DNA from: Escherichia phage T4
Sequence record: MZ375356.1
Strand: one strand, 5' to 3'
Length of the DNA: 64,000 bases
Both the position numbers and the translations under genes were made by a program. The notes beneath the pieces were generated by a model. The model saw only the letters and a program-made list of their open reading frames with translations, did no database searches and was not told the origin of the DNA. Each line of letters begins with the position of its first letter. Positions within the stretch are counted from its first letter, which is position 1. This document shows, one piece after another, positions 1 to 64,000 of this stretch.

Positions 1-1227
1 GTTCAGCCGATGAACAGCCCGACTGGCCAGGTATTCGCACTGCGCGCAGTATATGGTAAAGACCCAGTGGCTGCCGGTGCTAAAGAAGCATTCCACCCAA
101 TGTATGGTCCAGATGCAATGTTCTCTGGTCAGGGTGCTGCTAAGAAATTCCCAGCTCTGGCTGCTAGCACACAAACCACAGTAGGTGATATCTATACTCA
201 CTTCTTCCAGGAAACTGGTACTGTATATCTGCAAGCTTCTGTTCAAGTAACAATCGATGCTGGTGCGACTGATGCTGCTAAATTAGATGCTGAAATTAAG
301 AAACAAATGGAAGCTGGTGCACTGGTAGAAATCGCTGAAGGTATGGCTACTTCTATCGCTGAACTCCAGGAAGGTTTCAATGGTTCTACCGATAACCCAT
401 GGAATGAAATGGGCTTCCGTATCGATAAGCAAGTTATCGAAGCTAAATCTCGTCAGCTGAAAGCTGCTTACTCTATTGAATTAGCACAAGACCTCCGCGC
501 TGTTCACGGTATGGATGCTGATGCTGAACTGTCTGGTATTCTGGCTACAGAAATTATGCTGGAAATCAACCGTGAAGTTGTTGATTGGATTAACTACTCA
601 GCTCAGGTTGGTAAATCTGGTATGACCCTGACTCCGGGTTCTAAAGCTGGTGTATTTGACTTCCAGGACCCAATTGATATTCGTGGTGCTCGCTGGGCGG
701 GTGAATCCTTTAAAGCTCTGTTGTTCCAGATTGACAAAGAAGCAGTTGAAATTGCTCGTCAGACCGGTCGTGGTGAAGGTAACTTCATTATCGCTTCCCG
801 TAACGTAGTTAACGTTCTGGCTTCAGTTGATACCGGCATTTCTTATGCTGCACAGGGTCTGGCTACCGGCTTTAACACTGATACTACCAAGTCAGTATTT
901 GCTGGTGTTCTGGGTGGTAAATACCGCGTATATATCGACCAGTATGCTAAACAGGATTATTTCACTGTAGGTTATAAAGGTCCGAACGAAATGGATGCTG
1001 GTATTTACTATGCTCCATATGTAGCTCTGACTCCGCTGCGTGGTTCCGATCCGAAGAACTTCCAACCGGTAATGGGATTCAAAACTCGTTACGGTATCGG
1101 TATCAACCCATTTGCAGAATCCGCTGCTCAGGCTCCGGCTTCTCGCATCCAGAGCGGTATGCCTTCTATTCTGAATAGCCTTGGTAAAAACGCTTACTTT
1201 AGACGTGTATATGTTAAAGGTATCTAA
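1..1227 (+). CDS. 23: major capsid protein gp23, C-terminal 405 codons (5' end lies outside window)
   Basis: ORF in frame from window position 1; followed by hairpin terminator and segD/24 as in T4. Confidence 0.9.
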   Translation, partial: VQPMNSPTGQVFALRAVYGKDPVAAGAKEAFHPMYGPDAMFSGQGAAKKFPALAASTQTTVGDIYTHFFQETGTVYLQASVQVTIDAGATDAAKLDAEIKKQMEAGALVEIAEGMATSIAELQEGFNGSTDNPWNEMGFRIDKQVIEAKSRQLKAAYSIELAQDLRAVHGMDADAELSGILATEIMLEINREVVDWINYSAQVGKSGMTLTPGSKAGVFDFQDPIDIRGARWAGESFKALLFQIDKEAVEIARQTGRGEGNFIIASRNVVNVLASVDTGISYAAQGLATGFNTDTTKSVFAGVLGGKYRVYIDQYAKQDYFTVGYKGPNEMDAGIYYAPYVALTPLRGSDPKNFQPVMGFKTRYGIGINPFAESAAQAPASRIQSGMPSILNSLGKNAYFRRVYVKGI

Positions 1228-1253
1228 TCTCTAACGATAGAAACACAATTTTA

Positions 1254-1279
1254 GGGAACCTTCGGGTTCCCTTTTTCTA
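1254..1279 (+). terminator. rho-independent terminator after gene 23
   Basis: GGGAACC-TTCG-GGTTCCC hairpin followed by T-run. Confidence 0.75.
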
Positions 1280-1949
1280 TTTTATACGATAGCAATCAGG
1301 CATATCATCCGCATTTATCCAATTGCGAATAGTTTTAGGACTAACTTTAAAATGCTCCGCTGCGTAATCAGGATTATCAAATTTAACGCCCTTTATACAT
1401 ATTGGAATAAATTTTTTAATACCACCAAGTTTTTCAGAAATAGCTTTACGATGTGAAATCGATATAGGTTTGTTTTTTCGTGGATGAACATGTGTTTTAT
1501 AATATTCATTGCGCCCTTTAACTCGCTTCGCAATAGTTTCATCAGATTGCTTAACGCCTGTTTTTGCCTTTGATATTTTTCGTTTAGCTTCCACAGTCAT
1601 TCCTTCTTTTGTTCGTATTGATAACATATTACGATATGAAGGATCTTGCAAATGAACTAACTGGATTTCCTCTGCCACCAATAGCAGCATTATAGGTATC
1701 AGTTCTCATAACGAATTCCTCATTAACTAGTAAAGCTTCCATTTTATACATCTCCTCAGATGAGGAGAAAGAATAAAGAATTTCTTTTTTAAAGTTATGA
1801 ATACCATATTTTTTGATGGATTTTTTGATGTTTACGCCAGAACCCATATAACCATCGTTTTCGTCAAGAGTAGCATGAGCTCCGATGTAAATTTTTCCAT
1901 TGATGATATTAGTAATTTGATATATTAAATATTTCATTTTAAACATCAC
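1277..1949 (-). pseudogene. segD: GIY-YIG homing endonuclease SegD-like, interrupted by frameshift
   Basis: N-terminal ORF 1629..1949 has GIY-YIG motif ([17 protein letters not shown]); C-terminal ORF 1277..1690 has NUMOD3-like basic repeats; the two overlap in different frames; span 673 nt is not a multiple of 3. Confidence 0.7.
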
Positions 1950-1999
1950 TCCGTTTGTATATGATTATAATCATATTACTTTGGTCTTGTAAATAACTT

Positions 2000-2007
2000 T
2001 ATAAATA
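2000..2007 (+). promoter_or_regulatory. T4 late promoter TATAAATA upstream of gene 24
   Basis: exact TATAAATA 27 nt upstream of ATG at 2035. Confidence 0.7.
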
Positions 2008-2034
2008 GTATTATATTTCAACAAGGAAAATACA

Positions 2035-3318
2035 ATGGCTAAAATCAACGAACTTCTGCGCGAATCAACCACAACGAATAGCAACTCAATCGGTCGCCCA
2101 AATCTCGTTGCTTTGACTCGCGCTACCACTAAATTAATATATTCTGACATTGTAGCAACGCAAAGAACTAATCAACCTGTTGCTGCTTTTTATGGTATCA
2201 AATACCTTAACCCAGACAACGAATTTACATTTAAAACTGGTGCTACTTACGCTGGCGAAGCTGGATATGTAGACCGAGAACAAATCACAGAATTAACAGA
2301 AGAGTCTAAATTAACTCTCAATAAAGGCGATTTATTCAAATATAATAATATCGTTTATAAAGTATTAGAAGATACTCCATTTGCTACTATCGAAGAAAGT
2401 GATTTAGAATTAGCTCTTCAGATTGCAATCGTTCTTTTAAAGGTTCGTCTATTTTCTGACGCAGCGTCAACAAGCAAATTTGAAAGCTCTGATAGTGAAA
2501 TTGCGGATGCTAGATTCCAGATTAATAAATGGCAAACTGCAGTTAAATCTCGTAAACTTAAAACTGGCATCACAGTTGAATTAGCGCAAGATTTAGAAGC
2601 AAATGGATTCGATGCTCCTAATTTCTTGGAAGATTTGCTTGCAACTGAAATGGCAGATGAAATCAATAAAGACATTCTGCAGTCTTTGATTACAGTGTCA
2701 AAACGCTATAAAGTTACAGGAATTACTGATAGTGGATTCATCGATTTGAGTTATGCATCTGCTCCTGAAGCTGGTCGTTCATTATACCGAATGGTATGTG
2801 AAATGGTTTCGCATATCCAAAAAGAATCAACTTATACAGCAACGTTCTGTGTTGCTTCAGCTCGTGCCGCTGCGATTCTTGCTGCATCAGGCTGGTTAAA
2901 ACATAAACCAGAAGATGACAAATATCTTTCACAAAATGCCTACGGGTTCTTAGCTAATGGTTTACCGCTTTATTGCGATACTAACAGCCCATTAGATTAT
3001 GTAATCGTTGGCGTAGTAGAAAATATCGGTGAAAAAGAAATTGTTGGATCAATTTTCTATGCTCCGTATACAGAAGGTCTCGACTTAGATGACCCTGAAC
3101 ATGTAGGTGCATTTAAAGTTGTTGTTGATCCAGAAAGCTTACAACCATCTATCGGTTTATTAGTTAGATATGCTTTATCAGCAAATCCTTATACTGTAGC
3201 AAAAGATGAAAAAGAAGCAAGAATAATTGACGGTGGAGACATGGATAAAATGGCAGGTCGTTCAGATTTGTCTGTTTTATTAGGTGTTAAGCTACCAAAA
3301 ATTATCATTGATGAATAA
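2035..3318 (+). CDS. 24: head vertex protein gp24
   Basis: 427-aa ORF, size and position match T4 gp24; capsid-fold paralog of gp23. Confidence 0.9.
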   Translation: MAKINELLRESTTTNSNSIGRPNLVALTRATTKLIYSDIVATQRTNQPVAAFYGIKYLNPDNEFTFKTGATYAGEAGYVDREQITELTEESKLTLNKGDLFKYNNIVYKVLEDTPFATIEESDLELALQIAIVLLKVRLFSDAASTSKFESSDSEIADARFQINKWQTAVKSRKLKTGITVELAQDLEANGFDAPNFLEDLLATEMADEINKDILQSLITVSKRYKVTGITDSGFIDLSYASAPEAGRSLYRMVCEMVSHIQKESTYTATFCVASARAAAILAASGWLKHKPEDDKYLSQNAYGFLANGLPLYCDTNSPLDYVIVGVVENIGEKEIVGSIFYAPYTEGLDLDDPEHVGAFKVVVDPESLQPSIGLLVRYALSANPYTVAKDEKEARIIDGGDMDKMAGRSDLSVLLGVKLPKIIIDE

Positions 3319-3324
3319 AACAAA

Positions 3325-3347
3325 GGGACCTTTCGGTCCCTTTTTAT
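3325..3347 (+). terminator. hairpin terminator after gene 24
   Basis: GGGACC-TTTC-GGTCCC followed by TTTTT. Confidence 0.7.
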
Positions 3348-4352
3348 TTAACTTACCAACTCAATCCAAGCTGGACGAAGTACATCTTGTACCATTTTAA
3401 CTAATTCCTTTTTAATCAAAGAAGGATTATCTGCTTGAGTTAGAGTAATACCTTCACGAGAAGTTTCTTCCAAAATATCTTGAACAGTTAGCCCCATCAC
3501 CTTTCCAAAATCCTTTGGACCAATTTCGCCAATTTTAGAAATAACGTTATTTACGCGGTTCAGTGTAACGTAACAAGCTAAAATTCCCACCAATTTGTTA
3601 TCAGCTTCTGATAGCTCAACTTTAGCTTTAATAGGCTTATCAGACTTTTTCTTTTCACTAAATTTAGAGTTCTTGCATTTAATCGCTACACGATTTCCAT
3701 TACGAAGCCAAGAAGGATAACAAGGTTTCAATACATATCCTTCAGCAGTAAATACTTCGCCTTTTGCTTCGGCATTCCAAACGCATTTATTTGCATCAAC
3801 TAATCCAGCATGGTCTACTGTAAAATTATAATCTTGGACGACAGAATCTAAATCATTTGGCAATTTAATAAGCTCTTCAAATTTACCGCGACCTAAAAGT
3901 GGAGCCATTTTAAATTTAAATGTATTACAGAATGATTCCATCATATAATCATCTACATAAGTCACATCACCGCTTTCTGTAGTAACAATAATGTCAAATA
4001 CATAAAAATCTTTATCACCATAATCAACATTCTTCTGAATGCCAGGTCCAGCGAATTCGCCAAAGACTTGATAAGATACAACCGCTGAGGTTTCCATAAT
4101 ATCTTGTACAGCTTTAATGGAATCAGCATAATTCTTCAAAATAATTTCATACCCAAAGAAATCTTCAGCAGGAAGAATCGGTCCAGTGCGTTTAGCGCAA
4201 GTCACTTTATCACGCTCAATAATCAATGAGAAATTTGTGCCGTGAATCTTTTCACGAGCTACCCACTCCCCACCAGTCAATCCCAAGCTATAAAGTTTTT
4301 CAATAAATTTAGAGTTGTAATGATTTTCAAGACTGCTATACTTTTTAAACAT
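3348..4352 (-). CDS. rnlB: RNA ligase 2
   Basis: 334-aa ORF starting [16 protein letters not shown] with KIHGTN nucleotidyltransferase motif; matches T4 Rnl2. Confidence 0.95.
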
Positions 4353-4361
4353 AATTAATCC

Positions 4362-4640
4362 TCAAAATGTAATTTCTAACCAATCACCATCACGCTGATC
4401 ACTATTGACTTTAAAGCTGAATCCTTCTTTTCTCAGCCAATCACCAATTTCTTCTGTAATCAATTTATCACGAGCAATACAATAATAATTAAAATGTGTT
4501 TTACCTTGTTCAGCTGCTTTATTAGCAAGTTCTGAAAAATCTTTAATAAAACACTCTAGCTTAAACTGTTTACTTTTTAATGCTTTTTCGCGTAATTGAT
4601 TAGCAAAAGATTCATTTTCATAAAGATCATACTGTTCCAT
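4362..4640 (-). CDS. 24.2: hypothetical protein 24.2
   Basis: 92-aa ORF, position between rnlB and hoc. Confidence 0.6.
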   Translation of the reverse strand: MEQYDLYENESFANQLREKALKSKQFKLECFIKDFSELANKAAEQGKTHFNYYCIARDKLITEEIGDWLRKEGFSFKVNSDQRDGDWLEITF

Positions 4641-4842
4641 TTTTCACCTTTTTATTGATATGTCTTTTTCTATAGACAACTTTTTCTCGAGTTTCAAATT
4701 TATTCTTAGCAGTCATAGCTCGAGCCCATAATACAGCCACTTCTTTTGCCTGTAAGTTTAATTCACGAGCAATTTCAATGAATGACTTTCCAGACTCATG
4801 AAGAGTAAACACCACAACCTCAGTTCTCATAATCAATCTCAT
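4627..4842 (-). CDS. 24.3: hypothetical protein 24.3
   Basis: 71-aa ORF, position. Confidence 0.6.
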   Translation of the reverse strand: MRLIMRTEVVVFTLHESGKSFIEIARELNLQAKEVAVLWARAMTAKNKFETREKVVYRKRHINKKVKNGTV

Positions 4843-4894
4843 GTTATCGAGTTGGTGCCATTATATACATCATTTTCTGATTGTGTTTTGTGTG

Positions 4895-4927
4895 CTTTCA
4901 AAATGAAGAAAGGGGCCGAAGCCCCTT
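4895..4927 (-). terminator. hairpin terminator downstream of hoc remnant
   Basis: GGGGC-TTCG-GCCCC on minus strand followed by T-rich run. Confidence 0.6.
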
Positions 4928-5481
4928 ATGATAATGATACTTCATTAGAAGTAACGCTTAGTGCATCATAATCTGTCGCGGTTACTTGGGCTACGCATTT
5001 AATTCTTTTTACTCCACTTGTAGTTGGAGTATAGCTAAATGTAGAGTTAGTTTCTCCACCAACTTGTGAATCATCTACATACCACTGATACGTAGCAGAT
5101 GCTCCATCAGGTTGAGAAGCTAAGGCAGCAGTAAATTGAACTGGGGTTCCAATCACTCCAGCCGCAGGACTAGCAGGAGTTACGGCTAAGGTAGTCGTCT
5201 GTGTCTTATTTTTAACTGTGATAGTTGTTGTCGCTTCAGCCGTTTCCGGGCCTCCTTCAGAAAGTGTATTTGTTGCAACTACTTTAATAGTCTTTTGACC
5301 GGCAGGTCCTTTTAGCATAACTAAAAGTTGCTTCAGCTCCATCTTGTGGAACATTATCTACGCTCCAAGCATATGTAATAGTTCCGCCTCCAGTTTGACC
5401 ACTGGGTGTAGCAGTAAACTGCTTAGTTTCATCAATAACCCCTGTAGGTGTTTTAGGAGTTATATCAACTGTAAAAGTCAT
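4926..5481 (-). pseudogene. hoc: Hoc outer capsid protein, frameshifted after ~55 codons and lacking C-terminal half
   Basis: ORF 5284..5481 begins MTFTVDITPKTPTGVIDETKQFTATPSGQ then changes frame; ORF 4926..5354 continues with Ig-like domain sequence and stops 83 nt before 24.3; total ~190 codons versus 376 aa remembered for T4 Hoc. Confidence 0.8.
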
Positions 5482-5490
5482 AAGTTATCC

Positions 5491-6171
5491 TTATTTTAAT
5501 GTTACGAAAGAAGAGTTGCGTGTTTCACGAATTAAAACTGATCCATCGCGATTAATGTAATAAATTAAGCTAAATAAAGTTTGGTGTGCTGACGCATGTT
5601 CAAAACTAGTTGGGTGAGATTTCCAATCAGGAGTTTCAGCAATCCATTGATAAATCCACCAAGGAACAGTACAGAATCCTGGATTTTTTCCAATCAGTTG
5701 AAGATTCGGACTAAAGTTTTCCGGAAGAGTAAATACAGACGGCTTTTCAGATTCAATAATCTCAGCTACAGCCTGTTCGAATTTTTCTTCAACAAAAGGA
5801 GTATCTTCAATCAAAACATCGGTATTTTCAGGAATTTTATCCGTTTCTACTACTTCAATTTTAATGTCAGATTTAATCGGAGAATCAATCAGAAGTGCTG
5901 CTTCTGGATTGACTTCTTCATCGTCATATTTTAATCCCTCTGCGGCATCAGCAGCATCAATTAAGTCTTTAATAGATAACCCATCAGTCTCTGGCATAGG
6001 TTCACTAGCGAGCTTCTGGAGGGCTTCTTCAATATCAACAACGATATTATCAAAAGATTTATTCTTTTTGACCTTTATACCAAACTGTTCAGCATATTCA
6101 GCTAATTTAGCTTTAGCTTCTTTGTTATCATCAAGAGCCTTCAGCTCTGCAATATAATCTTTATCTATCAT
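5491..6171 (-). CDS. inh: Inh, inhibitor of prohead protease
   Basis: 226-aa ORF adjacent to hoc as in T4. Confidence 0.7.
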   Translation of the reverse strand: MIDKDYIAELKALDDNKEAKAKLAEYAEQFGIKVKKNKSFDNIVVDIEEALQKLASEPMPETDGLSIKDLIDAADAAEGLKYDDEEVNPEAALLIDSPIKSDIKIEVVETDKIPENTDVLIEDTPFVEEKFEQAVAEIIESEKPSVFTLPENFSPNLQLIGKNPGFCTVPWWIYQWIAETPDWKSHPTSFEHASAHQTLFSLIYYINRDGSVLIRETRNSSFVTLK

Positions 6172-6184
6172 AATATTTCCTCAG

Positions 6185-6192
6185 TATAAATA
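6185..6192 (+). promoter_or_regulatory. late promoter TATAAATA upstream of segE
   Basis: exact TATAAATA 27 nt upstream of ATG 6220. Confidence 0.6.
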
Positions 6193-6219
6193 TAGATTAT
6201 TTATTACTCGGAAAATAGT

Positions 6220-6748
6220 ATGTACCACTTTGTATATGAAACAACAAATCTAATAAATGGTAAAAAGTATATAGGAAAGCACTCTACTGATGACTTGAAT
6301 GATGGTTACCTTGGTTCCGGTAAGGCAATTCAGCAGGCTATAAAGAAATATGGTGAAAACAATTTCTCTAGAACAATACTAAAAGAGTTTAAAACTTCCG
6401 AAGAAGCGTACATGTATGAAGAAGAAATTATAACTCCTGAACTAATAAAAAGCAAAAATTATAATATGAAACCTGGTGGAATTGGTGGAATTGGTGGAAT
6501 TGTTATGACTACAGATGTTATAGCAAAGATGAAAGAATCTTCCGCTAAAAGATTTGAAAACTCACCGGGCACGGTATTAGGTAAAACTTGTTACTAATGG
6601 AACTAAAAATATTTTTATTAAACCTGGAGAACTTGTTCCAGAAGGATTTGTAAAAGGGATGGTTCATCCTAATAGAAAGTCCAGAAAAGGATGTAAAGTC
6701 AAACCGACTACCACAGGAACTTTTTGGGTCAATAATGGCGCAAAATAA
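6220..6748 (+). pseudogene. segE: GIY-YIG homing endonuclease SegE-like, at least two frameshifts
   Basis: ORF 6220..6597 has GIY-YIG motif (MYHFVYETTNLINGKKYIG); Seg-type C-terminal motif (IFIKPGELVPEGFVKGM) continues in the next frame to 6748; a second copy of that motif is in the third frame running into uvsW. Confidence 0.7.
6475..6501 (+). repeat. 9-bp tandem repeat (GGTGGAATT)x3 inside segE
   Basis: three perfect tandem copies encoding GGIGGIGGI. Confidence 0.9.
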
Positions 6749-6839
6749 ATTAATACAACCAGACGGTATTATTCCCGACGGATTTATTAAAGGTCGTCTC
6801 ATGAAAAGAGATTCTAAAGGCAAATTTAGTAAGGCAATT

Positions 6840-8348
6840 ATGGATATTAAAGTACATTTTCACGACTTCAGTCATGTACGCATCGATTGTGAAGAGAGCA
6901 CGTTCCACGAATTAAGAGATTTCTTTTCGTTTGAGGCCGATGGATATAGATTTAATCCTCGCTTCAGATATGGCAACTGGGATGGACGAATCCGTCTTTT
7001 AGATTATAATCGTCTTCTTCCATTCGGCTTAGTCGGGCAAATTAAAAAATTCTGTGATAATTTTGGCTATAAAGCCTGGATTGACCCACAAATTAACGAA
7101 AAAGAAGAATTATCAAGAAAAGATTTTGATGAATGGCTTTCTAAATTAGAAATCTATTCAGGAAATAAAAGAATTGAACCGCACTGGTATCAAAAAGATG
7201 CAGTGTTCGAAGGATTAGTTAATCGTCGTAGAATTCTTAATCTTCCAACATCTGCAGGTAAATCTTTAATTCAAGCTTTGCTTGCGCGATATTATTTGGA
7301 AAATTATGAAGGTAAAATTCTTATCATTGTTCCAACAACTGCTCTGACAACTCAGATGGCTGATGACTTCGTCGACTATCGTTTATTCAGCCATGCAATG
7401 ATAAAGAAAATTGGTGGCGGAGCATCAAAAGATGATAAATATAAAAATGATGCACCAGTCGTTGTTGGTACATGGCAAACTGTAGTAAAACAACCGAAAG
7501 AATGGTTCTCACAGTTTGGAATGATGATGAATGATGAATGCCATCTTGCTACAGGAAAAAGTATTTCATCTATCATATCAGGTTTAAATAACTGCATGTT
7601 CAAATTCGGTTTGTCTGGTTCATTACGTGATGGCAAAGCCAATATCATGCAGTATGTTGGAATGTTTGGTGAAATATTTAAACCAGTAACGACTTCTAAA
7701 TTAATGGAAGATGGACAAGTAACTGAGCTAAAAATTAATAGTATTTTTCTTCGCTATCCCGATGAGTTCACTACTAAATTAAAGGGAAAAACTTACCAAG
7801 AAGAAATAAAAATTATTACTGGGCTTAGTAAAAGAAATAAATGGATCGCTAAATTAGCTATTAAGCTTGCGCAAAAAGATGAAAACGCTTTTGTCATGTT
7901 TAAACATGTATCGCATGGTAAAGCTATTTTCGATTTAATTAAAAATGAATACGATAAAGTTTATTACGTATCAGGGGAAGTTGATACCGAAACCCGCAAT
8001 ATAATGAAAACCTTAGCTGAAAATGGTAAAGGAATAATTATAGTAGCTAGTTATGGTGTATTTTCTACTGGTATTTCAGTTAAAAATCTGCATCACGTTG
8101 TTTTAGCGCACGGTGTTAAATCAAAAATCATTGTATTACAAACAATCGGTCGTGTATTACGTAAGCATGGTTCTAAGACAATAGCAACAGTCTGGGACCT
8201 CATAGATGACGCAGGCGTCAAGCCAAAATCTGCTAATACGAAAAAGAAATATGTTCATTTGAACTATCTTTTAAAACACGGCATTGATCGTATTCAGCGC
8301 TACGCAGATGAAAAATTTAATTACGTAATGAAAACAGTTAATTTATAA
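6840..8348 (+). CDS. uvsW: UvsW RNA-DNA/DNA helicase (helicase core)
   Basis: ORF containing MDIKVHFHDFSHVRIDCEES and the LNLPTSAGKS Walker A motif; listed ORF 6735..8348 begins at an upstream in-frame ATG. Confidence 0.9.
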   Translation: MDIKVHFHDFSHVRIDCEESTFHELRDFFSFEADGYRFNPRFRYGNWDGRIRLLDYNRLLPFGLVGQIKKFCDNFGYKAWIDPQINEKEELSRKDFDEWLSKLEIYSGNKRIEPHWYQKDAVFEGLVNRRRILNLPTSAGKSLIQALLARYYLENYEGKILIIVPTTALTTQMADDFVDYRLFSHAMIKKIGGGASKDDKYKNDAPVVVGTWQTVVKQPKEWFSQFGMMMNDECHLATGKSISSIISGLNNCMFKFGLSGSLRDGKANIMQYVGMFGEIFKPVTTSKLMEDGQVTELKINSIFLRYPDEFTTKLKGKTYQEEIKIITGLSKRNKWIAKLAIKLAQKDENAFVMFKHVSHGKAIFDLIKNEYDKVYYVSGEVDTETRNIMKTLAENGKGIIIVASYGVFSTGISVKNLHHVVLAHGVKSKIIVLQTIGRVLRKHGSKTIATVWDLIDDAGVKPKSANTKKKYVHLNYLLKHGIDRIQRYADEKFNYVMKTVNL

Positions 8349-8373
8349 GGGCTTCGGCCCTTTGGAGAAAAAG

Positions 8374-8604
8374 ATGTTACTAGAATTTAAACAATTTCTT
8401 TATGAAGCTTCTATTGATGAATTTATGGGTAAAATTGCCTCTTGTCAAACATTAGAAGGTTTAGAAGAACTTGAAGCTTATTATAAGAAAAGAGTCAAAG
8501 AAACTGAATTAAAAGATACTGATGACATCTCTGTGAGAGATGCTTTGGCAGGAAAAAGAGCTGAATTAGAAGATTCAGACGATGAAGTAGAAGAAAGCTT
8601 TTAA
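8374..8604 (+). CDS. uvsW.1: UvsW.1, separated C-terminal piece of UvsW
   Basis: 76-codon ORF with RBS GGAG 10 nt after the uvsW stop; acidic C-terminal tail. Confidence 0.7.
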   Translation: MLLEFKQFLYEASIDEFMGKIASCQTLEGLEELEAYYKKRVKETELKDTDDISVRDALAGKRAELEDSDDEVEESF

Positions 8605-8659
8605 ATTAAAAAAGGCCCAACCAAAAAGGAAGGGCCAAAACTATAGACTAAAGGTCACA

Positions 8660-8827
8660 CTATAGCAAAAGTTGTGTTTCATTTAATTGTTCTTCCGAAC
8701 TTTCTGAAACTGGTAGTTCTTTAATGTAATTATAGCAAGGCCCAGGATGTACAGGACCTTTGTCTGTTTCAACAACCAATGCAGAATCGATTGGAGTTTT
8801 ACAGACAACACAAATCTTATCTGACAT
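8660..8827 (-). CDS. uvsY.-2: small protein uvsY.-2 (55 aa, two Cys pairs)
   Basis: ATG with RBS AGGAG; translation MSDKICVVCKTPIDS...; position downstream of uvsY. Confidence 0.5.
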   Translation of the reverse strand: MSDKICVVCKTPIDSALVVETDKGPVHPGPCYNYIKELPVSESSEEQLNETQLLL

Positions 8828-8850
8828 GATTGTCTCCTCTGAATTATATC

Positions 8851-8858
8851 TATTTATA
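8851..8858 (-). promoter_or_regulatory. late promoter TATAAATA (minus strand) upstream of uvsY.-2
   Basis: exact TATAAATA on minus strand 24 nt upstream of the ATG. Confidence 0.5.
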
Positions 8859-9012
8859 CAACTCTCATATGCATATCAATGCCCATATCTTTAGAATAAA
8901 AATATTCATCAAGATATCCGGCAAATTTTCCTTTAATATAAAGGACATCTTCACCACACGGGTGGTCGGCCAGGATACGAATATCCTGACGCTTAAGATT
9001 ATGCTTTTTCAT
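8854..9012 (-). CDS. uvsY.-1: small protein uvsY.-1 (52 aa)
   Basis: ORF MKKHNLKRQDIRILADHPCGEDV... directly downstream of uvsY; below ORF-track threshold. Confidence 0.45.
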   Translation of the reverse strand: MKKHNLKRQDIRILADHPCGEDVLYIKGKFAGYLDEYFYSKDMGIDMHMRVV

Positions 9013-9075
9013 TAAGAATTGAATTTCCGTTTCAAATTCTTCTTCATAATTAAAAGCATCATCAATGCTATCTCA

Positions 9076-9489
9076 TTATTTTCCAGCCTCAAATGCTCGC
9101 ATGTCTTGAATATGCTTAATAGCAAATCCACGTGATTTAATAGCATCAAGAGCTCCGCTACAGAAATCTAATAAAATCCCCCAATACTGCAACGAGGTAT
9201 CAACCTTTAAAACATCCTTATCCGCTGATAGAACTGTCTTCATTTCTGATTTCTCGTAACGATCCATACTAAATTCATCACCATCTCCTCGTCCCGAGTA
9301 GTAGTCTAATCTAGCTTTAAGAGCAACTTTTTTCTGTGCTTCAATTCTAAGCATTTCCTTTTTAATACTTGAATGCTTATTAAGCCATTTACTATATAAC
9401 ATCACATTATTAGCTGCTTCATACTGTAATTTAGTCGAATCTATAAACACATCTTTCTTCAATTCTTCTTGAAGATCTTCTAATCTCAT
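9076..9489 (-). CDS. uvsY: UvsY recombination mediator
   Basis: 137-aa ORF, size and position match T4 UvsY. Confidence 0.9.
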   Translation of the reverse strand: MRLEDLQEELKKDVFIDSTKLQYEAANNVMLYSKWLNKHSSIKKEMLRIEAQKKVALKARLDYYSGRGDGDEFSMDRYEKSEMKTVLSADKDVLKVDTSLQYWGILLDFCSGALDAIKSRGFAIKHIQDMRAFEAGK

Positions 9490-9505
9490 ATTGTTCTCTA
9501 TTCAA

Positions 9506-9549
9506 TTGTTATTGGTTGTTATTGGATGTTATTGGATGTTATTGGATGG
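9506..9549. repeat. tandem decamer repeat (TTGTTATTGG/ATGTTATTGG) x4 plus partial copy
   Basis: seen directly; lies in the uvsY upstream region between uvsY and gene 25. Confidence 0.9.
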
Positions 9550-9585
9550 ACTTAGATTCATTATACCACGTTTTAACGTGAAGCA

Positions 9586-9984
9586 TTATACTCTATTACT
9601 GGAAGCCAGCTGCAGTTTTATCTGCTCAATATCATCAGGATTATCGATGACCGAAAAGCGTATTTCTACTATCAGAGTATAATCGTCATAAACGGGTATC
9701 ACATTAACTGCTAATTTATCAATACGTGGCTCATAGTTTCTTACTGCGCTTTCGATATTGCGTTCAACCGTGTCAGCAGTAAGAGGAGTCATATTTTCAA
9801 AAAGCTGGTCTGATAAATCACATCCAAATTCAGGGTCAAACGGTCTTGAACCTTTTCTTGTTGTAATAATTCCCAAAAGACTGTTTTTAATTGACCTTAA
9901 TCCAAGCGATCTGGAAACGTCTTTGTTCCAATCCATTTTCATTTCCGGGTCAATATCAGAATAAAGCTTATTAATATTTGCCAT
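9586..9984 (-). CDS. 25: baseplate wedge protein gp25
   Basis: 132-aa ORF, size and position. Confidence 0.9.
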   Translation of the reverse strand: MANINKLYSDIDPEMKMDWNKDVSRSLGLRSIKNSLLGIITTRKGSRPFDPEFGCDLSDQLFENMTPLTADTVERNIESAVRNYEPRIDKLAVNVIPVYDDYTLIVEIRFSVIDNPDDIEQIKLQLASSNRV

Positions 9985-10610
9985 TATAGTAACTCAAAGA
10001 ACTCTTTGAGGCCTCTTATTACGTGAGCATGGGTTTTTCCACACTCTGGACACTTAATTGGAACAGCCAAATAAACGGTAGGCTTTAAAAGCATATCTTT
10101 TATAGCTACAATATCTGACTCTGTGATGATAGAATATAAATCTTCTAGTTCCTTTTCATTTAAGTCTTCAACTGGAATGCTTTCCCCGTTAGCATGAATC
10201 GTTTCTATACATGATACTATCATGTGGGCTATATTTTTATCATCAAAAATTTTAGGGTATCGGAATTTAATTTTAATGTCACCTAGTGTATACCAGAGGT
10301 CTTCTGGTGCATCTATTTGTGTATGTAATAGATTTATATGGGTTGGTATTTCAGTTCCACAGGTGCACTTCCAGGAGTTTTCGTGATTAACTTCACCGAG
10401 AGAATGTGCCCATAAATGAATCAACAATAGTTCTGATTCTTGGCGGTTTAAATCTTTTGCATTTGTGCAGTCTTTGATTAGCTTTTTAACAATTACTTCT
10501 ACGGAACCATTATTTTTGGCAGTAATAAGTTCTAGATATTCTTTAAGCGTGAATGCGCGACAATTGATTATTTTAGAACCAACTCTCACATCAAATTTGT
10601 ATTCATACAT
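9984..10610 (-). CDS. 26: baseplate hub protein gp26
   Basis: 208-aa ORF with Cys-x-Cys pairs, position. Confidence 0.85.
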
Positions 10611-10632
10611 ATTTAGCTCCTTTATTTATCAT

Positions 10633-10643
10633 ATTTATAAATA
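10633..10643. promoter_or_regulatory. divergent late promoters sharing palindromic TATTTATAAATA (gene 26 leftward, gene 51 rightward)
   Basis: TATAAATA readable on both strands within an 11-bp palindrome between the divergent starts at 10610 and 10661. Confidence 0.6.
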
Positions 10644-10660
10644 GAATAAAAGGAGCATCT

Positions 10661-11410
10661 ATGGCAAACATTATTCGTTGTAAATTACCAGATGGTGTTC
10701 ATCGTTTTAAACCATTTACGGTAGAAGATTATCGAGATTTTTTGTTAGTTCGAAACGATATAGAACATCGGTCACCACAAGAACAAAAAGAAATAATTAC
10801 TGATTTAATTGATGATTATTTTGGAGACTATCCGAAGACTTGGCAACCATTTATATTTTTGCAGGTATTTGTAGGGTCAATAGGTAAAACTAAAGTACCG
10901 GTCACATTTATATGTCCAAAATGTAAAAAAGAAAAGACAGTTCCATTTGAAATATATCAAAAAGAATTAAAGGAACCTGTTTTTGATGTAGCTAATGTTA
11001 AAATTAAATTAAAGTTTCCTTCTGAGTTTTATGAAAATAAAGCAAAGATGATTACTGAAAATATTCATTCTGTTCAAGTAGATGAAATATGGTATGATTG
11101 GAAGGAAATTAGCGAGTCCAGTCAAATAGAACTAGTTGACGCCATCGAGATAGAAACATTAGAAAAAATTCTCGATGCAATGAATCCTATTAATTTAACT
11201 CTACACATGTCATGCTGTAATAAGTACATTAAAAAATACACTGATATAGTAGACGTGTTTAAGCTATTAGTTAACCCAGATGAGATATTTACTTTTTATC
11301 AAATTAATCACACACTCGTAAAAAGTAATTATAGCTTAAATTCAATAATGAAAATGATTCCTGCCGAGCGCGGATTCGTATTAAAACTGATTGAGAAGGA
11401 TAAACAATAA
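10661..11410 (+). CDS. 51: baseplate hub assembly protein gp51
   Basis: 249-aa ORF, position. Confidence 0.85.
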
Positions 11411-12585
11411 TGAGTATGTTGCAACGCCCCGGATATCCAAATCTCAGCGTTAAATTATTTGATAGCTACGACGCTTGGAGTAATAATAGATTTGTTGAAT
11501 TAGCTGCTACTATTACCACATTAACTATGCGGGATTCTCTTTATGGCCGAAATGAAGGAATGCTGCAGTTTTATGATTCTAAAAACATCCATACAAAAAT
11601 GGATGGAAATGAAATAATTCAGATTTCTGTAGCTAATGCAAATGATATTAATAATGTTAAAACACGAATTTATGGATGTAAGCATTTTTCCGTGTCAGTA
11701 GATTCAAAAGGTGATAACATCATTGCTATTGAATTGGGAACTATTCATTCTATAGAAAATCTTAAATTTGGTAGACCATTTTTCCCTGATGCAGGTGAAT
11801 CTATAAAAGAAATGCTTGGTGTCATTTATCAGGATCGCACATTATTAACTCCAGCAATAAATGCTATAAATGCTTATGTTCCTGATATTCCATGGACTAG
11901 CACATTTGAAAACTATTTGTCATATGTAAGAGAAGTTGCTCTAGCTGTAGGAAGCGACAAATTTGTATTTGTATGGCAAGACATCATGGGCGTTAACATG
12001 ATGGACTATGATATGATGATAAATCAAGAACCATATCCAATGATTGTCGGTGAGCCATCTTTAATAGGTCAATTCATCCAAGAATTAAAATATCCATTAG
12101 CATATGATTTCGTTTGGTTGACTAAATCGAATCCTCACAAACGTGACCCAATGAAAAACGCTACTATCTATGCGCATTCATTTTTAGATTCTTCAATACC
12201 AATGATTACTACAGGAAAGGGTGAAAACTCTATTGTGGTGTCAAGGTCAGGTGCTTATTCTGAAATGACTTATAGGAATGGATATGAAGAAGCTATTCGT
12301 CTTCAAACTATGGCACAATATGACGGCTATGCTAAATGTTCTACTATCGGTAATTTTAACTTGACTCCTGGTGTTAAAATTATTTTTAATGATAGTAAAA
12401 ACCAATTTAAAACAGAATTTTACGTTGATGAAGTTATCCATGAATTATCCAATAATAATTCAGTAACTCATCTATATATGTTCACTAATGCAACGAAACT
12501 GGAAACAATAGACCCAGTTAAGGTTAAAAATGAATTTAAATCTGATACTACCACTGAAGAAAGTAGTTCTTCCAATAAGCAATAA
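11410..12585 (+). CDS. 27: baseplate hub protein gp27
   Basis: 391-aa ORF. Confidence 0.9.
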
Positions 12586-13063
12586 AGAAGTTTCTATTCC
12601 TAAAATGGGTCTTAAACATTATAACATTTTAAAAGATGTTAAAGGTCCTGATGAAAATTTAAAACTTCTCATTGATTCTATTTGTCCGAATTTATCACCG
12701 GCAGAAGTTGATTTCGTTTCTATTCATTTATTGGAATTTAATGGAAAGATTAAATCTCGTAAAGAAATAGATGGTTATACTTATGACATTAATGATGTTT
12801 ATGTATGCCAAAGATTGGAATTTCAATACCAAGGAAATACATTTTATTTTAGACCTCCTGGAAAATTTGAACAATTTTTAACGGTGAGCGATATGTTATC
12901 TAAATGCTTACTTAGGGTCAACGATGAAGTTAAAGAAATTAATTTTCTTGAGATGCCAGCATTCGTTTTAAAATGGGCAAATGATATTTTTACAACTTTA
13001 GCAATTCCTGGCCCTAATGGTCCAATAACTGGAATTGGCAATATTATTGGATTATTTGAATGA
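12530..13063 (+). CDS. 28: baseplate hub protein gp28
   Basis: 177-aa ORF overlapping the gp27 3' end. Confidence 0.85.
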
Positions 13064-14829
13064 AAAAGCCACAAGAAATGCAAACGATGCGTAGAAAAGT
13101 TATTTCAGATAATAAACCAACACAGGAAGCGGCTAAATCCGCTTCTAATACTTTATCTGGGCTTAATGACATATCTACGAAATTGGATGATGCTCAAGCT
13201 GCTTCTGAATTAATAGCTCAAACTGTCGAAGAAAAATCGAATGAAATAATTGGAGCAATTGACAATGTAGAAAGCGCAGTGAGTGATACTACTGCCGGTT
13301 CTGAGTTAATTGCTGAAACTGTCGAAATTGGCAACAATATTAATAAAGAAATCGGTGAATCGCTCGGAAGCAAATTAGATAAATTAACAAGTTTACTAGA
13401 GCAAAAAATCCAGACAGCTGGAATTCAACAGACTGGAACTAGTTTAGCTACGGTTGAAAGCGCTATTCCTGTTAAAGTCGTTGAGGATGATACTGCTGAA
13501 TCTGTGGGTCCTTTATTACCAGCTCCTGAAGCAGTTAATAATGATCCTGACGCTGATTTTTTCCCTACCCCTCAGCCAGTTGAGCCAAAGCAAGAATCAC
13601 CAGAAGAAAAACAGAAAAAAGAAGCATTTAACTTAAAATTATCTCAAGCTTTAGATAAATTAACGAAGACTGTTGATTTTGGATTTAAAAAATCCATTTC
13701 AATTACTGATAAAATATCAAGCATGCTATTTAAGTACACCGTCAGTGCTGCTATTGAAGCTGCTAAAATGACTGCAATGATATTGGCTGTTGTTGTTGGA
13801 ATAGACCTTTTGATGATTCACTTTAAATACTGGTCAGATAAATTTTCAAAAGCCTGGGATTTGTTTAGTACAGACTTTACCAAATTCTCTAGCGAAACCG
13901 GAACTTGGGGTCCTTTATTACAGAGCATCTTTGATTCTATTGATAAAATTAAACAACTTTGGGAAGCGGGAGATTGGGGTGGATTGACAGTAGCTATTGT
14001 TGAAGGGCTTGGAAAGGTTCTTTTTAATTTAGGTGAACTTATTCAATTAGGTATGGCTAAATTATCTGCAGCAATTCTTCGAGTCATTCCTGGTATGAAG
14101 GATACTGCTGATGAAGTAGAAGGAAGAGCATTAGAAAATTTCCAAAATTCTACTGGAGCATCTCTCAATAAAGAAGACCAAGAAAAAGTAGCAAATTATC
14201 AAGATAAACGAATGAATGGAGACCTTGGCCCAATAGCAGAAGGACTAGACAAAATCTCTAACTGGAAAACTCGTGCATCTAACTGGATTCGTGGTGTAGA
14301 TAATAAAGAAGCGCTGACTACCGACGAAGAGCGTGCGGCAGAAGAAGAAAAATTAAAGCAACTTTCACCGGAAGAAAGAAAAAATGCTTTAATGAAGGCT
14401 AATGAAGCTCGTGCTGCGATGATTCGTTTTGAAAAATATGCCGATTCAGCTGATATGAGTAAAGACTCAACGGTTAAATCAGTTGAAGCTGCCTATGAAG
14501 ACCTTAAAAAACGGATGGATGACCCGGATAATAATTCACCGGCAGTTAAAAAAGAACTTGCTGCTAGATTTTCTAAAATTGATGCTACTTATCAAGAGCT
14601 CAAGAAAAATCAGCCTAATGCCAAACCTGAAACTTCTGCTAAATCACCAGAAGCGAAACAAGTCCAGGTGATTGAAAAGAACAAAGCACAGCAAGCTCCT
14701 GTTCAACAAGCATCTCCTTCGATCAATAATACTAATAATGTTATTAAGAAAAATACTGTCGTTCATAATATGACACCTGTAACGAGCACGACTGCTCCTG
14801 GTGTATTTGATGCGACTGGAGTTAATTAA
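13060..14829 (+). CDS. 29: baseplate hub / tail length determinator gp29
   Basis: 589-aa ORF, ATGA overlap with gene 28 stop. Confidence 0.9.
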   Translation: MKKPQEMQTMRRKVISDNKPTQEAAKSASNTLSGLNDISTKLDDAQAASELIAQTVEEKSNEIIGAIDNVESAVSDTTAGSELIAETVEIGNNINKEIGESLGSKLDKLTSLLEQKIQTAGIQQTGTSLATVESAIPVKVVEDDTAESVGPLLPAPEAVNNDPDADFFPTPQPVEPKQESPEEKQKKEAFNLKLSQALDKLTKTVDFGFKKSISITDKISSMLFKYTVSAAIEAAKMTAMILAVVVGIDLLMIHFKYWSDKFSKAWDLFSTDFTKFSSETGTWGPLLQSIFDSIDKIKQLWEAGDWGGLTVAIVEGLGKVLFNLGELIQLGMAKLSAAILRVIPGMKDTADEVEGRALENFQNSTGASLNKEDQEKVANYQDKRMNGDLGPIAEGLDKISNWKTRASNWIRGVDNKEALTTDEERAAEEEKLKQLSPEERKNALMKANEARAAMIRFEKYADSADMSKDSTVKSVEAAYEDLKKRMDDPDNNSPAVKKELAARFSKIDATYQELKKNQPNAKPETSAKSPEAKQVQVIEKNKAQQAPVQQASPSINNTNNVIKKNTVVHNMTPVTSTTAPGVFDATGVN

Positions 14830-14837
14830 GGAATAAT

Positions 14838-15932
14838 ATGGCAATTGTTAAAGAAATAACTGCTGATTTAATTAAAAAGTCCGGTGAGAAAATTTCAGCC
14901 GGACAGAGTACTAAATCAGAAGTAGGAACTAAAACATACACAGCCCAGTTTCCAACTGGGCGTGCTAGTGGTAATGACATTACAGAGGACTTCCAGGTAA
15001 CAGATCTATATAAGAATGGATTATTATTTACTGCATACAATATGTCATCTAGGGATTCTGGAAGTCTTAGATCGATGAGATCTAACTACTCTTCTTCATC
15101 TTCGAGTATTTTACGTACAGCTAGAAACACTATTAGTAGTACAGTATCAAAACTATCAAATGGATTAATATCAAATAATAATTCAGGAACAATAAGTAAA
15201 TCTCCTATCGCAAACATTCTTTTACCGAGATCTAAATCTGATGTTGATACATCATCACATAGATTTAATGATGTTCAAGAAAGCCTTATCAGTAGAGGCG
15301 GAGGTACTGCTACTGGTGTGCTAAGTAATATTGCTTCAACCGCAGTATTTGGGGCACTGGAAAGTATAACACAAGGTATAATGGCTGATAATAATGAACA
15401 GATTTATACGACAGCCAGAAGTATGTATGGTGGTGCTGAAAATAGAACTAAAGTGTTTACATGGGATTTGACTCCACGTTCAACAGAAGATTTAATGGCT
15501 ATTATTAATATCTATCAATATTTTAACTATTTTTCTTATGGTGAAACGGGTAAATCTCAATATGCTGCTGAAATAAAGGGGTATTTAGATGATTGGTATC
15601 GTTCTACGTTAATTGAACCTTTATCTCCGGAAGACGCAGCTAAAAATAAAACACTATTTGAGAAAATGACATCGAGTTTAACTAACGTTCTAGTAGTTTC
15701 AAACCCGACAGTTTGGATGGTGAAAAACTTTGGCGCAACATCTAAGTTTGATGGAAAAACGGAAATATTTGGTCCATGTCAAATACAGAGCATTAGATTT
15801 GATAAAACACCTAATGGTAACTTTAACGGATTAGCTATTGCTCCAAACCTCCCTAGTACATTTACTCTCGAGATTACTATGAGAGAAATTATCACGTTAA
15901 ACCGTGCTTCTTTATATGCGGGGACTTTTTAA
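14838..15932 (+). CDS. 48: baseplate tail-tube junction protein gp48
   Basis: 364-aa ORF. Confidence 0.9.
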   Translation: MAIVKEITADLIKKSGEKISAGQSTKSEVGTKTYTAQFPTGRASGNDITEDFQVTDLYKNGLLFTAYNMSSRDSGSLRSMRSNYSSSSSSILRTARNTISSTVSKLSNGLISNNNSGTISKSPIANILLPRSKSDVDTSSHRFNDVQESLISRGGGTATGVLSNIASTAVFGALESITQGIMADNNEQIYTTARSMYGGAENRTKVFTWDLTPRSTEDLMAIINIYQYFNYFSYGETGKSQYAAEIKGYLDDWYRSTLIEPLSPEDAAKNKTLFEKMTSSLTNVLVVSNPTVWMVKNFGATSKFDGKTEIFGPCQIQSIRFDKTPNGNFNGLAIAPNLPSTFTLEITMREIITLNRASLYAGTF

Positions 15933-16897
15933 TGTATTCTTTAGAGGAATTTAATAATCAAGCAATAAACGCAGATTTCCAACGTAATAATATGTTTAGC
16001 TGCGTTTTTGCGACAACTCCATCAACTAAAAGCTCTTCGTTGATAAGTTCAATTAGCAACTTTTCTTATAATAACTTGGGCCTAAATTCAGATTGGTTAG
16101 GATTAACTCAAGGTGATATTAATCAGGGAATTACCACGCTAATTACAGCTGGCACACAAAAACTGATAAGAAAATCAGGAGTCAGTAAATATCTTATTGG
16201 TGCCATGAGTCAACGTACAGTTCAAAGTTTATTAGGCTCATTTACAGTTGGTACATATTTAATTGACTTCTTTAACATGGCATATAACTCATCTGGATTG
16301 ATGATATACTCTGTAAAAATGCCAGAGAATAGATTATCCTATGAAACTGACTGGAACTATAATTCTCCTAATATTCGTATAACCGGAAGAGAATTAGACC
16401 CTTTGGTTATTTCATTTAGAATGGATTCAGAAGCTTGTAACTATCGTGCAATGCAAGACTGGGTTAACTCCGTTCAAGACCCAGTAACTGGACTGCGTGC
16501 TTTGCCACAAGATGTCGAGGCAGATATTCAGGTTAATCTTCATTCTCGCAATGGATTACCTCATACTGCGGTGATGTTCACCGGATGCATTCCAATATCA
16601 GTGAGCGCTCCTGAGTTATCATATGATGGAGATAACCAAATAACTACATTTGATGTTACTTTTGCGTACAGAGTGATGCAGGCTGGAGCAGTTGATAGGC
16701 AAGCTGCGCTTGAATGGCTTGAATCTGCTGCTATAAATGGTATTCAAAGCGTTCTCGGAAATAGTGGAGGTGTTACTGGACTATCTAATTCGCTTTCACG
16801 ACTTAGTAGATTAGGGGGAACTGCAGGAAGCATTTCAAACATTAATACTATGACAGGAATTGTCAATTCGCAGAGTAAAATATTAGGAGCAATATAA
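15932..16897 (+). CDS. 54: baseplate tail-tube initiator gp54
   Basis: 321-aa ORF. Confidence 0.9.
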   Translation: MYSLEEFNNQAINADFQRNNMFSCVFATTPSTKSSSLISSISNFSYNNLGLNSDWLGLTQGDINQGITTLITAGTQKLIRKSGVSKYLIGAMSQRTVQSLLGSFTVGTYLIDFFNMAYNSSGLMIYSVKMPENRLSYETDWNYNSPNIRITGRELDPLVISFRMDSEACNYRAMQDWVNSVQDPVTGLRALPQDVEADIQVNLHSRNGLPHTAVMFTGCIPISVSAPELSYDGDNQITTFDVTFAYRVMQAGAVDRQAALEWLESAAINGIQSVLGNSGGVTGLSNSLSRLSRLGGTAGSISNINTMTGIVNSQSKILGAI

Positions 16898-16900
16898 CAA

Positions 16901-16928
16901 TGGGGACCGAAAGGTCCCCATATTTTTA
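16901..16928. terminator. bidirectional hairpin terminator between gene 54 and alt.-3
   Basis: TGGGGACC-GAAA-GGTCCCCA flanked by T-runs on both strands. Confidence 0.7.
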
Positions 16929-17216
16929 TTTACGGAATGAAATGAAAGCAGCAACTGAAGCAACTAAACTGTCTTCAATATAAACTTCAATTTTTACAGG
17001 AGCTTCTGACTCAAATTTACCTGTTACTACACCCTGAAAAATACTTTCAGTCTGTTCTGGCTTTGAAAAATTTTCAGAAGGAAAAATTCCGAACTTTTTA
17101 TCTGTTCCAAAAATTTTGATAAATTCATCGTAAACCGCTTCGTTAAAAGCATTATCAGCAGGAATAACGCCTTCAACTACAAGTTCTTGACCTAAAAAGC
17201 GTAAAGAAGATTTCAT
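16926..17216 (-). CDS. alt.-3: hypothetical protein alt.-3
   Basis: 96-aa ORF, position. Confidence 0.55.
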   Translation of the reverse strand: MKSSLRFLGQELVVEGVIPADNAFNEAVYDEFIKIFGTDKKFGIFPSENFSKPEQTESIFQGVVTGKFESEAPVKIEVYIEDSLVASVAAFISFRK

Positions 17217-17223
17217 TTTGTGT

Positions 17224-17278
17224 TCCTCATGTTATGTTAGTAAGACTACTATAACACAACACGAGGGACTTGTAAACT
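17224..17278 (-). promoter_or_regulatory. T4 early-type promoter plus leader for alt.-3 (55-bp element repeated at 30437..30491)
   Basis: minus strand GTTTAC -35, 18-nt spacer, TATAGT -10, then RBS; near-identical copy upstream of alc. Confidence 0.55.
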
Positions 17279-17452
17279 ACATTTTGAACTTTTTAGTACG
17301 CGTAATAGGCATGCGTCGATTTTATACTGTTTCATTGTTTGAAGAGCAGTATCAAAAACAGCATTAATGACACCAATTGGATTTCCACCCAAGTTTTTAA
17401 GCTTAACTAATGATAGTTTCTCATTAACACCTATCATTACGATATGCATCAT
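17249..17452 (-). CDS. alt.-2: alt.-2, degenerate paralog of Alt residues ~64-126
   Basis: MMHIV...KQYKIDACLLRVLKS aligns to Alt MMHIV...RQYKIDACMLRILKS. Confidence 0.6.
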   Translation of the reverse strand: MMHIVMIGVNEKLSLVKLKNLGGNPIGVINAVFDTALQTMKQYKIDACLLRVLKSSKCSLQVPRVVL

Positions 17453-17634
17453 TTTATCGCCTGGTTTAACGTTTTATTTGTATCACCGCCAGAGGTGTAT
17501 GTACAAAATCTAAATCCAGGAAGTACACTTTCTTCACCGGCTTGAATAGCAAAAATTTGTGGTATTTTATGCTTAGGATTTAAGTTAACAACCGGCGCCG
17601 AAGCGCCGTCAAATAATTCTGTAATAAGTTCCAT
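17449..17634 (-). CDS. alt.-1: alt.-1, degenerate paralog of Alt N-terminal ~60 residues
   Basis: MELITELFDG...PGFRFCTYTSGGDTN aligns to Alt MMELITELFDE...PGFRLCTYTSGGDTN. Confidence 0.6.
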   Translation of the reverse strand: MELITELFDGASAPVVNLNPKHKIPQIFAIQAGEESVLPGFRFCTYTSGGDTNKTLNQAIK

Positions 17635-17637
17635 GAT

Positions 17638-19686
17638 TTATCCTTGAACGAACTTGTAAGGCATGTTTGCAATATCTATGCAAGACGCAATAATTCCAAG
17701 AGATGATTCTACTTTCTGTTTAACATTTGATGAAACAAATGATGCAAAGTCAACTCTATCTTCTATATCACCTGTCATTGTAACCAATTCACCAGTTTCC
17801 ATTAAATGGTCTCCGTCATAGATTACCGATTCGGTGAGTTCTTCTGTGGTCATAACTTCAGCTTGAATAAGCTTGTTGTTAGTTTTAACTGTTCCATCAT
17901 TGTAAGATGCATCGGTTATTTTATTAACTTTGACCATTAATCCACGTGGCAAAATGACTTCCATTTCATTTGAAGGCGCTAAACTTCCACCGGGTAAAAC
18001 AACATTGACCTTATCAGCCCCAGTAATAACCCATCCAATTCCAACTAAATTATCGCTAGAATTTACAAGTCCTTCATCAGTTTTATCAATAGAAACGCTT
18101 AAACGCTTTTCGTCTGGTAAAACACCTATAGATGAATCAGTCATCCAAGTACCAAAAATATTTGGATATAATGATGTTGACACAAAGTTTCTAAAATAAA
18201 AAACTCGATTTTTTACCATTGCTTCGTATATTGAAGGTAACATTCGTTGTGAACGATACAAAGTAATACCTTTTGGTAATCGTTCACCATTTTTAAAGGC
18301 TGAATCTAAATTATCAATAGCTTTTTCTATGTCAGATGCTGTCAAAATACTTGTACGCTCATCTGGATTATATAATCCCAAAAGAGCATTATTTATGTCT
18401 ACATATCCTGAACCTACGTATTCACGAATTCCGCGTTTTTGCGCTGGTGTGTATTTAGATGAATCTTTATTTTCGACTATAGGATGTAATGACCATCCAG
18501 CGGTAAGAGCATATCCACGTAATTCTCTTCGAATAATCTTTGTTTTTATTGCATTCCAAGAATTTTGTACTAACTCATTTGCAGCATCTTGGTTTAAATG
18601 CGAATGTTTGTTAATATTTCTTTCAAACCAAGCACCCTTATATTTTTCTAAAGTATCATCGACGATAGAAGCAATAGTTTCTAAGGTTTTTATTGAAGTA
18701 ATAGATTCTTTTCGTAATCTTTCTAAAGCTTTATTTTTTATTTCTGCGTTAATAATGGATTCTTTATCTTCAGGAATTATAGAAGCTTCTCTGAATGCCA
18801 TCCCAGCTGTAACACTGCTAAGAGCATTCTCTAGTGCAAATCCTGAAGTAGAAATTACCGTTAATTCATTAGAATCAGAAATTAAAGGCGCGTCCGCTGG
18901 TTTATTTAATTCGGCCGCTGAAGCCTCAAATTTTTGAAACATTGGTGTTTCAAATCTAGAAGATTCCAATGACTGACTTTGCGCAATTGCTCTACGGGAA
19001 ATTTTAACTTTAACGATTACAGCTTGGTCAGAACGTTTATCATTTTCTTGCGCAATAGATGCTGCAATTGCCTCATTTTTAGTTACTTGAGCCCCAGTAT
19101 CTTTATTGATATAAACATCACCGACCTTCGATTCAACTTTAGTAAAGAGCTCGGTACTAATTTCCGGAACTCCTGGAATGTCTTCTAGTGATACATTTTT
19201 GCGATGTATAAGAATATATGCATACTTTTTATCGTAATCCCAGAGTTCCTTAAGAAGGACGTATCTACCACCTGAACGACTACGGATAAGTCTATCAGCA
19301 ATAACTTGAATTTGTCGAGCTTGGCCAGCAGTTTTAGACTTAAGAATACGGAGCATACAGGCATCAATTTTATACTGGCGCATTGTTTGCATTGCAACAG
19401 TAAAAACTGAATTGATATAATTAATTGGGCTTGGACCAAGACCTTTTAATTTAGCAATTGAACCTTTAGCAGTTAATGTAAAAGGAACAATATGCATCAT
19501 TTTATCGCCCATCTTTAAATCACGATTAGTATCACCTCCAGATGTATAGGTACATAAACGAAAGCCTGGTTGTTCAATTGCATCATCAACATGAACTGAA
19601 AAAATTTGCGGTATTTTCTTCTTTGGATATAAGTTTGTAATTGGAAGAGTAGTATCTTCGTCAAATAATTCTGTAATAAGTTCCAT
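17638..19686 (-). CDS. alt: Alt ADP-ribosyltransferase (packaged, injected)
   Basis: 683-codon ORF (682 aa from second Met), position before gene 30. Confidence 0.9.
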   Translation of the reverse strand: MELITELFDEDTTLPITNLYPKKKIPQIFSVHVDDAIEQPGFRLCTYTSGGDTNRDLKMGDKMMHIVPFTLTAKGSIAKLKGLGPSPINYINSVFTVAMQTMRQYKIDACMLRILKSKTAGQARQIQVIADRLIRSRSGGRYVLLKELWDYDKKYAYILIHRKNVSLEDIPGVPEISTELFTKVESKVGDVYINKDTGAQVTKNEAIAASIAQENDKRSDQAVIVKVKISRRAIAQSQSLESSRFETPMFQKFEASAAELNKPADAPLISDSNELTVISTSGFALENALSSVTAGMAFREASIIPEDKESIINAEIKNKALERLRKESITSIKTLETIASIVDDTLEKYKGAWFERNINKHSHLNQDAANELVQNSWNAIKTKIIRRELRGYALTAGWSLHPIVENKDSSKYTPAQKRGIREYVGSGYVDINNALLGLYNPDERTSILTASDIEKAIDNLDSAFKNGERLPKGITLYRSQRMLPSIYEAMVKNRVFYFRNFVSTSLYPNIFGTWMTDSSIGVLPDEKRLSVSIDKTDEGLVNSSDNLVGIGWVITGADKVNVVLPGGSLAPSNEMEVILPRGLMVKVNKITDASYNDGTVKTNNKLIQAEVMTTEELTESVIYDGDHLMETGELVTMTGDIEDRVDFASFVSSNVKQKVESSLGIIASCIDIANMPYKFVQG

Positions 19687-19714
19687 CATATCCTCTCTAG
19701 TGTTTATTCTATTC

Positions 19715-19722
19715 TATTTATA
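19715..19722 (-). promoter_or_regulatory. late promoter TATAAATA (minus) upstream of alt
   Basis: TATAAATA on minus strand 26 nt upstream of alt ATG. Confidence 0.6.
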
Positions 19723-19727
19723 AAATT

Positions 19728-19745
19728 AAAGGCCCGAAGGCCTTT
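19728..19745 (-). terminator. hairpin terminator after ORF 19744..19932
   Basis: AAAGGCC-CGAA-GGCCTTT followed on minus strand by T-rich run. Confidence 0.5.
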
Positions 19746-19932
19746 AATAATCTATTGGTAAGAGAGTACGATATATTTCAAACTTTGGACCTTTTTCATA
19801 AGCATCAAATGTTTCTGTGAATTTATTATAAGCATATGCATCTATAAATTCAATCATGATTTGTGATACAGAAGTAGAAACATCTCCACCTTCTTTTTGA
19901 GCCACGACAATTGTTTCTAAGTAAGCTTTCAT
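19744..19932 (-). CDS. small hypothetical protein between alt and gene 30
   Basis: 62-aa ORF, overlaps gene 30 stop. Confidence 0.45.
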   Translation of the reverse strand: MKAYLETIVVAQKEGGDVSTSVSQIMIEFIDAYAYNKFTETFDAYEKGPKFEIYRTLLPIDY

Positions 19933-21392
19933 AGACCAGTTACCTCATGAAAATCACCAAATACATCTTCGAATGTATTAGCTTTAGTTTTATCTTCACG
20001 TAAACGAATCGCAATCGGAAGAAATAATTTAACGTAATCAGTGCGGCCATCAGATTTTAACCAACCGTTGCATTCGCACTCTAGAATTTTTCCAATATAA
20101 TAATTTTGGTTTTCCATAATGCGAGTACGGTCAAGTTCATGCGATTTTACACCGGCTTTATCTTTTAAGCCTGAACCAGCATTTACCTTAATTTTTCCAC
20201 ACTCTGACTCAAGAATAAATCCACCCGCTTTAGTAGGGTCTTTACGGTGAGGATAAATTCCTACAATTTTTAAATCAACATCAATTACTTCTTTAAATTT
20301 ATAAAGATTTTTTGAACGAGCATTTTCCCATAATCCATCGATATTTTTGAGAATAATACCTTCAAGACCTTGGTCAATATACTTTTTATAAATTACCTTA
20401 GCTTCATCTAGGTTATTTACTACCTGGTTTTCAATTAAAATTACTTTATCATATCCAGATGTCATTTGTTCTAGTTTAGAAAAACGTACATCATATTTCA
20501 AACGAAATGCAGGAAGACTGTATATTTCTACCAACGGGACATAATCCCAGACCTGAAACTTCATGCATTGTGCTTCTTTTTCAGAAATGGTTCCCTTTAA
20601 AGATTTATTGGCGATTCCATTAGAAGCAGTACGTGATTCAGCTACTTCGGCGAATTCTTTAGCTTTACTGTTTTCAGGATAAGCATCAAAAAGAAAATCT
20701 AGGCCTTCTGGCTCCTTTTTAACTTGCTCATGGTATACCAATTCGCCATCAATCAACACACCTTCTGGATGAATCTGGCGGGCTTCAGCGGTCATTTTAA
20801 TTAACTCTTCCTTAAGAAGATCTAATCCTAGATATTCATTACCAGCTCGTGATAAAAGACGAACATCATCTAATTCATCACCTCTAACTTCAGCAAAACA
20901 CCGAGCTCCATCAGCTTTTAACTGAGCAAAGGCTGGAAATTTGATATTCTTATTAATGCCTTTTTCATCATAAGAACTTGCGAGCATTTGAGGTTGTTCA
21001 GGAATTAAACCTGGCCAAACTTTGTTTGCAATAGATACTGAAGCACCACATTCAAGGTCTCGCATCATCACTCGACGCAAAACTTCAACATCATCTTTTT
21101 TACCATCGGTGATATATCCAGTTAATTCCTCAATTGCTGCATTTCCAGTCAATTTCCGAGTAGCTAATGTGAATTCAATGAAGTCAAGCATATCGGTAAG
21201 AGTCAACATTCCAAAACTCTGGGTAGCAATACCAGGTTTAGGCCATTTCTTGATATAATACTGTAACCCACGAGAATAAGTCAGACGATATACTCGTTTA
21301 AGCAATTCATTATCTTTATTCTTTTCAAGAATTGCTTGCTTCTGTTTAGTTGAACCAATAGATGCTATTTCGTTCAGAATTTTAAGAATCAT
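19929..21392 (-). CDS. 30: ATP-dependent DNA ligase
   Basis: 487-aa ORF with KADGAR adenylation motif; matches T4 DNA ligase. Confidence 0.95.
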   Translation of the reverse strand: MILKILNEIASIGSTKQKQAILEKNKDNELLKRVYRLTYSRGLQYYIKKWPKPGIATQSFGMLTLTDMLDFIEFTLATRKLTGNAAIEELTGYITDGKKDDVEVLRRVMMRDLECGASVSIANKVWPGLIPEQPQMLASSYDEKGINKNIKFPAFAQLKADGARCFAEVRGDELDDVRLLSRAGNEYLGLDLLKEELIKMTAEARQIHPEGVLIDGELVYHEQVKKEPEGLDFLFDAYPENSKAKEFAEVAESRTASNGIANKSLKGTISEKEAQCMKFQVWDYVPLVEIYSLPAFRLKYDVRFSKLEQMTSGYDKVILIENQVVNNLDEAKVIYKKYIDQGLEGIILKNIDGLWENARSKNLYKFKEVIDVDLKIVGIYPHRKDPTKAGGFILESECGKIKVNAGSGLKDKAGVKSHELDRTRIMENQNYYIGKILECECNGWLKSDGRTDYVKLFLPIAIRLREDKTKANTFEDVFGDFHEVTGL

Positions 21393-21658
21393 TGTTCATC
21401 CTTTAGAGTTTGGTTTACAGCTCTATTATAAATCAATTCATCATTAAGCTCAGTCAAAGACCTGTGGTACGTGGTTCTAACTTTATTTCCTTGCATCCAG
21501 TGCTTGATATAAATGAAACCTTGCTCTACACATTTTTTAAAAATTCGTTCGTCTTTTTGAGCTCGGAATTCTGGATTGCATCTAAAAAATTGATTTACGT
21601 GACCGTAATCACGTGTAGTATTACCTTCATTTTCATAAATAGTGTGAACAACAAACAT
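21389..21658 (-). CDS. 30.1: hypothetical protein 30.1
   Basis: 89-aa ORF, position. Confidence 0.5.
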   Translation of the reverse strand: MFVVHTIYENEGNTTRDYGHVNQFFRCNPEFRAQKDERIFKKCVEQGFIYIKHWMQGNKVRTTYHRSLTELNDELIYNRAVNQTLKDEQ

Positions 21659-21996
21659 TAGAATGCTCCTTGGAAAATATTATCACCACAAGTAGGTCTA
21701 TTATACAAATACTCTATACCGCCGGGCTTAATATAGTTCCATGTCTGAAACGGATGCGTCTGATATGGATGATATGGATTATAAGGATTAAATCCAGGAG
21801 TTCTCCAGGTAGTGTTCCAAGGAAAAGAATCGTTTTTAATCATCTTTTCAATTACATCTTTTATAGCTTTTTCACTATCAAAACTTTCTTTATTTTCCTT
21901 TGGTGAAAAAAGCTTATTCTCTACATCGTTCCATGTATAAACTCGCTGAGCAGTTTTTGGAATATTGTCACGCTCTCCTCGAGCCATCCAATACAC
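21658..21996 (-). CDS. 30.2: hypothetical protein 30.2
   Basis: 112-aa ORF, position. Confidence 0.5.
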   Translation of the reverse strand: MYWMARGERDNIPKTAQRVYTWNDVENKLFSPKENKESFDSEKAIKDVIEKMIKNDSFPWNTTWRTPGFNPYNPYHPYQTHPFQTWNYIKPGGIEYLYNRPTCGDNIFQGAF

Positions 21997-22061
21997 AGGA
22001 ACACGTAATATTTCACTCGCGTGATCGCAGTGGTGAGCGAGATCGTCAATAACAAATTACG

Positions 22062-22482
22062 TTATTTCTCTTTTGCTTTTTTGAACAACTCTTCTTTTGA
22101 AGAATCATGACTACACATCAGTACTTCTGAGAAAGCACCAGGAAAAAGAGCATTCAAATTAAATTGACGATTTAATAGAGCGTCAATAGAATCACCCAAT
22201 GCTGTAACAGCAACAAAATTATAATCTTCTTTTAATTTGTTAATTACACAGAGCATCTTTATATGGAGACAAGTAACGAATAAAATCCGAACGATTGTAT
22301 TTTTCAATTAACTTGACGCCAAGTTCTTCATCACAGTTAAAGAGTTTACCAGGAGAAATAAATTTCTCATCTTGGATCATTTTTAAAATATGTTCTAACG
22401 GAAGATTATATTTCTGAGCAAAATAAGGAAGGCCTGATTGCCAGCTTAAACATACTCCATCAATATCAGTTAATAGTAGGCT
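22062..22482 (-). pseudogene. HAD-superfamily phosphatase-like gene in pieces (positional 30.3)
   Basis: HAD motif I (LLLTDIDGV) lies immediately after the upstream stop; motif IV-like GDSIDA is in ORF 22062..22307 in another frame; the only ATG is in a third frame. Confidence 0.5.
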
Positions 22483-22944
22483 TCATAGAGAGTCTCTTAA
22501 TAGGTTTAACACATCAATAAATTCAGCTTCGGTTAGTATTGTATCATCTTTTGTTAGACCACTAGCAATGCTGTGCTTCAAAACTTTTCCTTTCGAGGCT
22601 TGTAATGCATCACGAAAGCCCTTGTTTTGAATCGCTGCTTCAAAATATGCATTTGTGTATAATTCTTTCCACGCCGGGGAGTATCTTGAAAACGGAACTC
22701 CAAGCCAAAAGAGGGTCCCACGGTCCTGAGCTCTAGCATAAGACCTTCCAGCTTGTTGGGCGGCAAGCCCGGATAACCCAAATATACGTTGTTGTTCAAC
22801 ATTTTTCACCTTACACCCTTGGAGGAATCCTTCAAGACCTCCAAATTGAATACCATCCATAACGAAAGGCCATTGGGCGAAATTACTTAATGCACATGAT
22901 GGCCACCTAAAATTGCTTCTAATCTCTAACTCAGACATTTTCAA
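22483..22944 (-). CDS. NADAR/YbiA-like domain protein (positional 30.3')
   Basis: 153-aa ORF; LSNFAQWPFVMDGIQF resembles the YbiA/NADAR signature FSNFAAWPIKVDGKTW. Confidence 0.6.
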   Translation of the reverse strand: MKMSELEIRSNFRWPSCALSNFAQWPFVMDGIQFGGLEGFLQGCKVKNVEQQRIFGLSGLAAQQAGRSYARAQDRGTLFWLGVPFSRYSPAWKELYTNAYFEAAIQNKGFRDALQASKGKVLKHSIASGLTKDDTILTEAEFIDVLNLLRDSL

Positions 22945-23137
22945 TGCTTATAATTTCAACATCAGCCCAATGACCATAGCAAGGAAGACGAAATTCAACT
23001 GGCCAGTTAGGGTCCTTTTCTAATATAATAGACTCAACTTGTGGTTCTTCGTGTTCATCAGTATACGGATTTTTATCTGTTACTTTATATGTGACCTTAA
23101 TGTACTGAATTCCAAAAATCTTATTAATTATATTCAT
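22931..23137 (-). CDS. small hypothetical protein (30.x cluster)
   Basis: 68-aa ORF. Confidence 0.4.
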   Translation of the reverse strand: MNIINKIFGIQYIKVTYKVTDKNPYTDEHEEPQVESIILEKDPNWPVEFRLPCYGHWADVEIISIENV

Positions 23138-23331
23138 ACTAATTCCTTTAATCCGTAGATAGGAGATAATTCATCACCCATACGAAGGTCTTCATTTCCA
23201 TCTACCCAGGAAACAATATAAGCCTCTTTTATTTGAATACCACTCCATTTAAATGGAGGTAGAACCTTAGAAATTAATCCAGGTATACCAACTCCCTTTA
23301 ATTCAACAGTTTGACCTAAAAAGAATTTCAT
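23134..23331 (-). CDS. small hypothetical protein (30.x cluster)
   Basis: 65-aa ORF. Confidence 0.4.
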   Translation of the reverse strand: MKFFLGQTVELKGVGIPGLISKVLPPFKWSGIQIKEAYIVSWVDGNEDLRMGDELSPIYGLKELV

Positions 23332-23617
23332 TAGAACCTCATCTGAAAACCGTGCGATTTAACATTACCGCCGCCAATATCAGAAATGTTAATTTCACGC
23401 GCAATTGAAGGGTCAATGTCAATTTCACGATTGAGTTTAGTGATAGCTAAAGTATCACGCCCATTTACAGTACGGAACTCTAAAGGACAAACCACATCAA
23501 CGTAGTTTTAATCGATTCGCTAGTAAGTTGCAAATGTGCAGGAAGGTCTTTAGGTGCCTTTGAGAAAACCACTTCACAGAAATTTTTGCGGGTATCAAAA
23601 TAAGTAGTCATAAACAT
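23332..23617 (-). pseudogene. small 30.x gene split by frameshift
   Basis: ATG with RBS at 23617 gives MFMTTYFDTRKNFCEVVFSK... which stops after ~45 codons; plausible continuation ...VVCPLEFRTVNGRDTLAITKLNREIDIDPS... is in the next frame. Confidence 0.4.
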
Positions 23618-23707
23618 AATATTTTCCTCAGTAAGGGGCTGAAGCCCCTCATTTTATTTTAAATATCAAATTCATTAAGAACTACATCAAAGATTGCTTC
23701 AAGATGC

Positions 23708-24022
23708 TCAGGTAGCTCTGTTACTCAGAATATGACGAATCCAAGTTTTAACTAAGAGTTTACGATTAGCACCATTCCAGCAAGGATGAGTCCCTAAATC
23801 GCGTTGGCGGAAATCATCATCCAGAGCGATTTTGAAGTTGGAACCTTTCATCGTGATTGAAACCGTGATACCGTTTTCAAATCGCATATAAACGTAGTTA
23901 GGAGTCATATACTGTTCAATTTCGCATACTGATCCATTTTGATGTTTCCAGAGGCAAATAGTATCAATAGAACCTGCAATACCATTAGAAACATATTTAC
24001 GTTCAAAGTTAATGTAGTTCAT
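23708..24022 (-). CDS. hypothetical protein (30.x cluster)
   Basis: 104-aa ORF. Confidence 0.4.
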   Translation of the reverse strand: MNYINFERKYVSNGIAGSIDTICLWKHQNGSVCEIEQYMTPNYVYMRFENGITVSITMKGSNFKIALDDDFRQRDLGTHPCWNGANRKLLVKTWIRHILSNRAT

Positions 24023-24204
24023 TTTTATTCTCCGAGATGTTTAATTGCGGTACAGGTATAATATCATATCCTGTACCAAAGTAAACAATTATTTTACTAC
24101 TTTCCAATGCTGCATGTCAAGTTTACCAACTTTTTTCATCTTCTCAATTAAGCGTTCTGCACGTTGGCGAGCTAACATAATGCCATTCGCCTAATTCATT
24201 TTGT

Positions 24205-24417
24205 TCAATTTTTCCAACGAACTGTATTCAATTCATAAATCCAACCAGTAAAGAAATTATGAACTTGAATTGTAAAGGTGAAATCTGTTCCCATACCTTC
24301 TGTTGTTTCTACTTCAATAATATCACCTTCAACTGCCATTAAGAACCACATAGTTTCATCATATTTACCATTGAAGCATTTAGTTTTAACTGCAGCGTTC
24401 AGATTAATCGTTTTCAT
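24205..24417 (-). CDS. hypothetical protein (30.x cluster)
   Basis: 70-aa ORF preceded by early-type promoter. Confidence 0.45.
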   Translation of the reverse strand: MKTINLNAAVKTKCFNGKYDETMWFLMAVEGDIIEVETTEGMGTDFTFTIQVHNFFTGWIYELNTVRWKN

Positions 24418-24439
24418 TTTATTCTCCTTTGTTTGTGTA

Positions 24440-24474
24440 AGATAATACTATCACAAAGGAACTATACTGTAAAC
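24440..24474 (-). promoter_or_regulatory. early-type promoter (GTTTAC / TAGTAT)
   Basis: minus strand GTTTAC, 18-nt spacer, TAGTAT upstream of ORF start 24417. Confidence 0.45.
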
Positions 24475-24493
24475 AACTTTGTGCAATCTTTGG

Positions 24494-24523
24494 AAAATAA
24501 AAAAGGACTCCCGAAGGAGTCCT
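24494..24523 (-). terminator. hairpin terminator after small basic ORF
   Basis: AGGACTCC-CGAA-GGAGTCCT followed by T-run on minus strand. Confidence 0.7.
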
Positions 24524-24527
24524 CAAC

Positions 24528-24704
24528 TTATGCTTTCTGCTTACCAAAACGAGAAGCATCATCTCGAAGAACCGCACGTGCTCGGCGCATGATCTTCTCA
24601 ACAGTTTGATTGATACGAGAGTTCGACCCACGCTTGTAGCCAGCGCGTTTAGAATCACCAACTTTCTTTTCAACTGCTTTCTTTGCTTTAGCTTGTTTTG
24701 CCAT
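24528..24704 (-). CDS. small highly basic protein (positional 30.9)
   Basis: MAKQAKAKKAVEKKVGDSKRAGYKRG... from ATG; listed ORF 24528..24746 starts at a non-ATG codon. Confidence 0.4.
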   Translation of the reverse strand: MAKQAKAKKAVEKKVGDSKRAGYKRGSNSRINQTVEKIMRRARAVLRDDASRFGKQKA

Positions 24705-24948
24705 TATAAATTCTCTTTTAAATGAAAATGCAGGACTTATTGGCATTGCCTGCGCAAGCCCTCAAGGGGAACATAGGTTTTTGGATATTTAACGACCAGG
24801 ATAACCATAAACCCGTCATCATTCACATTCAAGAGGTACACCGTAAAACTGTCGGGGTCTTAAAACTATAATGATTCGCAAATCATTAATCAGACAGTTC
24901 GACGGCTCCTCGATTTAGCTCACACTAAGGCAGTGAATCTCCAATAAA

Positions 24949-25197
24949 TTACTTCAGTGTTACCACAAAGTGACGAACTGCTTTTCGTGCAGCAGAAGCC
25001 AGAGGCTTAGCATATTTAAGTTCATCTTTTTCCTGAAGCTCAGCAGCTAATGCAGTTTGAGCAGGATTCAGATGTTTGAAATAACGCAGGATTTCAAGAG
25101 CTTCGGCTTCAACATCAATAGATGCGCCATAGTTTTCGTGACCATTATTCCATGCGTTTCGTTGCAGTTCAAGAGCGTGTTGTAATTGTTTAATCAT
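24949..25197 (-). CDS. rIII: rIII lysis-inhibition accessory protein
   Basis: 82-aa ORF immediately before gene 31. Confidence 0.8.
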   Translation of the reverse strand: MIKQLQHALELQRNAWNNGHENYGASIDVEAEALEILRYFKHLNPAQTALAAELQEKDELKYAKPLASAARKAVRHFVVTLK

Positions 25198-25344
25198 TTA
25201 AAAATTCTCGTTAGAGATTAAAACTCGGTAGTCACGTTCTTCTGAATTTCATCTTCTTTCGACAGATCTCTCAGTTGTAGACTACCACATAGAATTGTTC
25301 GGTTAACTTATTATTCCGACACCCAATTCATATTATTATTTATA

Positions 25345-25680
25345 TCACTTATAAAGACACGGAATAGCTTTATAGTGACAGGTAACGAATTTTTGTTTAA
25401 TTTCTTTTGGCTGCTTAAGACCCAGAGCTACAAAAGGATGCGGAACATTTCGAATTTGACCAACTGGAAGAGAAGTCAAATCACCAACTTCGCAGAAACC
25501 TTCAGGAACATCAGGACCGACAGAGTGAACTACACACAGTTCAGGAACTTCACCTTGAACACGTTTACCGATAATAAGTCCTGATTCTGTAACTTCTTCA
25601 TCACCGGCTTGTGCAGGTTCAGAAACTAAAATAACATATTCACCGACAGCACGAATTGGTAGCTGTTGTACTTCAGACAT
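25345..25680 (-). CDS. 31: co-chaperonin gp31 (GroES analogue)
   Basis: 111-aa ORF, size and position. Confidence 0.9.
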
Positions 25681-25733
25681 CGTTTTTCCTTTTTGTTAAC
25701 AGATGAATTAATAACAAATAGTTCTTAAAGCAT

Positions 25734-26042
25734 TTATTTACCAATAAATTGAAGCAAATGCTCAACTTTCATACCATTAACGGAAATCAATTTGTCAATA
25801 GAAAAACCTCGCCACGCACCAAGCTCAACATCAAATACTGGAATCATGTCAGTAGATTCTTTCCGAGTAGATTCAGTCAATTTGCCAGTTTGCATGGTTG
25901 GCATAAAGTCTGCATCACGAGTACCTTTCATAGTACGAATAGTACCATCAGACTTTTCAAAAACTACGTTTGAAACACCCATGGACAATTTAGTTTTCAA
26001 AATTTCACGAATTGCTACTTTCTGCTCAGTTGTCAGTTTCAT
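25734..26042 (-). CDS. 31.1: hypothetical protein 31.1
   Basis: 102-aa ORF, position. Confidence 0.5.
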   Translation of the reverse strand: MKLTTEQKVAIREILKTKLSMGVSNVVFEKSDGTIRTMKGTRDADFMPTMQTGKLTESTRKESTDMIPVFDVELGAWRGFSIDKLISVNGMKVEHLLQFIGK

Positions 26043-26288
26043 TTATTTACCTATTACAGTTTTAATATGAGTTGTTCCACGTTCTTTAAGGGTGGAAAGT
26101 AATTTTTGGCATTTTTCTAAATCAGATTTCCAACTATATGGTCTATCAATACAAACCCAATTTGTCTTATAATACTGTTTCCATTTAGAGAAAAAATATT
26201 TCTTATACTCTACAGCAAATGAGATGTTCTCGTTAGAATAAGAACTAATTGCTGTGAGTTTACCAAACGAAATTTCATTATTCACCAC
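26043..26288 (-). CDS. 31.2: hypothetical protein 31.2
   Basis: 81-aa ORF, position. Confidence 0.5.
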   Translation of the reverse strand: MVNNEISFGKLTAISSYSNENISFAVEYKKYFFSKWKQYYKTNWVCIDRPYSWKSDLEKCQKLLSTLKERGTTHIKTVIGK

Positions 26289-26859
26289 AGAATTCGTTGA
26301 TATTTTCCCAGTTTAACTTATTCAAGTTTTTCTTAGGAACATTAAACACTTCAATACCTGCATTTCGCAGAATATCATCCCAACCGGGTTTATTTTTGTC
26401 GTATGTTTCACAATAAACCAGCTTTTTAATACCAGATTGAGCTATCGCTTTTGCGCAATCTGGACAAGGAGAAAGTGTTACATACATAGTAGCACCTTCA
26501 ATAGAAGAACCATTTCGTGCAGCAAACAAAATTGCATTTAGTTCAGCATGAATTTCATTTTTAGATGACCATTCCGAGTGAGCACTACGATGTTCTTTCG
26601 CCAAAACAAAACGATCAGTTGAACCAAATGATACGCATTCAGGCTTATGACCTTGAATGATAGCATGTTTAGGCTTATTCAACAACCATCCTTGCTCAGC
26701 AGCATAATCACAACAGTTCACACCCCCTGCGGGTGAACCATTATACCCAGTAGAAATAATACGTCCATTCTTTTCAATTACTGCTCCTACCTTCCAGGAG
26801 CAACATTTTGATTCCTGCGATACTAAATATGCAATTTGAAGTACTGTACTCGCTTTCAT
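26278..26859 (-). CDS. cd: dCMP deaminase
   Basis: 193-aa ORF with cytidine/dCMP deaminase zinc motifs (HAELNA, PCPDCA). Confidence 0.9.
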   Translation of the reverse strand: MKASTVLQIAYLVSQESKCCSWKVGAVIEKNGRIISTGYNGSPAGGVNCCDYAAEQGWLLNKPKHAIIQGHKPECVSFGSTDRFVLAKEHRSAHSEWSSKNEIHAELNAILFAARNGSSIEGATMYVTLSPCPDCAKAIAQSGIKKLVYCETYDKNKPGWDDILRNAGIEVFNVPKKNLNKLNWENINEFCGE

Positions 26860-27194
26860 TTCATAATCACCAGATAAGCAGATTTAGCAGTTTCAACACG
26901 ATAAATTTCGTGACGAAGTTTAGTTATACTTTTAATAACAGAACTAATTATATTCTGCCCATCTTTAAAGCGGTTTTTCTTATCAATAAAAACTGCGCCA
27001 GTCATCTTTTTGTGAAGCTCAACTGGATACTTCGTCACAATAATAGCATCATACACAGAAGGATGAATACTATTCACCAGAGTATCATTCATTAAAGTTA
27101 TTCTAATGAACTGTGCTGTTTCAGAATCAAGCGCTCTATGATCGCCAGTATCATTTTCAAGACAATTATCAATTATATCAGTTAAATTCATCAT
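26856..27194 (-). CDS. cd.1: hypothetical protein cd.1
   Basis: 112-aa ORF, position. Confidence 0.5.
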   Translation of the reverse strand: MMNLTDIIDNCLENDTGDHRALDSETAQFIRITLMNDTLVNSIHPSVYDAIIVTKYPVELHKKMTGAVFIDKKNRFKDGQNIISSVIKSITKLRHEIYRVETAKSAYLVIMK

Positions 27195-27430
27195 AGTACG
27201 CCATACACCCTTTGTGCTTCAACTAATCCATCAAAATCCAGTTTAAGATGCGATATTTGATCGCCATCACCTGGATTCACAATTACTAATACTGAACGAG
27301 GAGTTTCGGTAATAACACGAACCGATGTTTCAGGAAATCGTTCAGAAACCTTATTTACTAATTCCTGCGCAAATAGTTTAACTTTTTCTTGGAATTCTTT
27401 AACAGTAATCGGTTTTTCACTTAGCAACAT
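27191..27430 (-). CDS. cd.2: hypothetical protein cd.2
   Basis: 79-aa ORF, position. Confidence 0.5.
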   Translation of the reverse strand: MLLSEKPITVKEFQEKVKLFAQELVNKVSERFPETSVRVITETPRSVLVIVNPGDGDQISHLKLDFDGLVEAQRVYGVL

Positions 27431-27454
27431 TTTGTTTTCCTCATTTGTTTTGGT

Positions 27455-27490
27455 AGAGCTATAATATCACAACTCTACCGTAAAGTAAAC
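27455..27490 (-). promoter_or_regulatory. early-type promoter (GTTTAC / TATTAT) with inverted repeat GGTAGAG..CTCTACC
   Basis: minus strand GTTTAC, 18-nt spacer, TATTAT upstream of cd.2. Confidence 0.45.
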
Positions 27491-27492
27491 CA

Positions 27493-27708
27493 TTAAATCG
27501 CTTTGAATTCCGCAGTTTGAGATTCAAAGCGAATATCGCCTTTGATAACAAGCTCAGCATCAAGACCAAATACGACAATGATATGCGCGGAACCTGGATA
27601 CAGTGTAATGGCAATAGAATCCACCTGGTCTGGAAGCAAAGTGTTCAATACATGAGTCACTTGAGCATGGATTCGAAGCTCAGCTGCGTTATCAAGTTTT
27701 TCAAACAT
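27493..27708 (-). CDS. cd.3: hypothetical protein cd.3
   Basis: 71-aa ORF, position. Confidence 0.5.
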   Translation of the reverse strand: MFEKLDNAAELRIHAQVTHVLNTLLPDQVDSIAITLYPGSAHIIVVFGLDAELVIKGDIRFESQTAEFKAI

Positions 27709-27766
27709 ATTATTAGCGATTTTGGCTACACTACTTCTACGATTTTAGAGTAAGTCGGAAACATAT

Positions 27767-27957
27767 TTACCTCACATAATTTTCTTCAAGCCAATCAATA
27801 ACATCCAACGCATTATCAAAAGTTGAACCATCTACTCTGTCTTCTGTTTCATAATCAAGAACATCTGCCTACTCTTCCGTCAACAATAGGCCATAGACAA
27901 AATAGATATTTCTTTTCTTTTTCAATTTTATCACAAAGACGATAAATCTTTTCTAGG

Positions 27958-27965
<8 letters not shown>
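27767..27965 (-). pseudogene. cd.4: cd.4 with internal frameshift
   Basis: ATG overlapping cd.5 stop gives MNNLEKIYRLCDKIEKEKKYLFCLWPIVDGRV then stop; ...ADVLDYETEDRVDGSTFDNALDVIDWLEENYVR continues in next frame; span 199 nt = 201-2. Confidence 0.55.
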
Positions 27966-29284
<1,319 letters not shown>

Positions 29285-29288
<4 letters not shown>

Positions 29289-29584
29289 TTACATTTATCC
29301 TCTTTTAGCTCTTGACGATAATAACATATCATAGTTTTCTGGTCATGTACATATCGTTTTACATCATTAAGCCAAATACGAAATTCCTGAGAATCTTCAA
29401 ATGGCATACCGACCCAGGCTTTACCATCAATAACTTTAACTTGCCAAGATAGTTTAGCTTCATCATATGACTTTATTTGCACAGGCCAATTAGGATGAAC
29501 TGTTTCTTTCTTTACTTCTAGAGGCTTTGTCGAACAACCAACTAGAAGACCAATAGATAATATTACTGCTGATAGTTTAATCAT
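29285..29584 (-). CDS. pseT.2: hypothetical lipoprotein-like protein pseT.2
   Basis: 99-aa ORF with N-terminal signal-like segment ending LVGCS. Confidence 0.5.
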
Positions 29585-29934
29585 TTAGAAAGGTCCTGGA
29601 TGTCTTCTGCGAACTTGTTGAAGGAGTTGTTGATTTGTTTTTCAACCAATCCTGGCTTATGAGCCACCACATCCGCCTTCTTTGCATCTTTGCGCAGTTT
29701 TTCATTTTCACGCTCAATAGCAGCAATTGCCTCACGATTTTTATTATTCATCGCATCAATATAATTATACTGAATTCGCAAATTATTTAATGCTAAGGCG
29801 TTTTCATTGGCCGTTTTTGTAATTTCAGTAACTGATGTTTCTAATCTTTCTACCTTATGTTTTAAAATAATAGATGTTCCGCCAAATGCTATTACAAGTA
29901 ATAGCAATCCAGCTGTAAAATTACTTACATGCAT
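29581..29934 (-). CDS. pseT.3: hypothetical membrane-anchored protein pseT.3
   Basis: 117-aa ORF with N-terminal hydrophobic helix. Confidence 0.5.
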   Translation of the reverse strand: MHVSNFTAGLLLLVIAFGGTSIILKHKVERLETSVTEITKTANENALALNNLRIQYNYIDAMNNKNREAIAAIERENEKLRKDAKKADVVAHKPGLVEKQINNSFNKFAEDIQDLSK

Positions 29935-30428
29935 AAAGTTTTAATAACCTCTACAATATCGTCTTGAGAAAGACCGTTAATTAAAATATGATGTTCAGCT
30001 GGAGATTTAGAAATTTTAAAGCATGCCTCAACATCTTCTGCCATATCCGATGCACTACGATTTGGATTACTAATACCAAGGCGATGTTTTCCCGTCAAAG
30101 GATTAACGATGATATAGCATTTGCAGCTATTGATATGAACATTGGGTTGAGTCTGATTAATGAACACTTCACAATCATACTTAGCAAGTTGATTTTCTAA
30201 AAAGACTTTCATCTCTTCAACCGCATCAGGAAGCATATCACGGGCTTGCTCAAGACGACGATTTCGATATTCTTTAATGGTCGTTTTCCGCTTGACTTGC
30301 TTAGCTAAATCTTTCTTAAGATCAGTGATATATCCAACTCGACGATTTCCTTTGAATACAGAAATCCCATCTGTAGTATCACCGTATGCTTCAACGACCA
30401 TTTCAGTAGTAATAAGTTGTAAATCCAT
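29925..30428 (-). CDS. alc: Alc, host transcription terminator acting on cytosine-containing DNA
   Basis: 167-aa ORF (from second Met), position between pseT cluster and rnlA. Confidence 0.8.
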   Translation of the reverse strand: MDLQLITTEMVVEAYGDTTDGISVFKGNRRVGYITDLKKDLAKQVKRKTTIKEYRNRRLEQARDMLPDAVEEMKVFLENQLAKYDCEVFINQTQPNVHINSCKCYIIVNPLTGKHRLGISNPNRSASDMAEDVEACFKISKSPAEHHILINGLSQDDIVEVIKTLCM

Positions 30429-30436
30429 CATAAAGT

Positions 30437-30491
30437 CCTCATGTTATGTCAGTAAGACTACTATAACACAACACGAGGGACTTGTAAACAA
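30437..30491 (-). promoter_or_regulatory. early-type promoter plus leader for alc (copy of the 17224..17278 element)
   Basis: 55 bp identical to the alt.-3 element except one base. Confidence 0.55.
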
Positions 30492-30492
30492 C

Positions 30493-32079
<1,587 letters not shown>

Positions 32080-32080
<1 letters not shown>

Positions 32081-32101
32081 AATAAAATGGGCCTTGCGGC
32101 C
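32080..32101 (-). terminator. hairpin between nrdB and denA
   Basis: GGGCC-GCAA-GGCCC on minus strand followed by ATTTTATT. Confidence 0.45.
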
Positions 32102-32107
32102 CACTCC

Positions 32108-32610
32108 TTAAAAGTATTTTTTAAAACTCATCATAACTTTATCATCAACATCATTATCAATCTGTGCAACAAGGTAAGATGACAGTTCTACTTCTTGCGG
32201 CGCGGATTGAACATTATCAGAATTAAGATATTCACGAATCCAAGGATATGGATGTTTAACCGGAGCATCGGTAATTGGGCATGGAAGACCGCACTGTTTC
32301 ATACGAGATACAGTTAAGTAATCAATAAAGCTCCACATGCTATTTGTATTTAATCCAGGAACATCACCATCTTTAAATAAATGAACTGCCCAGTCTTTTT
32401 CCTGGCGGTTAACTTCCATGAAAATATCAACTGCTTCTTGTTCACACTCTTGGGCAATTTTAACCCATTCATCACCATCAGTACCGGATTGAAGTTGACG
32501 AATAATATATTGGGTGCCTTTAAGGTGAAGCTGTTCATCACGTGCAATGAACTTCATAATCTTGGCATTACCTTCCATGATTTCCATGTTCTTATGGAAG
32601 TTAAAGGTAC
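32108..32610 (-). CDS. nrdB: ribonucleotide reductase small subunit NrdB, exon 2
   Basis: translation ...TFNFHKNMEIMEGNAKIMKFIARDEQLHL aligns to class Ia R2; boundary placed after intron terminal G; exon1+exon2 = 388 aa. Confidence 0.8.
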
Positions 32611-33206
32611 CGTATGTTCGATTGAGCTCGCTAATTCTCAACCCGTTCTCTTATGAACTGCTGCATGTTACCATGCAGTCCAGACTATATCACAATCCCG
32701 GAGGGATTCTCCCCATTTCGAGTCGCTTGACCCTACGTCCGAAGACTAGTCGTTGAACCTTGTTTTGCAATTGTCGCCGTGCCATCGTTTATATGTTGAT
32801 GGTGATAAATCTTTCTTATCACAATATGGACAATTCAATTGAATTCTATTTGGATTTAATTTACATCTGTCATTATGTTTTAGATAAAATCCAGGACCTT
32901 TACCAATGTGACCACAGAAATCACATGTGATTTCTTTTTGTGCAGGATGGGTCCCGTTCTTAACCATTTCTAATGTTTTTGCTGATGTTCTTTTCTTATG
33001 TTCTTCCATCAGAATCTTTAGGTAGGTCCGTTAGCATCTATCCAAATTTTTCTATAGTTCAATTGTGCATCCTCTTAAAAGTATAATCATATTTATATTA
33101 TACTAATTAAAGGTGCAAGCAAAACCTTGGCTGCTAGTTTTCCATAAAGGACTTTCCAGCAATTAAAGGAGTTTTCGATAAACGTTACCGTTTAAAGGCG
33201 CATTTT
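32611..33206 (-). mobile_element. group I intron in nrdB (596 nt) carrying truncated I-TevIII ORF
   Basis: interrupts conserved R2 sequence YVSFA/C/TFNF; exon 1 ends in U, intron ends in G; in-frame stop right after splice site. Confidence 0.75.
32746..33009 (-). pseudogene. I-TevIII: I-TevIII homing endonuclease remnant (truncated zinc-finger/HNH-type ORF) inside nrdB intron
   Basis: 87-aa ORF with Cys/His clusters (CDFCGH, CPYCDKK), too short for an intact HNH endonuclease; the T4 copy is known to be truncated. Confidence 0.6.
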
Positions 33207-33870
33207 ACGCAAAAGATACATAAAAACGAATAGCTTCTAAGGCATTAATAACGTGCAAACAGAGGTAAAGAGATTTCATCAGATCTCGTTTAGCTCTTTG
33301 CTCAACGTCTTTATCAGCTAGAATTAGACCTTGGTCTTTATAATATTCAACCATGTCTTTAGCATTTTCCCATTCACGGGTTTTAACCAAGACATCATCG
33401 TAATATCGCCCAATGGACTCAGCACGTTTCATAATAGCTTCATCTAATACAATCTCATCAAACACCTTCGATGGATCAGTATAAAGATTTCGCATGATAT
33501 GAGTATATGAACGACTGTGAATAGTTTCACTAAAAGTCCATGTAGCAACCCATGTATCAAGGCTTGGGTCTGAAATTAATGACATAAGTACAGCAGATGG
33601 CGCACGACCCTGAATGCTATCCAAAAGTGATTGATACTTCAGGTTGTTAGTAAAAATATTTTGCTGATACTGAGGAAGCTTATTAAATTGCGCAGCATCC
33701 ATCATTAAGTTTACTTCTTCAGAACGCCAAAAAAAACTGATCTGCCGCTCAATGAGTTCTTCAAATACTCGATGTCGTTGAATATCATATCGAGCTAAAC
33801 CTAATCCAGAACCAAAGAACATCGGTTCATTCAAAACATCAACTGGATTTGTATTAAAAACTGTACTCAT
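33207..33870 (-). CDS. nrdB: ribonucleotide reductase small subunit NrdB, exon 1
   Basis: 221-codon ORF ending ...NALEAIRFYVSFA at the 5' splice site. Confidence 0.85.
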
Positions 33871-34565
33871 TTAGAATCCTTAAATTTACATTTATCATAA
33901 TGCCATCTTAAAGCATTGCCTTTATTAACTTTCTTACCACAGTGCGGGCAAGGTGGATACTCTGCTCCTTGTTTAGTTCTCAAAGAAATCAAATCACGGG
34001 TTTCTTTAGTATGAGGAACATCTCTTGTCGGAGAAATTGTACCATACATCGGATTAAGCACGCCGACTTTAGCAGCAGCTATATTCTTTTTAGCTTCTTC
34101 AGTTTTAGGCTTTCTCATCTTTTTCTTAGTTTCTTCGCTTTTAGCCCTTCCTTTGGTTGCCGCCGATATTTTGTGTTTGGTTTCTTCTGTTAAACGCAGA
34201 CCTGTTTTCGCTTTTGACATTTTCAGTCTCGTTTCTTCAGAAATGACCGTACCTTTGCGAAATTGCGAATTTAACTTCTTTGCATGGGCATATATTTTAG
34301 AATGAACTTTATAATGACGTTTCTTAGTTCCTTTCATATTGCACATCATGAAAAATGCGAATATAACAGATTTTACCGGATAAATCTTTGATAAAATAGC
34401 ATGCGCTATAAAATGCTCTCTAGCTGTTAATTCAACTAAATTTTCTTTATCATCAGAACCTCCCATGCATCTAGGGATTATATGATGTGTCTCTTTATAT
34501 TCGGATAAAGGTTCCCGAGCCTGAGCTCGGGAAATTAGGTCGTTATAGATTTTTTGATAATTCAT
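33867..34565 (-). CDS. mobE: HNH homing endonuclease MobE (intact ORF) between nrdA and nrdB
   Basis: 232-aa ORF with HNH motif HHIIPRCMGGSDDKENLVELTAREH and repeated basic S-E-ETK-K-MSKAK modules. Confidence 0.75.
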   Translation of the reverse strand: MNYQKIYNDLISRAQAREPLSEYKETHHIIPRCMGGSDDKENLVELTAREHFIAHAILSKIYPVKSVIFAFFMMCNMKGTKKRHYKVHSKIYAHAKKLNSQFRKGTVISEETRLKMSKAKTGLRLTEETKHKISAATKGRAKSEETKKKMRKPKTEEAKKNIAAAKVGVLNPMYGTISPTRDVPHTKETRDLISLRTKQGAEYPPCPHCGKKVNKGNALRWHYDKCKFKDSK

Positions 34566-36829
34566 TACAATTTACACGCTGCACAATCATCGGCTTTAGG
34601 AGTTTCTATTTCATAATCATCAGTACCAGAACCATCACGGGTATTATGATAATAGAAATTTTTAATGCCATAATACCATCCGTATAGCATGTCATCAATC
34701 ATTATTGACATTGGAACCTTTCCTTTTGGAAAAATCTGCGGGTCATAATATGTATTCGCTGAAGCTGATTGACATACCCATTTCAGCATAATAGCTACCT
34801 GCGTAAGATAAGGTTTATTACCTTTCTTAGCTAATTTCCATGTATAATCATAGAGGTCTATGTTATGCTCAATATTGGGCACGACTTGATTAAAGGAACC
34901 CTCTTTTGATTCTTTAACACTTACCGGTCCACGTGGAGGCTCGATGCCGTTTGTACTGTTAGAAACTTGGGAAGATGACTCACATGGCATAAGTGCTGAT
35001 AATGTGCTATTACGGATGCCAAATAGCTTAAGGTCTTCCCGCAGCGCCGACCAGTCACAAACGTATTTTGGAGCTGCGATTTGGTCAATCTTTTTATTGT
35101 ACCAGTCGATAGGTAATTCGCCTCGAGACCAACGAGTGTCTGAATAATATTCGCAAGGTCCTTTTTCTTTGGCGAGCTTAATGGATGCTTTAATGAGTCC
35201 ATACTGTAATCTCTCAAATAGTTCATGTGTTAAATCGTTAGCATCTTCATAAGAAGCAAAGTTACTTGCCAGCCAAGCTGCATAGTTGGTAACACCTACA
35301 CCGAGGTTACGACGCTTTTTAGCTTTTTCTGCTTCAGGAACCGGATATCCTTGGTAATCCAACAGATTATCAAGAGCACGAACTTGAACTTCTGCCAATT
35401 CATTAATTTTATCTTGGTCTTGCCAGTCAAAATTATCTAATACGAATGCAGAGAGAGTACACAATCCAATTTCAGCATCAGGGCTATTCACATCATTTGT
35501 TGGAATAGCAATTTCACAGCACAAGTTACTCTGACGAATAGGTGCCTTTTCACGAATAAACGGAGTATAGTTATTCGTATTATCAATGAACTGCACATAA
35601 ATCCTTGCTGTTCCTGAACGTTCAGTCATGAGCAATTCAAATAGTTCACGGGCTTTAATACGCTTTTTACGAATATTAGGGTCTTTTTCTGCTGCTTCGT
35701 ATAATTCACGGAAACGGTCTTGGTCTTTAAAATAAGAATAATAAAGCTCGCCACCCATTTCATGCGGACTGAACAAAGTAATGTAATCGTTTTTTCCAAA
35801 ACGTTCCATCATCAAATCATTCAGTTGAACACCATAATCCATATGACGAATGCGGTTTTCTTCTACGCCTTTGTTATTTTTCAAAACGAGAAGATTTTCA
35901 ACTTCCAAATGCCAAATAGGATAATAAGCAGTAGCAGCGCCGCCACGAATTCCACCCTGTGAACATGATTTAACTGCAGTCTGAAAATGTTTCCAAAAAG
36001 GAATAACACCAGTATGGCGTACTTCACCCATGCCAATCTTAGAACCTTCGGCACGAATCATACCAACGTTAATACCAATTCCAGCGCGTTTAGAGATATA
36101 TTCAACAATTGAAGCAGAAGCCTTATTGATAGACTTCAATGAATCTCCTGCCTCAATAACAACACATGAACTAAACTGTCGAGTCGGAGTACGACAACCA
36201 GCCATAATAGGAGTTGGCAATGAAATCTGTCGAGTAGATACTGCTTCATAAAAACGGATAACATGTTTTAATCTATCAACAGGTTCATCTTGATGCAGTG
36301 CCATTCCAATAGTCATAAATGCAAACTGTGGAGTTTCATAAATTTGACCAGTGGTTTTATCTTTAACTAGATATTTTTCTTTTAATTGCATTGCCCCGGA
36401 ATAAGTAAATTCCATATCCCGTTCGTGCTTAATTTTTGATTCTAAAAATGTAATTTCTTCTGCTGAATATTTTGACAATAATTCAGGGTCGTATTTACCT
36501 GCATTTACACAATAAGAAATATGGTCAATAAATGAACGTGGTTCATACTGCCCATAAACATGCTTACGAAGAGCAAACATTAAACAGCGTGCAGCTACAT
36601 ATTGATAATCAGGTTCTTCAACCGAAATAGAATTCGCAGCAGCCTTAATGACAATAGTCTGAATATCATCAGTTGTCATTCCATCACGGAGATAAGATTT
36701 AATATTTTCATATAATTCATAAGGATCTACTGATGTTCCTTCAGCTGCCCAAGATAAAACTTTAATAATTTTTTGTGGGTCAAAGCTCTGAGAAACACCA
36801 CTACTTTTGATAACATTAATTAATTGCAT
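34565..36829 (-). CDS. nrdA: ribonucleotide reductase large subunit NrdA
   Basis: 754-aa ORF, class Ia R1 with C-terminal Cys pair (DDCAACKL). Confidence 0.95.
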   Translation of the reverse strand: MQLINVIKSSGVSQSFDPQKIIKVLSWAAEGTSVDPYELYENIKSYLRDGMTTDDIQTIVIKAAANSISVEEPDYQYVAARCLMFALRKHVYGQYEPRSFIDHISYCVNAGKYDPELLSKYSAEEITFLESKIKHERDMEFTYSGAMQLKEKYLVKDKTTGQIYETPQFAFMTIGMALHQDEPVDRLKHVIRFYEAVSTRQISLPTPIMAGCRTPTRQFSSCVVIEAGDSLKSINKASASIVEYISKRAGIGINVGMIRAEGSKIGMGEVRHTGVIPFWKHFQTAVKSCSQGGIRGGAATAYYPIWHLEVENLLVLKNNKGVEENRIRHMDYGVQLNDLMMERFGKNDYITLFSPHEMGGELYYSYFKDQDRFRELYEAAEKDPNIRKKRIKARELFELLMTERSGTARIYVQFIDNTNNYTPFIREKAPIRQSNLCCEIAIPTNDVNSPDAEIGLCTLSAFVLDNFDWQDQDKINELAEVQVRALDNLLDYQGYPVPEAEKAKKRRNLGVGVTNYAAWLASNFASYEDANDLTHELFERLQYGLIKASIKLAKEKGPCEYYSDTRWSRGELPIDWYNKKIDQIAAPKYVCDWSALREDLKLFGIRNSTLSALMPCESSSQVSNSTNGIEPPRGPVSVKESKEGSFNQVVPNIEHNIDLYDYTWKLAKKGNKPYLTQVAIMLKWVCQSASANTYYDPQIFPKGKVPMSIMIDDMLYGWYYGIKNFYYHNTRDGSGTDDYEIETPKADDCAACKL

Positions 36830-37146
36830 AAGTCCTCAACTTGAAAATCGTCTTTAAACAATCGGTTAACTATATGAGCTATTATATCACCATGACACGG
36901 CTTTGGTTTACATGTGCATCCTAGCCTCATTCCACGTAAAGGCTCTAAATGTGCTTTAGTTATTTCTCCGGATTTAATTCGACGTATAAAATCTTTTTTG
37001 AATAATTCAATGGCAGCCTCCCGGCTGCCAGCATCTTTACCGACGTAATTTCCCCAAAATGTACCGCGGTGAATATTAACATCAAAGTCGGATTTATATT
37101 TATTCACTACCCGGCATAGACGGCCCACGCTGGAATAATTCGTCAT
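36820..37146 (-). CDS. nrdA.1: hypothetical protein nrdA.1
   Basis: 108-aa ORF with [12 protein letters not shown] motif. Confidence 0.5.
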
Positions 37147-37375
37147 ATTGTTTTTCCGTTAAAACAGTAATATCGTAGTAACAGTCAGAAGAAGTTTTAA
37201 CTGTGGAAATTTTATTATCAAAATACTCACGAGTCATTTTATGAGTATAGTATTTTTTACCATAAATGGTAATAGGCTGTTCTGGTCCTGGAACTTCTAA
37301 CTCGCTTGGGTTAGGAAGTGTAAAAAGAACTACACCAGAAGTATCTTTAAATCGTAAAATCATATATCCTCGCAA
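37100..37375 (-). CDS. nrdA.2: hypothetical protein nrdA.2
   Basis: 91-aa ORF; overlaps nrdA.1 by 47 nt in another frame. Confidence 0.45.
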
Positions 37376-37383
37376 TAATAAAA

Positions 37384-37695
37384 TTACACCGCCATCTTTC
37401 CTTTAATAGGAGGGTGTGATACATAGTTGTTAAGAACGAAATCTTTAGGCCTAAGTTTAAGAACATATTTTAATTGTTCTTTAGTAGAAAGATATCGGAA
37501 TTTATAAGGTAGACCACTTATTACCAGCTCACAAAGCTCTTTAGGTTCACGCCTCAAAATTTCTTTACATTGTTCTACGTGATTCATATAGATATGAGTA
37601 TTACCACCAGAAAATATCAAATCCCCTGGAATAAGATTACACATCTTAGCTACAATATGAACTAACGTAGCATATGACGCAATATTAAACGGTAG
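37384..37695 (-). CDS. td: thymidylate synthase, exon 2
   Basis: begins CTACCGTTTAATATT (LPFNIASYA) directly after intron 3' end ...CATAATG. Confidence 0.9.
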
Positions 37696-38703
37696 CATTA
37701 TGTTCAGATAAGGTCGTTAATCTTACCCCGGAATTATATCCAGCTGCATGTCACCATGCAGAGCAGACTATATCTCCAACTTGTTAAAGCAAGTTGTCTA
37801 TCGTTTCGAGTCACTTGACCCTACTCCCCAAAGGGATAGTCGTTAGGCATTTATGTAGAACCAATTCCATTTATCAGATTTTACACGATAAGTAACTAAT
37901 CCAGACGAAATTTTAAAATGTCTAGCTGCATCTGCTGCACAATCAAAAATAACCCCATCACATGAAATCTTTTTAATATTACTAGGCTTTTTACCTTTCA
38001 TCTTTTCTGATATTTTAGATTTAGTTATGTCTGAATGCTTATGATTAAAGAATGAATTATTTTCACCTGAACGATTTCTGCATTTACTACAAGTATAAGC
38101 AGAAGTTTGTATGCGAACACCGCACTTACAAAACTTATGGGTTTCTGGATTCCAACGCCCGTTTTTACTTCCGGGTTTACTGTAAAGAGCTTTCCGACCA
38201 TCAGGTCCAAGTTTAAGCATCTTAGCTTTAACAGTTTCAGAACGTTTCTTAATAATTTCTTCTTTTAATGGATGCGTAGAACATGTATCACCAAACGTTG
38301 CATCAATATTGTATCCATTAATTTTAGAAAGCTCTTTAATCCAAAAATTTTCTCGTTCAATAATCAAATCTTTCTCATATGGAATTTCTTCCAAAATAGA
38401 ACATAAACACATTACCATGTTTGTTAAAAGACCTCTGAAGTTTTATAGAAGAATGGCATCCTTTTTCTAAATCTTTAAAATGCCTCTTCCATCTCTTTTC
38501 AAAATCTTTAGCACTTCCTACATATACTTTATTGTTTAAAGTATTTTTAATCTGATAAATTCCGCTTTTCATAAATACCTCTTTAAATATAGAAGTATTT
38601 ATTAAAGGGCAGTCCTACAATTTAGCACGGGATTGTCTACTAGAGAGGTTCCCCGTTTAGATAGATTACAAGTATAAGTCACCTTATACTCAGGCCTCAA
38701 TTA
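37696..38703 (-). mobile_element. td group I intron (1008 nt) carrying disrupted I-TevI
   Basis: 5' boundary CTTGGGT/TAATTGAGGCCTGAG and 3' boundary CTGAACATAATG/CTACCG match the remembered T4 td intron; 8 nt shorter than the 1016 nt remembered for T4. Confidence 0.9.
37843..38572 (-). pseudogene. I-TevI: I-TevI GIY-YIG homing endonuclease, frameshifted
   Basis: ORF 38375..38572 MKSGIYQIKNTLNNKVYVGS...KHGNVF then frame change; ORF 37843..38418 resumes ...CSILEEIPYEKDLIIERENFWIKEL to end ...KWNWFYINA; GNVF-EC junction lacks 2 nt. Confidence 0.9.
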
Positions 38704-39873
<1,170 letters not shown>

Positions 39874-39895
39874 TCAATGACACATAATATTTTCC

Positions 39896-40138
39896 TCAAA
39901 CAGACTTTTTCACAATTTTCCAATCAGCTTTAAACTGCTCGACGTCAGAATGGTAAATCCAAAATCCTGCGCTTTCTCCGTCTTCATAAAGAGGACATCC
40001 ATCGCATTCATCTTCCCATCCCATATCACGTAAAAGATGTTCAGCTTTTTCAACAAGTTCAGAATCTTTACCGATGATATTAAAATACCATTTACCTCTA
40101 ACTTCTGAATCTTTGATGCTCTGGCGTTGTAATCTCAT
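39896..40138 (-). CDS. frd.1: hypothetical protein frd.1
   Basis: 80-aa ORF, position. Confidence 0.5.
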   Translation of the reverse strand: MRLQRQSIKDSEVRGKWYFNIIGKDSELVEKAEHLLRDMGWEDECDGCPLYEDGESAGFWIYHSDVEQFKADWKIVKKSV

Positions 40139-40239
40139 TTTATTCTCCTTAGCAAGCTTTAATCAAAAGATATAAACAGACCAACATAACTGCTGCCATA
40201 ATATAAGGTGCGAACATTTTCTTTTCTCCATTAGTTTTG

Positions 40240-40277
40240 ATAGGGTAATAGTATCACACTACTACCCTGATGTAAAC
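40240..40277 (-). promoter_or_regulatory. early-type promoter (GTTTAC / TACTAT)
   Basis: minus strand GTTTAC, 18-nt spacer, TACTAT upstream of frd.1. Confidence 0.4.
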
Positions 40278-40313
40278 TACTTTTTGAAAGTTTTTCGCAA
40301 AAGTTCAATGATT

Positions 40314-40656
40314 TCATCTACATTGTTCGTCAACAATGCAGTGAATTTTTGTTACGCCAGAAACCTTGTCTTTGACTTCATCTTCTTCAGAAGTCGGTTC
40401 TTTATATTCGCGGAAACAATAAAACTCTTCACTAAGTTCAAAATAATCATCACCCATACCATCATCATTATAGATTTCACCATTAGCACAAATGATTTCG
40501 GTTACATAATCAAAGCCATCTAAACTTGATATTGATAACTTCAAACCAACCGCCATTTTCTTGAATGATGCCGACCATACTAGCATTTGATGAACTAATA
40601 TCAATGAAAGATTTAATACGATGTGGATTTAACTCGTATTTTTTGCCGATTTCCAT
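40314..40656 (-). pseudogene. frd.2: frd.2 with frameshift
   Basis: ATG with RBS at 40656 gives MEIGKKYELNPHRIKSFIDISSSNASMVGIIQENGGWFEVINIKF then stop; ...SLDGFDYVTEIICANGEI... continues in the frame of listed ORF 40314..40604. Confidence 0.5.
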
Positions 40657-40701
40657 TTTGATTTTCCTCATTTTAATAGGGGCTTGATAGCCCCTTGATA
40701 A

Positions 40702-40927
40702 TTATTGTTCAATCAGTCCCATGTAAAATTCTGCGTCTTCAGAATCCATGCCATCACAATATTCATTAGCCATAAAGCGGGTGAGGTCTTCAAGAGGACC
40801 TTCAATAACGATTTGAATACTCCAAAACTTAGAATCTTGCACGCTTGTGATACTAAGTTCAGGATAACGATTACGAATAATCTCTTCAATATTCAAAATC
40901 AACGATGTCAATATCAACTTTAGCCAT
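40702..40927 (-). pseudogene. frd.3: frd.3 with frameshift near codon 13
   Basis: ATG with RBS AAAGAGGAAA at 40927 gives [13 protein letters not shown] then stop; downstream frame (listed ORF 40702..40917, non-ATG start) carries the rest. Confidence 0.5.
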
Positions 40928-40944
40928 ATTATTTTCCTCTTTAA

Positions 40945-41037
40945 TTAGCAGTATTGCCGATAGTTGTATAGTACCATAAAGCTTTATGCTTGTAAACCGT
41001 TTTGTCCATAAAGCTTTATGCTTGTAAACCGTTTTGT
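40945..41037 (-). promoter_or_regulatory. early-type promoter region with perfect 32-bp tandem duplication (40974..41005 and 41006..41037)
   Basis: each copy carries GTTTAC -35 and a GCTTTA MotA-box-like motif; only the proximal copy is followed by GGTACTATACAACTATC; element family also at 57760 and 60818. Confidence 0.5.
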
Positions 41038-41044
41038 GAAAAAA

Positions 41045-41079
41045 TTTTTAAAATAAAAAAGGGGACCTCTAGGGTCCCC
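41045..41079 (-). terminator. gene 32 transcription terminator
   Basis: GGGGACC-CTAGA-GGTCCCC on minus strand followed by T-run. Confidence 0.8.
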
Positions 41080-41101
41080 AATTAATTAGTAATATAATCT
41101 A

Positions 41102-42007
41102 TTAAAGGTCATTCAAAAGGTCATCCAGGTCCGTGTCATCAGCACTAGATGAACTACCAGAGCTTGAGCTCATAAAATCATCTTCAGTTTTTGTATTGAA
41201 GTCATCAACATTGAATGCATCCAAATCATCAGCAACTTTATCAGCTTTCTTAGCAGCAGTTGCAGCAGCACCGCCCATCACAGCAGTTCCCATAACTTGA
41301 CCGAATTTAGTATTAAGTTCTTCAAACGATTTGAATTTATCTTTAGAAGTCATTTCAGAAAGGTCAACCATTTGTTCGAACAGTTCTTTCTGGAAAGATT
41401 CATCGTCAATGTTTGGAATCGCAGATTGATTCAGGAATTTAGATTCATCGTAGTTACTAAATCCAGAAACTTGTTTAACTTTCAGTACAAAGTTAGCACC
41501 TTCCCACGGACAAGTTACATCAACTGGAGTTTCACCCATTTCAACATCAACCGCAATCATTGCATTGATTTTATCCCAGATTTTCTTACCGAAACGGTAT
41601 TTAAATACTTTACCTTCGTTTTCTGGAGCAGCTGGGTCTTTTACTACAAGAATGTTAGCCCAGTAAGAAGTTTTACGTTTAACAAGACTGTACTCTTTAT
41701 TGTCAGTGTTGTATAGATCATTTTTACTGATGTATTGACATACTGGGCAAGAATCGTAATCACCATGGGTAGATGAACATGTTTCAATATACCATTTACC
41801 ATTTTTCTTGAAACCGTGATTTACAAGAATTGCGAATGGTGCTTGTTCATCATTTTTAGACGGAAGAAAACGAATTACTGCTTGACCGTTACCCGCATTA
41901 TCGAGTTTCAGTTTCCACTCGCCTTTATCTTCAGAAGAAAAACCTTTATTGCCATTCAGTTTAGCCATTTGTGCAGCGAGTTCAGCAGTAGATTTACGTT
42001 TAAACAT
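41102..42007 (-). CDS. 32: single-stranded DNA-binding protein gp32
   Basis: 301-aa [26 protein letters not shown]... with acidic C-terminus. Confidence 0.95.
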
Positions 42008-42060
42008 TTTTATTTCCTTTTTAATTTAATTTAATTAACAGTTGGTGCTATGACACTTTA
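42008..42060 (-). promoter_or_regulatory. gene 32 translational operator (pseudoknot plus unstructured UUAAA repeats)
   Basis: minus strand GTGTCATAGCACCAACTGTTAATTAAATTAAATTAAAAAGGAAATAAAAATG, the autoregulatory gp32 binding region. Confidence 0.7.
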
Positions 42061-42062
42061 CC

Positions 42063-42690
42063 TCATAGCTGGCATAATTCGCAATACTCTGGGTCTTCGA
42101 GAGGTATCCAACCTGAGTTGAAATACTTTACCATCGATTTAGCAGTTGTATCAGTTATATTTATATTACCTTTAACTCTTCGCCATCCAGGAGTTTTACC
42201 GTACAGATTAGAGGATAATAACACATAATTCTCGTAAGCAATATGAGATAATTTCCAAGACTCTATATTAGCTCGTGATGTTTTCCAAGGTCTAAAATCG
42301 TCACGGTTCATATAAAGCCAATCTCATATGCTCTCTAACTTCCGGGTCTTTGGCTGGATGAGTTTCACCACTCACACCAAATCCACCACCAGCATATACC
42401 AGATTAAAATAGTCTGGATTATCTCTGGCATTTACTTCAAGTTGGTATTTTCGTTCTGCTTCAATAACATCCAAGTCATCATCAATTTGAATTATTTTAA
42501 CGCTCGGTTTTTGAAGCATTAGCGCATTCAAAAATCTTTTTTGTTTACATGAGCTCCAGTATTCCTTTCCGGAAGAGTCATATATTATTCCGTTCTCAAA
42601 TGAGCAATTTAATTTACTACCGATATAGTAGTATGGCGGAGTCTTATTTTTGACACGGTCTTCAAATGTAAACCAATATACTATATTCAT
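42063..42690 (-). pseudogene. segG: GIY-YIG homing endonuclease SegG-like (gene 32.1), frameshifted
   Basis: ORF 42301..42690 has GIY-YIG core (YYYIGSK, NLVYAGGG); ORF 42063..42311 overlaps in another frame; span 628 nt. Confidence 0.6.
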
Positions 42691-42691
42691 A

Positions 42692-43345
42692 TCAATACTT
42701 GCAAGATTTCACAGTTTCAATGAAAACATTTTTAGCTTTCTGTGAATCAATATTTAAAATTTTTCTATAAGCCTTTAACTTTATAGAATAATTATTCCAG
42801 ACTAAATTATCAGTCTGTTCATCATGTTTATCAATTATATTTAAAAACGAATCAAGCAAGATAAACGTCTCAAACGAAATTATGTTCGATTGCAGAAGTT
42901 TAAAAATATAACTTGATTGAACTTTTGGATTATACTCAAAAATTTCTTTAAAAGCAGAAACTTCAACTTTTTTACTAAAATAATAAATGTTGCGAATATC
43001 TTCTTCAAACTTAAATTTAATTTGCTTTAAGCGTCCGATATATTCACGATAAAACACAAGTGCATCAGCGTCAGAGATGTCACCAATCCAAGCATCTTGG
43101 TTAGCAACCAAATTGCTTATAAAGATTAAAGCAAGTTCCTTTAATTTATATTTTTCTGATAACTTCTGGAAAAAATACTTATCCCTTCGCTTTTGATAAG
43201 CGGCATCAGACACCCGCATGCACCAATTATACTTAATTACATCATACTTTCCATTCATATGTTGTTTTATCATTAAGTATAATTTATAAACTGATTTACC
43301 ATCAATGTATCTTTCACCACCAGCAGGCATGCGGAGTTTAATCAT
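42692..43345 (-). CDS. 59: helicase loader gp59
   Basis: 217-aa ORF, size and position. Confidence 0.9.
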   Translation of the reverse strand: MIKLRMPAGGERYIDGKSVYKLYLMIKQHMNGKYDVIKYNWCMRVSDAAYQKRRDKYFFQKLSEKYKLKELALIFISNLVANQDAWIGDISDADALVFYREYIGRLKQIKFKFEEDIRNIYYFSKKVEVSAFKEIFEYNPKVQSSYIFKLLQSNIISFETFILLDSFLNIIDKHDEQTDNLVWNNYSIKLKAYRKILNIDSQKAKNVFIETVKSCKY

Positions 43346-43680
43346 AGTAGAAAATCTAATGTATTAGTTTTTTCACAACGAACAACAGAAGGACGTAAAA
43401 GATTTTCGTCAATAGCTTCTGACTGAATTTTTTCAATTATACCCGAAGGAATAAATTTAGCAAATTGAGTTTCAGGAATAGAATTTTCTTCTAAGAATGC
43501 TGTTGTAGCTTCAAGATAACTCATTCCAAACTCTTCTACCATTTTTTCAATAATAAATCCATTTTCTTGGCGGTCAAGAAGCTTTGCTATTTCATCCTTT
43601 TCTTTCTTAATTGAAAGTTCTTTTTCTGAAAGACCGGTCTCATCGACCGGACGAATATCATTTAGAGAAAACTGTGTCAT
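43342..43680 (-). CDS. 33: late transcription co-activator gp33
   Basis: 112-aa protein from MTQFSLNDIRPV...; listed ORF has 3 extra upstream codons. Confidence 0.85.
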   Translation of the reverse strand: MTQFSLNDIRPVDETGLSEKELSIKKEKDEIAKLLDRQENGFIIEKMVEEFGMSYLEATTAFLEENSIPETQFAKFIPSGIIEKIQSEAIDENLLRPSVVRCEKTNTLDFLL

Positions 43681-43927
43681 AAAGTTCAACTACCTCTTCA
43701 GTTTCAGCTTCAAACACATCACGGTTATCTTTATGATACAAAGCTAATAGACGATTAAACATCTTACCATCAACGCCAAGTTCATCTTTAGCACGAATTC
43801 GAATATCTTTAATCAGTTCATTATAACCGGAAATTTTCAGTTTATGATCAGATGCTTCTTTAATAAATTTAGCCAAGTCTTCGCCATGGATAGCTTCATC
43901 AAATTCAACCATTTCTTTTTTAGCCAT
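43658..43927 (-). CDS. dsbA: DsbA dsDNA-binding protein
   Basis: 89-aa ORF, position between 33 and rnh. Confidence 0.75.
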   Translation of the reverse strand: MAKKEMVEFDEAIHGEDLAKFIKEASDHKLKISGYNELIKDIRIRAKDELGVDGKMFNRLLALYHKDNRDVFEAETEEVVELYDTVFSK

Positions 43928-43935
43928 TATTCACC

Positions 43936-44853
43936 TCAAAATTCATTAATGCTATTAGTTAATTTAGAAAGACCCGCTTTTACAAAATATGAATAAATTT
44001 TGCCACGCGGTGGTAATTTATATGAATTATAGTAATTCACAATGTTTGAAGCAATATTATCAGGAATATAATCAAAATCAATTAGAACTAAATTTTCTTT
44101 ATAACGATTATATTCAGATTCAGTGAGAAGCACCTTAGCTTGCTCACGGTCATTAGCAATAGCTTCAACGATTGAAGTTTTCATTGAAGGAGTTCGTTCA
44201 CCTTCAACTCTGGTAAACCAAAAGTCAGATCGTACTTTAACTGAAGCAACGTTATCCTTTTTGTCGCCTTTAAGGATTTTAGTCATACAGTCAATTTCAG
44301 CAGAACCGCTTTTAATTTTAACCCATTTCTTATGCATCGGAGACCATTGCTTAACATTTGGATATTTGTGAAGCTGAGTAAAGTCACCATCTGACGAAAT
44401 GATTAAAATCTTATGTCCTTCTAAAGAGAACTTTTTAACAAGAACAGCAATGTGGTCATCTGCTTCATACTTATCAATATCCATAACAATGTATGGCATA
44501 TAAGCTTTCAATTCATCTATAACTTTATGGCTGGATTCAAAATAACCTTCCCAGTCCCAAGTAGATTCTTCTCGTGCTTTTCCACGGTTTTTCTTATAAT
44601 AATAAGCGAAATCACGACGCCAATATCCAGATTTCGCGTTATCAATACACAGTACAATTTTAGTGTATCCAAGCGTTTTTGCTTTTTTGACATTAAACTT
44701 AATTGAGTTCAATATCAAATGACGAACCATTGATAAATTAATTTTTTCTTTATCTGGGAAGTTTACCAAAGCAGTTGAAAGCGCAATTTGACTAAAGTCA
44801 ATTAAGCAGATTCCTTCTTTGTAATCTTCATCCAACATCATTTCTAAATCCAT
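43936..44853 (-). CDS. rnh: RNase H (5'-3' exonuclease / flap endonuclease)
   Basis: 305-aa protein from MDLEMMLDEDYKEG...; listed ORF extends 5 codons upstream. Confidence 0.9.
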   Translation of the reverse strand: MDLEMMLDEDYKEGICLIDFSQIALSTALVNFPDKEKINLSMVRHLILNSIKFNVKKAKTLGYTKIVLCIDNAKSGYWRRDFAYYYKKNRGKAREESTWDWEGYFESSHKVIDELKAYMPYIVMDIDKYEADDHIAVLVKKFSLEGHKILIISSDGDFTQLHKYPNVKQWSPMHKKWVKIKSGSAEIDCMTKILKGDKKDNVASVKVRSDFWFTRVEGERTPSMKTSIVEAIANDREQAKVLLTESEYNRYKENLVLIDFDYIPDNIASNIVNYYNSYKLPPRGKIYSYFVKAGLSKLTNSINEF

Positions 44854-44913
44854 ATGAACCTCGTTCAATTAGTGAGATTTCTATTATACCATCCAAATCT
44901 TAAAGTAAACAAG

Positions 44914-44921
44914 TATAAATA
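44914..44921 (+). promoter_or_regulatory. late promoter TATAAATA for gene 34
   Basis: exact TATAAATA 34 nt upstream of ATG 44956. Confidence 0.7.
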
Positions 44922-44955
44922 CTTATTATTGAAAACACAATAGGAGCCCGGGAGA

Positions 44956-47900
44956 ATGGCCGAGATTAAAAGAAAGTTCAGAGCAGAAGATGGTCTGGAC
45001 GCAGGTGGTGATAAAATAATCAACGTAGCTTTAGCTGATCGTACCGTAGGAACTGACGGTGTTAACGTTGATTACTTAATTCAAGAAAACACAGTTCAAC
45101 AGTATGATCCAACTCGTGGATATTTAAAAGATTTTGTAATCATTTATGATAACCGCTTTTGGGCTGCTATAAATGATATTCCAAAACCAGCAGGAGCTTT
45201 TAATAGCGGACGCTGGAGAGCATTACGTACCGATGCTAACTGGATTACGGTTTCATCTGGTTCATATCAATTAAAATCTGGTGAAGCAATTTCGGTTAAC
45301 ACCGCAGCTGGAAATGACATCACGTTTACTTTACCATCTTCTCCAATTGATGGTGATACTATCGTTCTCCAAGATATTGGAGGAAAACCTGGAGTTAACC
45401 AAGTTTTAATTGTAGCTCCAGTACAAAGTATTGTAAACTTTAGAGGTGAACAGGTACGTTCAGTACTAATGACTCATCCAAAGTCACAGCTAGTTTTAAT
45501 TTTTAGTAATCGTCTGTGGCAAATGTATGTTGCTGATTATAGTAGAGAAGCTATAGTTGTAACACCAGCGAATACTTATCAAGCGCAATCCAACGATTTT
45601 ATCGTACGTAGATTTACTTCTGCTGCACCAATTAATGTCAAACTTCCAAGATTTGCTAATCATGGCGATATTATTAATTTCGTCGATTTAGATAAACTAA
45701 ATCCGCTTTATCATACAATTGTTACTACATACGATGAAACGACTTCAGTACAAGAAGTTGGAACTCATTCCATTGAAGGCCGTACATCGATTGACGGTTT
45801 CTTGATGTTTGATGATAATGAGAAATTATGGAGACTGTTTGACGGGGATAGTAAAGCGCGTTTACGTATCATAACGACTAATTCAAACATTCGTCCAAAT
45901 GAAGAAGTTATGGTATTTGGTGCGAATAACGGAACAACTCAAACAATTGAGCTTAAGCTTCCAACTAATATTTCTGTTGGTGATACTGTTAAAATTTCCA
46001 TGAATTACATGAGAAAAGGACAAACAGTTAAAATCAAAGCTGCTGATGAAGATAAAATTGCTTCTTCAGTTCAATTGCTGCAATTCCCAAAACGCTCAGA
46101 ATATCCACCTGAAGCTGAATGGGTTACAGTTCAAGAATTAGTTTTTAACGGTGAAACTAATTATGTTCCAGTTTTGGAGCTTGCTTACATAGAAGATTCT
46201 GATGGAAAATATTGGGTTGTACAGCAAAACGTTCCAACTGTAGAAAGAGTAGATTCTTTAAATGATTCTACTAGAGCAAGATTAGGCGTAATTGCTTTAG
46301 CTACACAAGCTCAAGCTAATGTCGATTTAGAAAATTCTCCACAAAAAGAATTAGCAATTACTCCAGAAACGTTAGCTAATCGTACTGCTACAGAAACTCG
46401 CAGAGGTATTGCAAGAATAGCAACTACTGCTCAAGTGAATCAGAACACCACATTCTCTTTTGCTGATGATATTATCATCACTCCTAAAAAGCTGAATGAA
46501 AGAACTGCTACAGAAACTCGTAGAGGTGTCGCAGAAATTGCTACGCAGCAAGAAACTAATGCAGGAACCGATGATACTACAATCATCACTCCTAAAAAGC
46601 TTCAAGCTCGTCAAGGTTCTGAATCATTATCTGGTATTGTAACCTTTGTATCTACTGCAGGTGCTACTCCAGCTTCTAGCCGTGAATTAAATGGTACGAA
46701 TGTTTATAATAAAAACACTGATAATTTAGTTGTTTCACCTAAAGCTTTGGATCAGTATAAAGCTACTCCAACACAGCAAGGTGCAGTAATTTTAGCAGTT
46801 GAAAGTGAAGTAATTGCTGGACAAAGTCAGCAAGGATGGGCAAATGCTGTTGTAACGCCAGAAACGTTACATAAAAAGACATCAACTGATGGAAGAATTG
46901 GTTTAATTGAAATTGCTACGCAAAGTGAAGTTAATACAGGAACTGATTATACTCGTGCAGTCACTCCTAAAACTTTAAATGACCGTAGAGCAACTGAAAG
47001 TTTAAGTGGTATAGCTGAAATTGCTACACAAGTTGAATTCGACGCAGGCGTCGACGATACTCGTATCTCTACACCATTAAAAATTAAAACCAGATTTAAT
47101 AGTACTGATCGTACTTCTGTTGTTGCTCTATCTGGATTAGTTGAATCAGGAACTCTCTGGGACCATTATACACTTAATATTCTTGAAGCAAATGAGACAC
47201 AACGTGGTACACTTCGTGTAGCTACGCAGGTCGAAGCTGCTGCGGGAACATTAGATAATGTTTTAATAACTCCTAAAAAGCTTTTAGGTACTAAATCTAC
47301 TGAAGCGCAAGAGGGTGTTATTAAAGTTGCAACTCAGTCTGAAACTGTGACTGGAACGTCAGCAAATACTGCTGTATCTCCAAAAAATTTAAAATGGATT
47401 GCGCAGAGTGAACCTACTTGGGCAGCTACTACTGCAATAAGAGGTTTTGTTAAAACTTCATCTGGTTCAATTACATTCGTTGGTAATGATACAGTCGGTT
47501 CTACCCAAGATTTAGAACTGTATGAGAAAAATAGCTATGCGGTATCACCATATGAATTAAACCGTGTATTAGCAAATTATTTGCCACTAAAAGCAAAAGC
47601 TGCTGATACAAATTTATTGGATGGTCTAGATTCATCTCAGTTCATTCGTAGGGATATTGCACAGACGGTTAATGGTTCACTAACCTTAACCCAACAAACG
47701 AATCTGAGTGCCCCTCTTGTATCATCTAGTACTGGTGAATTTGGTGGTTCATTGGCCGCTAATAGAACATTTACCATCCGTAATACAGGAGCCCCGACTA
47801 GTATCGTTTTCGAAAAAGGTCCTGCATCCGGGGCAAATCCTGCACAGTCAATGAGTATTCGTGTATGGGGTAACCAATTTGGCGGCGGTAGTGATACGAC

Positions 47901-48822
47901 CCGTTCGACAGTGTTTGAAGTTGGCGATGACACATCTCATCACTTTTATTCTCAACGTAATAAAGACGGTATAGCGTTTAACATTAATGGTACTGTAATG
48001 CCAATAAACATTAATGCTTCCGGTTTGATGAATGTGAATGGCACTGCAACATTCGGTCGTTCAGTTACAGCCAATGGTGAATTCATCAGCAAGTCTGCAA
48101 ATGCTTTTAGAGCAATAAACGGTGATTACGGATTCTTTATTCGTAATGATGCCTCTAATACCTATTTTTTGCTCACTGCAGCCGGTGATCAGACTGGTGG
48201 TTTTAATGGATTACGCCCATTATTAATTAATAATCAATCCGGTCAGATTACAATTGGTGAAGGCTTAATCATTGCCAAAGGTGTTACTATAAATTCAGGC
48301 GGTTTAACTGTTAACTCGAGAATTCGTTCTCAGGGTACTAAAACATCTGATTTATATACCCGTGCGCCAACATCTGATACTGTAGGATTCTGGTCAATCG
48401 ATATTAATGATTCAGCCACTTATAACCAGTTCCCGGGTTATTTTAAAATGGTTGAAAAAACTAATGAAGTGACTGGGCTTCTATACTTAGAACGTGGCGA
48501 AGAAGTTAAATCTCCTGGTACACTGACTCAGTTTGGTAACACACTTGATTCGCTTTACCAAGATTGGATTACTTATCCAACGACGCCAGAAGCGCGTACC
48601 ACTCGCTGGACACGTACATGGCAGAAAACCAAAAACTCTTGGTCAAGTTTTGTTCAGGTATTTGACGGAGGTAACCCTCCTCAACCATCTGATATCGGTG
48701 CTTTACCATCTGATAATGCTACAATGGGGAATCTTACTATTCGTGATTTCTTGCGAATTGGTAATGTTCGCATTGTTCCTGACCCAGTGAATAAAACGGT
48801 TAAATTTGAATGGGTTGAATAA
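44956..48822 (+). CDS. 34: long tail fibre proximal subunit gp34
   Basis: 1288-aa ORF with internal tandem ~30-aa repeats (RRGIARIATTAQVNQ, RRGVAEIATQQETNAG, RGTLRVATQVEAAAG). Confidence 0.95.
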   Translation: MAEIKRKFRAEDGLDAGGDKIINVALADRTVGTDGVNVDYLIQENTVQQYDPTRGYLKDFVIIYDNRFWAAINDIPKPAGAFNSGRWRALRTDANWITVSSGSYQLKSGEAISVNTAAGNDITFTLPSSPIDGDTIVLQDIGGKPGVNQVLIVAPVQSIVNFRGEQVRSVLMTHPKSQLVLIFSNRLWQMYVADYSREAIVVTPANTYQAQSNDFIVRRFTSAAPINVKLPRFANHGDIINFVDLDKLNPLYHTIVTTYDETTSVQEVGTHSIEGRTSIDGFLMFDDNEKLWRLFDGDSKARLRIITTNSNIRPNEEVMVFGANNGTTQTIELKLPTNISVGDTVKISMNYMRKGQTVKIKAADEDKIASSVQLLQFPKRSEYPPEAEWVTVQELVFNGETNYVPVLELAYIEDSDGKYWVVQQNVPTVERVDSLNDSTRARLGVIALATQAQANVDLENSPQKELAITPETLANRTATETRRGIARIATTAQVNQNTTFSFADDIIITPKKLNERTATETRRGVAEIATQQETNAGTDDTTIITPKKLQARQGSESLSGIVTFVSTAGATPASSRELNGTNVYNKNTDNLVVSPKALDQYKATPTQQGAVILAVESEVIAGQSQQGWANAVVTPETLHKKTSTDGRIGLIEIATQSEVNTGTDYTRAVTPKTLNDRRATESLSGIAEIATQVEFDAGVDDTRISTPLKIKTRFNSTDRTSVVALSGLVESGTLWDHYTLNILEANETQRGTLRVATQVEAAAGTLDNVLITPKKLLGTKSTEAQEGVIKVATQSETVTGTSANTAVSPKNLKWIAQSEPTWAATTAIRGFVKTSSGSITFVGNDTVGSTQDLELYEKNSYAVSPYELNRVLANYLPLKAKAADTNLLDGLDSSQFIRRDIAQTVNGSLTLTQQTNLSAPLVSSSTGEFGGSLAANRTFTIRNTGAPTSIVFEKGPASGANPAQSMSIRVWGNQFGGGSDTTRSTVFEVGDDTSHHFYSQRNKDGIAFNINGTVMPININASGLMNVNGTATFGRSVTANGEFISKSANAFRAINGDYGFFIRNDASNTYFLLTAAGDQTGGFNGLRPLLINNQSGQITIGEGLIIAKGVTINSGGLTVNSRIRSQGTKTSDLYTRAPTSDTVGFWSIDINDSATYNQFPGYFKMVEKTNEVTGLLYLERGEEVKSPGTLTQFGNTLDSLYQDWITYPTTPEARTTRWTRTWQKTKNSWSSFVQVFDGGNPPQPSDIGALPSDNATMGNLTIRDFLRIGNVRIVPDPVNKTVKFEWVE

Positions 48823-48830
48823 GAGGTATT

Positions 48831-49949
48831 ATGGAAAAATTTATGGCAGAGTTTGGACAAGGATATGTCCAAACGCCATTTTTATCGGAAAGTAATTCAG
48901 TAAGATATAAAATAAGTATAGCGGGTTCTTGCCCGCTTTCTACAGCAGGACCATCATATGTTAAATTTCAGGATAATCCTGTAGGAAGTCAAACATTTAG
49001 CGCAGGCCTTCATTTAAGAGTTTTTGACCCTTCCACCGGAGCATTAGTTGATAGTAAGTCATATGCTTTTTCGACTTCAAATGATACTACATCAGCTGCT
49101 TTTGTTAGTTTCATGAATTCTTTGACGAATAATCGAATTGTTGCTATATTAACTAGTGGAAAGGTTAATTTTCCTCCTGAAGTAGTATCTTGGTTAAGAA
49201 CCGCCGGAACGTCTGCCTTTCCATCTGATTCTATATTGTCAAGATTTGACGTATCATATGCTGCTTTTTATACTTCTTCTAAAAGAGCTATCGCATTAGA
49301 GCATGTTAAACTGAGTAATAGAAAAAGCACAGATGATTATCAAACTATTTTAGATGTTGTATTTGACAGTTTAGAAGATGTAGGAGCTACCGGGTTTCCA
49401 AGAAGAACGTATGAAAGTGTTGAGCAATTCATGTCGGCAGTTGGTGGAACTAATAACGAAATTGCGAGATTGCCAACTTCAGCTGCTATAAGTAAATTAT
49501 CTGATTATAATTTAATTCCTGGAGTTGTTCTTTATCTTAAAGCTCAGTTATATGCTGATGCTGATTTACTTGCTCTTGGAACTACAAATATATCTATCCG
49601 TTTTTATAATGCATCTAACGGATATATTTCTTCAACACAAGCTGAATTTACTGGGCAAGCTGGGTCATGGGAATTAAAGGAAGATTATGTAGTTGTTCCA
49701 GAAAACGCAGTAGGATTTACGATATACGCACAGAGAACTGCACAAGCTGGCCAAGGTGGCATGAGAAATTTAAGCTTTTCTGAAGTATCAAGAAATGGCG
49801 GCATTTCGAAACCTGCTGAATTTGGCGTCAATGGTATTCGTGTTAATTATATCTGCGAATCCGCTTCACCTCCGGATATAATGGTACTTCCTACGCAAGC
49901 ATCGTCTAAAACTGGTAAAGTGTTTGGGCAAGAATTTAGAGAAGTTTAA
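48831..49949 (+). CDS. 35: long tail fibre hinge protein gp35
   Basis: 372-aa ORF. Confidence 0.9.
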   Translation: MEKFMAEFGQGYVQTPFLSESNSVRYKISIAGSCPLSTAGPSYVKFQDNPVGSQTFSAGLHLRVFDPSTGALVDSKSYAFSTSNDTTSAAFVSFMNSLTNNRIVAILTSGKVNFPPEVVSWLRTAGTSAFPSDSILSRFDVSYAAFYTSSKRAIALEHVKLSNRKSTDDYQTILDVVFDSLEDVGATGFPRRTYESVEQFMSAVGGTNNEIARLPTSAAISKLSDYNLIPGVVLYLKAQLYADADLLALGTTNISIRFYNASNGYISSTQAEFTGQAGSWELKEDYVVVPENAVGFTIYAQRTAQAGQGGMRNLSFSEVSRNGGISKPAEFGVNGIRVNYICESASPPDIMVLPTQASSKTGKVFGQEFREV

Positions 49950-49954
49950 ATTGA

Positions 49955-49980
49955 GGGAGCCTTCGGGTTCCCTTTTTCTT
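49955..49980 (+). terminator. hairpin terminator after gene 35
   Basis: GGGAGCC-TTCG-GGTTCCC followed by TTTTT. Confidence 0.7.
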
Positions 49981-49988
49981 TATAAATA
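49981..49988 (+). promoter_or_regulatory. late promoter TATAAATA for gene 36
   Basis: exact TATAAATA 23 nt upstream of ATG 50012. Confidence 0.7.
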
Positions 49989-50011
49989 CTATTAAAATAA
50001 AGGGGCATACA

Positions 50012-50677
50012 ATGGCTGATTTAAAAGTAGGTTCAACAACTGGAGGCTCTGTCATTTGGCATCAAGGAAATTTTCCATTGAATCCAGCCGGTGACGATGT
50101 ACTCTATAAATCATTTAAAATATATTCAGAATATAACAAACCACAAGCTGCTGATAACGATTTCGTTTCTAAAGCTAATGGTGGTACTTATGCATCAAAG
50201 GTAACATTTAACGCTGGCATTCAAGTCCCATATGCTCCAAACATCATGAGCCCATGCGGGATTTATGGGGGTAACGGTGATGGTGCTACTTTTGATAAAG
50301 CAAATATCGATATTGTTTCATGGTATGGCGTAGGATTTAAATCGTCATTTGGTTCAACAGGCCGAACTGTTGTAATTAATACACGCAATGGTGATATTAA
50401 CACAAAAGGTGTTGTGTCGGCAGCTGGTCAAGTAAGAAGTGGTGCGGCTGCTCCTATAGCAGCGAATGACCTTACTAGAAAGGACTATGTTGATGGAGCA
50501 ATAAATACTGTTACTGCAAATGCAAACTCTAGGGTGCTACGGTCTGGTGACACCATGACAGGTAATTTAACAGCGCTAAACTTTTTCTCGCAGAATCCTG
50601 CATCTCAACCCTCACACGTTCCACGATTTGACCAAATCGTAATTAAGGATTCTGTTCAAGATTTCGGCTATTATTAA
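50012..50677 (+). CDS. 36: long tail fibre distal connector gp36
   Basis: 221-aa ORF. Confidence 0.9.
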
Positions 50678-50685
50678 GAGGACTT

Positions 50686-53600
50686 ATGGCTACTTTAAAA
50701 CAAATACAATTTAAAAGAAGCAAAATCGCAGGAACACGTCCTGCTGCTTCAGTATTAGCCGAAGGTGAATTGGCTATAAACTTAAAAGATAGAACAATTT
50801 TTACTAAAGATGATTCAGGAAATATCATCGATCTAGGTTTTGCTAAAGGCGGGCAAGTTGATGGCAACGTTACTATTAACGGACTTTTGAGATTAAATGG
50901 CGATTATGTACAAACAGGTGGAATGACTGTAAACGGACCCATTGGTTCTACTGATGGCGTCACTGCAAAAATTTTCAGATCTACACAGGGTTCATTTTAT
51001 GCAAGAGCAACAAACGATACTTCAAATGCCCATTTATGGTTTGAAAATGCCGATGGCACTGAACGTGGCGTTATATATGCTCGCCCTCAAACTACAACTG
51101 ACGGTGAAATACGCCTTAGGGTTAGACAAGGAACAGGAAGCACTGCCAACAGTGAATTCTATTTCCGCTCTATAAATGGAGGCGAATTTCAGGCTAACCG
51201 TATTTTAGCATCAGATTCGTTAGTAACAAAACGCATTGCGGTTGATACCGTTATTCATGATGCCAAAGCATTTGGACAATATGATTCTCACTCTTTGGTT
51301 AATTATGTTTATCCTGGAACCGGTGAAACAAATGGTGTAAACTATCTTCGTAAAGTTCGCGCTAAGTCCGGTGGTACAATTTATCATGAAATTGTTACTG
51401 CACAAACAGGCCTGGCTGATGAAGTTTCTTGGTGGTCTGGTGATACACCAGTATTTAAACTATACGGTATTCGTGACGATGGCAGAATGATTATCCGTAA
51501 TAGCCTTGCATTAGGTACATTCACTACAAATTTCCCGTCTAGTGATTATGGCAACGTCGGTGTAATGGGCGATAAGTATCTTGTTCTCGGCGACACTGTA
51601 ACTGGCTTGTCATACAAAAAAACTGGTGTATTTGATCTAGTTGGCGGTGGATATTCTGTTGCTTCTATTACTCCTGACAGTTTCCGTAGTACTCGTAAAG
51701 GTATATTTGGTCGTTCTGAGGACCAAGGCGCAACTTGGATAATGCCTGGTACAAATGCTGCTCTCTTGTCTGTTCAAACACAAGCTGATAATAACAATGC
51801 TGGAGACGGACAAACCCATATCGGGTACAATGCTGGCGGTAAAATGAACCACTATTTCCGTGGTACAGGTCAGATGAATATCAATACCCAACAAGGTATG
51901 GAAATTAACCCGGGTATTTTGAAATTGGTAACTGGCTCTAATAATGTACAATTTTACGCTGACGGAACTATTTCTTCCATTCAACCTATTAAATTAGATA
52001 ACGAGATATTTTTAACTAAATCTAATAATACTGCGGGTCTTAAATTTGGAGCTCCTAGCCAAGTTGATGGCACAAGGACTATCCAATGGAACGGTGGTAC
52101 TCGCGAAGGACAGAATAAAAACTATGTGATTATTAAAGCATGGGGTAACTCATTTAATGCCACTGGTGATAGATCTCGCGAAACGGTTTTCCAAGTATCA
52201 GATAGTCAAGGATATTATTTTTATGCTCATCGTAAAGCTCCAACCGGCGACGAAACTATTGGACGTATTGAAGCTCAATTTGCTGGGGATGTTTATGCTA
52301 AAGGTATTATTGCCAACGGAAATTTTAGAGTTGTTGGATCAAGCGCTTTAGCCGGCAATGTTACTATGTCTAACGGTTTGTTTGTCCAAGGTGGTTCTTC
52401 TATTACTGGACAAGTTAAAATTGGCGGAACAGCAAACGCACTGAGAATTTGGAACGCTGAATATGGTGCTATTTTCCGTCGTTCGGAAAGTAACTTTTAT
52501 ATTATTCCAACCAATCAAAATGAAGGAGAAAGTGGAGACATTCACAGCTCTTTGAGACCTGTGAGAATAGGATTAAACGATGGCATGGTTGGGTTAGGAA
52601 GAGATTCTTTTATAGTAGATCAAAATAATGCTTTAACTACGATAAACAGTAACTCTCGCATTAATGCCAACTTTAGAATGCAATTGGGGCAGTCGGCATA
52701 CATTGATGCAGAATGTACTGATGCTGTTCGCCCGGCGGGTGCAGGTTCATTTGCTTCCCAGAATAATGAAGACGTCCGTGCGCCGTTCTATATGAATATT
52801 GATAGAACTGATGCTAGTGCATATGTTCCTATTTTGAAACAACGTTATGTTCAAGGCAATGGCTGCTATTCATTAGGGACTTTAATTAATAATGGTAATT
52901 TCCGAGTTCATTACCATGGCGGCGGAGATAACGGTTCTACAGGTCCACAGACTGCTGATTTTGGATGGGAATTTATTAAAAACGGTGATTTTATTTCACC
53001 TCGCGATTTAATAGCAGGCAAAGTCAGATTTGATAGAACTGGTAATATCACTGGTGGTTCTGGTAATTTTGCTAACTTAAACAGTACAATTGAATCACTT
53101 AAAACTGATATCATGTCGAGTTACCCAATTGGTGCTCCGATTCCTTGGCCGAGTGATTCAGTTCCTGCTGGATTTGCTTTGATGGAAGGTCAGACCTTTG
53201 ATAAGTCCGCATATCCAAAGTTAGCTGTTGCATATCCTAGCGGTGTTATTCCAGATATGCGCGGGCAAACTATCAAGGGTAAACCAAGTGGTCGTGCTGT
53301 TTTGAGCGCTGAGGCAGATGGTGTTAAGGCTCATAGCCATAGTGCATCGGCTTCAAGTACTGACTTAGGTACTAAAACCACATCAAGCTTTGACTATGGT
53401 ACGAAGGGAACTAACAGTACGGGTGGACACACTCACTCTGGTAGTGGTTCTACTAGCACAAATGGTGAGCACAGCCACTACATCGAGGCATGGAGTGGTA
53501 CTGGTGTAGGTGGTAATAAGATGTCATCATATGCCGTATCACACAGGGCGGGTGGGAGTAACACTAATGCAGCAGGGAACCACAGTCACACTTTCTCTTT

Positions 53601-53766
53601 TGGGACTAGCAGTGCTGGCGACCATTCCCACTCTGTAGGTATTGGTGCTCATACCCACACGGTAGCAATTGGATCACATGGTCATACTATCACTGTAAAT
53701 AGTACAGGTAATACAGAAAACACGGTTAAAAACATTGCTTTTAACTATATCGTTCGTTTAGCATAA
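50686..53766 (+). CDS. 37: long tail fibre distal subunit gp37 (receptor binding)
   Basis: 1026-aa ORF with C-terminal His-x-His repeats ([33 protein letters not shown]). Confidence 0.95.
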
Positions 53767-53793
53767 GGAGAGGGGCTTCGGCCCCTTCTAAAT

Positions 53794-54345
53794 ATGAAAA
53801 TATATCATTATTATTTTGACACTAAAGAATTTTACAAAGAAGAAAATTACAAACCGGTTAAAGGCCTCGGTCTTCCTGCTCATTCAACAATTAAAAAACC
53901 TTTAGAACCTAAAGAAGGATACGCGGTTGTATTTGATGAACGTACTCAGGATTGGATTTATGAAGAAGACCATCGCGGAAAACGCGCATGGACTTTTAAT
54001 AAAGAAGAAATTTTTATAAGTGACATTGGAAGCCCGGTTGGTATAACTTTCGATGAGCCCGGCGAATTTGATATATGGACTGATGACGGTTGGAAAGAAG
54101 ACGAAACATATAAGCGAGTTTTAATTCGTAATAGAAAAATTGAAGAATTATATAAAGAGTTCCAAGTTTTAAATAATATGATTGAAGCTTCTGTCGCCAA
54201 TAAAAAGGAAAAATTCTATTATAAAAACCTTAAGCGGTTCTTTGCTCTTTTAGAAAAGCATGAGCATTTAGGTGGTGAATTCCCTTCATGGCCTGAAAAA
54301 GAACAGAAGCCTTGGTATAAGCGTTTATTCAAGCATTACGTATAA
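53794..54345 (+). CDS. 38: tail fibre assembly chaperone gp38
   Basis: 183-aa ORF. Confidence 0.9.
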   Translation: MKIYHYYFDTKEFYKEENYKPVKGLGLPAHSTIKKPLEPKEGYAVVFDERTQDWIYEEDHRGKRAWTFNKEEIFISDIGSPVGITFDEPGEFDIWTDDGWKEDETYKRVLIRNRKIEELYKEFQVLNNMIEASVANKKEKFYYKNLKRFFALLEKHEHLGGEFPSWPEKEQKPWYKRLFKHYV

Positions 54346-54348
54346 ATA
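54341..54348 (+). promoter_or_regulatory. late promoter TATAAATA for holin gene t
   Basis: exact TATAAATA 17 nt upstream of ATG 54366, overlapping the gene 38 stop. Confidence 0.65.
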
Positions 54349-54365
54349 TCTTAAAAGGAGGGTCT

Positions 54366-55022
54366 ATGGCAGCACCTAGAATATCATTTTCGCCCTCTGA
54401 TATTCTATTTGGTGTTCTAGATCGCTTGTTCAAAGATAACGCTACCGGGAAGGTTCTTGCTTCCCGGGTAGCTGTCGTAATTCTTTTGTTTATAATGGCG
54501 ATTGTTTGGTATAGGGGAGATAGTTTCTTTGAGTACTATAAGCAATCAAAGTATGAAACATACAGTGAAATTATTGAAAAGGAAAGAACTGCACGCTTTG
54601 AATCTGTCGCCCTGGAACAACTCCAGATAGTTCATATATCATCTGAGGCAGACTTTAGTGCGGTGTATTCTTTCCGCCCTAAAAACTTAAACTATTTTGT
54701 TGATATTATAGCATACGAAGGAAAATTACCTTCAACAATAAGTGAAAAATCACTTGGAGGATATCCTGTTGATAAAACTATGGATGAATATACAGTTCAT
54801 TTAAATGGACGTCATTATTATTCCAACTCAAAATTTGCTTTTTTACCAACTAAAAAGCCTACTCCCGAAATAAACTACATGTACAGTTGTCCATATTTTA
54901 ATTTGGATAATATCTATGCTGGAACGATAACCATGTACTGGTATAGAAATGATCATATAAGTAATGACCGCCTTGAATCAATATGTGCTCAGGCGGCCAG
55001 AATATTAGGAAGGGCTAAATAA
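54366..55022 (+). CDS. t: holin T
   Basis: 218-aa ORF with one N-proximal transmembrane segment (VAVVILLFIMAIVWY). Confidence 0.9.
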   Translation: MAAPRISFSPSDILFGVLDRLFKDNATGKVLASRVAVVILLFIMAIVWYRGDSFFEYYKQSKYETYSEIIEKERTARFESVALEQLQIVHISSEADFSAVYSFRPKNLNYFVDIIAYEGKLPSTISEKSLGGYPVDKTMDEYTVHLNGRHYYSNSKFAFLPTKKPTPEINYMYSCPYFNLDNIYAGTITMYWYRNDHISNDRLESICAQAARILGRAK

Positions 55023-55295
55023 TTATTTGTTCGTATACATCTCTAGATATCGATATACACCCTCAAAACCCTCGTTGAATTCGTCGATGAGGGTTTTCTT
55101 ATCTTCTTGAGTTAATTCAGAAACAATTTTACGGAATGAATTTTGATTTAACTTTCTACCTTCATGCGTTACTCCAATCTCATTTAGAAATGCAATAAAA
55201 TTAGCACGATTCTCAACAATATCTTCTCTGGAAAATTTAATCAAAATAGATGCAACAGTAATAATTTCACGAACTGTATCAATGTTTTTATTCAT
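55023..55295 (-). CDS. asiA: anti-sigma70 factor AsiA
   Basis: 90-aa ORF MNKNIDTVREIITVASILIKF... Confidence 0.9.
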   Translation of the reverse strand: MNKNIDTVREIITVASILIKFSREDIVENRANFIAFLNEIGVTHEGRKLNQNSFRKIVSELTQEDKKTLIDEFNEGFEGVYRYLEMYTNK

Positions 55296-55307
55296 TAACT
55301 ATACCAC

Positions 55308-55460
55308 TCAATTAGTTGACTTTGTTATAATATCATCAGACGCTTGATTTGTAAACTGGTCTGTGTAATTTTCTTCAAAAATTTTTTCTACGAATTCCTT
55401 GAACGATTCACGTTCCTGAGCTACATTATGCTCGATTACCTTTTCAAGATTATGACTCAT
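55308..55460 (-). CDS. asiA.1: small protein asiA.1 (50 aa)
   Basis: ATG overlapping arn stop; below ORF-track threshold. Confidence 0.4.
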   Translation of the reverse strand: MSHNLEKVIEHNVAQERESFKEFVEKIFEENYTDQFTNQASDDIITKSTN

Positions 55461-55735
55461 TCGAAATAATCTTCAATTTCATAATCATGGACATAAATCA
55501 TTATAGTTTTTAATACATCATCAATATTTTTTCCTGGAGCTGGAATTACGTAAAAATACCCTGCTTTTGAGAGGTCTTTATAAGTTCCAATCAAGAAATC
55601 ATTATTCTCAAGATGTAACTCTTCAACTAATTCATTGACAATTGAATGGTATAGGTTTGGCAGAAACTTATATAGCTTTTCTAGAATATCAATTTTGAAT
55701 GTATATTGAACCACGGACTGAGAATCAATAATCAT
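55457..55735 (-). CDS. arn: Arn anti-restriction (McrBC inhibitor)
   Basis: 92-aa acidic ORF, position between asiA and motA. Confidence 0.8.
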   Translation of the reverse strand: MIIDSQSVVQYTFKIDILEKLYKFLPNLYHSIVNELVEELHLENNDFLIGTYKDLSKAGYFYVIPAPGKNIDDVLKTIMIYVHDYEIEDYFE

Positions 55736-55844
55736 AGACCTTCCCCTTATGTTTCTGTTTGCGATTAGATTCTTTAAACGCTTTCTTCTTATCCTTATGA
55801 ACAGAAGCTTTATTAAAATTATGCTTTGCGACTAAATTGTTCAT
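55725..55844 (-). CDS. arn.1: small basic protein arn.1 (39 aa)
   Basis: ORF MNNLVAKHNFNKASVHKDKKK..., 3' end overlaps arn start. Confidence 0.35.
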   Translation of the reverse strand: MNNLVAKHNFNKASVHKDKKKAFKESNRKQKHKGKVYDY

Positions 55845-56015
55845 AGTGCTGAATTACCTCTCTTAAACATTTGCATGTGAATGAAAACTTTTAGCTACAC
55901 CACATTCAAATATGTTCTCTTAAATCGCGTGTATCGATATCCCATCTCAACAATAAAATGCCGTATTAGATTTTTATCTTTATCGTTTAGAGAATTAAAA
56001 TAATCAGATTTTGAA

Positions 56016-56312
56016 TTAATTTCCCTGGCCAAATTGAATCACCTTCAGTTGACGTTTTAACTCTTTTATCATCTCTTCGTTCATCGCAATATAAAGATCG
56101 CGTAGAGCAGGTTTTAGCATTCCATTTACTGGAGAACTAAATGGACATACATAATCTTTTCCTACGAGCTTTTTAGTGAATTCCATATCACAGAACTGAA
56201 ATCCCGGCTCATTGGTATAAATTCCCCAATTAGTTGACATCATTTTATTGGCATATTCCAGTGCCTGGATTTGATTCATAATTCCATCAATTTGAAACTT
56301 TTTAATATTCAT
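56016..56312 (-). CDS. arn.2: hypothetical protein arn.2
   Basis: 98-aa ORF. Confidence 0.45.
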   Translation of the reverse strand: MNIKKFQIDGIMNQIQALEYANKMMSTNWGIYTNEPGFQFCDMEFTKKLVGKDYVCPFSSPVNGMLKPALRDLYIAMNEEMIKELKRQLKVIQFGQGN

Positions 56313-56767
56313 TAGTAAAGGTCCTCAGAGTAAAGTTCTTTTTCACTACCACGTTCAATACTTACTTGTCCAGCGTAAGTTGCAATAATCATTGCTTCTT
56401 CACGTGTCCAATAATTACTATATTGGTCAATAAACCCTTGGTCATCATCACAAACTTGCTGAGTAACTAATTGAGGTTTAACTACATCTAAAACTTCTGC
56501 CATATCTTTAGAATAATGACGAGCACCTGGAATAATAAGAGTTCGTCCATCTTTTAATTTAAAACGGTTGGCTGCGCAAACAATTCGTCGTTGATACTTT
56601 TGGTTTTCATCCCAGTACGCAGTCTGCCAACAGATTTCAGGAACTTCTTTCAGAATATCTTCTGTGCATTTATAACCATGCGCTTTAAATTTTTCAACAA
56701 GACTTTCTGGAGTTTCACGAGATAAAGGAACATTCAGCATTTTTAAACGATTGATAAATGGGTTCAT
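56312..56767 (-). CDS. arn.3: hypothetical protein arn.3
   Basis: 151-aa ORF. Confidence 0.45.
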
Positions 56768-57093
56768 TTAAACCATCCTTTAATACGCTGCCACAAAGTT
56801 TTCTGTTGAGCTTTGTTGACGCCAATTGAGCGAATAACCGGTTGAGATTCCTGGAATTCTTTATAATCAGCAAGGTAAATTTCGTAAGCTGCATCCGTAA
56901 ATGAACTTATCGCTGCCATAAAATTATTGCGAATACCTACTGGAGCATCTTTACTTTCACGAATAATCATGTATTTACCAGTCTTAATCTTTACGATAGT
57001 TCCAAGATAAGCTCCATGGTACCAAATATCCCAACCCTCTTGAGTAGGTTCTGCGCAACGACGAAGTTCATTGACAATTTCTAACTTGTTCAT
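56764..57093 (-). CDS. arn.4: hypothetical protein arn.4
   Basis: 109-aa ORF. Confidence 0.45.
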
Positions 57094-57103
57094 TATTTAT
57101 TCC

Positions 57104-57739
57104 TCACAGTTCAGATGCTACAGTGATTACAGCTTCAATGTTTTCTGCCGAGCGTTTAATGTCAAGATACACATTACCGTTTTTAGCGATTTTACATGAC
57201 ATTCCGATGTCAGTAAATTTCTGAATATGATGTTCCATCATTTTGTATCCAAAAATTCGCATATTTCCATTGTTATTAATTTCAAAATTACGAATTCCGT
57301 TAGTGCGTTTTTCTAAAATAGCAAGATAATTACTACGATAAATTTCAACCTTTTTAAGAACAAATCCATTTTTATCTAAAAGTTTTAACATGAGGTCTTT
57401 ATCTTCTTCCATATCGGAAGTAATCTCGCGAGCTTTACGAGTTGCTCGTTTTTTCAGCAGTTCCGGAGCATTTTCCTGTGCATATAAAGTTGCTGCATTT
57501 GAAATAATATCCTGAGCTTCACCAGTAATGATTAATCCATCACCAGATTTCTCCACCAGGCCTTTTTTAATCAATACCCCAATATTACTATTAACTACTG
57601 CGTTACCTAAATCTGGATGCACCTCACGAACTTCTGCAGCTGTAATGAAATCTTTCTTAGCAATGGTAATTAAAATCGTAGCAGTTTTTTCATTCAGAAC
57701 ATCGTTAGAAGCTTTGATGATGTAAGTTACTTTAGACAT
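57104..57739 (-). CDS. motA: MotA middle-transcription activator
   Basis: 211-aa ORF MSKVTYIIKASNDVLNEKTATILI... Confidence 0.9.
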   Translation of the reverse strand: MSKVTYIIKASNDVLNEKTATILITIAKKDFITAAEVREVHPDLGNAVVNSNIGVLIKKGLVEKSGDGLIITGEAQDIISNAATLYAQENAPELLKKRATRKAREITSDMEEDKDLMLKLLDKNGFVLKKVEIYRSNYLAILEKRTNGIRNFEINNNGNMRIFGYKMMEHHIQKFTDIGMSCKIAKNGNVYLDIKRSAENIEAVITVASEL

Positions 57740-57759
57740 TTTCTAATCTCCGTAATTCT

Positions 57760-57820
57760 GTATCAGTAGTTGATAGTTGTATAGTACCACAGTATGCTTT
57801 GGTTGTAAACCGTTTTGTGA
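57760..57820 (-). promoter_or_regulatory. early-type promoter element upstream of motA (family shared with 40945 and 60818)
   Basis: minus strand CACAAAACGGTTTACA...GTGGTACTATACAACTATCAACT. Confidence 0.5.
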
Positions 57821-57827
57821 AAAAATT

Positions 57828-57861
57828 TTTAAAATAAAAAAGGGAGAGCCTCGGCTCTCCC
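57828..57861 (-). terminator. hairpin terminator upstream of motA promoter
   Basis: GGGAGAGCC-GA-GGCTCTCCC on minus strand followed by T-run. Confidence 0.7.
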
Positions 57862-57866
57862 TAAAA

Positions 57867-58016
57867 TTACTGCATGACTGTGATAACTGTCATGATAACA
57901 CGTTGAATTCCGAACGCAAGAAGACCTCCTGCTACGGCTGGAACAACGCCTAAACCCGCCAGTAAAATGCTACCAGATACTAATGCAGCGCTTGTAATAC
58001 CAATGAATGGACTCAT
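57867..58016 (-). CDS. small hydrophobic membrane peptide (49 aa; positional motA.1)
   Basis: ORF MSPFIGITSAALVSGSILLAGLGVVPAVAGGLLAFG...; ATGA overlap with gene 52 stop. Confidence 0.45.
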   Translation of the reverse strand: MSPFIGITSAALVSGSILLAGLGVVPAVAGGLLAFGIQRVIMTVITVMQ

Positions 58017-59341
58017 TTGATTTCCTCTAAATCTTTGGTGTATTCAGTAACTACATCAGTAGTTTTCCAATATTCGTTTTCTTCTTTTTTAGCTTTAGCT
58101 TCTTCAGCAAGTTTCTTTGCTTCATCGGAAGTCATATGAAAAATATTCATTCCAACTAGTTTATCAACATAAGAAGAATACATATCGATTTTCGAAAGTT
58201 CTTCGGTCAGTTCTTTACGAGTTTTACCCTGTACAACAATTTCACCTGAAATTACTTTCTTAATGAAATGTGCTTTGGCAAAGGCTAAACGAAAAGCTGA
58301 CTCAGTTTCTTTAATTTTGTTATCAATTCGTTTTTGGACATAAGTTTTACGAACTTCAACAAAGTCTTTAATTAAATCAACTACGTTATCGTAAACTTGC
58401 AGCTTTCCTTTCTCATTAATAACCGTAATATTCTGGGAACGACGCTCAATCAGTCCGAAGTCTTTCATAATTTTTGCATGGCGTTCTTCTTCGTTATCGC
58501 TCAAAGAATATTCTTTGCGGAATTTAACTTTGAAGCCAAAACCATGCTCACCACAAGCATCATCCCATGTAATGAAGCCTTTATCTTCAAGTGGGTCTAA
58601 GATTTTACTCACATAAGTTTCACGATCATACTTATACGGAATCTCAGTGATATGCATTTGAGTTCGTGAAGTAAACTTATATGTTCCACGAATTTCATAT
58701 TGCCCATCAATTTCAACGACTTCACCACGAAATTCTGGGAATTCTACTTTCGGTTTAGTTACTTTCTTTCCTTGAAGAGCTTGCAGTACAGCTTTCTTGA
58801 CAGAAGAAACACTATGAGGAAGAATGTAAGTTGCATAACCAGTTGCAATACCGGAAACGCCATTAAGAAGAACAGTAGGAATAATAGGCAAATAGAAAGC
58901 AGGCGGAATGTGTTCTTTATCTTGATGTACCGGAGCATATTCAGTATCTTTATATACGTTATAGAAATTTTTACTTACACGAGCAAAAATATAACGACTT
59001 GCCGCTGCCTTTTGGACAGTACGAGAACCAAAGTTTCCTTGACCATCTAACAGAGGAAAGTTATTATTCCAAGTATTAGCCATCAAAGCACCTGCGTCTT
59101 GTGCAGAGTTTTCACCATGATGATATCCAAGGTCCGCTACACCACCTGCAATAGAAGCGAGTTTGTGAAACTTATCTTTATTTCCTCGTGCCAAATCAAG
59201 AGCTCGAGCAATAACAAATCGTTGAACTGGCTTAAATCCATCAATCATATTTGGGATAGCACGATTTTCAACCGTGTACATAGCATAAGCCAATGCTTCA
59301 TTATCAATGATACTTTTTAAATCGCGATTATTCAGTTGCAT
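58013..59341 (-). CDS. 52: DNA topoisomerase II medium subunit gp52
   Basis: 442-aa GyrA-like ORF MQLNNRDLKSIIDNEALAYAMYTVENRAIPN... Confidence 0.95.
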   Translation of the reverse strand: MQLNNRDLKSIIDNEALAYAMYTVENRAIPNMIDGFKPVQRFVIARALDLARGNKDKFHKLASIAGGVADLGYHHGENSAQDAGALMANTWNNNFPLLDGQGNFGSRTVQKAAASRYIFARVSKNFYNVYKDTEYAPVHQDKEHIPPAFYLPIIPTVLLNGVSGIATGYATYILPHSVSSVKKAVLQALQGKKVTKPKVEFPEFRGEVVEIDGQYEIRGTYKFTSRTQMHITEIPYKYDRETYVSKILDPLEDKGFITWDDACGEHGFGFKVKFRKEYSLSDNEEERHAKIMKDFGLIERRSQNITVINEKGKLQVYDNVVDLIKDFVEVRKTYVQKRIDNKIKETESAFRLAFAKAHFIKKVISGEIVVQGKTRKELTEELSKIDMYSSYVDKLVGMNIFHMTSDEAKKLAEEAKAKKEENEYWKTTDVVTEYTKDLEEIK

Positions 59342-59484
59342 AAATTTACCATACTAGTGAATGTAGTGCCAATAACATCAGAAATGAAAAGCACGACTTG
59401 AATTAATCCGAACATTACTCCGTAATATAGTGCTACCAATAAAGCAGCAAGGGCTAATGAATAGCCCAAGATTTTCTTAATCAT
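59332..59484 (-). CDS. small membrane protein (50 aa; positional 52.1)
   Basis: ORF MIKKILGYSLALAALLVALYYGVMFGLIQVVLF..., hydrophobic. Confidence 0.4.
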   Translation of the reverse strand: MIKKILGYSLALAALLVALYYGVMFGLIQVVLFISDVIGTTFTSMVNLCN

Positions 59485-59630
59485 TAGATAACAACACAAA
59501 TGTTAAATATGCACACATACCCTGGGCTAAAGCTTGTGAAAACACACTGCTAGCATCGATACAGATAGTTAAAACACATGCTACTATCCAACAAATAAAT
59601 GAAATAACTCCTAATAATTTTGCAATTCAT
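59477..59630 (-). pseudogene. ac: ac (acriflavine sensitivity membrane protein), frameshift immediately after start codon
   Basis: ATG at 59630; hydrophobic body IAKLLGVISFICWIVACVLTICIDASSVFSQALAQGMCAYLTFVLLSND is one frame off; span 154 nt = 156-2; intact product would be 51 aa. Confidence 0.6.
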
Positions 59631-59637
59631 ATTTTCC

Positions 59638-59718
59638 TCACTGGCGTCCGAAGACGCCTTTAGTTTTAAGATTGTTACGATAGAACTGCATCACGTGTTC
59701 GTTATGGAAATTACTCAT
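59638..59718 (-). CDS. stp: Stp peptide (26 aa)
   Basis: exact translation [26 protein letters not shown]; TAATG overlap with ndd stop. Confidence 0.85.
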
Positions 59719-60173
59719 TAATATGCCTGTAAAACAAATTTAAAGTTATCAGCCAACATACGGTTCATTTCTTCGAGTGTTTGATACTCAGAATGATGAT
59801 TACGAGTAAACGCCAAAGCTAGCTGACCTTTTCCAAATCCCGTCGTTAGAGGTTTCATCTTAGAAGCAGGCAGATAAAACACTGTGTATGGAACATTGTT
59901 ATTTGCAATAGTACGCGCAAGTTGAGACCGGCGTTGACGAATATGACTTAAAACCGCACTGAATCCTTGCTTAGAACGCTGATTACCTACATAAAATCGT
60001 GCAGATACGCATGGATTACTAAATGGACCACCGAGTTTACTCACTAAAAAGTAAAATCCAGGTTTAGATAAAATATCTTTATGCGGAGTTCCTAAAAACC
60101 ATTCACCACCCTTGATTGTACCAATAACAGTAGCGCCTGCATCATTCAGATCAGTAACAGTCATATATTTCAT
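59718..60173 (-). CDS. ndd: Ndd nucleoid disruption protein
   Basis: 151-aa protein from [18 protein letters not shown]...; listed ORF extends 16 codons upstream. Confidence 0.85.
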
Positions 60174-60228
60174 ATTAATTTCCTCTAAATTATTTTCTAC
60201 TCCAAGGCCGCATGAATACACACGGCCA

Positions 60229-60447
60229 TTAAATTACTCGTCGCAGTCGACGCTCAATTCCCAAAACTCTTCTAGTATAAGTTTCAGTATCATTTTCAAT
60301 ACAGAAACGTTCATTACTATTATTTGCTAAAGTAGCATTAACTGTCATTTTTTCGCTAGTGCTCTTAAGAGGTGAAATACGAATTAACTGATCACCGTTA
60401 TCTAAACAAAAAATTTCACCAACTTTTACATCTTTAAAACTTTTCAT
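60229..60447 (-). CDS. ndd.1: hypothetical protein ndd.1
   Basis: 72-aa ORF. Confidence 0.45.
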
Positions 60448-60455
60448 AATTCACC

Positions 60456-60566
60456 TCAAGGAGTATAAAATCCAAATGCAGTTGTTGACCATCCCATCCA
60501 ATATGGAAAATTTACACCAATGTAAAACATAAGAATATAAAACCAACCGCTCAGCAAATTCATCAT
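60456..60566 (-). CDS. small hydrophobic peptide (35 aa; ndd.x cluster)
   Basis: ORF MMNLLSGWFYILMFYIGVNFPYWMGW...; ATGA overlap with next ORF. Confidence 0.3.
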   Translation of the reverse strand: MMNLLSGWFYILMFYIGVNFPYWMGWSTTAFGFYTP

Positions 60567-60694
60567 TTTACACCATTCCAAATTGTTTCAACCACGGATT
60601 TTAAACCATTTTGATGAATATCCATTCCTACTACCGCTGAAACCTGTGCAACCCACCACGCACAAGCAATAAGTACAGAATTCAAAATTTTCAT
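60563..60694 (-). CDS. small hydrophobic peptide (43 aa; ndd.x cluster)
   Basis: ORF MKILNSVLIACAWWVAQVSAVVGMD... Confidence 0.3.
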   Translation of the reverse strand: MKILNSVLIACAWWVAQVSAVVGMDIHQNGLKSVVETIWNGVK

Positions 60695-60777
60695 AATAAC
60701 CTCATTACAAAAGTAAATGTTAAACAAATTACTGGAATACTAATTAACCAAACAAAACACCACCATAATGAACTCAT
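60691..60777 (-). CDS. small hydrophobic peptide (28 aa; ndd.x cluster)
   Basis: ORF MSSLWWCFVWLISIPVICLTFTFVMRLL. Confidence 0.3.
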   Translation of the reverse strand: MSSLWWCFVWLISIPVICLTFTFVMRLL

Positions 60778-60817
60778 AGTTCAATCTCAGCGATTTTCAT
60801 TTTATTCTCCAAATCCG

Positions 60818-60880
60818 TATCAGTTGATAGTTGTATAGTACCACGGTCCTTGTGGTATGTAAACTGTTTTGTGAAATTTT
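60818..60880 (-). promoter_or_regulatory. early-type promoter element (family shared with 40945 and 57760)
   Basis: minus strand CACAAAACAGTTTACATACC...GTGGTACTATACAACTATCAACTGA. Confidence 0.5.
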
Positions 60881-61438
60881 TTAAATGGAAAGATACCATC
60901 CGTTGTAGTTGCTTTTTCTTACAACTTTACGAAGGTCTTCTCTGTCACCGATGAACTTCGGAGTGTACTGGATGACACCTGGATGAATTTCTTTAGTGTT
61001 GAATATAATTATACAGTCAGCGACTTGATGATTTAGAATGGGCCCTAGATTTATTCCAGAACCATATGGATACTCTCCGCTGCATCCCGTTGTTACCGAA
61101 ATCCAACGTGAGTCAGTTTGATGTGTCTTAACTTCTACACGAAGCCCGCAGTATTTTGGATGAGCCAATACATCCCATGCATATGTGTACGGATCATCGA
61201 CATCCTCTTGGCCTTTATTGACATATCCACTCAACCAATCTGCCACAAAAAACTCTGCGTACACAGCGATACGGCATCTTTCGATAACTTCTGCCTTATC
61301 TTGATTTGGGTTTTGTTTTAAAGAGTATCTTGCAGTATCAGCAATTTTGACCTTCATTTCACAGGTCAAGTCACTGTTCGATAGGGTAAATGTCGGAATC
61401 TGAAATAGTCTCTGTAACCCAGGATTCGTTTTCTGCAT
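60881..61438 (-). CDS. denB: endonuclease IV
   Basis: 185-aa ORF, size and position. Confidence 0.8.
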   Translation of the reverse strand: MQKTNPGLQRLFQIPTFTLSNSDLTCEMKVKIADTARYSLKQNPNQDKAEVIERCRIAVYAEFFVADWLSGYVNKGQEDVDDPYTYAWDVLAHPKYCGLRVEVKTHQTDSRWISVTTGCSGEYPYGSGINLGPILNHQVADCIIIFNTKEIHPGVIQYTPKFIGDREDLRKVVRKSNYNGWYLSI

Positions 61439-61492
61439 TTAAACTTTCCTTTATGTCGGAATCACCGATATTCATATAAATCATAATTTCTC

Positions 61493-61517
61493 TTAAAACA
61501 AAAGGGCCGAAGCCCTT
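61493..61517 (-). terminator. hairpin terminator after denB.1
   Basis: AAGGGC-TTCG-GCCCTT on minus strand followed by TTTTGTTTT. Confidence 0.6.
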
Positions 61518-61521
61518 TATT

Positions 61522-61716
61522 TTACTTGAATTGTGCAATTCTTTTCTCTAGACATTCAGCATAAGATTTCATTGAGATGAACTGCGAAAGTAGCAGTTCT
61601 TGCTCAACTGCGCTAACTGTTAGAAACTTTGCGCTTTCTAAAAATTTGCTCAGTGCATTAATTTTGAGCATTAATTGATCGTATTCTTCTTTTACTCGTG
61701 CTTGATAACCTAACAT
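61522..61716 (-). CDS. hypothetical protein (positional denB.1)
   Basis: 64-aa ORF. Confidence 0.4.
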   Translation of the reverse strand: MLGYQARVKEEYDQLMLKINALSKFLESAKFLTVSAVEQELLLSQFISMKSYAECLEKRIAQFK

Positions 61717-61744
61717 AATTTTCCTTAGTTAAGGGCCGAAGCCC

Positions 61745-62526
61745 TTATTTAAATTGTTCAGTAACGTCTTCAACTACTTCATATTGGCAGGTACGCATTT
61801 TAGCATCGTTGTAATCAATCGGAATTGATACTACATCGCGAGGATGAACTTTAACTTTTACAACTCGGCTGGTTGAACTACCAAAGTGACGAATATAAGA
61901 TTTAGAACACACATGCAAACCACGAGAACAAGTTTGTGTATCATCGTCATTCACACGAGTACGTGGCATTTTAACTACTACCCGGACTGTTATCAAAGGT
62001 GTTTGAGTGACAGTCAAAGTAATTGCTGCGAACTACTTTCCAAGCATAGAAAACCATCTTCTGTAATTTCAATATCGTTTGCTACCAAGAAATCAAAGAG
62101 TCGAGATACCGCTTTTTGGCTTGGGTTTTCCAACAGATTTTCCAAGAACGGAAAATAAAATTCAAAGTTTTCGCCTTTTTCCATCGAGTCAAGAATACGA
62201 TCAACCAAACCAGACCGCAATTCAATATTTTGATAGAACAAGCTTCCACCTTCAATTCGAACATCGCCGGAAATATATTTTTCAACAGCACGACGAACAT
62301 TAATTTTTTGTGCCGCTTCTTCCAACTTATCCGCTACAAGCAGATTAAGAATTTCCTGGAAGTTTGAATGAGTATTAGGAGTTGCGTTATAAGTTACGCC
62401 ATCAACAGTAATTGAAATGAATTTTTTAGATGCATTCCAAATAATGTCAGATTTAGCAACTGGAGCAATAACTGCATCGCTATTAACTTTAACTGTAATA
62501 TCACCGCTAATAGTAACTTTAGGACG
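61745..62526 (-). pseudogene. rIIB: rIIB remnant: N-terminal ~51 codons absent, internal frameshift near 62017
   Basis: [30 protein letters not shown]... through ...[10 protein letters not shown] (in ORF 62014..62850) then frame change to ...CSRGLHVCSKSYIRHFGSS...EQFK (ORF 61745..62017); remembered N-terminus MYNIKCLTKNEQAEIV not present. Confidence 0.6.
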
Positions 62527-63990
62527 AGGAGCTTTACTTTTAACTACCTTTGGAATATAACTTTTTACTAAAGCTTCAATTTCTGACAAATAATGAATGT
62601 TAACTTCATCACTTTCAAACATCGCCATAATATCAGGAAGCAAATCAATCTGCGATTCTACTTCTGGATTAATAAACAGAAGACGTTCGTTATGATGAAT
62701 ATTCAAAGTGTTATTAAATTCACTATCATCTAACGCACGTGCTAATCCACGGACAATATTAACACGATTTTTAATATTATCAATAACGATATTAATTTTT
62801 GTTGTATTAATACCAAACAGACGAACTTGATGCAACGGCTGAAGTTTCATGACTTTGCTTAATGCGCTTCAGTCGAGGGTCAAGATTTACTTCATACACA
62901 ACTCCCGCGTTGCATAACTTACTGTCAGGTTCAAACATGCTCTGCATCTTTTTATATGACAGATTTTTAGTCGTGAATTTGACTGAATTACTAATCATAT
63001 AATCTCGAGCAGAATACCCCATCTTCAATTCACGATGTGTGACGAGGAGATGTAGATTCTTTAAATCGTTTTACATCTTCATTAAATGCTTTCTCACTGA
63101 GTTCTTTAACTCGTTCAATAATATTTTTACGAGTGCGATCATCCAGTGAAAGAGCCTCGCGAGATGGAGCAATATCAAGTGAACCCATTGGAAACTTAAT
63201 GTAATTCACTTCATTGCGAATGCTTAGCCAGTTACGGTCTCTAATAACACCATCGATAGGATAAACAATACCACCGTAGATAGCATATAATCCACCACGA
63301 TCAGGCCAGTATCTTTCTGGATTTACACCGTAATAGTCATCAAAATCCGGAAAATAATCAATTTCGCGGTCAAGACCATTAATGATAGCCAAATCTTTGA
63401 ACGGTCGCATGATATAAGAAACTTCATAAGCAAAGTTTCTAAAGTCTTTTTCTTCAACTGGAACTACGATTTCAATACCAGTTTTATCATCTGGACCCAT
63501 TTCTTTTACGAATGTAGGTTTAATCTGTGGACCATCACCATCCATGTAAGCTATAACCACGAATTTCACCTTTATGATACGAAGTAATACTAAACGTATC
63601 AGTATAACTAAACGGAGATTTAGAACCTAAACCAAATCCGCCAATAAAGTCATTAGATTCAGCTTTAGATGAACTGAAGTATGAATTATACAACCCAGGA
63701 GAATTATCATCACCTTGAATATCAAAATCACTCATACCCGGACCAAAATCTCGACAAACAAATCGTGGGTCTAAACGTCCAGGAACTTGTATGATAAATT
63801 TTTCAGGATTTCCATTAAGTGCATGAGCATCAATCATGTTAGTAATCAATTCACGGACTACTGCGCGAATCTTGTTTGTATACAAATCAGATGACAGAAT
63901 TTTAAATACTTTAGGAGATGCTGTGATGCTAAATGCTTTTGATTTAGAACCATTACCAAGAATTGTTTCTTTTTCAGTGGTGATAATCAT
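62527..63990 (-). pseudogene. rIIA: rIIA remnant: N-terminal ~490 codons in four frame segments, fused to rIIB remnant
   Basis: begins [20 protein letters not shown]; successive ORFs 63535..63990, 63030..63569, 62807..63028, 62014..62850 each change frame; too short for 725-aa rIIA. Confidence 0.6.
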
Positions 63991-64000
63991 AATTTCCTCA

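Follow-up and report, generated by a model that had tools for sequence, protein, structure and literature searches.

Introduction

T4 is the reference lytic phage, and its contest with the ToxIN toxin-antitoxin system is a current model of the arms race between phages and bacteria. To our knowledge, this contest has so far been explained by TifA alone, and phage mimicry of an antitoxin RNA has one worked example, that of phage phiTE. ToxI and ToxN pairs are specific. In ToxIN-mediated abortive infection, shut-off of host transcription allows the labile ToxI to decay, and the freed ToxN cuts phage mRNA at GAAAU (PMC10853763). phiTE escapes ToxIN by expressing ToxI-like repeats; these lie in a phage intergenic region with no adjacent ToxN gene, are near but not identical to plasmid toxI, and have been proposed to substitute for the host antitoxin RNA (Blower et al. 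2012, PMC3475682). A single pseudo-ToxI repeat gave no protection in an over-expression assay in phiTE (PMC3475682). Both in natural settings and under laboratory conditions, T4-like phages encounter ToxIN (PMC5449768, PMC9391042); a plasmid-borne toxIN restricts wild-type T4, and against a chromosomal copy the phage relies on TifA (PMC9391042). TifA (T4 gp61.4) is a T4-family inhibitor of ToxN, a small, basic, RNA-binding protein (PMC9391042, PMC10853763).

Two kinds of structured element also bear comparison with the locus described here. The PeSL cassettes of T4-type phages, attributed to Arbiol, Comeau and Krisch in 2010, reportedly consist of an early promoter and a stem-loop, are intergenic and shuffled, and may have circular intermediates. 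The pistol ribozyme is defined by three helices (P1, P2 and P3), by pairing of the P1 loop with the P2-P3 junction in a pseudoknot, by a 2-nt junction at which it is cleaved and by 10 conserved nucleotides (PMC4604425).

The spacer between T4 genes rIII and 30.9 was analysed within a 64-kb window, i.e., the whole stretch of 64,000 nucleotides from record MZ375356.1. An initial annotation had offered three options for it: a structured leader, a small RNA or a remnant of acquired DNA. In the literature covered, with most subscription journals outside its scope, no description was found of a ToxI-like element in T4 or its relatives, of the rIII-30.9 spacer as an RNA locus, or of the modules termed A, M2 and M3 below. 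Antitoxin mimicry is itself known; what appears to be new is a putative orphan ToxI mimic fixed at a conserved locus, within an array of uncharacterised, mobile structured RNAs.

Results

Layout of the rIII-30.9 region

A 751-nt query spanning the spacer matched OZ209023.1 at 100% identity and many T-even phages at 99% identity. The stretch first described as noncoding and lying between rIII and a small basic ORF is a 244-nt spacer at positions 24948-24705, which correspond to 130,541-130,784 of NC_000866; it is bounded by the rIII stop codon (24949) and the ATG of 30.9 (24704). Both neighbours are on the minus strand, where the order is gene 31 (25680-25345), rIII, the spacer, 30.9 and an intrinsic terminator (Table 1). 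The 30.9 product matches phrog_1427, a PHROG of unknown function; it had no relative in Pfam or PDB and no informative PHROG match.

The promoter scan found no sigma-70-like promoter-like site on either strand of 24705-24948, and motif and terminator scans found no late or middle promoter and no terminator inside the spacer. The nearest promoter able to drive reading through it is the late-promoter consensus at 25344 (motif scan), and the first terminator downstream of rIII is that which follows 30.9. rIII is served by early, middle and late promoters (PMC9409239). Since there are promoters upstream of rIII and neither a promoter nor a terminator within the spacer, the operon layout suggests that the spacer should be read as part of the rIII-30.9 message.

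Table 1. Features of the T4 rIII-30.9 region, listed in the direction of minus-strand reading
Feature	Positions	Strand	Basis	Remarks
Late-promoter consensus TATAAATA	25337..25344	-	Motif scan	Just after gene 31, upstream of rIII
rIII coding sequence, 82 aa	24949..25197	-	ORF list and annotation	Upstream neighbour; stop codon abuts M4
M4, single diverged ToxI-like repeat (putative pseudo-ToxI), GGAGAUUCACUGCCUUAGUGUGAGCUAAAUC	24912..24942	-	Profile match	
Module A, three-stem extended hairpin RNA, about 90 nt	24826..24916	-	RNAalifold	
M3, H-type pseudoknot	24773..24823	-	Alignment of 22 distinct sequences	Common to all T4-like spacers examined
M1, small hairpin GUUCCCCUUGAGGGCUUG	24755..24772	-		Part of the GC-rich run
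M5, hairpin GCAGG...CCUGC	24730..24753	-	Sequence comparison	Variable length
Weak hairpin UUUUC-N8-GAGAA over the 30.9 Shine-Dalgarno sequence, then run to ATG	24705..24729	-	MFE fold	
Gene 30.9, 58 aa, very basic	24528..24704	-		Downstream neighbour in all T4-like loci
Intrinsic terminator GAGGACUCC-UUCG-GGAGUCCUU and U run	24503..24524	-	Terminator scan	After 30.9

Composition and coding potential

Positions 24730-24948 have a GC content of 42.9%, compared with 36.0% for the window, which places them at the 94th percentile of 219-nt windows; the stretch is thus relatively GC-rich, as had been stated, although the figure of 45-50% originally given is too high. The inverted repeat AATGATT-TGCG-AATCATT (24870-24887) and the GC-rich run GCCTGCGCAAGCCCTCAAGGGG (24748-24769) are both present. 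A perfect 7-bp stem with a 4-nt loop occurs 26 times in the window and is hence unremarkable by itself. When the T4 spacer was folded as a single sequence, it was only modestly more stable than shuffled sequences (z of -2.6 on the minus strand and -2.4 on the plus strand). Structure beyond chance is indicated because the predicted pairs covary in relatives; the T4 sequence alone is insufficient for this.

Small ORFs occur on both strands of the spacer, including one of 49 aa on the plus strand and one of 34 aa on the minus strand. Both are broken in close relatives by 1-nt indels at three places (GACG-GG/GACGAGG, CCTGGTC/CCT-GTC and CCAAAAACC/CCAAAACC), and the 49-aa ORF has no Pfam match, in keeping with the initial view that no ORF here is convincing. 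Nor is the spacer translated in relatives as a longer conserved protein: the 72-aa upstream extension of 30.9 that some records annotate meets a stop codon in Mosigvirus S143_2. A leader peptide starting at the conserved AUGAUG before M3 was rejected, as the start codons are missing in L031, L032 and L047 and are followed by an immediate stop in L033.

Some database records annotate hypothetical proteins within the spacer. These and the small ORFs would favour reading the region as decaying DNA, the remnant of a lost gene or the source of a small protein (34-49 aa). That explanation is nevertheless most improbable: frames are broken by single-nucleotide indels among close relatives, no Pfam match was found, substitutions are paired across stems and do not fall at third codon positions, and M3 is kept across genera in which the RIII proteins share 64-77% identity. 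The ‘hypothetical proteins’ and a ‘glycogen branching enzyme’ annotated in the spacer are artefacts, which should serve as a warning to annotators.

A shuffled set of conserved modules

About 40 T4-like rIII-30.9 spacers were assembled from IMG/VR loci found via gp30.9, from GenBank records and by a DNA-pattern scan. rIII and 30.9 were the neighbours in every T4-like locus collected, with a gap of 120-420 nt. The comparison with T4-like genomes that had been proposed as a check revealed the same small set of conserved modules (M4, A, M2, X, M3, M1 and M5) in all spacers, in an order that varies by phage group. In T4 the order is M4 - A - M3 - M1 - M5, after which a weak hairpin covers the Shine-Dalgarno sequence of 30.9; many close relatives have an additional M2 (145-154 nt) or X (44 nt) between A and M3, and in some relatives, e.g. 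GEP001, M4 and A are both missing. The modular anatomy, the likeness to ToxI and the strand (minus) had not been noticed in the initial annotation.

M2 is not in T4 and was found in 407 T4-like records; 20 of its 42 predicted pairs are compensatory. The M2 motif CUGAGA...ACCC was considered as a TPP-riboswitch-like element and discarded, the stretch being a covarying hairpin with no Rfam match. The search of RNA families that had been suggested gave nothing for any module: the Rfam 15 covariance models, run at permissive E-values on T4, 3 close relatives, 19 distant loci and 2 sub-regions, matched none of them, module A included, and ARAGORN found no tRNA in the spacer. When the composite spacer was compared with plasmids and E. 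coli genomes by BLAST, matches were obtained through M4 only; A, M3, M1, M5, M2 and X had no detectable counterpart in 72,556 plasmids or 5,426 E. coli genomes.

Module A and the strand of the functional RNA

The inverted repeat at 24870-24887 is the apical hairpin of module A (AAUGAUU-UGCG-AAUCAUU). In an RNAalifold model of 18 distinct sequences from five phage groups, module A has 25 pairs, of which 12 are changed on both sides and almost none are broken. Two of the pairs are G.U in all 18 sequences. Because these invariant G.U pairs would be C.A on the other strand, the minus-strand RNA is the functional molecule, and the strand of the adjoining M4 was assigned on the same basis. Module A occurs once in the 64-kb window (E 8e-30).

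M3 and the comparison with the pistol ribozyme

M3 is present in all spacers, invariably on the 30.9 side. In T4 its helix P1 pairs 24817-24812 with 24800-24794 and is followed by the conserved linker GUUAAAUAUCCAAAAAC. The three pairs of the P1 core are intact in 22 of 22 sequences, with exchanges of the types UA/AU/GC and CG/GC/UA. In the pseudoknot helix pairing reaches 74%, and four of its five pairs have changes in both partners. The covariation score was 0.56, compared with 0.20 for column shuffles (0 of 500 reached 0.56) and at most 0.17 for slid partners. Because the sequences in the alignments of A (18) and M3 (22) are related by descent, the shuffle controls make significance look greater than it is; better evidence of covariation comes from the slid-partner control and from the variety of pair types. 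T4-type M3 sequences pair poorly in the canonical pseudoknot register, and a possible alternative would be pairing of GGUUUAUGG with CCAAAAACC in the A-rich linker.

M3 resembles the pistol ribozyme (RF02679; PMC4604425) in being phage-associated and in combining a hairpin-loop pseudoknot with an A-rich conserved linker, which raises the question of whether M3, with M1, could be a pistol-like self-cleaving ribozyme that separates the rIII and 30.9 messages. Its short hairpin, the loop of which forms a 6-7-bp pseudoknot with a downstream strand, and its conserved GUUAAAUA linker, compared with the env25 pistol sequence, point in this direction, and the position of M1, before or after M3, is like a circular permutation. 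However, the Rfam pistol model gave no match even at E 10 in an 89-nt search, and M3 has P1 and the pseudoknot only, lacking the P2 and P3 helices and the strict 2-nt junction of the published definition (PMC4604425). In addition, M4 and the 145-nt M2 can lie between M1 and M3. The definition and the covariance model together rule out M3 as a pistol ribozyme, and the broader proposal for M3 with M1 is very unlikely.

M1, M5 and the 30.9 ribosome-binding site

The hairpins of M1 and M5, the stems of which likewise show paired changes, together hold the GC-rich run. M1 is found in most spacers, where GUACCCUUYGAGGGCUUG is conserved with CCUC/GAGG variants; it follows M3 in T4 and precedes it in L023, L031, L032 and L035. 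The closing stem of M5, as read from the sequences, covaries across phage groups (GCAGG/CCUGC, GGGAGC/GCUCCC, GAACUGG/CCAGUUC and GUGGAG/CUCCAC). Distant relatives have a stronger hairpin (UUUCUCC-AAAAU-GGAAGA) at the place equivalent to that of the weak hairpin over the T4 Shine-Dalgarno sequence, for which a regulatory role may be inferred. M3, M1, M5 and this hairpin may double as a 5' leader of 30.9.

A more exclusive version of this idea is that the spacer acts mainly in cis, as a 5' leader governing translation or stability of the 30.9 mRNA, with M4 as a passenger. M3, M1, M5 and the Shine-Dalgarno hairpin would then form an operator, perhaps bound by gp30.9, by analogy with the leaders of T4 gp32 and of ribosomal proteins. 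The constant, 30.9-proximal presence of M3 is consistent with such a leader, as are the shape of the Shine-Dalgarno hairpin, which is kept from T4 (UUUUC/GAGAA) to distant genera (UCUCC/GGAAGA), and the small, basic gp30.9 that always adjoins the spacer. The shuffled order of the modules, in which M1 may precede M3 and M2 or M4 may lie between them, would however be odd for one integrated operator. Moreover, A, M4 and X are functional, or are at least retained, in phages without 30.9, e.g. in tRNA clusters, and the homology to ToxI is left unexplained. A predominantly cis-acting role is therefore possible but doubtful; it is not exclusive of a counter-defence role, and both can hold.

M4 and plasmid toxI repeats

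M4 was recognised as ToxI-like in a Klebsiella-phage-like locus, L019, where its sequence is CGGTGATTTGCTACCAAAGTGCAGCTAGAAATAA. A BLAST search of PLSDB with this sequence gave matches of 94% identity in 65 small plasmids, with 3-10 of them in each record; the hosts were E. coli, Salmonella, Klebsiella, Yersinia, Pectobacterium and Serratia. The matches in pNMEC-O75B correspond to 5.6 tandem 36-nt repeats (AGGTGATTTGCTACCTTTAAGTGCAGCTAGAAATTC), and the gene that immediately follows encodes a complete ToxN_toxin domain (Pfam); all of the plasmid loci with M4-like arrays have PF13958 genes. Other phage copies match other arrays: the M4 of Phapecoctavirus phiWec190 is 97% identical to the two-repeat toxI of the IncF plasmid pCV839-15-p3, that of L026 has the same identity (97%) to the toxI of Enterobacter plasmids, which has four repeats, and those of L042 and L048 have their first 27 nt in common with the toxI of Lelliottia and E. 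coli IncX4 plasmids. Phage copies of M4 are thus 94-97% identical to toxI arrays beside ToxN genes on plasmids of E. coli, Enterobacter, Klebsiella and Lelliottia. An nhmmer profile built from natural repeats only found the M4 of the relatives at E-values of 8e-8 to 3e-4. By sequence, the M4 of relatives is a clear member of the ToxI group.

M4 shares with the plasmid ToxI of pNMEC-O75B and pCV839-15-p3 a 31-36-nt unit with the core GGNGA..GCUACC..AAGUGC..A-rich tail and with AAAU at the 3' end; its predicted pseudoknot stems, in which exchanges are compensatory, would also correspond. Unlike the plasmid repeats, the phage M4 is neither tandem nor beside toxN: there is one copy of the ToxI-like unit per phage genome, whereas plasmids have 2 to 10.

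The M4 copy of T4

The T4 M4 lies at the orthologous place, immediately after the rIII stop codon and immediately before module A. With a profile of natural repeats and non-T4-type phage M4 sequences, it was the top match in the 64-kb window (10.9 bits, E 0.034; next match, E 6.2). With the profile of natural repeats only, it scored 5 bits (E 3.3), which is not significant, and BLAST of the T4 M4 against plasmids gave no match. It differs from plasmid ToxI by an A13 to G change, a shorter loop and a 3' tail that is shorter by two bases. However divergent, the T4 copy keeps 12 of the 14 positions that are invariant in natural toxI repeats. Its inner stem (b) shows the compensatory change UGC/GCA to CAC/GUG, as in the natural variant L063 / pCV839, and the loss of the third pair of stem a (GGA/GCC) likewise occurs in the natural variants V2b and V4. 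It also retains GCUA with C27 and U28, each of which is individually essential in ToxI (PMC3475682). The 3' end has AAAU at 24916-24913, a candidate ToxN-type cleavage motif; the 5' flank is just UAAUUU, and GAAAU is found in relatives such as L019. An intermediate is provided by Tequatrovirus EC.W15-3, in which M4 has a T4-like 5' half and a pCV839-like 3' half.

Downstream of the T4 M4 are module A and then 30.9, which has no Pfam ToxN_toxin match. As no toxN is adjacent, the T4 M4 would be an orphan mimic and not a toxin-antitoxin locus; it is regarded as a diverged orphan ToxI repeat that is marginal by sequence. Like pseudo-ToxI of phiTE, it is an orphan ToxI-like sequence in a phage intergenic region, here on the minus strand. 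The two differ in that phiTE has 1.5 repeats that expand in escape mutants, while the T4-like phages have one repeat, set among structured modules at a fixed rIII-30.9 place. The T4-like phages also carry differing toxI variants, and the T4 copy is much more diverged.

A 13-nt identity, TTTATTGGAGATT, between the T4 spacer and the 5' edge of tRNA-Gln in phi92-like phages was considered as a sign of a tRNA or tRNA relic. This was rejected: ARAGORN found none, the stretch is the start of M4, and by our own estimate two such genomes would share about 760 13-mers by chance.

Horizontal spread of the modules

Module A also occurs outside the T4-like phages, at about 80-85% identity and with many compensatory changes. 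In Vequintavirinae (W70, A5-4) tRNA genes begin just downstream of it; in phiWec190 the stretch from tRNA-Gln to tRNA-Pro, inside a tRNA cluster, holds module A along with M4 and X; and in Kuravirus (O18-011, XT32) its neighbours are a small ORF and the gene for the portal or terminase. When 185,579 species genomes of bacteria and archaea were scanned for the module A pattern, a single match was returned, to a mis-binned Kuravirus-like contig; since this sole match is a phage sequence, module A appears to be confined to phages.

Separately, phi92 and 16 other Justusliebigvirus records contain, immediately ahead of tRNA-Gln, 332 bp of inserted, T4-derived DNA (97% identity to T4). The insertion is a circular permutation of the T4 segment, in which M4-A-M3-M1-M5 and the 30.9 start codon join, in frame, the final 27 codons of rIII. 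A 13-bp direct repeat, TTTATTGGAGATT, flanks the insertion; phage BME3 has a single copy of it at the empty site. A second version of the insertion, with the X module, is found in A150. Such short, shuffled, intergenic structured elements resemble the PeSL cassettes, as does the circular permutation in phi92. They differ from PeSL in that the spacer has no promoter-like site and in that its modules are larger and covary as RNA.

The association with tRNA genes could also mean that the modules are processed into stable small RNAs with a housekeeping or host-takeover function, comparable to the RNAs of the T4 tRNA cluster, and that the likeness to ToxI is ancestral or incidental. Module A is beside or between tRNA genes in W70, phiWec190 and phi92-like phages, and its strong conservation and covariation would suit such a function. 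On the other hand, ARAGORN detected nothing tRNA-like and Rfam no family, and the 94-97% identity of M4 to several plasmid toxI variants is hard to call incidental. This possibility is accordingly quite unlikely.

Discussion

Given the observed anatomy, covariation, strand, homology of M4 to plasmid toxI and horizontal spread, the rIII-30.9 spacer is very probably an array of conserved, structured, noncoding RNAs, the first module of which derives from ToxI. The three options of the initial annotation all pointed in the right direction, though broadly. The compensatory changes in A and M3 identify a structured RNA, the 3' part of which sits directly on the 30.9 ribosome-binding site, as a structured leader would; in agreement with acquired DNA, the modules are exchanged horizontally with unrelated phages and one of them derives from plasmid toxI repeats.

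What the array does can be proposed by analogy with phiTE, and there is perhaps an even chance that it is a co-transcribed RNA counter-defence array, based on antitoxin mimicry of the phiTE type, with a 3' part that also serves as the leader of 30.9. The message would start at the promoters ahead of rIII and run through rIII, the spacer and 30.9 to the terminator that follows, and its spacer portion would fold into a row of autonomous small modules. M4 would represent the 36-nt ToxI pseudoknot as an orphan copy; in the type III ToxIN system this pseudoknot is the antitoxin RNA that keeps the ToxN endoribonuclease inactive. When infection stops host transcription and the labile host ToxI decays, the phage look-alike would re-bind ToxN and keep phage mRNA intact. 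M4 may be excised by ToxN itself, at the AAAU after the repeat, with the message trimmed at flanking A-rich sites. Reading from early, middle and late promoters would place it well to re-capture ToxN. A, M3, M1 and M5 are most likely part of the same array, with a role in RNA-based counter-defence or an accessory one, an assignment made because of their association, shuffling and horizontal spread, often into tRNA clusters, which are themselves counter-defence loci; as these modules, like M2 and X, are without a detectable bacterial counterpart, a decoy role for them would be guilt by association.

Some evidence bears directly on the M4 part of this proposal. ToxI-ToxN pair specificity fits the finding that phage M4 alleles match different plasmid toxI alleles. 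Counting against mimicry by M4, the module is a single repeat, and single repeats were inactive in the phiTE assay. Moreover, since wild-type T4 is restricted by plasmid-borne toxIN and depends on TifA against a chromosomal copy, the M4 of T4, or its spacer, is at best ineffective against that ToxN variant. The proposed array may also be compared with TifA, which gp30.9 resembles in appearing to be a small, basic, RNA-binding protein; TifA, however, is a protein encoded at another locus and has demonstrated activity, whereas the spacer would act as a putative RNA.

A further extension is that the spacer is an island of several RNA decoys, in which M4, A, M2, M3 and X would each target a different bacterial defence system, acting as mimic or sponge for its RNA partner or substrate. 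The modules would be swapped as cassettes among unrelated coliphages, their tRNA clusters included, and possibly assembled or stabilised by gp30.9, in analogy with the RNA-dependent TifA. As a whole, this extended scheme is unlikely.

Interest in the antitoxin-mimicry proposal is tempered by the degenerate M4 copy of T4. If it is correct, and T-even phages and their Klebsiella, Enterobacter, Yersinia and Salmonella relatives keep a ToxI-like RNA at one locus, in versions suited to different plasmid toxI alleles and beside other conserved structured RNAs that likewise move among phage families, RNA counter-defence would be widespread, and phage genomes could be used to deduce which ToxI goes with which ToxN. 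Candidates for new anti-defence or regulatory functions would then include three or more RNA families not yet characterised, namely A, M2 and M3.

Spacer modules absent from T4

Two further modules occur in the spacers (the noncoding gap between rIII and 30.9) of T4-like relatives. Module M2 is a multi-stem RNA of about 145 nt in which 20 of the 42 predicted pairs are compensatory, and it includes an invariant 20-nt stretch (GCTAAYGGTGTRCAACAGAT). It was found in 407 T4-like phage records, with a variable place within the spacer; it is not present in the T4 window, and Rfam returned no match for it. Module X, a further cassette not found in T4, is a nested hairpin (AUGCGUCAG-CAAAAGGUUAGCUG-UNUAAGAC) with a compensatory change from CAGC/GCUG to CAGA/UCUG.

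Spacer elements outside T4-like phages

Module A, the three-stem hairpin RNA of the spacer, is also carried by Vequintavirinae, Phapecoctavirus and Kuravirus phages, and is adjoined by tRNA genes in the first two. Its sole 'bacterial' match was a Kuravirus-like contig placed in a Bacillota MAG by binning.

A 332-bp insertion of T4 origin was found in 17 phi92-like (Justusliebigvirus) records, at the 5' edge of tRNA-Gln and with a 13-bp direct repeat on both sides. Its order is circularly permuted relative to the T4 segment, the spacer and 30.9 start codon being joined in frame to the final 27 codons of rIII. This layout suggests that a T4 fragment was integrated after circularisation. The records give the insertion the product name 'lysis inhibition accessory protein'.

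At least six distinct repeat alleles of toxI, the RNA antitoxin of type III ToxIN, were found on enterobacterial plasmids, each in 2 to 10 copies. The paired ToxN endoribonucleases share only 37-51% mutual identity. Separate plasmid alleles are matched by separate phage copies of M4, the ToxI-like repeat of the spacer.

Locations of spacer modules and related features (L-numbers, comparison loci with locus-internal coordinates)
Feature	Record	Position	Phage
Module X	L004	about 727-770	PST
Module X	L038	about 805-850	HX01
Module X	L032	about 1418-1465	
Module X	L061	about 1610-1650	phiWec190
Module M2	L019	1249-1393	
Module M2	L003	735-879	
T4-derived insertion	L002	4001-4348	phiWec187
T4-derived insertion	FR775895.2	about 53.2-54.1 kb	phi92
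Empty insertion site	L008	about 500-515	BME3
Module A	L036	2495-2610	W70
Module A	L061	1466-1665	phiWec190
Module A	L058	1501-1597	O18-011
Module A	L059	1501-1591	XT32
Module A	L065	524-614	
Plasmid toxI array	L063	1203-1275	
Plasmid toxI array	L073	258-402	
Plasmid toxI array	L074	40-404	
Plasmid toxI array	L075	259-402	
Plasmid toxI array	L064	1097-1240	

Genes flanking the spacer

GGAG, the sequence targeted by the endoribonuclease RegB, occurs twice directly downstream of rIII: one copy is where M4 starts (window 24942, minus strand), and the other is part of module A's basal stem (24909, minus strand). The rIII product reportedly inhibits RegB activation (PMC9409239).

In several T4-like GenBank records (hits H11, H72 and H83; L060 1826-2044), the label '1,4-alpha-glucan (glycogen) branching enzyme, GH-13-type' is given to the spacer or to 30.9, or additional hypothetical proteins are called there; such labels look like annotation artefacts.

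The RNA array always lies upstream of 30.9. Gp30.9 (window 24528-24704, minus strand) has 58 residues and no Pfam or PDB relative. It is rich in lysine and arginine, a composition like that of small RNA-binding proteins such as TifA, the T4 inhibitor of ToxN, and gp30.9 might bind the RNAs of the upstream array.

Follow-up and report, generated by a model that had tools for sequence, protein, structure and literature searches.

A TA dinucleotide is missing from the I-TevIII remnant of the nrdB group I intron in a clone of Escherichia phage T4

Introduction

Why should the nrdB intron in a phage T4 sequence be two nucleotides shorter than the T4 nrdB intron of the literature? That intron, its length of 598 nt, its splice sites and its crippled endonuclease gene I-TevIII have been known since 1986-1991. 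The window analysed here is a stretch of 64,000 nt of T4 DNA whose minus strand carries mobE, the intron-interrupted nrdB and denA at 31.5-34.3 kb. A first-pass annotation had read the interrupting element as the T4 nrdB group I intron, placed it at 32611-33206 (596 nt) by the U/G boundary rule and a 388-aa R2 product, gave 598 nt as the length in T4, and suggested that two nucleotides may be missing, possibly inside the already truncated I-TevIII ORF. Here, we examined the splice sites, the missing nucleotides, the endonuclease remnant and the ribozyme core of this intron, together with the clone from which the sequence comes.

Results

Splice sites and the nrdB product

The interrupted gene consists of three segments:

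33207..33870, minus strand: nrdB exon 1, 664 nt, from Met1 to the first base of Cys222
32611..33206, minus strand: nrdB group I intron, 596 nt (the reference T4 intron has 598 nt)
32108..32610, minus strand: nrdB exon 2, 503 nt including the stop codon at 32108-32110

Exon 1 ends at 33207 with ...UAU GUA UCU UUU GCG U, and the intron begins at 33206 with AAAATGCGCC... (in its longer form, AAAAUGCGCC). The intron ends at 32611 with ...CGAACATACG (in its longer form, CGAACAUACG), and exon 2 opens at 32610 with GU ACC UUU AAC UUC. The insertion point lies between the first and second base of the nrdB Cys222 codon. The joined exons (664 + 503 = 1167 nt) give 388 codons plus a stop, and the protein reads ...EAIRFYVSFA-C-TFNFHKNMEIMEGNAK... 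(TFNFHK...) across the junction. The U/G rule and the 388-aa R2 used in the first-pass annotation are confirmed, with an exon ending in U, an intron ending in G and a spliced CDS of 1167 nt.

We aligned 200 nt of the in-silico spliced junction with intronless nrdB (e.g. T6 and KMB23) and obtained a single ungapped alignment; 599 records each covered at least 80% of this query. At the junction, the intronless alleles read GCT-TGT-ACC or GCA-TGT-ACC. The intronless T6 nrdB CDS is likewise 1167 nt long, and its product equals the spliced window product in length (388 aa). Furthermore, the spliced R2 matched Pfam PF00268 (RNR small chain) in one stretch at 125.3 bits (residues 33-331), which spans junction residue 222. 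The boundaries cannot slide, since the intron starts with A and exon 2 with G, while the intron ends with G and exon 1 with T. Colinear intronless alleles and the PF00268 match across the junction thus show that the proposed boundaries, 32611-33206, are exact and that the junctions do not lie elsewhere.

The spliced product is the class Ia ribonucleotide reductase beta subunit (R2) across the junction. NrdB of the window also carries a P50S substitution, caused by a C>T change (coding strand) at 33723 in exon 1, at which it differs from all other T4-like sequences compared.

One TA unit is missing from the intron

The reference length of 598 nt was taken from GenBank records, both as the CDS span in AF158101.6 and X04140.1 (1765 nt) minus the 1167 coding nt and by direct extraction from AF158101.6 with the same exon anchors as for the window. 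Both values bear out the length given in the first-pass annotation, and the reference intron is not 596 nt. The first-pass annotation had proposed an alignment with the T4 intron as a check, and a four-way alignment revealed one difference within the intron, where the reference reads GGACCTATACCTAAAG and the window GGACCTACCTAAAG.

33022..33025, minus strand: missing-TA site, reference CCTA-TA-CCTA, window CCTACCTA, intron nt ~183-186

One unit of (TA)2 is gone from the reference sequence CCTATACCTA. The site corresponds to codons 13-14 (Pro-Ile) of the native I-TevIII frame and to codons 5-6 of the annotated 97-aa ORF. The guess that the two nucleotides were missing inside the truncated ORF was correct, as the TA is absent 14-17 nt downstream of the annotated ATG.

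We compared positions 32000-34000 of the window with GenBank phages by megablast. Record OL964745.1 ('Mutant Escherichia phage T4 clone T4_7t1') was 100% identical over 2001 nt; the 14 other T4 records were 99.8% identical to the window, each spanning 2003 nt and carrying the 598-nt intron. The TA is absent from one of the 15 T4 records, and in intron and exons the window differs from the others by the TA and the exon 1 C>T only. The intron is a textbook element whose 596-nt form is already in GenBank.

Among 106 phage records with the stretch around the TA site, OL964745.1 alone was identical. Matches of the same length at this site were found in four wild phages, vB_Eco_F26, LH2, FL23 and FL44. 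The alignment of F26 and LH2 shows the identical TA loss (GGACC--TACCTAAAG), and the loss in FL23 and FL44 was judged by BLAST match length. An exact-match search of IMG/VR viral contigs with a TA-deleted 33-mer gave 0 hits. The TA has been lost at least twice independently, indicating a mutation-prone site.

Acquisition of the loss by recombination with an F26-like phage was rejected, since the window has neither the 6-nt deletion nor the junction base that are specific to F26.

The I-TevIII gene is a remnant

The following elements of I-TevIII were located in the intron:

33090..33097, minus strand: T4 late-promoter motif TATAAATA, located in a hairpin loop; the hairpin sequesters the ribosome-binding site of I-TevIII
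33070-33076, minus strand: I-TevIII ribosome-binding site AAGAGGA, sequestered in the hairpin
33060..33062, minus strand: native I-TevIII start codon TTG, as in phages ELT1 and HY03, whose full-length genes encode 269 aa
32998..33006, minus strand: junction GAAGAACAT left in T4 by the ancestral 493-nt deletion, through which the HNH domain was lost
32746..33009, minus strand: 87-aa ORF that is left, with an internal Met start; it covers the zinc-finger part at the C-terminus of I-TevIII

The arrangement of late promoter and hairpin upstream of I-TevIII is as described previously (PMC2988022), and the TTG start lies 8 nt downstream of the Shine-Dalgarno sequence AAGAGGA. In full-length introns, the repeats GAAGAACAT and GAAGACCAT flank the 493-nt segment that is absent from T4. 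This deletion took away the catalytic domain of I-TevIII and shifted the frame. We found no HNH domain (PF13392) in the 87-aa ORF of the window, and the same domain is present in the full-length ELT1 protein at residues 4-48. The 87-aa ORF corresponds to residues ~183-269 of ELT1/HY03 I-TevIII, with which it is collinear and near-identical, including the CX2C...HX3C motifs known as zinc-finger motifs of I-TevIII (PMC1865063). Its last 8 codons overlap P6a', P6', J6/7 and P7.

The reference 97-aa ORF starts at the ATG at 33035-33037. In the window, this reading frame meets a stop after 13 codons, and the N-terminal I-TevIII remnant in the native frame is shortened from 22 to 14 codons through the TA loss. 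The I-TevIII ORF in the window is a gene remnant that encodes no functional HNH homing endonuclease. According to published work, T4 I-TevIII derives by deletion from the active enzyme of RB3, and the nrdB intron of T4 is mobilised by MobE, in trans only (PMC1865063, PMC2790892, PMC2988022).

The ribozyme core is complete

The intron core is split into two halves by the P6a loop:

33119..33206, minus strand: 5' half of the intron core, with P1 IGS, P2, P3 5', P4/P5, P6 and P6a 5'
33198-33201, minus strand: IGS GCGC, pairing in P1 with exon GCGU, including a U.G pair
33179-33194, minus strand: P2
33166-33171, minus strand: P3 5' strand
33132-33161, minus strand: P4/P5
33119-33125, minus strand: P6a 5' strand, GUUUUGC, intron nt 82-88
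32769..33118, minus strand: P6a loop, a peripheral insert outside the catalytic core, with the I-TevIII expression signals and most of the ORF
32611..32768, minus strand: 3' half of the intron core, from P6a 3' to the terminal G at 32611, including P7.1, P7.2, P9.1 and P9.2
32762-32768, minus strand: P6a 3' strand, GCAAAAC, nt 439-445
32747-32751 paired with 32683-32687, minus strand: P7
32709-32714, minus strand: P3 3' strand
32695-32707, minus strand: P8
32661-32678, minus strand: P9

P1 is formed by exon ...GCGU and intron nt 6-9 (GCGC) with the wobble pair U-1.G6, and is kept in all five introns compared. Omega-G is present, the last intron base at 32611 being G (...ACAUACG/GUACC, with the slash at the splice site). 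The hairpins P7.1 (GUC-UUCG-GAC) and P7.2 (GGGUC-AAGC-GACUC), both predicted in the MFE structure, lie between P7 5' and P3 3' and are invariant in 5/5 introns.

Fourteen helices (P1-P9.2, 71 pairs) were assigned manually and examined in an alignment of five nrdB intron cores stripped of their ORFs. Over the five introns, 98.6% of the positions in these 71 pairs could pair, compared with 32-43% in slid controls. Compensatory changes were found at two pairs of P2 and one pair of P9, and wobble-preserving changes in P4, P6a and P9. With 98% column identity the set has little depth, and P3 and P7 do not vary in it, so that covariation support is modest; what backs the P3/P7 pseudoknot in the five-intron set is complementarity and the Rfam alignment.

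At gathering thresholds, the Rfam scan of the whole window gave no match (the RF00028 threshold is 50 bits). In E-value mode, RF00028 scored 35.7 bits (E = 3e-7) at 32661-32901, where the 3' core (J6/7, P7, P3', P8, P7', P9) aligns well and the 5' half is mis-aligned to ORF sequence. We attribute the sub-threshold score to the ORF insert, which puts the 5' core ~350 nt away across P6a. The intron is IA-type according to the GenBank note 'group 1A intron', and it has the extra P7.1/P7.2 hairpins of this subgroup. Both the core helices and the sequence alignment to T4 records agree with the initial reading of the element as the T4 nrdB group I intron. The 598-nt T4 nrdB intron is said to have been shown in the 1986 literature to undergo guanosine-dependent self-splicing in vitro.

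Predicted effect of the TA loss

The TA site lies within the P6a loop, ~95 nt from the P6a 5' strand and ~250 nt from the 3' strand. We compared ViennaRNA ensemble pair probabilities between the 598-nt and 596-nt RNAs, and found that those of P1, P4, P6a, P7.2 and P9 were identical and that the hairpin sequestering the ribosome-binding site had the same ensemble probability in both. Since all core helices are intact, the 596-nt intron is predicted to splice and to allow synthesis of the 388-aa R2. The coding effects of the TA loss are confined to a gene already killed by the 493-nt deletion. Position and a thermodynamic prediction that is blind to the P3/P7 pseudoknot suggest that splicing is unimpaired and that the deletion is functionally silent. 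The deletion is probably neutral.

The source clone carries many small deletions

T4_7t1 very probably comes from Yuan et al. 2022, a Cas9-based iterative genome reduction of four phages over 300-600 serial transfers (PMC9825161). Neighbouring GenBank records, OL964735 (T4_3t3), OL964744 (seszw_6t3) and OL964746 (selz_8t1), carry the names of three of its four phages (T4, seszw and selz), and T4_3t3 and T4_7t1 apparently come from the same work by their clone and phage names. Over 48 kb, sister clone T4_3t3 differs from wild-type T4 only by 1 SNP and a single deletion of exactly 100 bp. This deletion is of the kind made by the 'cassette-100' design, and the annotation cites 'T4583L', a mutant named in PMC9825161. 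The assignment of T4_7t1 is based on the clone and phage names, the cassette-type 100-bp deletion and 'T4583L'. The hosts in the source study carried Cas9 and lambda-Red.

We compared 62.5 kb of the window with the modern wild-type T4 sequence MT984581.1, and found 52 small deletions, 6 insertions and 13 substitutions. Two-nucleotide deletions dominate (35 of 52, with 6 of 1 nt and 11 of 3 nt), and about half of them remove one tandem-repeat unit. Ordinary spontaneous frameshifting in T4 is not known to give such an excess of 2-nt over 1-nt deletions. Against AF158101.6 there are further differences, many of which are long-standing errors of that reference (e.g. adjacent bases swapped).

The deletions are unevenly distributed. 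Essential genes account for 36% of the region and contain none of the 41 frameshifting deletions; 13.6 were expected under a GC-matched null, and a count below 4 occurred in 0/5000 simulations. The only two deletions in essential genes, in gp29 and gp34, are in-frame 3-nt losses. There are also no deletions in 18.3 kb of named auxiliary genes, against about 22 expected. Several dispensable genes carry multiple deletions, with at least 4 in segE, 4 in 30.2 and 3 each in I-TevI, frd.2 and arn.1. The lesions of the clone include frameshifted I-TevI, frd, segD/E/G, hoc and rIIB. The avoidance of essential genes and the clean sister clone indicate that the small deletions are real, selection-filtered, lineage-specific mutations.

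At SpCas9 NGG cut sites, the 52 deletions show no enrichment (7/52, where 10.7 +/- 3.0 would be expected). PAM-proximal seeds are depleted of them, and 17 of the 52 have no NGG within 20 nt. CRISPR escape as a general cause of the clone's deletions was dropped on these grounds.

Two further candidate causes were considered for the clone. A mutator DNA polymerase was rejected, as gp43 of OL964745.1 is 100% wild type. Errors of oligo synthesis in homology arms are unlikely given the mid-gene sites, the whole-gene-deletion library and the 2-nt-dominated spectrum.

Discussion

Taken together, this evidence suggests, with a probability of roughly 0.85, that the window contains the known T4 nrdB intron with a real TA loss, which arose by slippage of a repeat unit in a laboratory-evolved clone and is silent. 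Since the source is a laboratory-evolved clone with dozens of similar deletions, the 2-nt shortfall is a strain lesion, and neither a property of T4 nor an error in the length that the first-pass annotation gave for T4. Most probably, one repeat unit was lost when strands slipped or misaligned, either in replication or in the repair of a break; the lineage accumulated dozens of 2-3-nt deletions in dispensable DNA. Slippage is the mechanism that we infer, and the excess of 2-nt over 1-nt deletions in the clone is a point against this reading.

The TA loss could alternatively be a CRISPR escape, in which I-TevIII was targeted by the Cas9 spacer library, the seed of the protospacer was destroyed and the mutant was selected. 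We regard this as unlikely. The TA interval does adjoin a predicted SpCas9 cut on the plus strand (...TTTAGG/TAT-AGG, with the slash at the cut), and a candidate protospacer in I-TevIII ends ...CTTTAGGTAT with the PAM AGG. In the source study, non-essential genes were each targeted by SpCas9 with at most 8 spacers, and some 1-2-nt deletions of T4 were ascribed to escape (PMC9825161). Multiple deletions per dispensable gene are also what serial escape from several spacers would be expected to leave. However, such a coincidence at a single site has a chance probability of ~20%, the deletions of the clone show no enrichment at NGG cut sites, and the same TA loss occurs in wild phages that were never exposed to this spacer library.

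It is very improbable that the TA is missing through an error of sequencing or assembly in the genome record, which was built from Illumina reads with SOAPdenovo, and that the true intron has 598 nt. AT-rich repeats can be mis-resolved by de novo short-read assemblers, the TA is missing in one of 15 T4 records alone, and OL964745.1 has unusually many small indels relative to T4. But random errors would not spare essential frames (0/41 compared with 13.6 expected, with two 3-nt in-frame losses), sister clone T4_3t3 has no such indels over 48 kb, and the authors of the source study found deletions of this type in population reads with breseq.

An adaptive loss, which would stop leftover I-TevIII peptides (the 22-codon fragment or the zinc-finger remnant) from binding the nrdB homing site or operator, is scarcely credible: recurrence in T4_7t1 and, independently, in the F26/LH2 group, the choice of T4_7t1 for high infectivity and the zinc fingers in the C-terminal region retained by T4, which the intact enzyme requires for DNA binding (PMC1865063), would fit it, but the 87-aa zinc-finger ORF stays open after the deletion, mutation bias readily explains two losses at a (TA)2 repeat, and unrelated dispensable genes of the clone carry dozens of deletions of this kind. 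Moreover, the minimal DNA-binding domain of I-TevIII begins at residue 166 and the T4 remnant near 183, which makes DNA binding by the remnant doubtful.

Beyond slippage of a repeat unit in this clone, we tentatively raise the possibility that the TA loss is one case of an uncharacterised, lineage-specific burst of 2-3-nt deletions in dispensable DNA, without a centre on Cas9 PAMs or cut sites, though we do not consider this likely. Such a burst might have come from targeted genes being cut repeatedly by Cas9 and mended by mutagenic recombination-dependent (break-induced-like) repair, or from a mutator state of the dNTP pool related to the frd frameshift and NrdB P50S of the clone. Plain slippage across many generations could also have produced the deletions. 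If a repair or dNTP-pool cause were true, it would go beyond the tentative 'CRISPR-escape' account of the source paper.

For annotation, the value of these results is that the window is not wild-type T4, and that discrepancies in length and ORFs from the reference are lesions of an engineered, evolved clone. The independent loss of the TA in wild phages agrees with the published view of an eroded, decaying nrdB intron. The sole potential for research lies in the 2-3-nt deletions found throughout the clone, whose spectrum does not follow the target sites of Cas9.

Comparison with known introns

The closest relative is the T4 nrdB intron itself (X04140.1; AF158101.6 / NC_000866.4), which occupies the same site in the same gene with the same junctions and is identical to the window at 596 of 598 intron positions. 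Both share the 493-nt I-TevIII deletion, the late promoter, the hairpin at the ribosome-binding site and the core helices. The window differs in the absent TA, in the replacement of the 97-aa ORF by a 13-codon stub and an 87-aa ORF, and in P50S in exon 1.

The RB3-type full-length introns of ELT1 (1091 nt) and HY03 (1096 nt) have the same insertion site, a near-identical ribozyme core and an ORF looped out from P6a. Their 269-aa I-TevIII proteins, of the HNH family, share the N-terminal 22 and the C-terminal ~87 codons with T4. In contrast to the window, they keep both the 493-nt segment encoding the HNH domain (PF13392) and the TA. The full-length intron of the RB3 type encodes an active endonuclease (PMC1865063).

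The introns of vB_Eco_F26 (592 nt) and LH2 (591 nt) combine a T4-like internal I-TevIII deletion with exactly the same TA loss as in the window. Unlike T4, they have an additional 6-nt deletion in the loop of the late-promoter hairpin, the deletion junction GAAGACCAT in place of T4 GAAGAACAT, and substitutions in P9 and P8. These differences mark F26 and LH2 as a separate lineage, in which the TA was lost independently.

The td intron with I-TevI (~37.8-38.7 kb in the window) resides in the same phage, and likewise consists of a group I core with an endonuclease ORF looped out from a peripheral helix. Its control by a late promoter and hairpin resembles that of nrdB (PMC2988022). However, the td intron interrupts another host gene, encodes a GIY-YIG and not an HNH endonuclease, and is mobile in wild-type T4; in the clone studied here, I-TevI is frameshifted by small deletions.

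Small deletions across the clone

We compared the whole window with the wild-type T4 record MT984581.1, and found 52 small deletions, most frequently of 2 nt (35), followed by 3 nt (11) and 1 nt (6). In many cases, a short tandem repeat had lost one of its units. Examples are found at positions 1657, 5315, 6591, 22048-22471, 24056-24220, 27720-27866, 38303-38404, 39539, 40325-40943, 42214-42315, 55888-55936 and 61978-62051. For 50 of the 52 deletions, the site was intergenic or fell in hoc, frd, rIIB, a homing-endonuclease gene or a small unknown ORF. Essential genes were hit by only two, both in-frame 3-nt losses:

14529: loss of TTA in gene 29
47969: loss of TAA in gene 34

Across the window, the 52 deletions showed no association with SpCas9 NGG sites, and none of them was present in the sister clone T4_3t3 over the 48 kb compared.

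Disrupted genes and the mobE reading frame

The genes concerned lie as follows:

33867-34565, minus strand: mobE
37843-38572, minus strand: I-TevI ORF of the td intron
39249-39828, minus strand: frd, encoding dihydrofolate reductase

The I-TevI ORF was split into ORFs of 65 aa and 191 aa by deletions of 3, 3 and 2 nt, and the td exons were unaltered. Therefore, the td intron of this clone is also without its homing endonuclease. In frd, loss of TA at 39539 shifted the reading frame and left two ORFs of 109 aa and 87 aa.

We found that mobE is a single intact ORF of 232 aa, as in modern T4 records. In the old T4 reference AF158101.6, it is split into mobE and nrdB.1 by two additional single bases, at about 34130 and 34216. 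Since MT984581.1 agrees with the window, these two bases look, from the aligned sequences, like reference errors rather than mutations.

Insertions, duplications and larger deletions

Larger and more complex changes relative to T4 were located as follows:

about 4932-4939: deletion of about 570 bp inside hoc
6463-6482: 20-nt stretch of segE with clustered small indels and substitutions
9507-9546: 20-nt insertion between uvsY and gene 25
40974-41037: perfect 32-bp tandem duplication in the intergenic DNA between frd.3 and gene 32
about 60628-60637: deletion of about 340 bp that takes out ndd.2a-ndd.5

The 20-nt insertion consists of two additional copies of TGTTATTGGA, and its site is the oriF/uvsY promoter region. 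The tandem duplication comprises two copies of CCATAAAGCTTTATGCTTGTAAACCGTTTTGT and sits immediately downstream of gene 32. The complex cluster in segE looks as if AAACCTGGTGGAAT had been duplicated or rearranged locally, rather than altered by a set of independent events.

Substitutions in nrdB and gene 37

In exon 1 of nrdB, we identified the substitution P50S (33723, minus strand), which hits the conserved motif FFWRPEEV. Proline at this position is common to T4, T4_3t3, the phages with full-length nrdB introns (ELT1 and HY03) and the wild phages with truncated ones (vB_Eco_F26 and LH2); E. coli R2 likewise has proline here. If P50S renders the ribonucleotide reductase hypomorphic, dNTP pools might be altered.

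Gene 37 carries three substitutions within 48 nt (53495, 53536 and 53542; codons 937, 951 and 953), mapping to the distal tip of the long tail fibre. They may reflect host-receptor adaptation during serial passage.

Group I introns and the I-TevIII deletion junction

At Rfam gathering thresholds, no matches were returned in the 64-kb window, and the two bona fide group I introns that it holds, td and nrdB, were thus both missed. RF00028 falls under the cut-off probably because ORF inserts occupy the peripheral loops of the introns. The E-value-mode RF00028 scan covered the nrdB intron.

The truncated nrdB introns of vB_Eco_F26 and LH2 retain the right-hand copy of a 9-nt repeat at intron positions ~205 (GAAGACCAT), whereas the T4 intron retains the left-hand copy (GAAGAACAT). 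Judging from these junctions, the 493-nt I-TevIII deletion would have had either two origins or different resolution points within the repeat.

Follow-up and report, generated by a model that had tools for sequence, protein, structure and literature searches.

A td group I intron with unaltered ribozyme segments and a disrupted I-TevI gene in a probable laboratory derivative of bacteriophage T4

The td locus

The stretch of DNA analysed here (64,000 nt of sequence record MZ375356.1; hereafter, the window) is colinear with, and more than 99.5% identical to, the T4 genomes NC_000866 and MT984581, corresponds to T4 coordinates ~105.3-168.9 kb, i.e., reaches the end of the reference map, and continues into rIIA. 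The thymidylate synthase gene td is encoded on the minus strand and consists of two exons separated by a group I intron, with the following features of the host gene and the intron.

38704..39252, minus strand: td exon 1, 549 nt, 183 codons, 3' end ...TTGGGT (from the ORF list and splice reconstruction)
37696..38703, minus strand: td group I intron, 1008 nt vs 1016 nt in wild type (from splice reconstruction and alignment)
37384..37695, minus strand: td exon 2, 103 codons and the stop codon, starting with CTACCG at 37695
38573..38703, minus strand: intron, 5' ribozyme segment, 131 nt, no difference from MT984581
37696..37842, minus strand: intron, 3' ribozyme segment, 147 nt, no difference from MT984581
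38596-38603, minus strand: late-promoter-like motif AATAAATA, located in the 5' ribozyme segment
38570..38583, minus strand: ATG start codon of I-TevI preceded by the Shine-Dalgarno sequence AAGAGG, both as in wild type

The intron begins with TAATTGAGG... at 38703 and ends with ...CATAATG at 37696, and the splice-site bases are T (the last base of exon 1) and G (the last base of the intron). Its removal restores an uninterrupted host gene, and the spliced exons encode a 286-aa thymidylate synthase (TS), as the original prediction, made from the sequence alone, had it; this TS is identical to that of wild-type T4 MT984581. The same prediction held that both splice junctions and the flanking exon sequence match the T4 td intron; indeed, compared with the wild-type td intron and its I-TevI gene (T4p237/T4p238 of NC_000866, and MT984581), the exons, the junctions and the ribozyme segments are identical (zero differences from MT984581 in exon 1), and so are the late-promoter-like motif, the Shine-Dalgarno sequence and the start codon of I-TevI. 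The two intron lengths of the prediction are both confirmed when MT984581 is taken as the wild type. In NC_000866 the intron is 1017 nt long, with one additional T in its 5' part that is missing from MT984581 and is an oddity of the NC_000866 record.

At the gathering threshold, a scan of the intron against Rfam gave no match (RF00028, gathering score 50). With relaxed filters, the Intron_gpI family (RF00028) yielded a partial match to the 3' core at 37744-37974 (40.3 bits, E=1.5e-8), which is below the gathering score. A full-length match is not to be expected because an ORF of ~730 nt interrupts the ribozyme.

Three deletions in the I-TevI gene

All 8 nucleotides by which the intron falls short of the wild type are missing from the I-TevI ORF, which differs from its wild-type counterpart by exactly three deletions, according both to the alignment with NC_000866 and OL964745 and to the BLAST variant list against MT984581 (a slash marks the site of the loss).

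38399..38410, minus strand: deletion of GA, junction GTGTTT/ATGTTC, frameshift at codon 57 (Glu57)
38326..38334, minus strand: deletion of TAA, junction GAGCT/TTCT, loss of Asn83
38300..38310, minus strand: deletion of TGC, junction AATAT/TGATGC, loss of Ala92

Apart from the 8 deleted nucleotides, the ORF is identical to I-TevI of T4 and, judging by this identity, is a descendant of that gene. The loss of GA from GTGTTT(GA)ATGTTC had been spotted in the original prediction, and so had the loss of two further codons, by which ELNSKINGYNIADATF becomes ELSKINGYNIDATF; the alignment and the variant list agree on all three losses, the two codons being those of Asn83 and Ala92. Thus, the ORF is neither identical to that of T4 nor continuous, and two fragments remain.

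38375..38572, minus strand: N-terminal fragment of I-TevI, 65 aa, comprising native residues 1-56 followed by 9 out-of-frame residues and a stop codon
37843..38418, minus strand: downstream ORF, 191 aa, comprising MVMCL followed by residues 58-245 without N83 and A92

In wild-type I-TevI, the Pfam GIY-YIG domain occupies residues 3-90. The 65-aa fragment covers just positions 2-43 of the 78-position GIY-YIG profile, and the remaining half of the domain belongs to the 191-aa ORF, where it shares a frame with the linker, zinc finger and DNA-binding domain. Two catalytic residues, Glu75 and Asn90, lie downstream of the break and are thus missing from the 65-aa product. The Pfam domains I-TevI_ZnF, NUMOD3 and I-TevI_DNA-bd are all complete in the 191-aa ORF, and none of them is found in the N-terminal fragment. 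Hence the claim that the frameshift separates the GIY-YIG domain from the DNA-binding domain had to be revised: the break falls within the catalytic domain, not between domains. The structures of residues 1-97 (PDB 1MK0/1LN0) and 130-245 (PDB 1I3J) are from the same protein, I-TevI, and no continuous ORF in the window runs from a full GIY-YIG domain through the linker and its zinc finger into the DNA-binding domain, as that of a functional member would.

Given that the 191-aa ORF retains the zinc finger, NUMOD3 and the DNA-binding domain in full, it could in principle be expressed as a nuclease-dead DNA-binding protein that keeps the role of autorepressor or homing-site binder, in which case the allele would separate the functions of I-TevI instead of being a null. 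We consider this very unlikely. The only Shine-Dalgarno-like sequence available to this ORF is GAGG, 13 nt upstream of the ATG, and the start codon lies 40 nt upstream of the stop codon of the N-terminal fragment, which makes termination-reinitiation impossible. Because the ribosome-binding site is badly placed and the ORF overlaps the end of the first one, translation of the 191-aa ORF appears doubtful. Furthermore, in the mutant clone T4_7t1 (OL964745, see below), the ORF is broken again by a deletion of TC, i.e., it is not being preserved.

Relation of the window to wild-type T4 and to passaged clones

Of the matches to the td region, the best is OL964745, deposited as 'Mutant Escherichia phage T4 clone T4_7t1', and not wild-type T4; the triple-deletion allele of I-TevI is present in this record only among the 188 phage records that contain the segment. 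The frd gene is frameshifted in the window as well (deletion of TA near 39540), and its two fragments are identical to UJD20450.1 and UJD20449.1 of OL964745, each found on that single contig only. A search of protein collections for exact matches to the I-TevI fragments of the window found none.

The window and T4_7t1 share the three I-TevI deletions, the frd deletion, several micro-deletions in frd.2, frd.3 and the flanks, and the rIIB-rIIA deletion at the end of the window. T4_7t1 alone carries three more changes in I-TevI (deletion of TA, A>C and deletion of TC) along with other private changes, whereas the window has private changes of its own, e.g., a 32-bp duplication at 41006-41037. Because there are private changes on both sides, the window is, by sequence comparison, a sister clone of T4_7t1 from the same CiPGr lineage, and a different genome; its best match among phage records is 99.8-99.9% identical, and none is fully identical.

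The annotation notes of both OL964745 and OL964735, the latter representing clone T4_3t3, carry 'T4583L' locus tags, and T4_583L is a named CiPGr mutant (Yuan et al., Nucleic Acids Res 2022, PMC9825161). In the CiPGr procedure, phages were taken through 300-600 passages, or more than 2000 generations, with host cells that contained SpCas9 along with a plasmid library of pooled guides and donors; for T4, the host was E. coli MG1655 and the library was aimed at non-essential genes, with at most 8 guides per gene and donors designed for deletions of 100 bp or of the whole gene (PMC9825161). Unplanned deletions of one or two bases were also recorded, 1322 of them in the T4 populations, and in T4 alone (PMC9825161). 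None of the designed 100-bp or whole-gene deletions was found within the window; the larger deletions that it does carry, in hoc (571 bp), ndd.2a-ndd.5 (~341 bp) and rIIB-rIIA (~880 bp), are not of the designed size. Clone T4_3t3, an early one from the study, has a 738-nt I-TevI CDS and a 582-nt frd CDS, both intact as judged from the annotation and the BLAST lengths, and it follows that the I-TevI and frd lesions arose during the experiment.

The same clone bears on the possibility that the allele arose in nature, in a wild T4-like phage whose intron had become fixed and whose homing endonuclease then decayed (the Goddard-Burt cycle). Naturally defective intron endonucleases do exist, I-TevIII of T4 among them (PMC2988022), and a frameshift followed by further decay, as observed here, is what would be expected of such a process. 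However, natural decay is difficult to reconcile with an intact I-TevI ORF in a clone from the same study, with the lack of the allele in all 187 other phage records that contain the segment, and with the makeup of the window, which is otherwise laboratory T4 (more than 99.5% identity) with many private micro-deletions in common with a deposited 'mutant T4 clone'. Accordingly, we regard natural decay as extremely improbable.

We conclude instead, with a probability of about 0.9, that the window comes from a laboratory derivative of T4 in which the I-TevI deletions arose in the course of Cas9 genome-reduction passage and were tolerated, while the intron was kept. Under this scenario, T4 would have been passaged on cells carrying Cas9 and the guide/donor library, and the ORF lodged in the P6a loop of the td intron would have acquired the three small deletions during the passage, as lesions in a dispensable gene.

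Small deletions across the window

The original prediction treated the I-TevI lesion as an event specific to this locus. This view did not survive the comparison across the window, in which micro-deletions in dispensable genes of a Cas9-passaged T4, the lesion included, numbered more than 50. The modern wild-type genome MT984581 served as the reference for variants, and the detailed count covers the first 48 kb of the window, where 54 variants were detected, 42 of them deletions of 1-3 nt, with 2 nt lost in 28 cases, 3 nt in 9 and 1 nt in 5. Beyond 48 kb, about 10 more small deletions are located in arn.1, arn.3, 52.1, ac, ndd.1, rIIB and at one intergenic site, so that the whole window contains more than 50 deletions of 1-3 nt, mostly of 2 nt.

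Three apparent features of the comparison were discarded. Many of the dinucleotide swaps seen against NC_000866 are oddities of that old reference and are absent in the comparison with MT984581. An apparent 9.8-kb deletion within 27000-50000 is an artefact of BLAST pieces being joined via a short repeated segment, which is shared by the alt.-3/alt.-2 and alc/rnlA intergenic regions; direct BLAST showed the region to be colinear. Finally, a 'scrambled patch' in segE (6463-6482) is an alignment artefact that in reality consists of a 3-nt loss and the gain of one 9-nt TGGTGGAAT repeat unit.

The distribution of the small deletions depends strongly on gene essentiality: none of the 33 frameshifting deletions falls within essential genes, which account for 17.1 kb of the first 48 kb (binomial P=6.7e-7), and the only two small deletions in essential genes (29 and 34) are in-frame. 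These figures indicate that the deletions are real mutations filtered by selection rather than noise. Errors of sequencing or assembly, with an intact I-TevI in the actual phage, might have been suspected given that many of the deletions lie in short AT-rich repeats, which are prone to errors on some platforms. Errors, however, would not respect essentiality; the GA deletion of I-TevI is not within a repeat; and deletions of this kind were seen in population reads by the authors of the passage study (PMC9825161). Furthermore, since the independently deposited and separately assembled genome OL964745 carries the same three I-TevI deletions, along with the frd lesion, the allele cannot be attributed to chance or to sequencing noise. 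An origin of the deletions through error is therefore highly improbable.

Several dispensable genes have been hit repeatedly, including 30.2 (4 deletions), segE (4), I-TevI (3), frd.2 (3) and arn.1 (3). Of the six genes for homing endonucleases in this part of the window, five carry deletions (segD, segE, I-TevIII, I-TevI and segG), with only mobE spared, and these six genes, which make up 12.5% of the non-essential gene sequence, account for 11 of the 32 deletions in it (P=0.0012). This excess fits full dispensability of homing endonucleases for phage grown alone. Within the td locus, when the window and T4_7t1 are taken together, all six independent lesions fall in the ORF, which represents 39% of the locus (P=0.004), and none affects the exons or the ribozyme segments. 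This is modest evidence that td and its splicing stay under selection, whereas the endonuclease does not.

As a separate observation, the density of lesions is ~3-8 events per kb of dispensable DNA; most are 2-nt deletions, and now and then a repeat unit of 9-32 nt has been gained.

Origin of the small deletions

Most of the small deletions drop one unit of a short tandem repeat, e.g., TATA, ACACACA, ACGACG or TAATAATAA, and repeat units have been gained as well, namely, 9 nt in segE, 2 x 10 nt in the vicinity of uvsY, and 32 nt in the interval from frd.3 to gene 32. These changes in repeat copy number look like slippage.

An alternative for I-TevI in particular is that each of the three deletions is an escape from SpCas9 that removed one guide's match and came under positive selection regardless of the function of the gene. 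Escape was proposed by the authors of the passage study for some of the small deletions, and the library, with its multiple guides for each non-essential gene, would have allowed for it (PMC9825161). Each of the I-TevI deletions is inside a possible NGG protospacer, at 11-12 nt from the PAM, and the accumulation of lesions in an I-TevI gene that was already dead (three in the window, six in T4_7t1) fits guide-by-guide escape. Across the first 48 kb, there is also an excess of deletions at this distance from the PAM (7 of 42 vs 6% expected; no excess at 7-10 nt), which, at an uncorrected, post hoc P=0.012, is a hint only. Against this, 73% of the non-essential positions lie within NGG protospacer/PAM coverage, so that all three deletions would be covered by chance with a probability of ~0.39, and genome-wide, 27 of the 42 small deletions are in any NGG protospacer/PAM vs 31.9±2.8 expected by chance, i.e., there is no enrichment, with 16 located outside all protospacers. 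On this test, we reject the view that the small deletions stem in general from CRISPR escape. The loss and gain of short tandem repeat units in most of the deletions and in the 9-, 20- and 32-nt gains points to slippage instead. The targeted but useful genes alt, nrdA, rnlA and pseT show almost no substitutions, and accordingly the Cas9 pressure on glucosylated T4 DNA looks weak. Moreover, the published Cas9 escapes of T4 are of types other than 2-nt deletions, being either substitutions or small insertions in the protospacer or minihomology deletions of 17-1000 bp (PMC8262927); the hoc, ndd and rII deletions of the window resemble this minihomology class, but the 2-nt deletions do not. On this evidence, escape is possible for the three I-TevI deletions, although we do not favor it. 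Our preferred interpretation is that the I-TevI lesions belong to the slippage-like class of deletions accumulating under relaxed selection, among which some may be Cas9 escapes.

Two other potential sources of the deletions were rejected. A mutator allele of the DNA polymerase can be dismissed for the sister clone OL964745, where gp43 is 100% identical to the wild type; the replication genes present in the window (32, 59, rnh, 30, uvsY, uvsW and 52) are unchanged. Spatial clustering of the deletions would point to error-laden synthetic donors or single repair tracts, and clustering within genes is not significant (P=0.14 at up to 30 nt and P=0.26 at up to 50 nt).

The small-deletion phenomenon was reported in T4 only (PMC9825161). 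Conceivably, an undescribed, T4-specific mutagenic process is involved, with slippage-prone repair or recombination-dependent synthesis resulting from chronic Cas9 attack and leaving 2-nt deletions dispersed about the targeted regions; we consider this unlikely, but, if it is the case, such a process would be neither guide-specific CRISPR escape nor ordinary spontaneous mutation.

Predicted effects on splicing, homing and regulation

Since the ribozyme segments and the exons are identical to those of the wild type, self-splicing of the td intron should persist and yield normal thymidylate synthase. Most of the I-TevI ORF is in a dispensable intron loop, and its overlap with the structured core is confined to the 3' end (PMC2988022); all three deletions are more than 440 nt away from that end. 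Splicing should thus be normal or, if anything, less disturbed.

With regard to the endonuclease, translation from the normal start codon would end after 65 residues as a result of the GA deletion, and the product would lack the DNA-binding domain. Because no protein unites the nuclease and the DNA-binding domains, the enzyme should be inactivated, and both the cleavage of td alleles that lack the intron and homing driven by the intron itself are expected to be lost. In wild-type T4, I-TevI is translated late, from a late promoter internal to the intron, and the protein represses this promoter by binding an operator positioned over it (PMC2988022); this autorepression should be lost too. The intron could still spread passively, or by using I-TevI supplied by a co-infecting phage. 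The lesions would have been tolerated since I-TevI gives nothing to a phage grown alone, and, with the ribozyme segments and the td exons untouched, the intron would still splice itself.

Comparison with other introns and implications

That a group I intron can be intact while its endonuclease is dead is well known. In the ORF-deleted td constructs of the Belfort laboratory, most of the ORF in the P6a loop was reportedly removed and self-splicing of td remained intact, which leads us to expect that the loss of 8 nt from the ORF is harmless to splicing. The constructs differ from the present case in that they are large deletions engineered in plasmids, whereas the ORF of the window is nearly full length and resides in a phage genome. 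Unlike wild-type T4 with its 245-aa I-TevI, the window, having lost 8 nt, is left with a 65-aa stub and an orphan 191-aa ORF. The nrdB intron of T4, with I-TevIII, is likewise a group I intron that splices itself and has been retained although its endonuclease ORF is dead; its mobility needs help in trans from mobE (PMC2790892). The two cases differ in origin and age: I-TevIII owes its defect to an old deletion of natural origin that is fixed in T4, whereas the I-TevI defect of the window is a laboratory one that appeared in the course of a few hundred transfers.

The I-TevI lesion is a mutation that arose in the laboratory and was tolerated in a dispensable gene; it does not represent natural decay. 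Given that I-TevI is known to be dispensable and that the lineage has been published, the finding is already known. It is ordinary for mutants of this lineage (PMC9825161), and its origin in serial passage on a Cas9 library in the laboratory removes most of its interest. Accordingly, the broken I-TevI of the window should not be counted as an instance of natural evolution of the td intron. The bias toward 2-nt deletions in Cas9-passaged T4 is the only thread that is possibly worth further work. For the td locus itself, the two sister clones provide a tidy internal control, in which the RNA function of the intron, and hence td, is under selection, whereas the selfish passenger is not.

Small Deletions and Homing-Endonuclease Genes

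Small deletions of 1-3 nt number more than 50 across the whole window when it is compared with wild-type T4, and 2 nt is the commonest size. Nearly all of them fall within dispensable genes or between genes, and isolated SNPs alongside them are very few. Six homing-endonuclease genes lie in the first 48 kb; five contain disrupting micro-deletions and only mobE is intact. Together the six received 11 of the 32 deletions that hit non-essential genes (P=0.0012).

Micro-deletions in homing-endonuclease genes
1658, segD
6463-6836, segE
33023, I-TevIII
38300-38410, I-TevI
42215 and 42316, segG

No enrichment of the window's small deletions at NGG protospacers was found. In the sister clone T4_7t1 (OL964745), gp43, the replicative DNA polymerase, is wild type.

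The gene next to td has also been broken by a 2-nt loss, that of TA inside a TATATAT run, which disrupts the frd reading frame and leaves ORFs of 109 aa and 87 aa, identical to UJD20450.1 and UJD20449.1 of OL964745. The adjoining td is unchanged.

39249-39828, minus strand, frd (dihydrofolate reductase), frameshifted; deletion site near 39540

Against NC_000866, the old T4 reference, the window shows about 60 differences that vanish when the modern sequence MT984581 is used instead. Among them are numerous swaps of adjacent bases, a single T in the td intron and the frame of mobE/nrdB.1. They are peculiarities of the old reference and were rejected as mutations.

Gains of Repeat Units

Repeat units have been gained as well as lost. 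Between gene 32 and frd.3, in intergenic sequence, the window clone has a perfect 32-bp tandem duplication that is absent from both T4_7t1 and wild type. Near the annotated oriF position, two copies of a 10-nt repeat have become four (+20 nt). In segE, one TTA unit was lost and one 9-nt TGGTGGAAT unit gained, and an apparently scrambled patch in this gene is only the BLAST rendering of these two events.

40974-41037, 32-bp tandem duplication, unit CCATAAAGCTTTATGCTTGTAAACCGTTTTGT
9505-9545, 10-nt repeat expansion between uvsY and gene 25, unit TGTTATTGGA
6445-6500, segE repeat changes

Larger Deletions

Three larger deletions were identified.

4932-4939 (T4 110196-110766), hoc, 571 bp
60628-60637 (T4 ~166508-166850), ndd region, ~341 bp
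62523 onward, rIIB-rIIA, ~880 bp

The first removes the C-terminal part of hoc, with only ~1 nt of microhomology at its junction, which is adjoined by a T>A change and a single-G deletion. It is not among the whole-gene or 100-bp deletions designed in CiPGr, the Cas9-based passaging study from which T4_7t1 comes. The second covers ndd.2a/ndd.3, ndd.4 and part of ndd.5. In the third, the 5' region of rIIB is joined to rIIA: the window tail aligns with wild-type T4 in two pieces, together spanning 2579 bp, and as a single piece with the CiPGr clones OL964745 and OL964735. This deletion is shared with T4_3t3 (OL964735), in which I-TevI is intact, and resembles the classical rII deletions, which cause rapid-lysis plaques.

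Changes in Structural Genes

Structural genes are altered only by six point substitutions spread over the long-tail-fibre genes 34, 35, 36 and 37 (gene 37 has three), by one in-frame 3-nt deletion each in genes 34 and 29, and by a single substitution in gene 48.

48482, 49525, 50577, 53495, 53536, 53542, tail-fibre point substitutions
47970 (gene 34) and 14530 (gene 29), in-frame 3-nt deletions
14980, C>T in gene 48

The tail-fibre substitutions and the in-frame deletions may be a sign that the phage adapted to its MG1655 host while being passaged.

Follow-up and report, generated by a model that had tools for sequence, protein, structure and literature searches.

The fibrous repeats of gp34, the proximal subunit of the long tail fibre of phage T4, and the histidine-rich needle of gp37, its distal subunit, are both already described and structurally solved (PMC5537660; PDB 2xgf; PMC6957217). 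The gp34 protein was reported to “contain repeating sequences” even before Granell et al. 2017; three of its repeats (residues 744-776, 780-812, and 823-868) are resolved in PDB 5NXH, and a further one (552-598) was found by structure-based alignment (PMC5537660). In each unit, a tight turn at an especially conserved glycine is followed by a β-strand, an α-helix, and a variable loop, and the (S/T)-P-capped helix contributes to a three-helix bundle on the threefold axis (PMC5537660). The same module occurs in gp12, whose residues 182-215 superimpose on the gp34 repeats, and the long loops of gp34 (552-598 and 822-868) are possible contacts with the tail sheath in the retracted fibre (PMC5537660). 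The needle of gp37 coordinates seven iron atoms along its length (PMC6957217, PMC11705849), and the histidines that bind them are essential for function (PMC6957217). Searches for literature tied to OL964745, PDB 9X3R, and PDB 9F4A returned nothing useful.

The window analyzed here, a stretch of 64,000 nucleotides (MZ375356.1), comes from a laboratory mutant clone of bacteriophage T4. DNA comparison of positions 44956-53766 (8,811 nt) gave 100% identity to OL964745.1 (“Mutant Escherichia phage T4 clone T4_7t1”), and the fibre locus was 99.7 to 99.9% identical to other T4 records. The gene order 34-35-36-37-38-t is the same as in annotated T4 records, identifying the T4 long tail fibre locus (Tequatrovirus T4). 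Gene 34 (44956..48822, plus strand; open reading frame and OL964745.1 annotation) encodes a gp34 of 1,288 amino acids, versus 1,289 in wild-type T4, with matches to the Pfam families Gp34_trimer and Gp34_2nd and to the PDB entries 9x3r (full length), 5nxh (from residue 726), 5nxf, and 4uxe. It is followed by open reading frames of 372, 221, 1,026, and 183 codons. The third frame of the locus matches Phage_T4_gp36. Gene 37 (50686..53766, plus strand) encodes the distal subunit of 1,026 amino acids, as indicated by its reading frame, the annotation, Pfam (Collar at residues 816-863, plus Phage_fiber), and PDB 2xgf. Gene 38, for the assembly chaperone of gp37, lies at 53794..54345 (plus strand) in the T4 annotation, and its sequence is the same as in the T4 reference. 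The names gp34 and gp37 given in the initial annotation are thus correct, since the Pfam matches agree with the annotation of genes 34 to 38 in the T4 record of 100% DNA identity. The locus identity, the anatomy and statistics of the repeats, the distribution of conservation, and the mapping of the mutations come from the present analysis; fold and metal coordination are taken from published structures of the wild-type protein. Together, they leave us with very little doubt that the locus encodes a ten-unit fibrous repeat in gp34 and seven iron-binding HxH motifs in gp37, with specificity placed in the tip loop.

The gp34 array comprises ten tandem units in residues 433-868 (nt 46252-47559), cut at their closing (S/T)-P-x-x-(L/I) sites, of which a motif search found ten within residues 469-868. 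The unit motif reads G-hydrophobic-x-x-hydrophobic-A-T ... (S/T)-P-x-x-(L/I). In a first block (46252..47085, plus strand), motif and alignment place R1 at residues 433-473 (41 aa, nt 46252-46374), R2 at 474-513 (40 aa, nt 46375-46494), R3 at 514-549 (36 aa, nt 46495-46602), R4, with its long loop, at 550-598 (49 aa, nt 46603-46749; named as 552-598 in PMC5537660), R5 at 599-638 (40 aa, nt 46750-46869), R6 at 639-674 (36 aa, nt 46870-46977), and R7 at 675-710 (36 aa, nt 46978-47085). After a nonrepeat spacer of 30 residues (711-740, nt 47086..47175), on which the repeat hidden Markov model (HMM) is silent, a second block (47176..47559, plus strand) holds R8 at 741-776 (36 aa, nt 47176-47283), R9 at 777-812 (36 aa, nt 47284-47391), and R10 at 813-868 (56 aa, nt 47392-47559), all three backed also by the crystal structure. 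In the alignment, the conserved glycine that starts the β-strand (consensus position 9) and the TP or SP that caps the N terminus of the central helix (positions 43-44 of the consensus) are present in all ten units. The initial annotation had counted at least seven copies of about 30 residues within 46380-47400. The count holds, because that interval contains eight units (R2 to R9), but the array extends past both of its ends, and the length was underestimated: the commonest unit has 36 residues (range, 36 to 56).

The repeat block is identical in sequence to that of the published gp34 repeats (PMC5537660; PDB 5NXH, 5NXF, 9X3R), which belong to the same protein, and the published boundaries 552-598, 744-776, 780-812, and 823-868 coincide with those found here. 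The window's gp34 differs from that of wild-type T4 outside the repeats only (deletion of N1006 and P1177L). Its trimeric α/β fold is taken from the published structures (PDB 5nxh/9x3r; PMC5537660). The relation to gp12 is also visible in sequence: gp12 chains (5iv5, 9f4b) match gp34 residues 599-700 and 744-851 with E values of about 1e−13, and phmmer aligned gp34 599-700 with residues 179-276 of the T4 short tail fibre gp12 (PDB 5IV5; E = 1.1e−13). At default thresholds, Pfam assigned no family to the repeat block; when the block was scanned alone at permissive thresholds, PF09089 (gp12-short_mid) matched three stretches of the array, at 27.1 bits against a cutoff of 25. PF03406 (Phage_fiber_2), which we had expected to resemble the gp34 unit, gave no match and was rejected. 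gp12 remains a separate protein, with another number of units, and is not encoded in the window. We take the shaft of the proximal half-fibre to be built of ten copies of a mixed α/β fibrous module of about 36 residues, common to gp34 and gp12. Each copy in the trimer would run from the turn at the invariant glycine through the β-strand and the short helix to the variable loop, its (S/T)-P-capped helix joining the central three-helix bundle, and the stacked modules would form a stiff rod of fixed length, presumably devoid of any receptor-binding role.

In gp37, serial G-x-H-x-H motifs follow the Collar domain. The initial annotation had placed an HxH array at about 53330..53700, where a motif search and PF03335 reveal seven HxH motifs (residues 883-1000, nt 53332..53685, plus strand): HxH 1 at 883-885 (nt 53332-53340), HxH 2 at 915-917 (53428-53436), HxH 3 at 929-931 (53470-53478), HxH 4 at 966-968 (53581-53589), HxH 5 at 980-982 (53623-53631), HxH 6 at 989-991 (53650-53658), and HxH 7 at 998-1000 (53677-53685). 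An eighth lies apart from them, at residue 742, and none of the other open reading frames of the window has two or more. PF03335 (Phage_fiber) matches gp37 in six stretches (E = 4.7e−10), and PDB 2xgf covers residues 785-1026 (E = 1.9e−150). On the basis of the published wild-type structures, the motifs bind the iron of the needle domain, whose structure is solved (PDB 2XGF; PF03335 and PF07484 Collar); this domain belongs to the same protein and carries the same seven HxH. Three tip-loop substitutions set the window's gp37 apart from that structure: N937S, I951V, and Y953H. With Y953H, the C-terminal region (from residue 880 onward) gains a fifteenth histidine, which forms no HxH. At each level of the needle, one iron ion would be held octahedrally by six histidines, since each of the three chains contributes an HxH pair. 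Such coordination would pin together the interdigitated trimer, making the HxH motifs an invariant scaffold of the needle domain.

The conservation of the gp37 tip fits such a scaffold role. A search with residues 785-1026 returned 2,025 relatives, and conservation was computed from the best 120 of these 2,025, which are mostly tail fibres of Escherichia coli prophages with 59 to 72% identity. Among these best 120, each of the 14 histidines of the HxH motifs is 93 to 100% conserved, and the blocks flanking the tip loop are nearly invariant; in residues 932-965, between HxH 3 and HxH 4 (nt 53479..53580, plus strand), the alignment has gaps and a per-column identity of mostly 0 to 20%. The suggestion that the HxH region is a plausible hot spot for host-range variation is therefore half right: the hot spot is the variable loop at 932-965, and the histidines are invariant scaffold, at least 93% conserved among the best 120 of the 2,025 relatives. 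Among the closest known systems are the C termini of side tail fibres of lambdoid E. coli prophages, which have 60 to 72% identity to residues 785-1026. Seven HxH were counted in 108 of the best 120 of the 2,025 relatives, with the variable segment in the same place as in gp37. Unlike gp37, these proteins are much shorter, belong to siphovirus prophages, and have unrelated N-terminal parts, and some of them carry PF03406 repeats. Receptor specificity (for lipopolysaccharide [LPS] or OmpC) would then reside in this hypervariable loop of about 34 residues at the extreme tip of the fibre.

Comparison of the clone with wild-type T4, for which we used the resequenced MT984581, bears on both proteins. 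The fibre locus contains seven differences from this reference: deletion of N1006 and P1177L in gp34, D232V in gp35, P189L in gp36, and, in the tip loop of gp37, N937S (53495), I951V (53536), and Y953H (53542), all three on the plus strand. None of the seven falls in the gp34 repeats or at an HxH histidine, and three are in the tip loop. Two of these three are documented to alter receptor use: N937S was reported to shift OmpC recognition, and Y953H, reported to extend LPS recognition, was fixed repeatedly during experimental evolution on E. coli C (PMC9603124; PMC7002106). The window thus shows the role of the loop directly, because three substitutions are found there and two of them are known to change receptor use. 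All six point differences in the fibre locus are nonsynonymous, an outcome with an estimated probability of about 0.18 under neutrality that is not significant on its own, and no selection is claimed from this count.

Could the periodicities be a chance or compositional pattern of fibre proteins rich in threonine, serine, and glycine? The biased composition of these proteins speaks for such a view, as does the DNA, which carries no tandem repeat. Shuffles that preserve composition never came near the values observed for the gp34 repeat or the gp37 HxH. The self dot-plot of gp34 displays a clear periodicity, with 574 windows of 12 residues scoring at least 22, compared to 110 ± 16 (maximum, 140) in 30 shuffles; 83% of the high-scoring windows fall inside residues 433-868, which make up 11.5% of the matrix area, and the most frequent offset is 36. 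Leave-one-out HMMs, a design that avoids circularity, recovered 8 of the 10 units at 9.6 to 51 bits, where the best score in 300 shuffled gp34 sequences was 5.8 bits. The two missed units, R4 and R10, both carry long loop insertions; their assignment relies on position, on the published alignment by structure, and on the conserved glycine and (S/T)-P. Shuffled versions of the whole gp37 contained 0.58 HxH on average and at most 4, and solved structures show both the gp34 repeats and the gp37 metal sites. A chance origin, which shuffles and structures alike refute, is in our judgment vanishingly improbable. Tandem Repeats Finder detected no DNA tandem repeat in positions 44000-56000, and the DNA copies of the gp34 units are 62 to 87% identical over 30 to 68 nt; the units are probably old duplications, now recognizable at the protein level only. 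The spacer at residues 711-740 gave no HMM domain even at permissive thresholds; its interpretation as a degenerate unit was rejected, as the repeat HMM does not recognize it, and the repeat model leaves it unexplained.

The initial annotation also called the gp34 array a plausible hot spot for host-range variation; on this view, it would be a recombination-prone repeat of variable copy number that tunes host range. Changes in unit number are indeed frequent among tandem protein repeats, a stretch of 20 nt recurs exactly in R2 and R3 at a distance of 108 nt (46474-46493 and 46582-46601) and could allow unequal recombination, and many fibre mutations arose in genes 34 and 35 under experimental evolution (PMC7002106). 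Against this, the gp34 changes that the same study names in its main text, at A89 and G133, are both outside the repeats, as are all the fibre mutations of the window, and gp34 forms the part of the fibre nearest the phage, well away from the receptor-binding tip of gp37 (PMC5537660). The repeat number was compared across 119 full-length gp34 homologs (46 to 96% identity), and the HMM found the same ten units in the same register in 90 of them, down to 46% identity. The others, with seven to nine units, miss only units to which the HMM responds weakly (R4 and/or R10 in the examples inspected). In the alignment of the 119 homologs, no part of gp34 is more conserved than the repeat block (residues 433-868), where the mean identity is 0.77 and the gap fraction 0.001, compared to an identity of 0.685 in the N-terminal part and of 0.60 in the C-terminal part, where gaps reach 0.078; the truly variable stretch is at about residues 900-1150, and the spacer is conserved as well (identity of 0.82 for residues 701-750). 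The array lacks the marks of a repeat that varies in copy number, namely, differing unit numbers and near-identical DNA copies. Since the block is conserved, virtually gap free, and keeps ten units in register, the gp34 repeats are not a hot spot; variation in copy number is a very improbable account of them, and the data suggest that the array is a scaffold of fixed length. For gp37, the HxH-coding segments might, besides binding metal, act as short patches of homology where recombination exchanges or duplicates the variable segments lying between them, so that the array as a whole would favor changes in host range. Reportedly, Tetart and coworkers proposed in 1998 recombination at conserved “His box” motifs. 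Strongly conserved blocks do flank a hypervariable segment at the gp37 tip, and the tip resembles the side tail fibres of E. coli prophages (60 to 70% identity), therefore implying exchange between unrelated phages. Duplications in gene 37 have, moreover, been linked to an expanded host range (Tetart et al. 1996, as cited in PMC7002106). On the other side, the structural need for metal coordination fully explains the conservation of the HxH (PMC6957217), and the changes in the window's gp37 tip are point substitutions, not exchanges. We consider a role as homology patches possible, if on the doubtful side, next to the scaffold function of the motifs.

The ten units of the gp34 array may serve as a length ruler: their number and even their loop insertions stay constant in T4-like phages with as little as 46% identity. 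One reason might be that retraction against the sheath and whiskers requires a proximal half-fibre of defined reach. A second constraint may act on the opposite strand. The known replication origin oriG (ori34), with a primer RNA opposite to gene 34, is annotated at position 152947 of AF158101, which maps to about position 47094 of the window, inside 46380-47400. Direct reading of the minus strand reveals a promoter-like site of the middle type (47165..47193), with ATTTGCTTCA at 47193-47184 followed after 13 nt by TATAAT at 47170-47165, an arrangement that fits T4 middle promoters, which combine a MotA box with a −10 element. The site goes with oriG and, where the spacer meets R8, runs antisense to the gp34 codons H737-Y738 and E744-N746. 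A scan for the sigma-70 consensus did not report it, because a promoter of the MotA type has no −35 hexamer. We compared 13 related loci from five lineages (65 to 99% protein identity): both promoter hexamers (TATAAT and TGCTTC) are identical in 13 of 13, and the gp34 codons that specify them are codon invariant in 4 of 4 cases, against a background of 20% among columns in which the amino acid is invariant and has more than one codon. This pattern is suggestive of selection on the ori34 origin within gene 34, the spacer and the start of R8 being putatively dual coding. It is not proof, because the A+T-rich codon preference of T4 also favors these codons. Taken jointly, the array as a ruler and the spacer with the start of R8 as dual coding with the ori34 promoter make up a tentative proposal, to which we would give rather less than even chances.

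Both features come from one of the best-studied phages and carry little weight as a discovery. Their value is that of a correction for scans of fibre genes, in which repeats and metal-binding motifs should be read as conserved scaffold; the determinant of host range is a short framed loop, residues 932-965 of gp37.

The coding sequence of gp34, the proximal long tail fibre protein, carries on the opposite strand a middle-type promoter-like site (ATTTGCTTCA, 13 nt, TATAAT; 47165-47193, minus strand), antisense within gene 34, which we take to be a MotA-box middle-type promoter. The site falls where the spacer of gp34 meets repeat 8, and it accompanies the replication origin annotated as oriG (ori34), whose annotated point is at ~47094. 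The two hexamers of the site (TGCTTC and TATAAT) were each identical at the DNA level across 13 related loci from five lineages. The comparison of related loci also showed that all four codons of the hexamers were invariant, against a background of 20%.

Weaker self-similarity, at spacings of ~105-130 residues, was observed in the N-terminal third of gp34. The similar segments are KDFVIIYDNRFW (aa 58-69; 45127-45162), SQLVLIFSNRLW (aa 177-188; 45484-45519), FDDNEKLWRLF (aa ~283-293; ~45802-45834), and DSDGKYWVVQ (aa ~412-421; ~46189-46218). This self-similarity in sequence hints that repeated globular domains may lie upstream of the fibrous repeats.

Relative to re-sequenced wild-type T4 (MT984581), the fibre locus showed one in-frame 3-nt deletion and six point changes, all six non-synonymous. 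The deletion (47969) removes N1006 of gp34, and the point changes are P1177L in gp34 (48482), D232V in gp35 (49525), P189L in gp36 (50577), and N937S, I951V, and Y953H in gp37, the distal long tail fibre protein (53495, 53536, and 53542, respectively). Four of the seven differences are grouped around the fibre hinge. This set of changes is consistent with a clone selected for altered adsorption.

An eighth HxH motif of gp37 (RVHYHGG; aa 742-744, 52909-52917) was found ~140 residues upstream of the seven-motif array, beyond the solved needle fragment (PDB 2xgf); one extra motif is within chance expectation. When the gp37 tip (aa 785-1026; 53038-53763) was searched against a large protein database, none of the matches listed, mostly E. 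coli prophage tail fibres, exceeded 72% identity. T4 gp37 itself, expected in this database, was absent above that identity among the matches listed.

Outside the fibre genes, ~578 nt were absent relative to the T4 reference at hoc (minus strand; ~4926-4940). The loss (reference 110188-110765) deletes the 3' part of this head decoration gene, and its junction shows an 8-nt overlap. A 33-nt insertion relative to the reference AF158101 was observed in gene 24.3 (~4686-4718), and ~32 nt are duplicated between frd.3 and gene 32 (~41005). The comparison with the old T4 reference gave 51 small gaps over 36 kb, which may come from errors in either sequence.

One copy of the gp34 unit was observed in a small fibre-like protein of each of two G+C-rich viral contigs that are not obviously T4-like, L018 (contig positions ~1570-1665) and L019 (~1615-1713). 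These single copies (e.g., MRGIAEIATQQEVDDGADDARFVTPKKL) scored 32-41 bits with the profile built from the gp34 repeat units. The module therefore exists singly beyond the T4-like gp34 proteins examined here.

Follow-up and report, generated by a model that had tools for sequence, protein, structure and literature searches.

A frameshifted ac allele in a genome-reduced phage T4, probably one of many undesigned small deletions of the CiPGr lineage

Bacteriophage T4 carries ac, a non-essential 156-bp gene for a 51-aa membrane protein, whose mutation or deletion yields acriflavine-resistant phage and whose product has been proposed to enter the host membrane and block AcrAB-TolC, leading to dye accumulation (bioRxiv 10.1101/2025.06.30.662393). 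The acriflavine sensitivity of T4 has likewise been ascribed to ac (PNAS 2026, PMC13250531). These two sources bear out a statement made in the initial annotation of the DNA analysed here, namely that acriflavine resistance in T4 is classically reached by losing ac. In the presence of wild-type Ac, acridines build up in infected cells, through raised uptake in the classical view and through a block of AcrAB-TolC efflux in the recent proposal. The spontaneous ac mutants of the classical literature, which are acridine resistant, and the engineered ac deletion mutant are, like the allele described below, loss-of-function lesions in the same 156-bp gene; they were selected with acridines or built on purpose, whereas no selection with acridines is on record for the present allele, which is among numerous passenger or escape lesions. 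Frameshift deletions are reportedly among the known classes of ac mutants, as Wang and Ripley are said to have described in Genetics in 1998.

Published CRISPR-escape deletions in non-essential genes of T4 range from 17 bp to 18 kb and are flanked by minihomologies (Wu et al., mBio 2021, PMC8262927). In the CiPGr procedure, T4 went through as many as 600 transfers on E. coli MG1655 hosts that carried SpCas9, lambda-Red and a pooled pTarget library, in which a non-essential gene was covered by at most 8 spacers, every one of them accompanied by 50-bp homology arms, in cultures supplemented with 20 µg/ml chloramphenicol and 50 µg/ml kanamycin; the smallest T4 of that study, T4_583L (151,790 bp), had a history of ~583 transfers on such Cas9/lambda-Red/spacer-library hosts (Yuan et al., NAR 2022). 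The same authors observed deletions of one or two bases outside their design, which were confined to T4 populations and not seen in T7 or two Salmonella phages, and suggested that some of these 1-2-base deletions were escape mutations; their paper mentions acridine zero times (Yuan et al., NAR 2022). For this lineage, undesigned 1-2-base deletions are already published as a class, as are the ac gene and the phenotype of its loss.

We present here the analysis of a 64,000-nucleotide stretch of phage T4 DNA (hereafter the window), which is colinear with T4 on the reference strand, beginning in gene 23 at T4 position ~105,284 and reaching as far as the start of rIIA. The ac locus comprises the following features, all in window coordinates.

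59477..59630, minus strand: ac (acridine sensitivity; ORF 52.2), almost certainly a frameshifted null allele, 154 nt against 156, placed by alignment to AF158101.6 and by synteny.
59625..59626, minus strand: footprint of the 2-bp deletion, the AT left of wild-type ATAT at the codon 2/3 boundary (AAT ATT GCA becoming AAT TGC A).
59550..59630, minus strand: ORF read from the ac start codon, MNCKIIRSYFIYLLDSSMCFNYLYRC followed by TAG, 26 aa, with only Met-Asn in common with Ac.
59477..59626, minus strand: orphaned 49-codon Ac body and its TAA, in the +1 frame, with a TGA immediately 5'.
59636..59639, minus strand: Shine-Dalgarno GAGG of the ac ATG, as read from the sequence, with a spacing of 5 nt as in T4.

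Aligned with the ac gene of AF158101.6 (165342-165497, 156 nt, 51 aa), where it is annotated as 'Ac acridine resistance protein, predicted membrane protein', the window allele displays one 2-bp gap and is identical over its other 154 nt. The wild-type gaATATtg is reduced to gaATtg at T4 165490-1, equivalent to window 59625/59626, changing GAGGAAAATATGAATATTGCAAAA into GAGGAAAATATGAATTGCAAAA; which AT of the ATAT was deleted is ambiguous, with a microhomology of 2. This alignment, together with the conserved synteny and a match to phrog_2501, confirmed that the ORF is T4 ac and that its span falls two short of the 156 nt expected, both of which had been proposed from the sequence alone. Wild-type T4 ac (AAD42488.1; UniProt AC_BPT4; PF26944; phrog_2501) therefore has the same locus, Shine-Dalgarno, ATG and body as the window allele, which differs from it in being 2 bases short at codons 2-3, with the body off the start frame.

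Minus-strand translation agreed with the initial annotation in placing the start codon and the hydrophobic 49-residue body in different frames, and refined its position: the frameshift assigned to codon 2 is real, but Asn2 (AAT) is kept and the first altered codon is codon 3 (Ile to Cys). In frame 0, the ATG (59630-59628) opens the reading of MNCKIIRSYFIYLLDSSMCFNYLYRC down to the stop TAG at 59552-59550, a product made of MN and 24 wrong residues, for which no PHROG family was matched. In frame +1, a TGA precedes 49 open codons, IAKLLGVISFICWIVACVLTICIDASSVFSQALAQGMCAYLTFVLLSND (beginning IAKLLGVISFICW and ending VLLSND), closed by TAA at 59479-59477. The protein sequence of this body is the same as in wild-type T4 Ac, and the PHROG profile search assigned it to phrog_2501 with E=4e-25, compared with E=2e-25 for wild-type Ac. 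Translation of the 154 nt revealed no ATG, GTG or TTG start upstream of Val29 in the frame of the orphaned body, and the alignment to T4 revealed no second, compensating indel within ac. By homology and by position, the locus belongs to the Phage_T4_Ac family (PF26944, phrog_2501), membership being scored with phrog_2501; the Pfam scan used matched not even wild-type Ac. Functional members of this family have an intact ORF of 51-52 codons from the start codon, whereas that of the window stops after 26 codons. Because the ATG frame ends this early and the body lacks a usable start, the window ac is almost certainly a frameshifted pseudogene or null allele. At most, the ATT now located just after the ATG, at 9 nt from the Shine-Dalgarno, could support initiation at a very low level and yield a trace of near-full-length Ac.

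The expected consequences for the phage can be laid out stepwise. With one AT of ATAT lost at codons 2-3, ribosomes recruited by the unchanged Shine-Dalgarno and ATG make Met-Asn and 24 out-of-frame residues before the TAG, and the 51-aa two-helix membrane protein Ac would not be produced. According to the literature, Ac normally drives the accumulation of acridines in infected cells; dye build-up would be predicted to fail without it, and the phage to plate on acriflavine. Since published ac knock-outs are acriflavine resistant, the phage of this window should be resistant as well, which is a reasonable and fair prediction. The smallest CiPGr T4, or a sibling of it, is hence predicted to be acriflavine resistant, a trait relevant for its use as a chassis or for intercalator-based antiphage chemistry.

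The gene order stp-ac-52.1-52 is kept around the lesion, the T4 annotation being colinear with the window, and the neighbours of ac are in contrasted states.

59638..59718, minus strand: stp, upstream neighbour of ac, 26 aa, intact, with no difference from T4.
59332..59484, minus strand: 52.1, downstream neighbour of ac, its start overlapping the ac stop, with its own 2-bp deletion at ~59371.
58013..59341, minus strand: gene 52 (topoisomerase II medium subunit), 442 aa, intact, with no private change.

The deletion in 52.1 changes its C-terminus, and the ORF now extends into the start of gene 52. Both small membrane proteins, Ac and the product of 52.1, would be lost through independent frameshifts; 52.1 begins within the terminal part of ac, and its translation is probably coupled to that of ac. 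Gene 52 itself shows no difference from OL964735, and its exact protein is widespread in T4-type genomes.

The ac deletion was absent from all of the T4 (13/13) and 462 T4-like records covering the region. In those records the ac/52.1 stretch counts 505 bases, against 501 in the window, and the 52.1 deletion is absent too. An exact search for the mutant ac junction found it in neither the viral, nor the genome (prokaryotic), nor the metagenome contig collections, nor in 20 further loci searched exactly, and no exact protein record was retrieved for either the mutant 52.1 or the mutant Ac product. The lesion, known from one assembly, is judged from these comparisons not to be ordinary natural variation.

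The origin of the window could be traced through its other mutant proteins. Seven of them are identical to GenBank proteins of T4_583L (QZB entries with locus tag T4583L), and those identical to proteins of OL964745 ('Mutant T4 clone T4_7t1') include UJD20389, UJD20401 and UJD20450. The exact protein matches are the following.

segE' (125 aa): QZB89790 of T4_583L.
gp29 minus one residue: QZB89800 of T4_583L and UJD20401 of OL964745.
30.3 minus one residue: QZB89811 of T4_583L and UJD20414 of OL964745.
30.7': QZB89815 of T4_583L.
cd.4': QZB89825 of T4_583L.
arn.3 minus one residue: QZB89862 of T4_583L and UJD20472 of OL964745.
ndd.1': QZB89868 of T4_583L.
hoc': UJD20389 of OL964745.
frd': UJD20450 of OL964745.

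The products of segE', 30.7', cd.4' and ndd.1' are otherwise found only on the T4_583L genome. As these four window-private lesions occur nowhere else, the window is, judged by these identities, a T4 of the CiPGr lineage, either T4_583L or a very close sibling or derivative, and would be expected to match T4_583L at ac itself. A different provenance of the T4 stock, from another laboratory citing OL964735, was considered and abandoned in view of these identities to CiPGr proteins. The CiPGr mutants T4_583L, T4_7t1 and T4_3t3 (OL964735) have in common with the window an 869-bp rIIB-rIIA deletion, strain SNPs and many 1-3-bp deletions; unlike the window, OL964735 and OL964745 keep ac and 52.1 intact.

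The larger rearrangements of the window consist of three deletions and three expansions of tandem repeats.

Junction 62511-62523: rIIB-rIIA fusion, 869-bp deletion, at a 13-bp minihomology.
Junction ~4932-4939: C-terminal half of hoc, 579-bp deletion, at a short ATGATA-like homology.
60628-60637: ndd.5 to ndd.2a, 350-bp deletion, between two 14-bp direct repeats GCGGTAGTAGTTGG.
40974-41037: perfect 32-bp tandem duplication, two copies of CCATAAAGCTTTATGCTTGTAAACCGTTTTGT, between frd.3 and the end of gene 32.
9517: +20 bp, two added copies of TGTTATTGGA, upstream of uvsY, near oriF.
~6475: +9 bp, one added copy of TGGTGGAAT, inside segE.

The fusion leaves an rIIB remnant at 61744-62523, with approximately its first 50 codons gone, and an rIIA remnant at 62524-64000, with approximately its last 690 nt gone. 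Being common to OL964735 and OL964745, the rII deletion would have occurred early in the CiPGr lineage or have been present already in the parental stock. Both rII remnants have further 2- and 3-bp deletions. In hoc, an extra 2-bp deletion lies upstream in the gene, at 5316, and the 65-aa Hoc fragment is that of UJD20389. The 350-bp deletion is private to the window with respect to OL964735 and OL964745, and the 32-bp duplication, whose unit contains a TGCTT motif resembling a MotA box, is absent from T4 and from both of these siblings. The hoc, ndd.5-ndd.2a and rII deletions fit the escape class described by Wu et al. (PMC8262927), whereas the 2-bp ac lesion is far below 17 bp and, with respect to the NGG protospacers that overlap it, lies neither at a Cas9 cut site nor in a seed.

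The small indels among which the ac lesion is found were counted relative to OL964735, whose sequence is modern and near-isogenic; comparison with the old T4 reference yields many differences, a good part of which are known reference errors (adjacent base swaps, compensated indels). Counted in this way, the window holds 54 small deletions (38 of 2 bp, 12 of 3 bp and 4 of 1 bp), gains restricted to the +9, +20 and +32 repeat expansions with no +1 event, and ~11 substitutions, mostly in tail-fibre genes and t. Ordinary T4 laboratory sublines differ by only ~8-13 variants genome-wide (PMC8573959), which puts this layer far beyond normal stock drift. Frameshifting indels (n=43) are distributed between dispensable genes (36) and intergenic positions (7), while the essential genes, which occupy 25 kb or 39% of the window, contain none (P=5e-10 under uniform placement); essential genes were reached solely by in-frame 3-bp indels, in genes 29 and 34. 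This avoidance and its in-frame exceptions point to real mutations filtered by selection and not to sequencing error. Over the stretch shared with OL964745, 22 of 45 window small deletions are common to both base for base, and 23 are private to the window, including those in ac, 52.1, ndd.1, cd.3, cd.4, arn.1 and rIIB; OL964745 in turn has 13 private small deletions of its own. A unit of a tandem repeat was removed in 23/45 deletions, against 8 expected, a value reached in 0/5000 simulations, and the deleted bases are 85% A/T against 65% locally. The ac lesion has the same slippage-like form, ATAT becoming AT through loss of a tandemly repeated unit with a microhomology of 2. Frameshifting indels occur at a density of ~1 per 900 bp of dispensable DNA, which gives the 156-bp ac gene a ~15% probability of being hit, so that no selection on ac loss is needed.

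Taken with the lineage assignment, these observations lead us to favour, with a probability of about 0.85, the reading that the window carries a loss-of-function allele of ac in a laboratory genome-reduced T4 of CiPGr origin, as one of ~55 undesigned 1-3-bp deletions and with no ac-specific selection required. The deletion would have arisen in the course of hundreds of serial transfers on E. coli with SpCas9, lambda-Red and the pooled spacer/donor library, with slippage at short A/T repeats, error-prone repair or both as its mechanism, whether or not escape from Cas9 was being selected. Small deletions would have accumulated in dispensable genes, ac being one of them. The case calls for caution more generally, since a lesion that resembles a footprint of selection may turn out to be a passenger when the genome around it has accumulated many mutations.

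Selection could nevertheless have acted through Cas9, an ac-targeting CiPGr spacer having favoured disruption of its protospacer. The lineage was indeed kept under pooled SpCas9 with several spacers per non-essential gene, some of the 1-2-base deletions were considered as escapes by Yuan et al., and genes such as 30.2 (4 deletions), arn.1 (3) and segE (4) were hit repeatedly, as expected with several spacers each. Two NGG protospacers, ATGAATATTGCAAAATTATT-AGG and AATATTCATATTTTCCTCAC-TGG, also overlap the ac site, but the deletion is only PAM-distal in both candidates, at positions 13-16 or 16-19. Across the layer, the PAM or seed is overlapped by 38% of deletions compared with 57% at random nearby sites, hence without enrichment, 33% of deletions fall outside any NGG protospacer, and deletions lie farther from cut sites than under chance placement. 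Regulatory regions were left untargeted, yet approximately 9 events lie between genes, and the sizes of published T4 escape deletions in non-essential genes, given above, start well beyond 2 bp. In light of these observations, simple Cas9 escape seems insufficient to account for the whole small-deletion layer, and we consider escape at ac unlikely, while still a tangible prospect.

The same observations leave room for a more speculative reading, in which the ac lesion is the passenger of an uncharacterised T4-specific process, deletion-only, A/T-biased and dominated by 2-bp events, operating under chronic Cas9/lambda-Red exposure and distinct from classical escape. It draws on the third of events located outside NGG protospacers, on the lack of PAM/seed enrichment and on the restriction of the phenomenon to T4, to the exclusion of T7 and two Salmonella phages, and we hold it to be possible but doubtful. 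Were it true, break repair or replication in T4 would have left a new in vivo mutational signature in these genomes. The layer, in its poor fit to simple Cas9 escape, may in any case merit a mutational-signature analysis.

The culture medium offers another potential source of selection. Chloramphenicol is a substrate of AcrAB-TolC, and Ac has been proposed to inhibit this pump; by blocking it, Ac would raise chloramphenicol in infected cells of the CiPGr hosts, grown with chloramphenicol and kanamycin at the concentrations given above, and an ac-null phage would be fitter. By lifting the AcrAB-TolC block, the loss of ac might in this way have brought a mild advantage in medium with chloramphenicol. 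Against this, the two siblings went through the same regime with ac intact, the hosts carry a chloramphenicol-resistance gene, the background chance of hitting ac makes selection unnecessary, and the efflux-block model is itself unproven. We regard selection by the medium as improbable.

A consensus error, with a wild-type ac in the actual phage, appears more improbable still. The deletion is present in a single assembly and sits within a short AT repeat, and the deletions of this class were reported for T4 only, whose DNA is heavily modified. Errors, however, would not avoid essential genes (0/43) while allowing in-frame 3-bp events there; an independent assembly contains half of the layer in exactly the same form, with private events in each sibling as well; and the deleted bases are A/T and not modified cytosines. 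Moreover, a Logan assembly of another run equals the window over 5.8 kb except at one 2-bp site, so that such sites behave as segregating alleles. For the layer as a whole, sequencing error was considered as a source and rejected in view of the avoidance of essential genes and the sharing with the sibling assembly.

The last alternative is the one raised by the initial annotation, which saw in the small-deletion spectrum a possible history of acridine exposure, as speculation; on this reading the small frameshifts would be due to the drug, which would also have favoured the ac-null allele. Acridines are frameshift mutagens, and both the classical link of ac loss with acridine resistance and the excess of deletions (54) over substitutions (~11) speak for it. 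Spectra of acridine mutagenesis in T4, however, comprise additions and deletions, mostly of 1 bp, as Crick et al. in 1961, Streisinger et al. in 1966 and Ripley and co-workers reportedly found, with one-base events as the main class, whereas no +1 event and only 4 of 1 bp occur in the window, where -2 and -3 dominate. The proflavine-induced T4 frameshifts (the Crick-Brenner FC mutants, the Streisinger and Ripley spectra) resemble the ac lesion in being small frameshifts at short repeats, and differ from it in that the window lesion is a -2 within a deletion-only layer. Resistance to acridines or m-AMSA, which is topoisomerase-directed, can also map to gene 52, which here has no private change. 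Two siblings carry the same deletion layer with an intact ac, implying that the layer accumulated without ac loss, and a hit in ac had a ~15% probability from the background alone. Our search for literature on acridine-mutagenised, sequenced T4 returned nothing relevant. With a CiPGr lineage whose documented history includes no acridine and already reports this deletion class, a deletion-only spectrum, an unchanged gene 52 and ac-intact siblings, this part of the initial annotation does not hold, and acridine exposure is hardly credible as the origin of the allele.

Several further features of the small-indel layer were observed along the window. The seg and intron homing endonucleases are broken by small deletions in 5 out of 5 cases: segD (1658), segE (6461-6836), segG (42215-42316), I-TevI (38304-38405) and I-TevIII (33023). 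By contrast, mobE is intact in the window and frameshifted in the sibling OL964745. The in-frame 3-bp deletions of gene 29 (14530) and gene 34 (47970), both essential structural genes, are common to sibling CiPGr genomes, and the gp34 variant was also detected in the Logan assembly of SRR22215992, which is devoid of the 2-bp deletion of the window at 44885. Most of the few substitutions relative to OL964735 cluster at 48482-54571, in genes 34, 35, 36, 37 and t (tail fibre and holin), and this cluster could reflect adaptation to long passage. Finally, the large laboratory-dispensable genes alt (2 kb), nrdA (2.3 kb), rnlA, pseT, denA, denB and ndd, several of them located at 15000-21600 (alt region), 28100-32600 (pseT-denA) and 34300-36600 (nrdA), are free of frameshifts, while the small ORFs beside these large genes received 2-4 hits each. 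The layer is thus strongly clustered, which suggests either that the large genes matter under these conditions or that the process is targeted.
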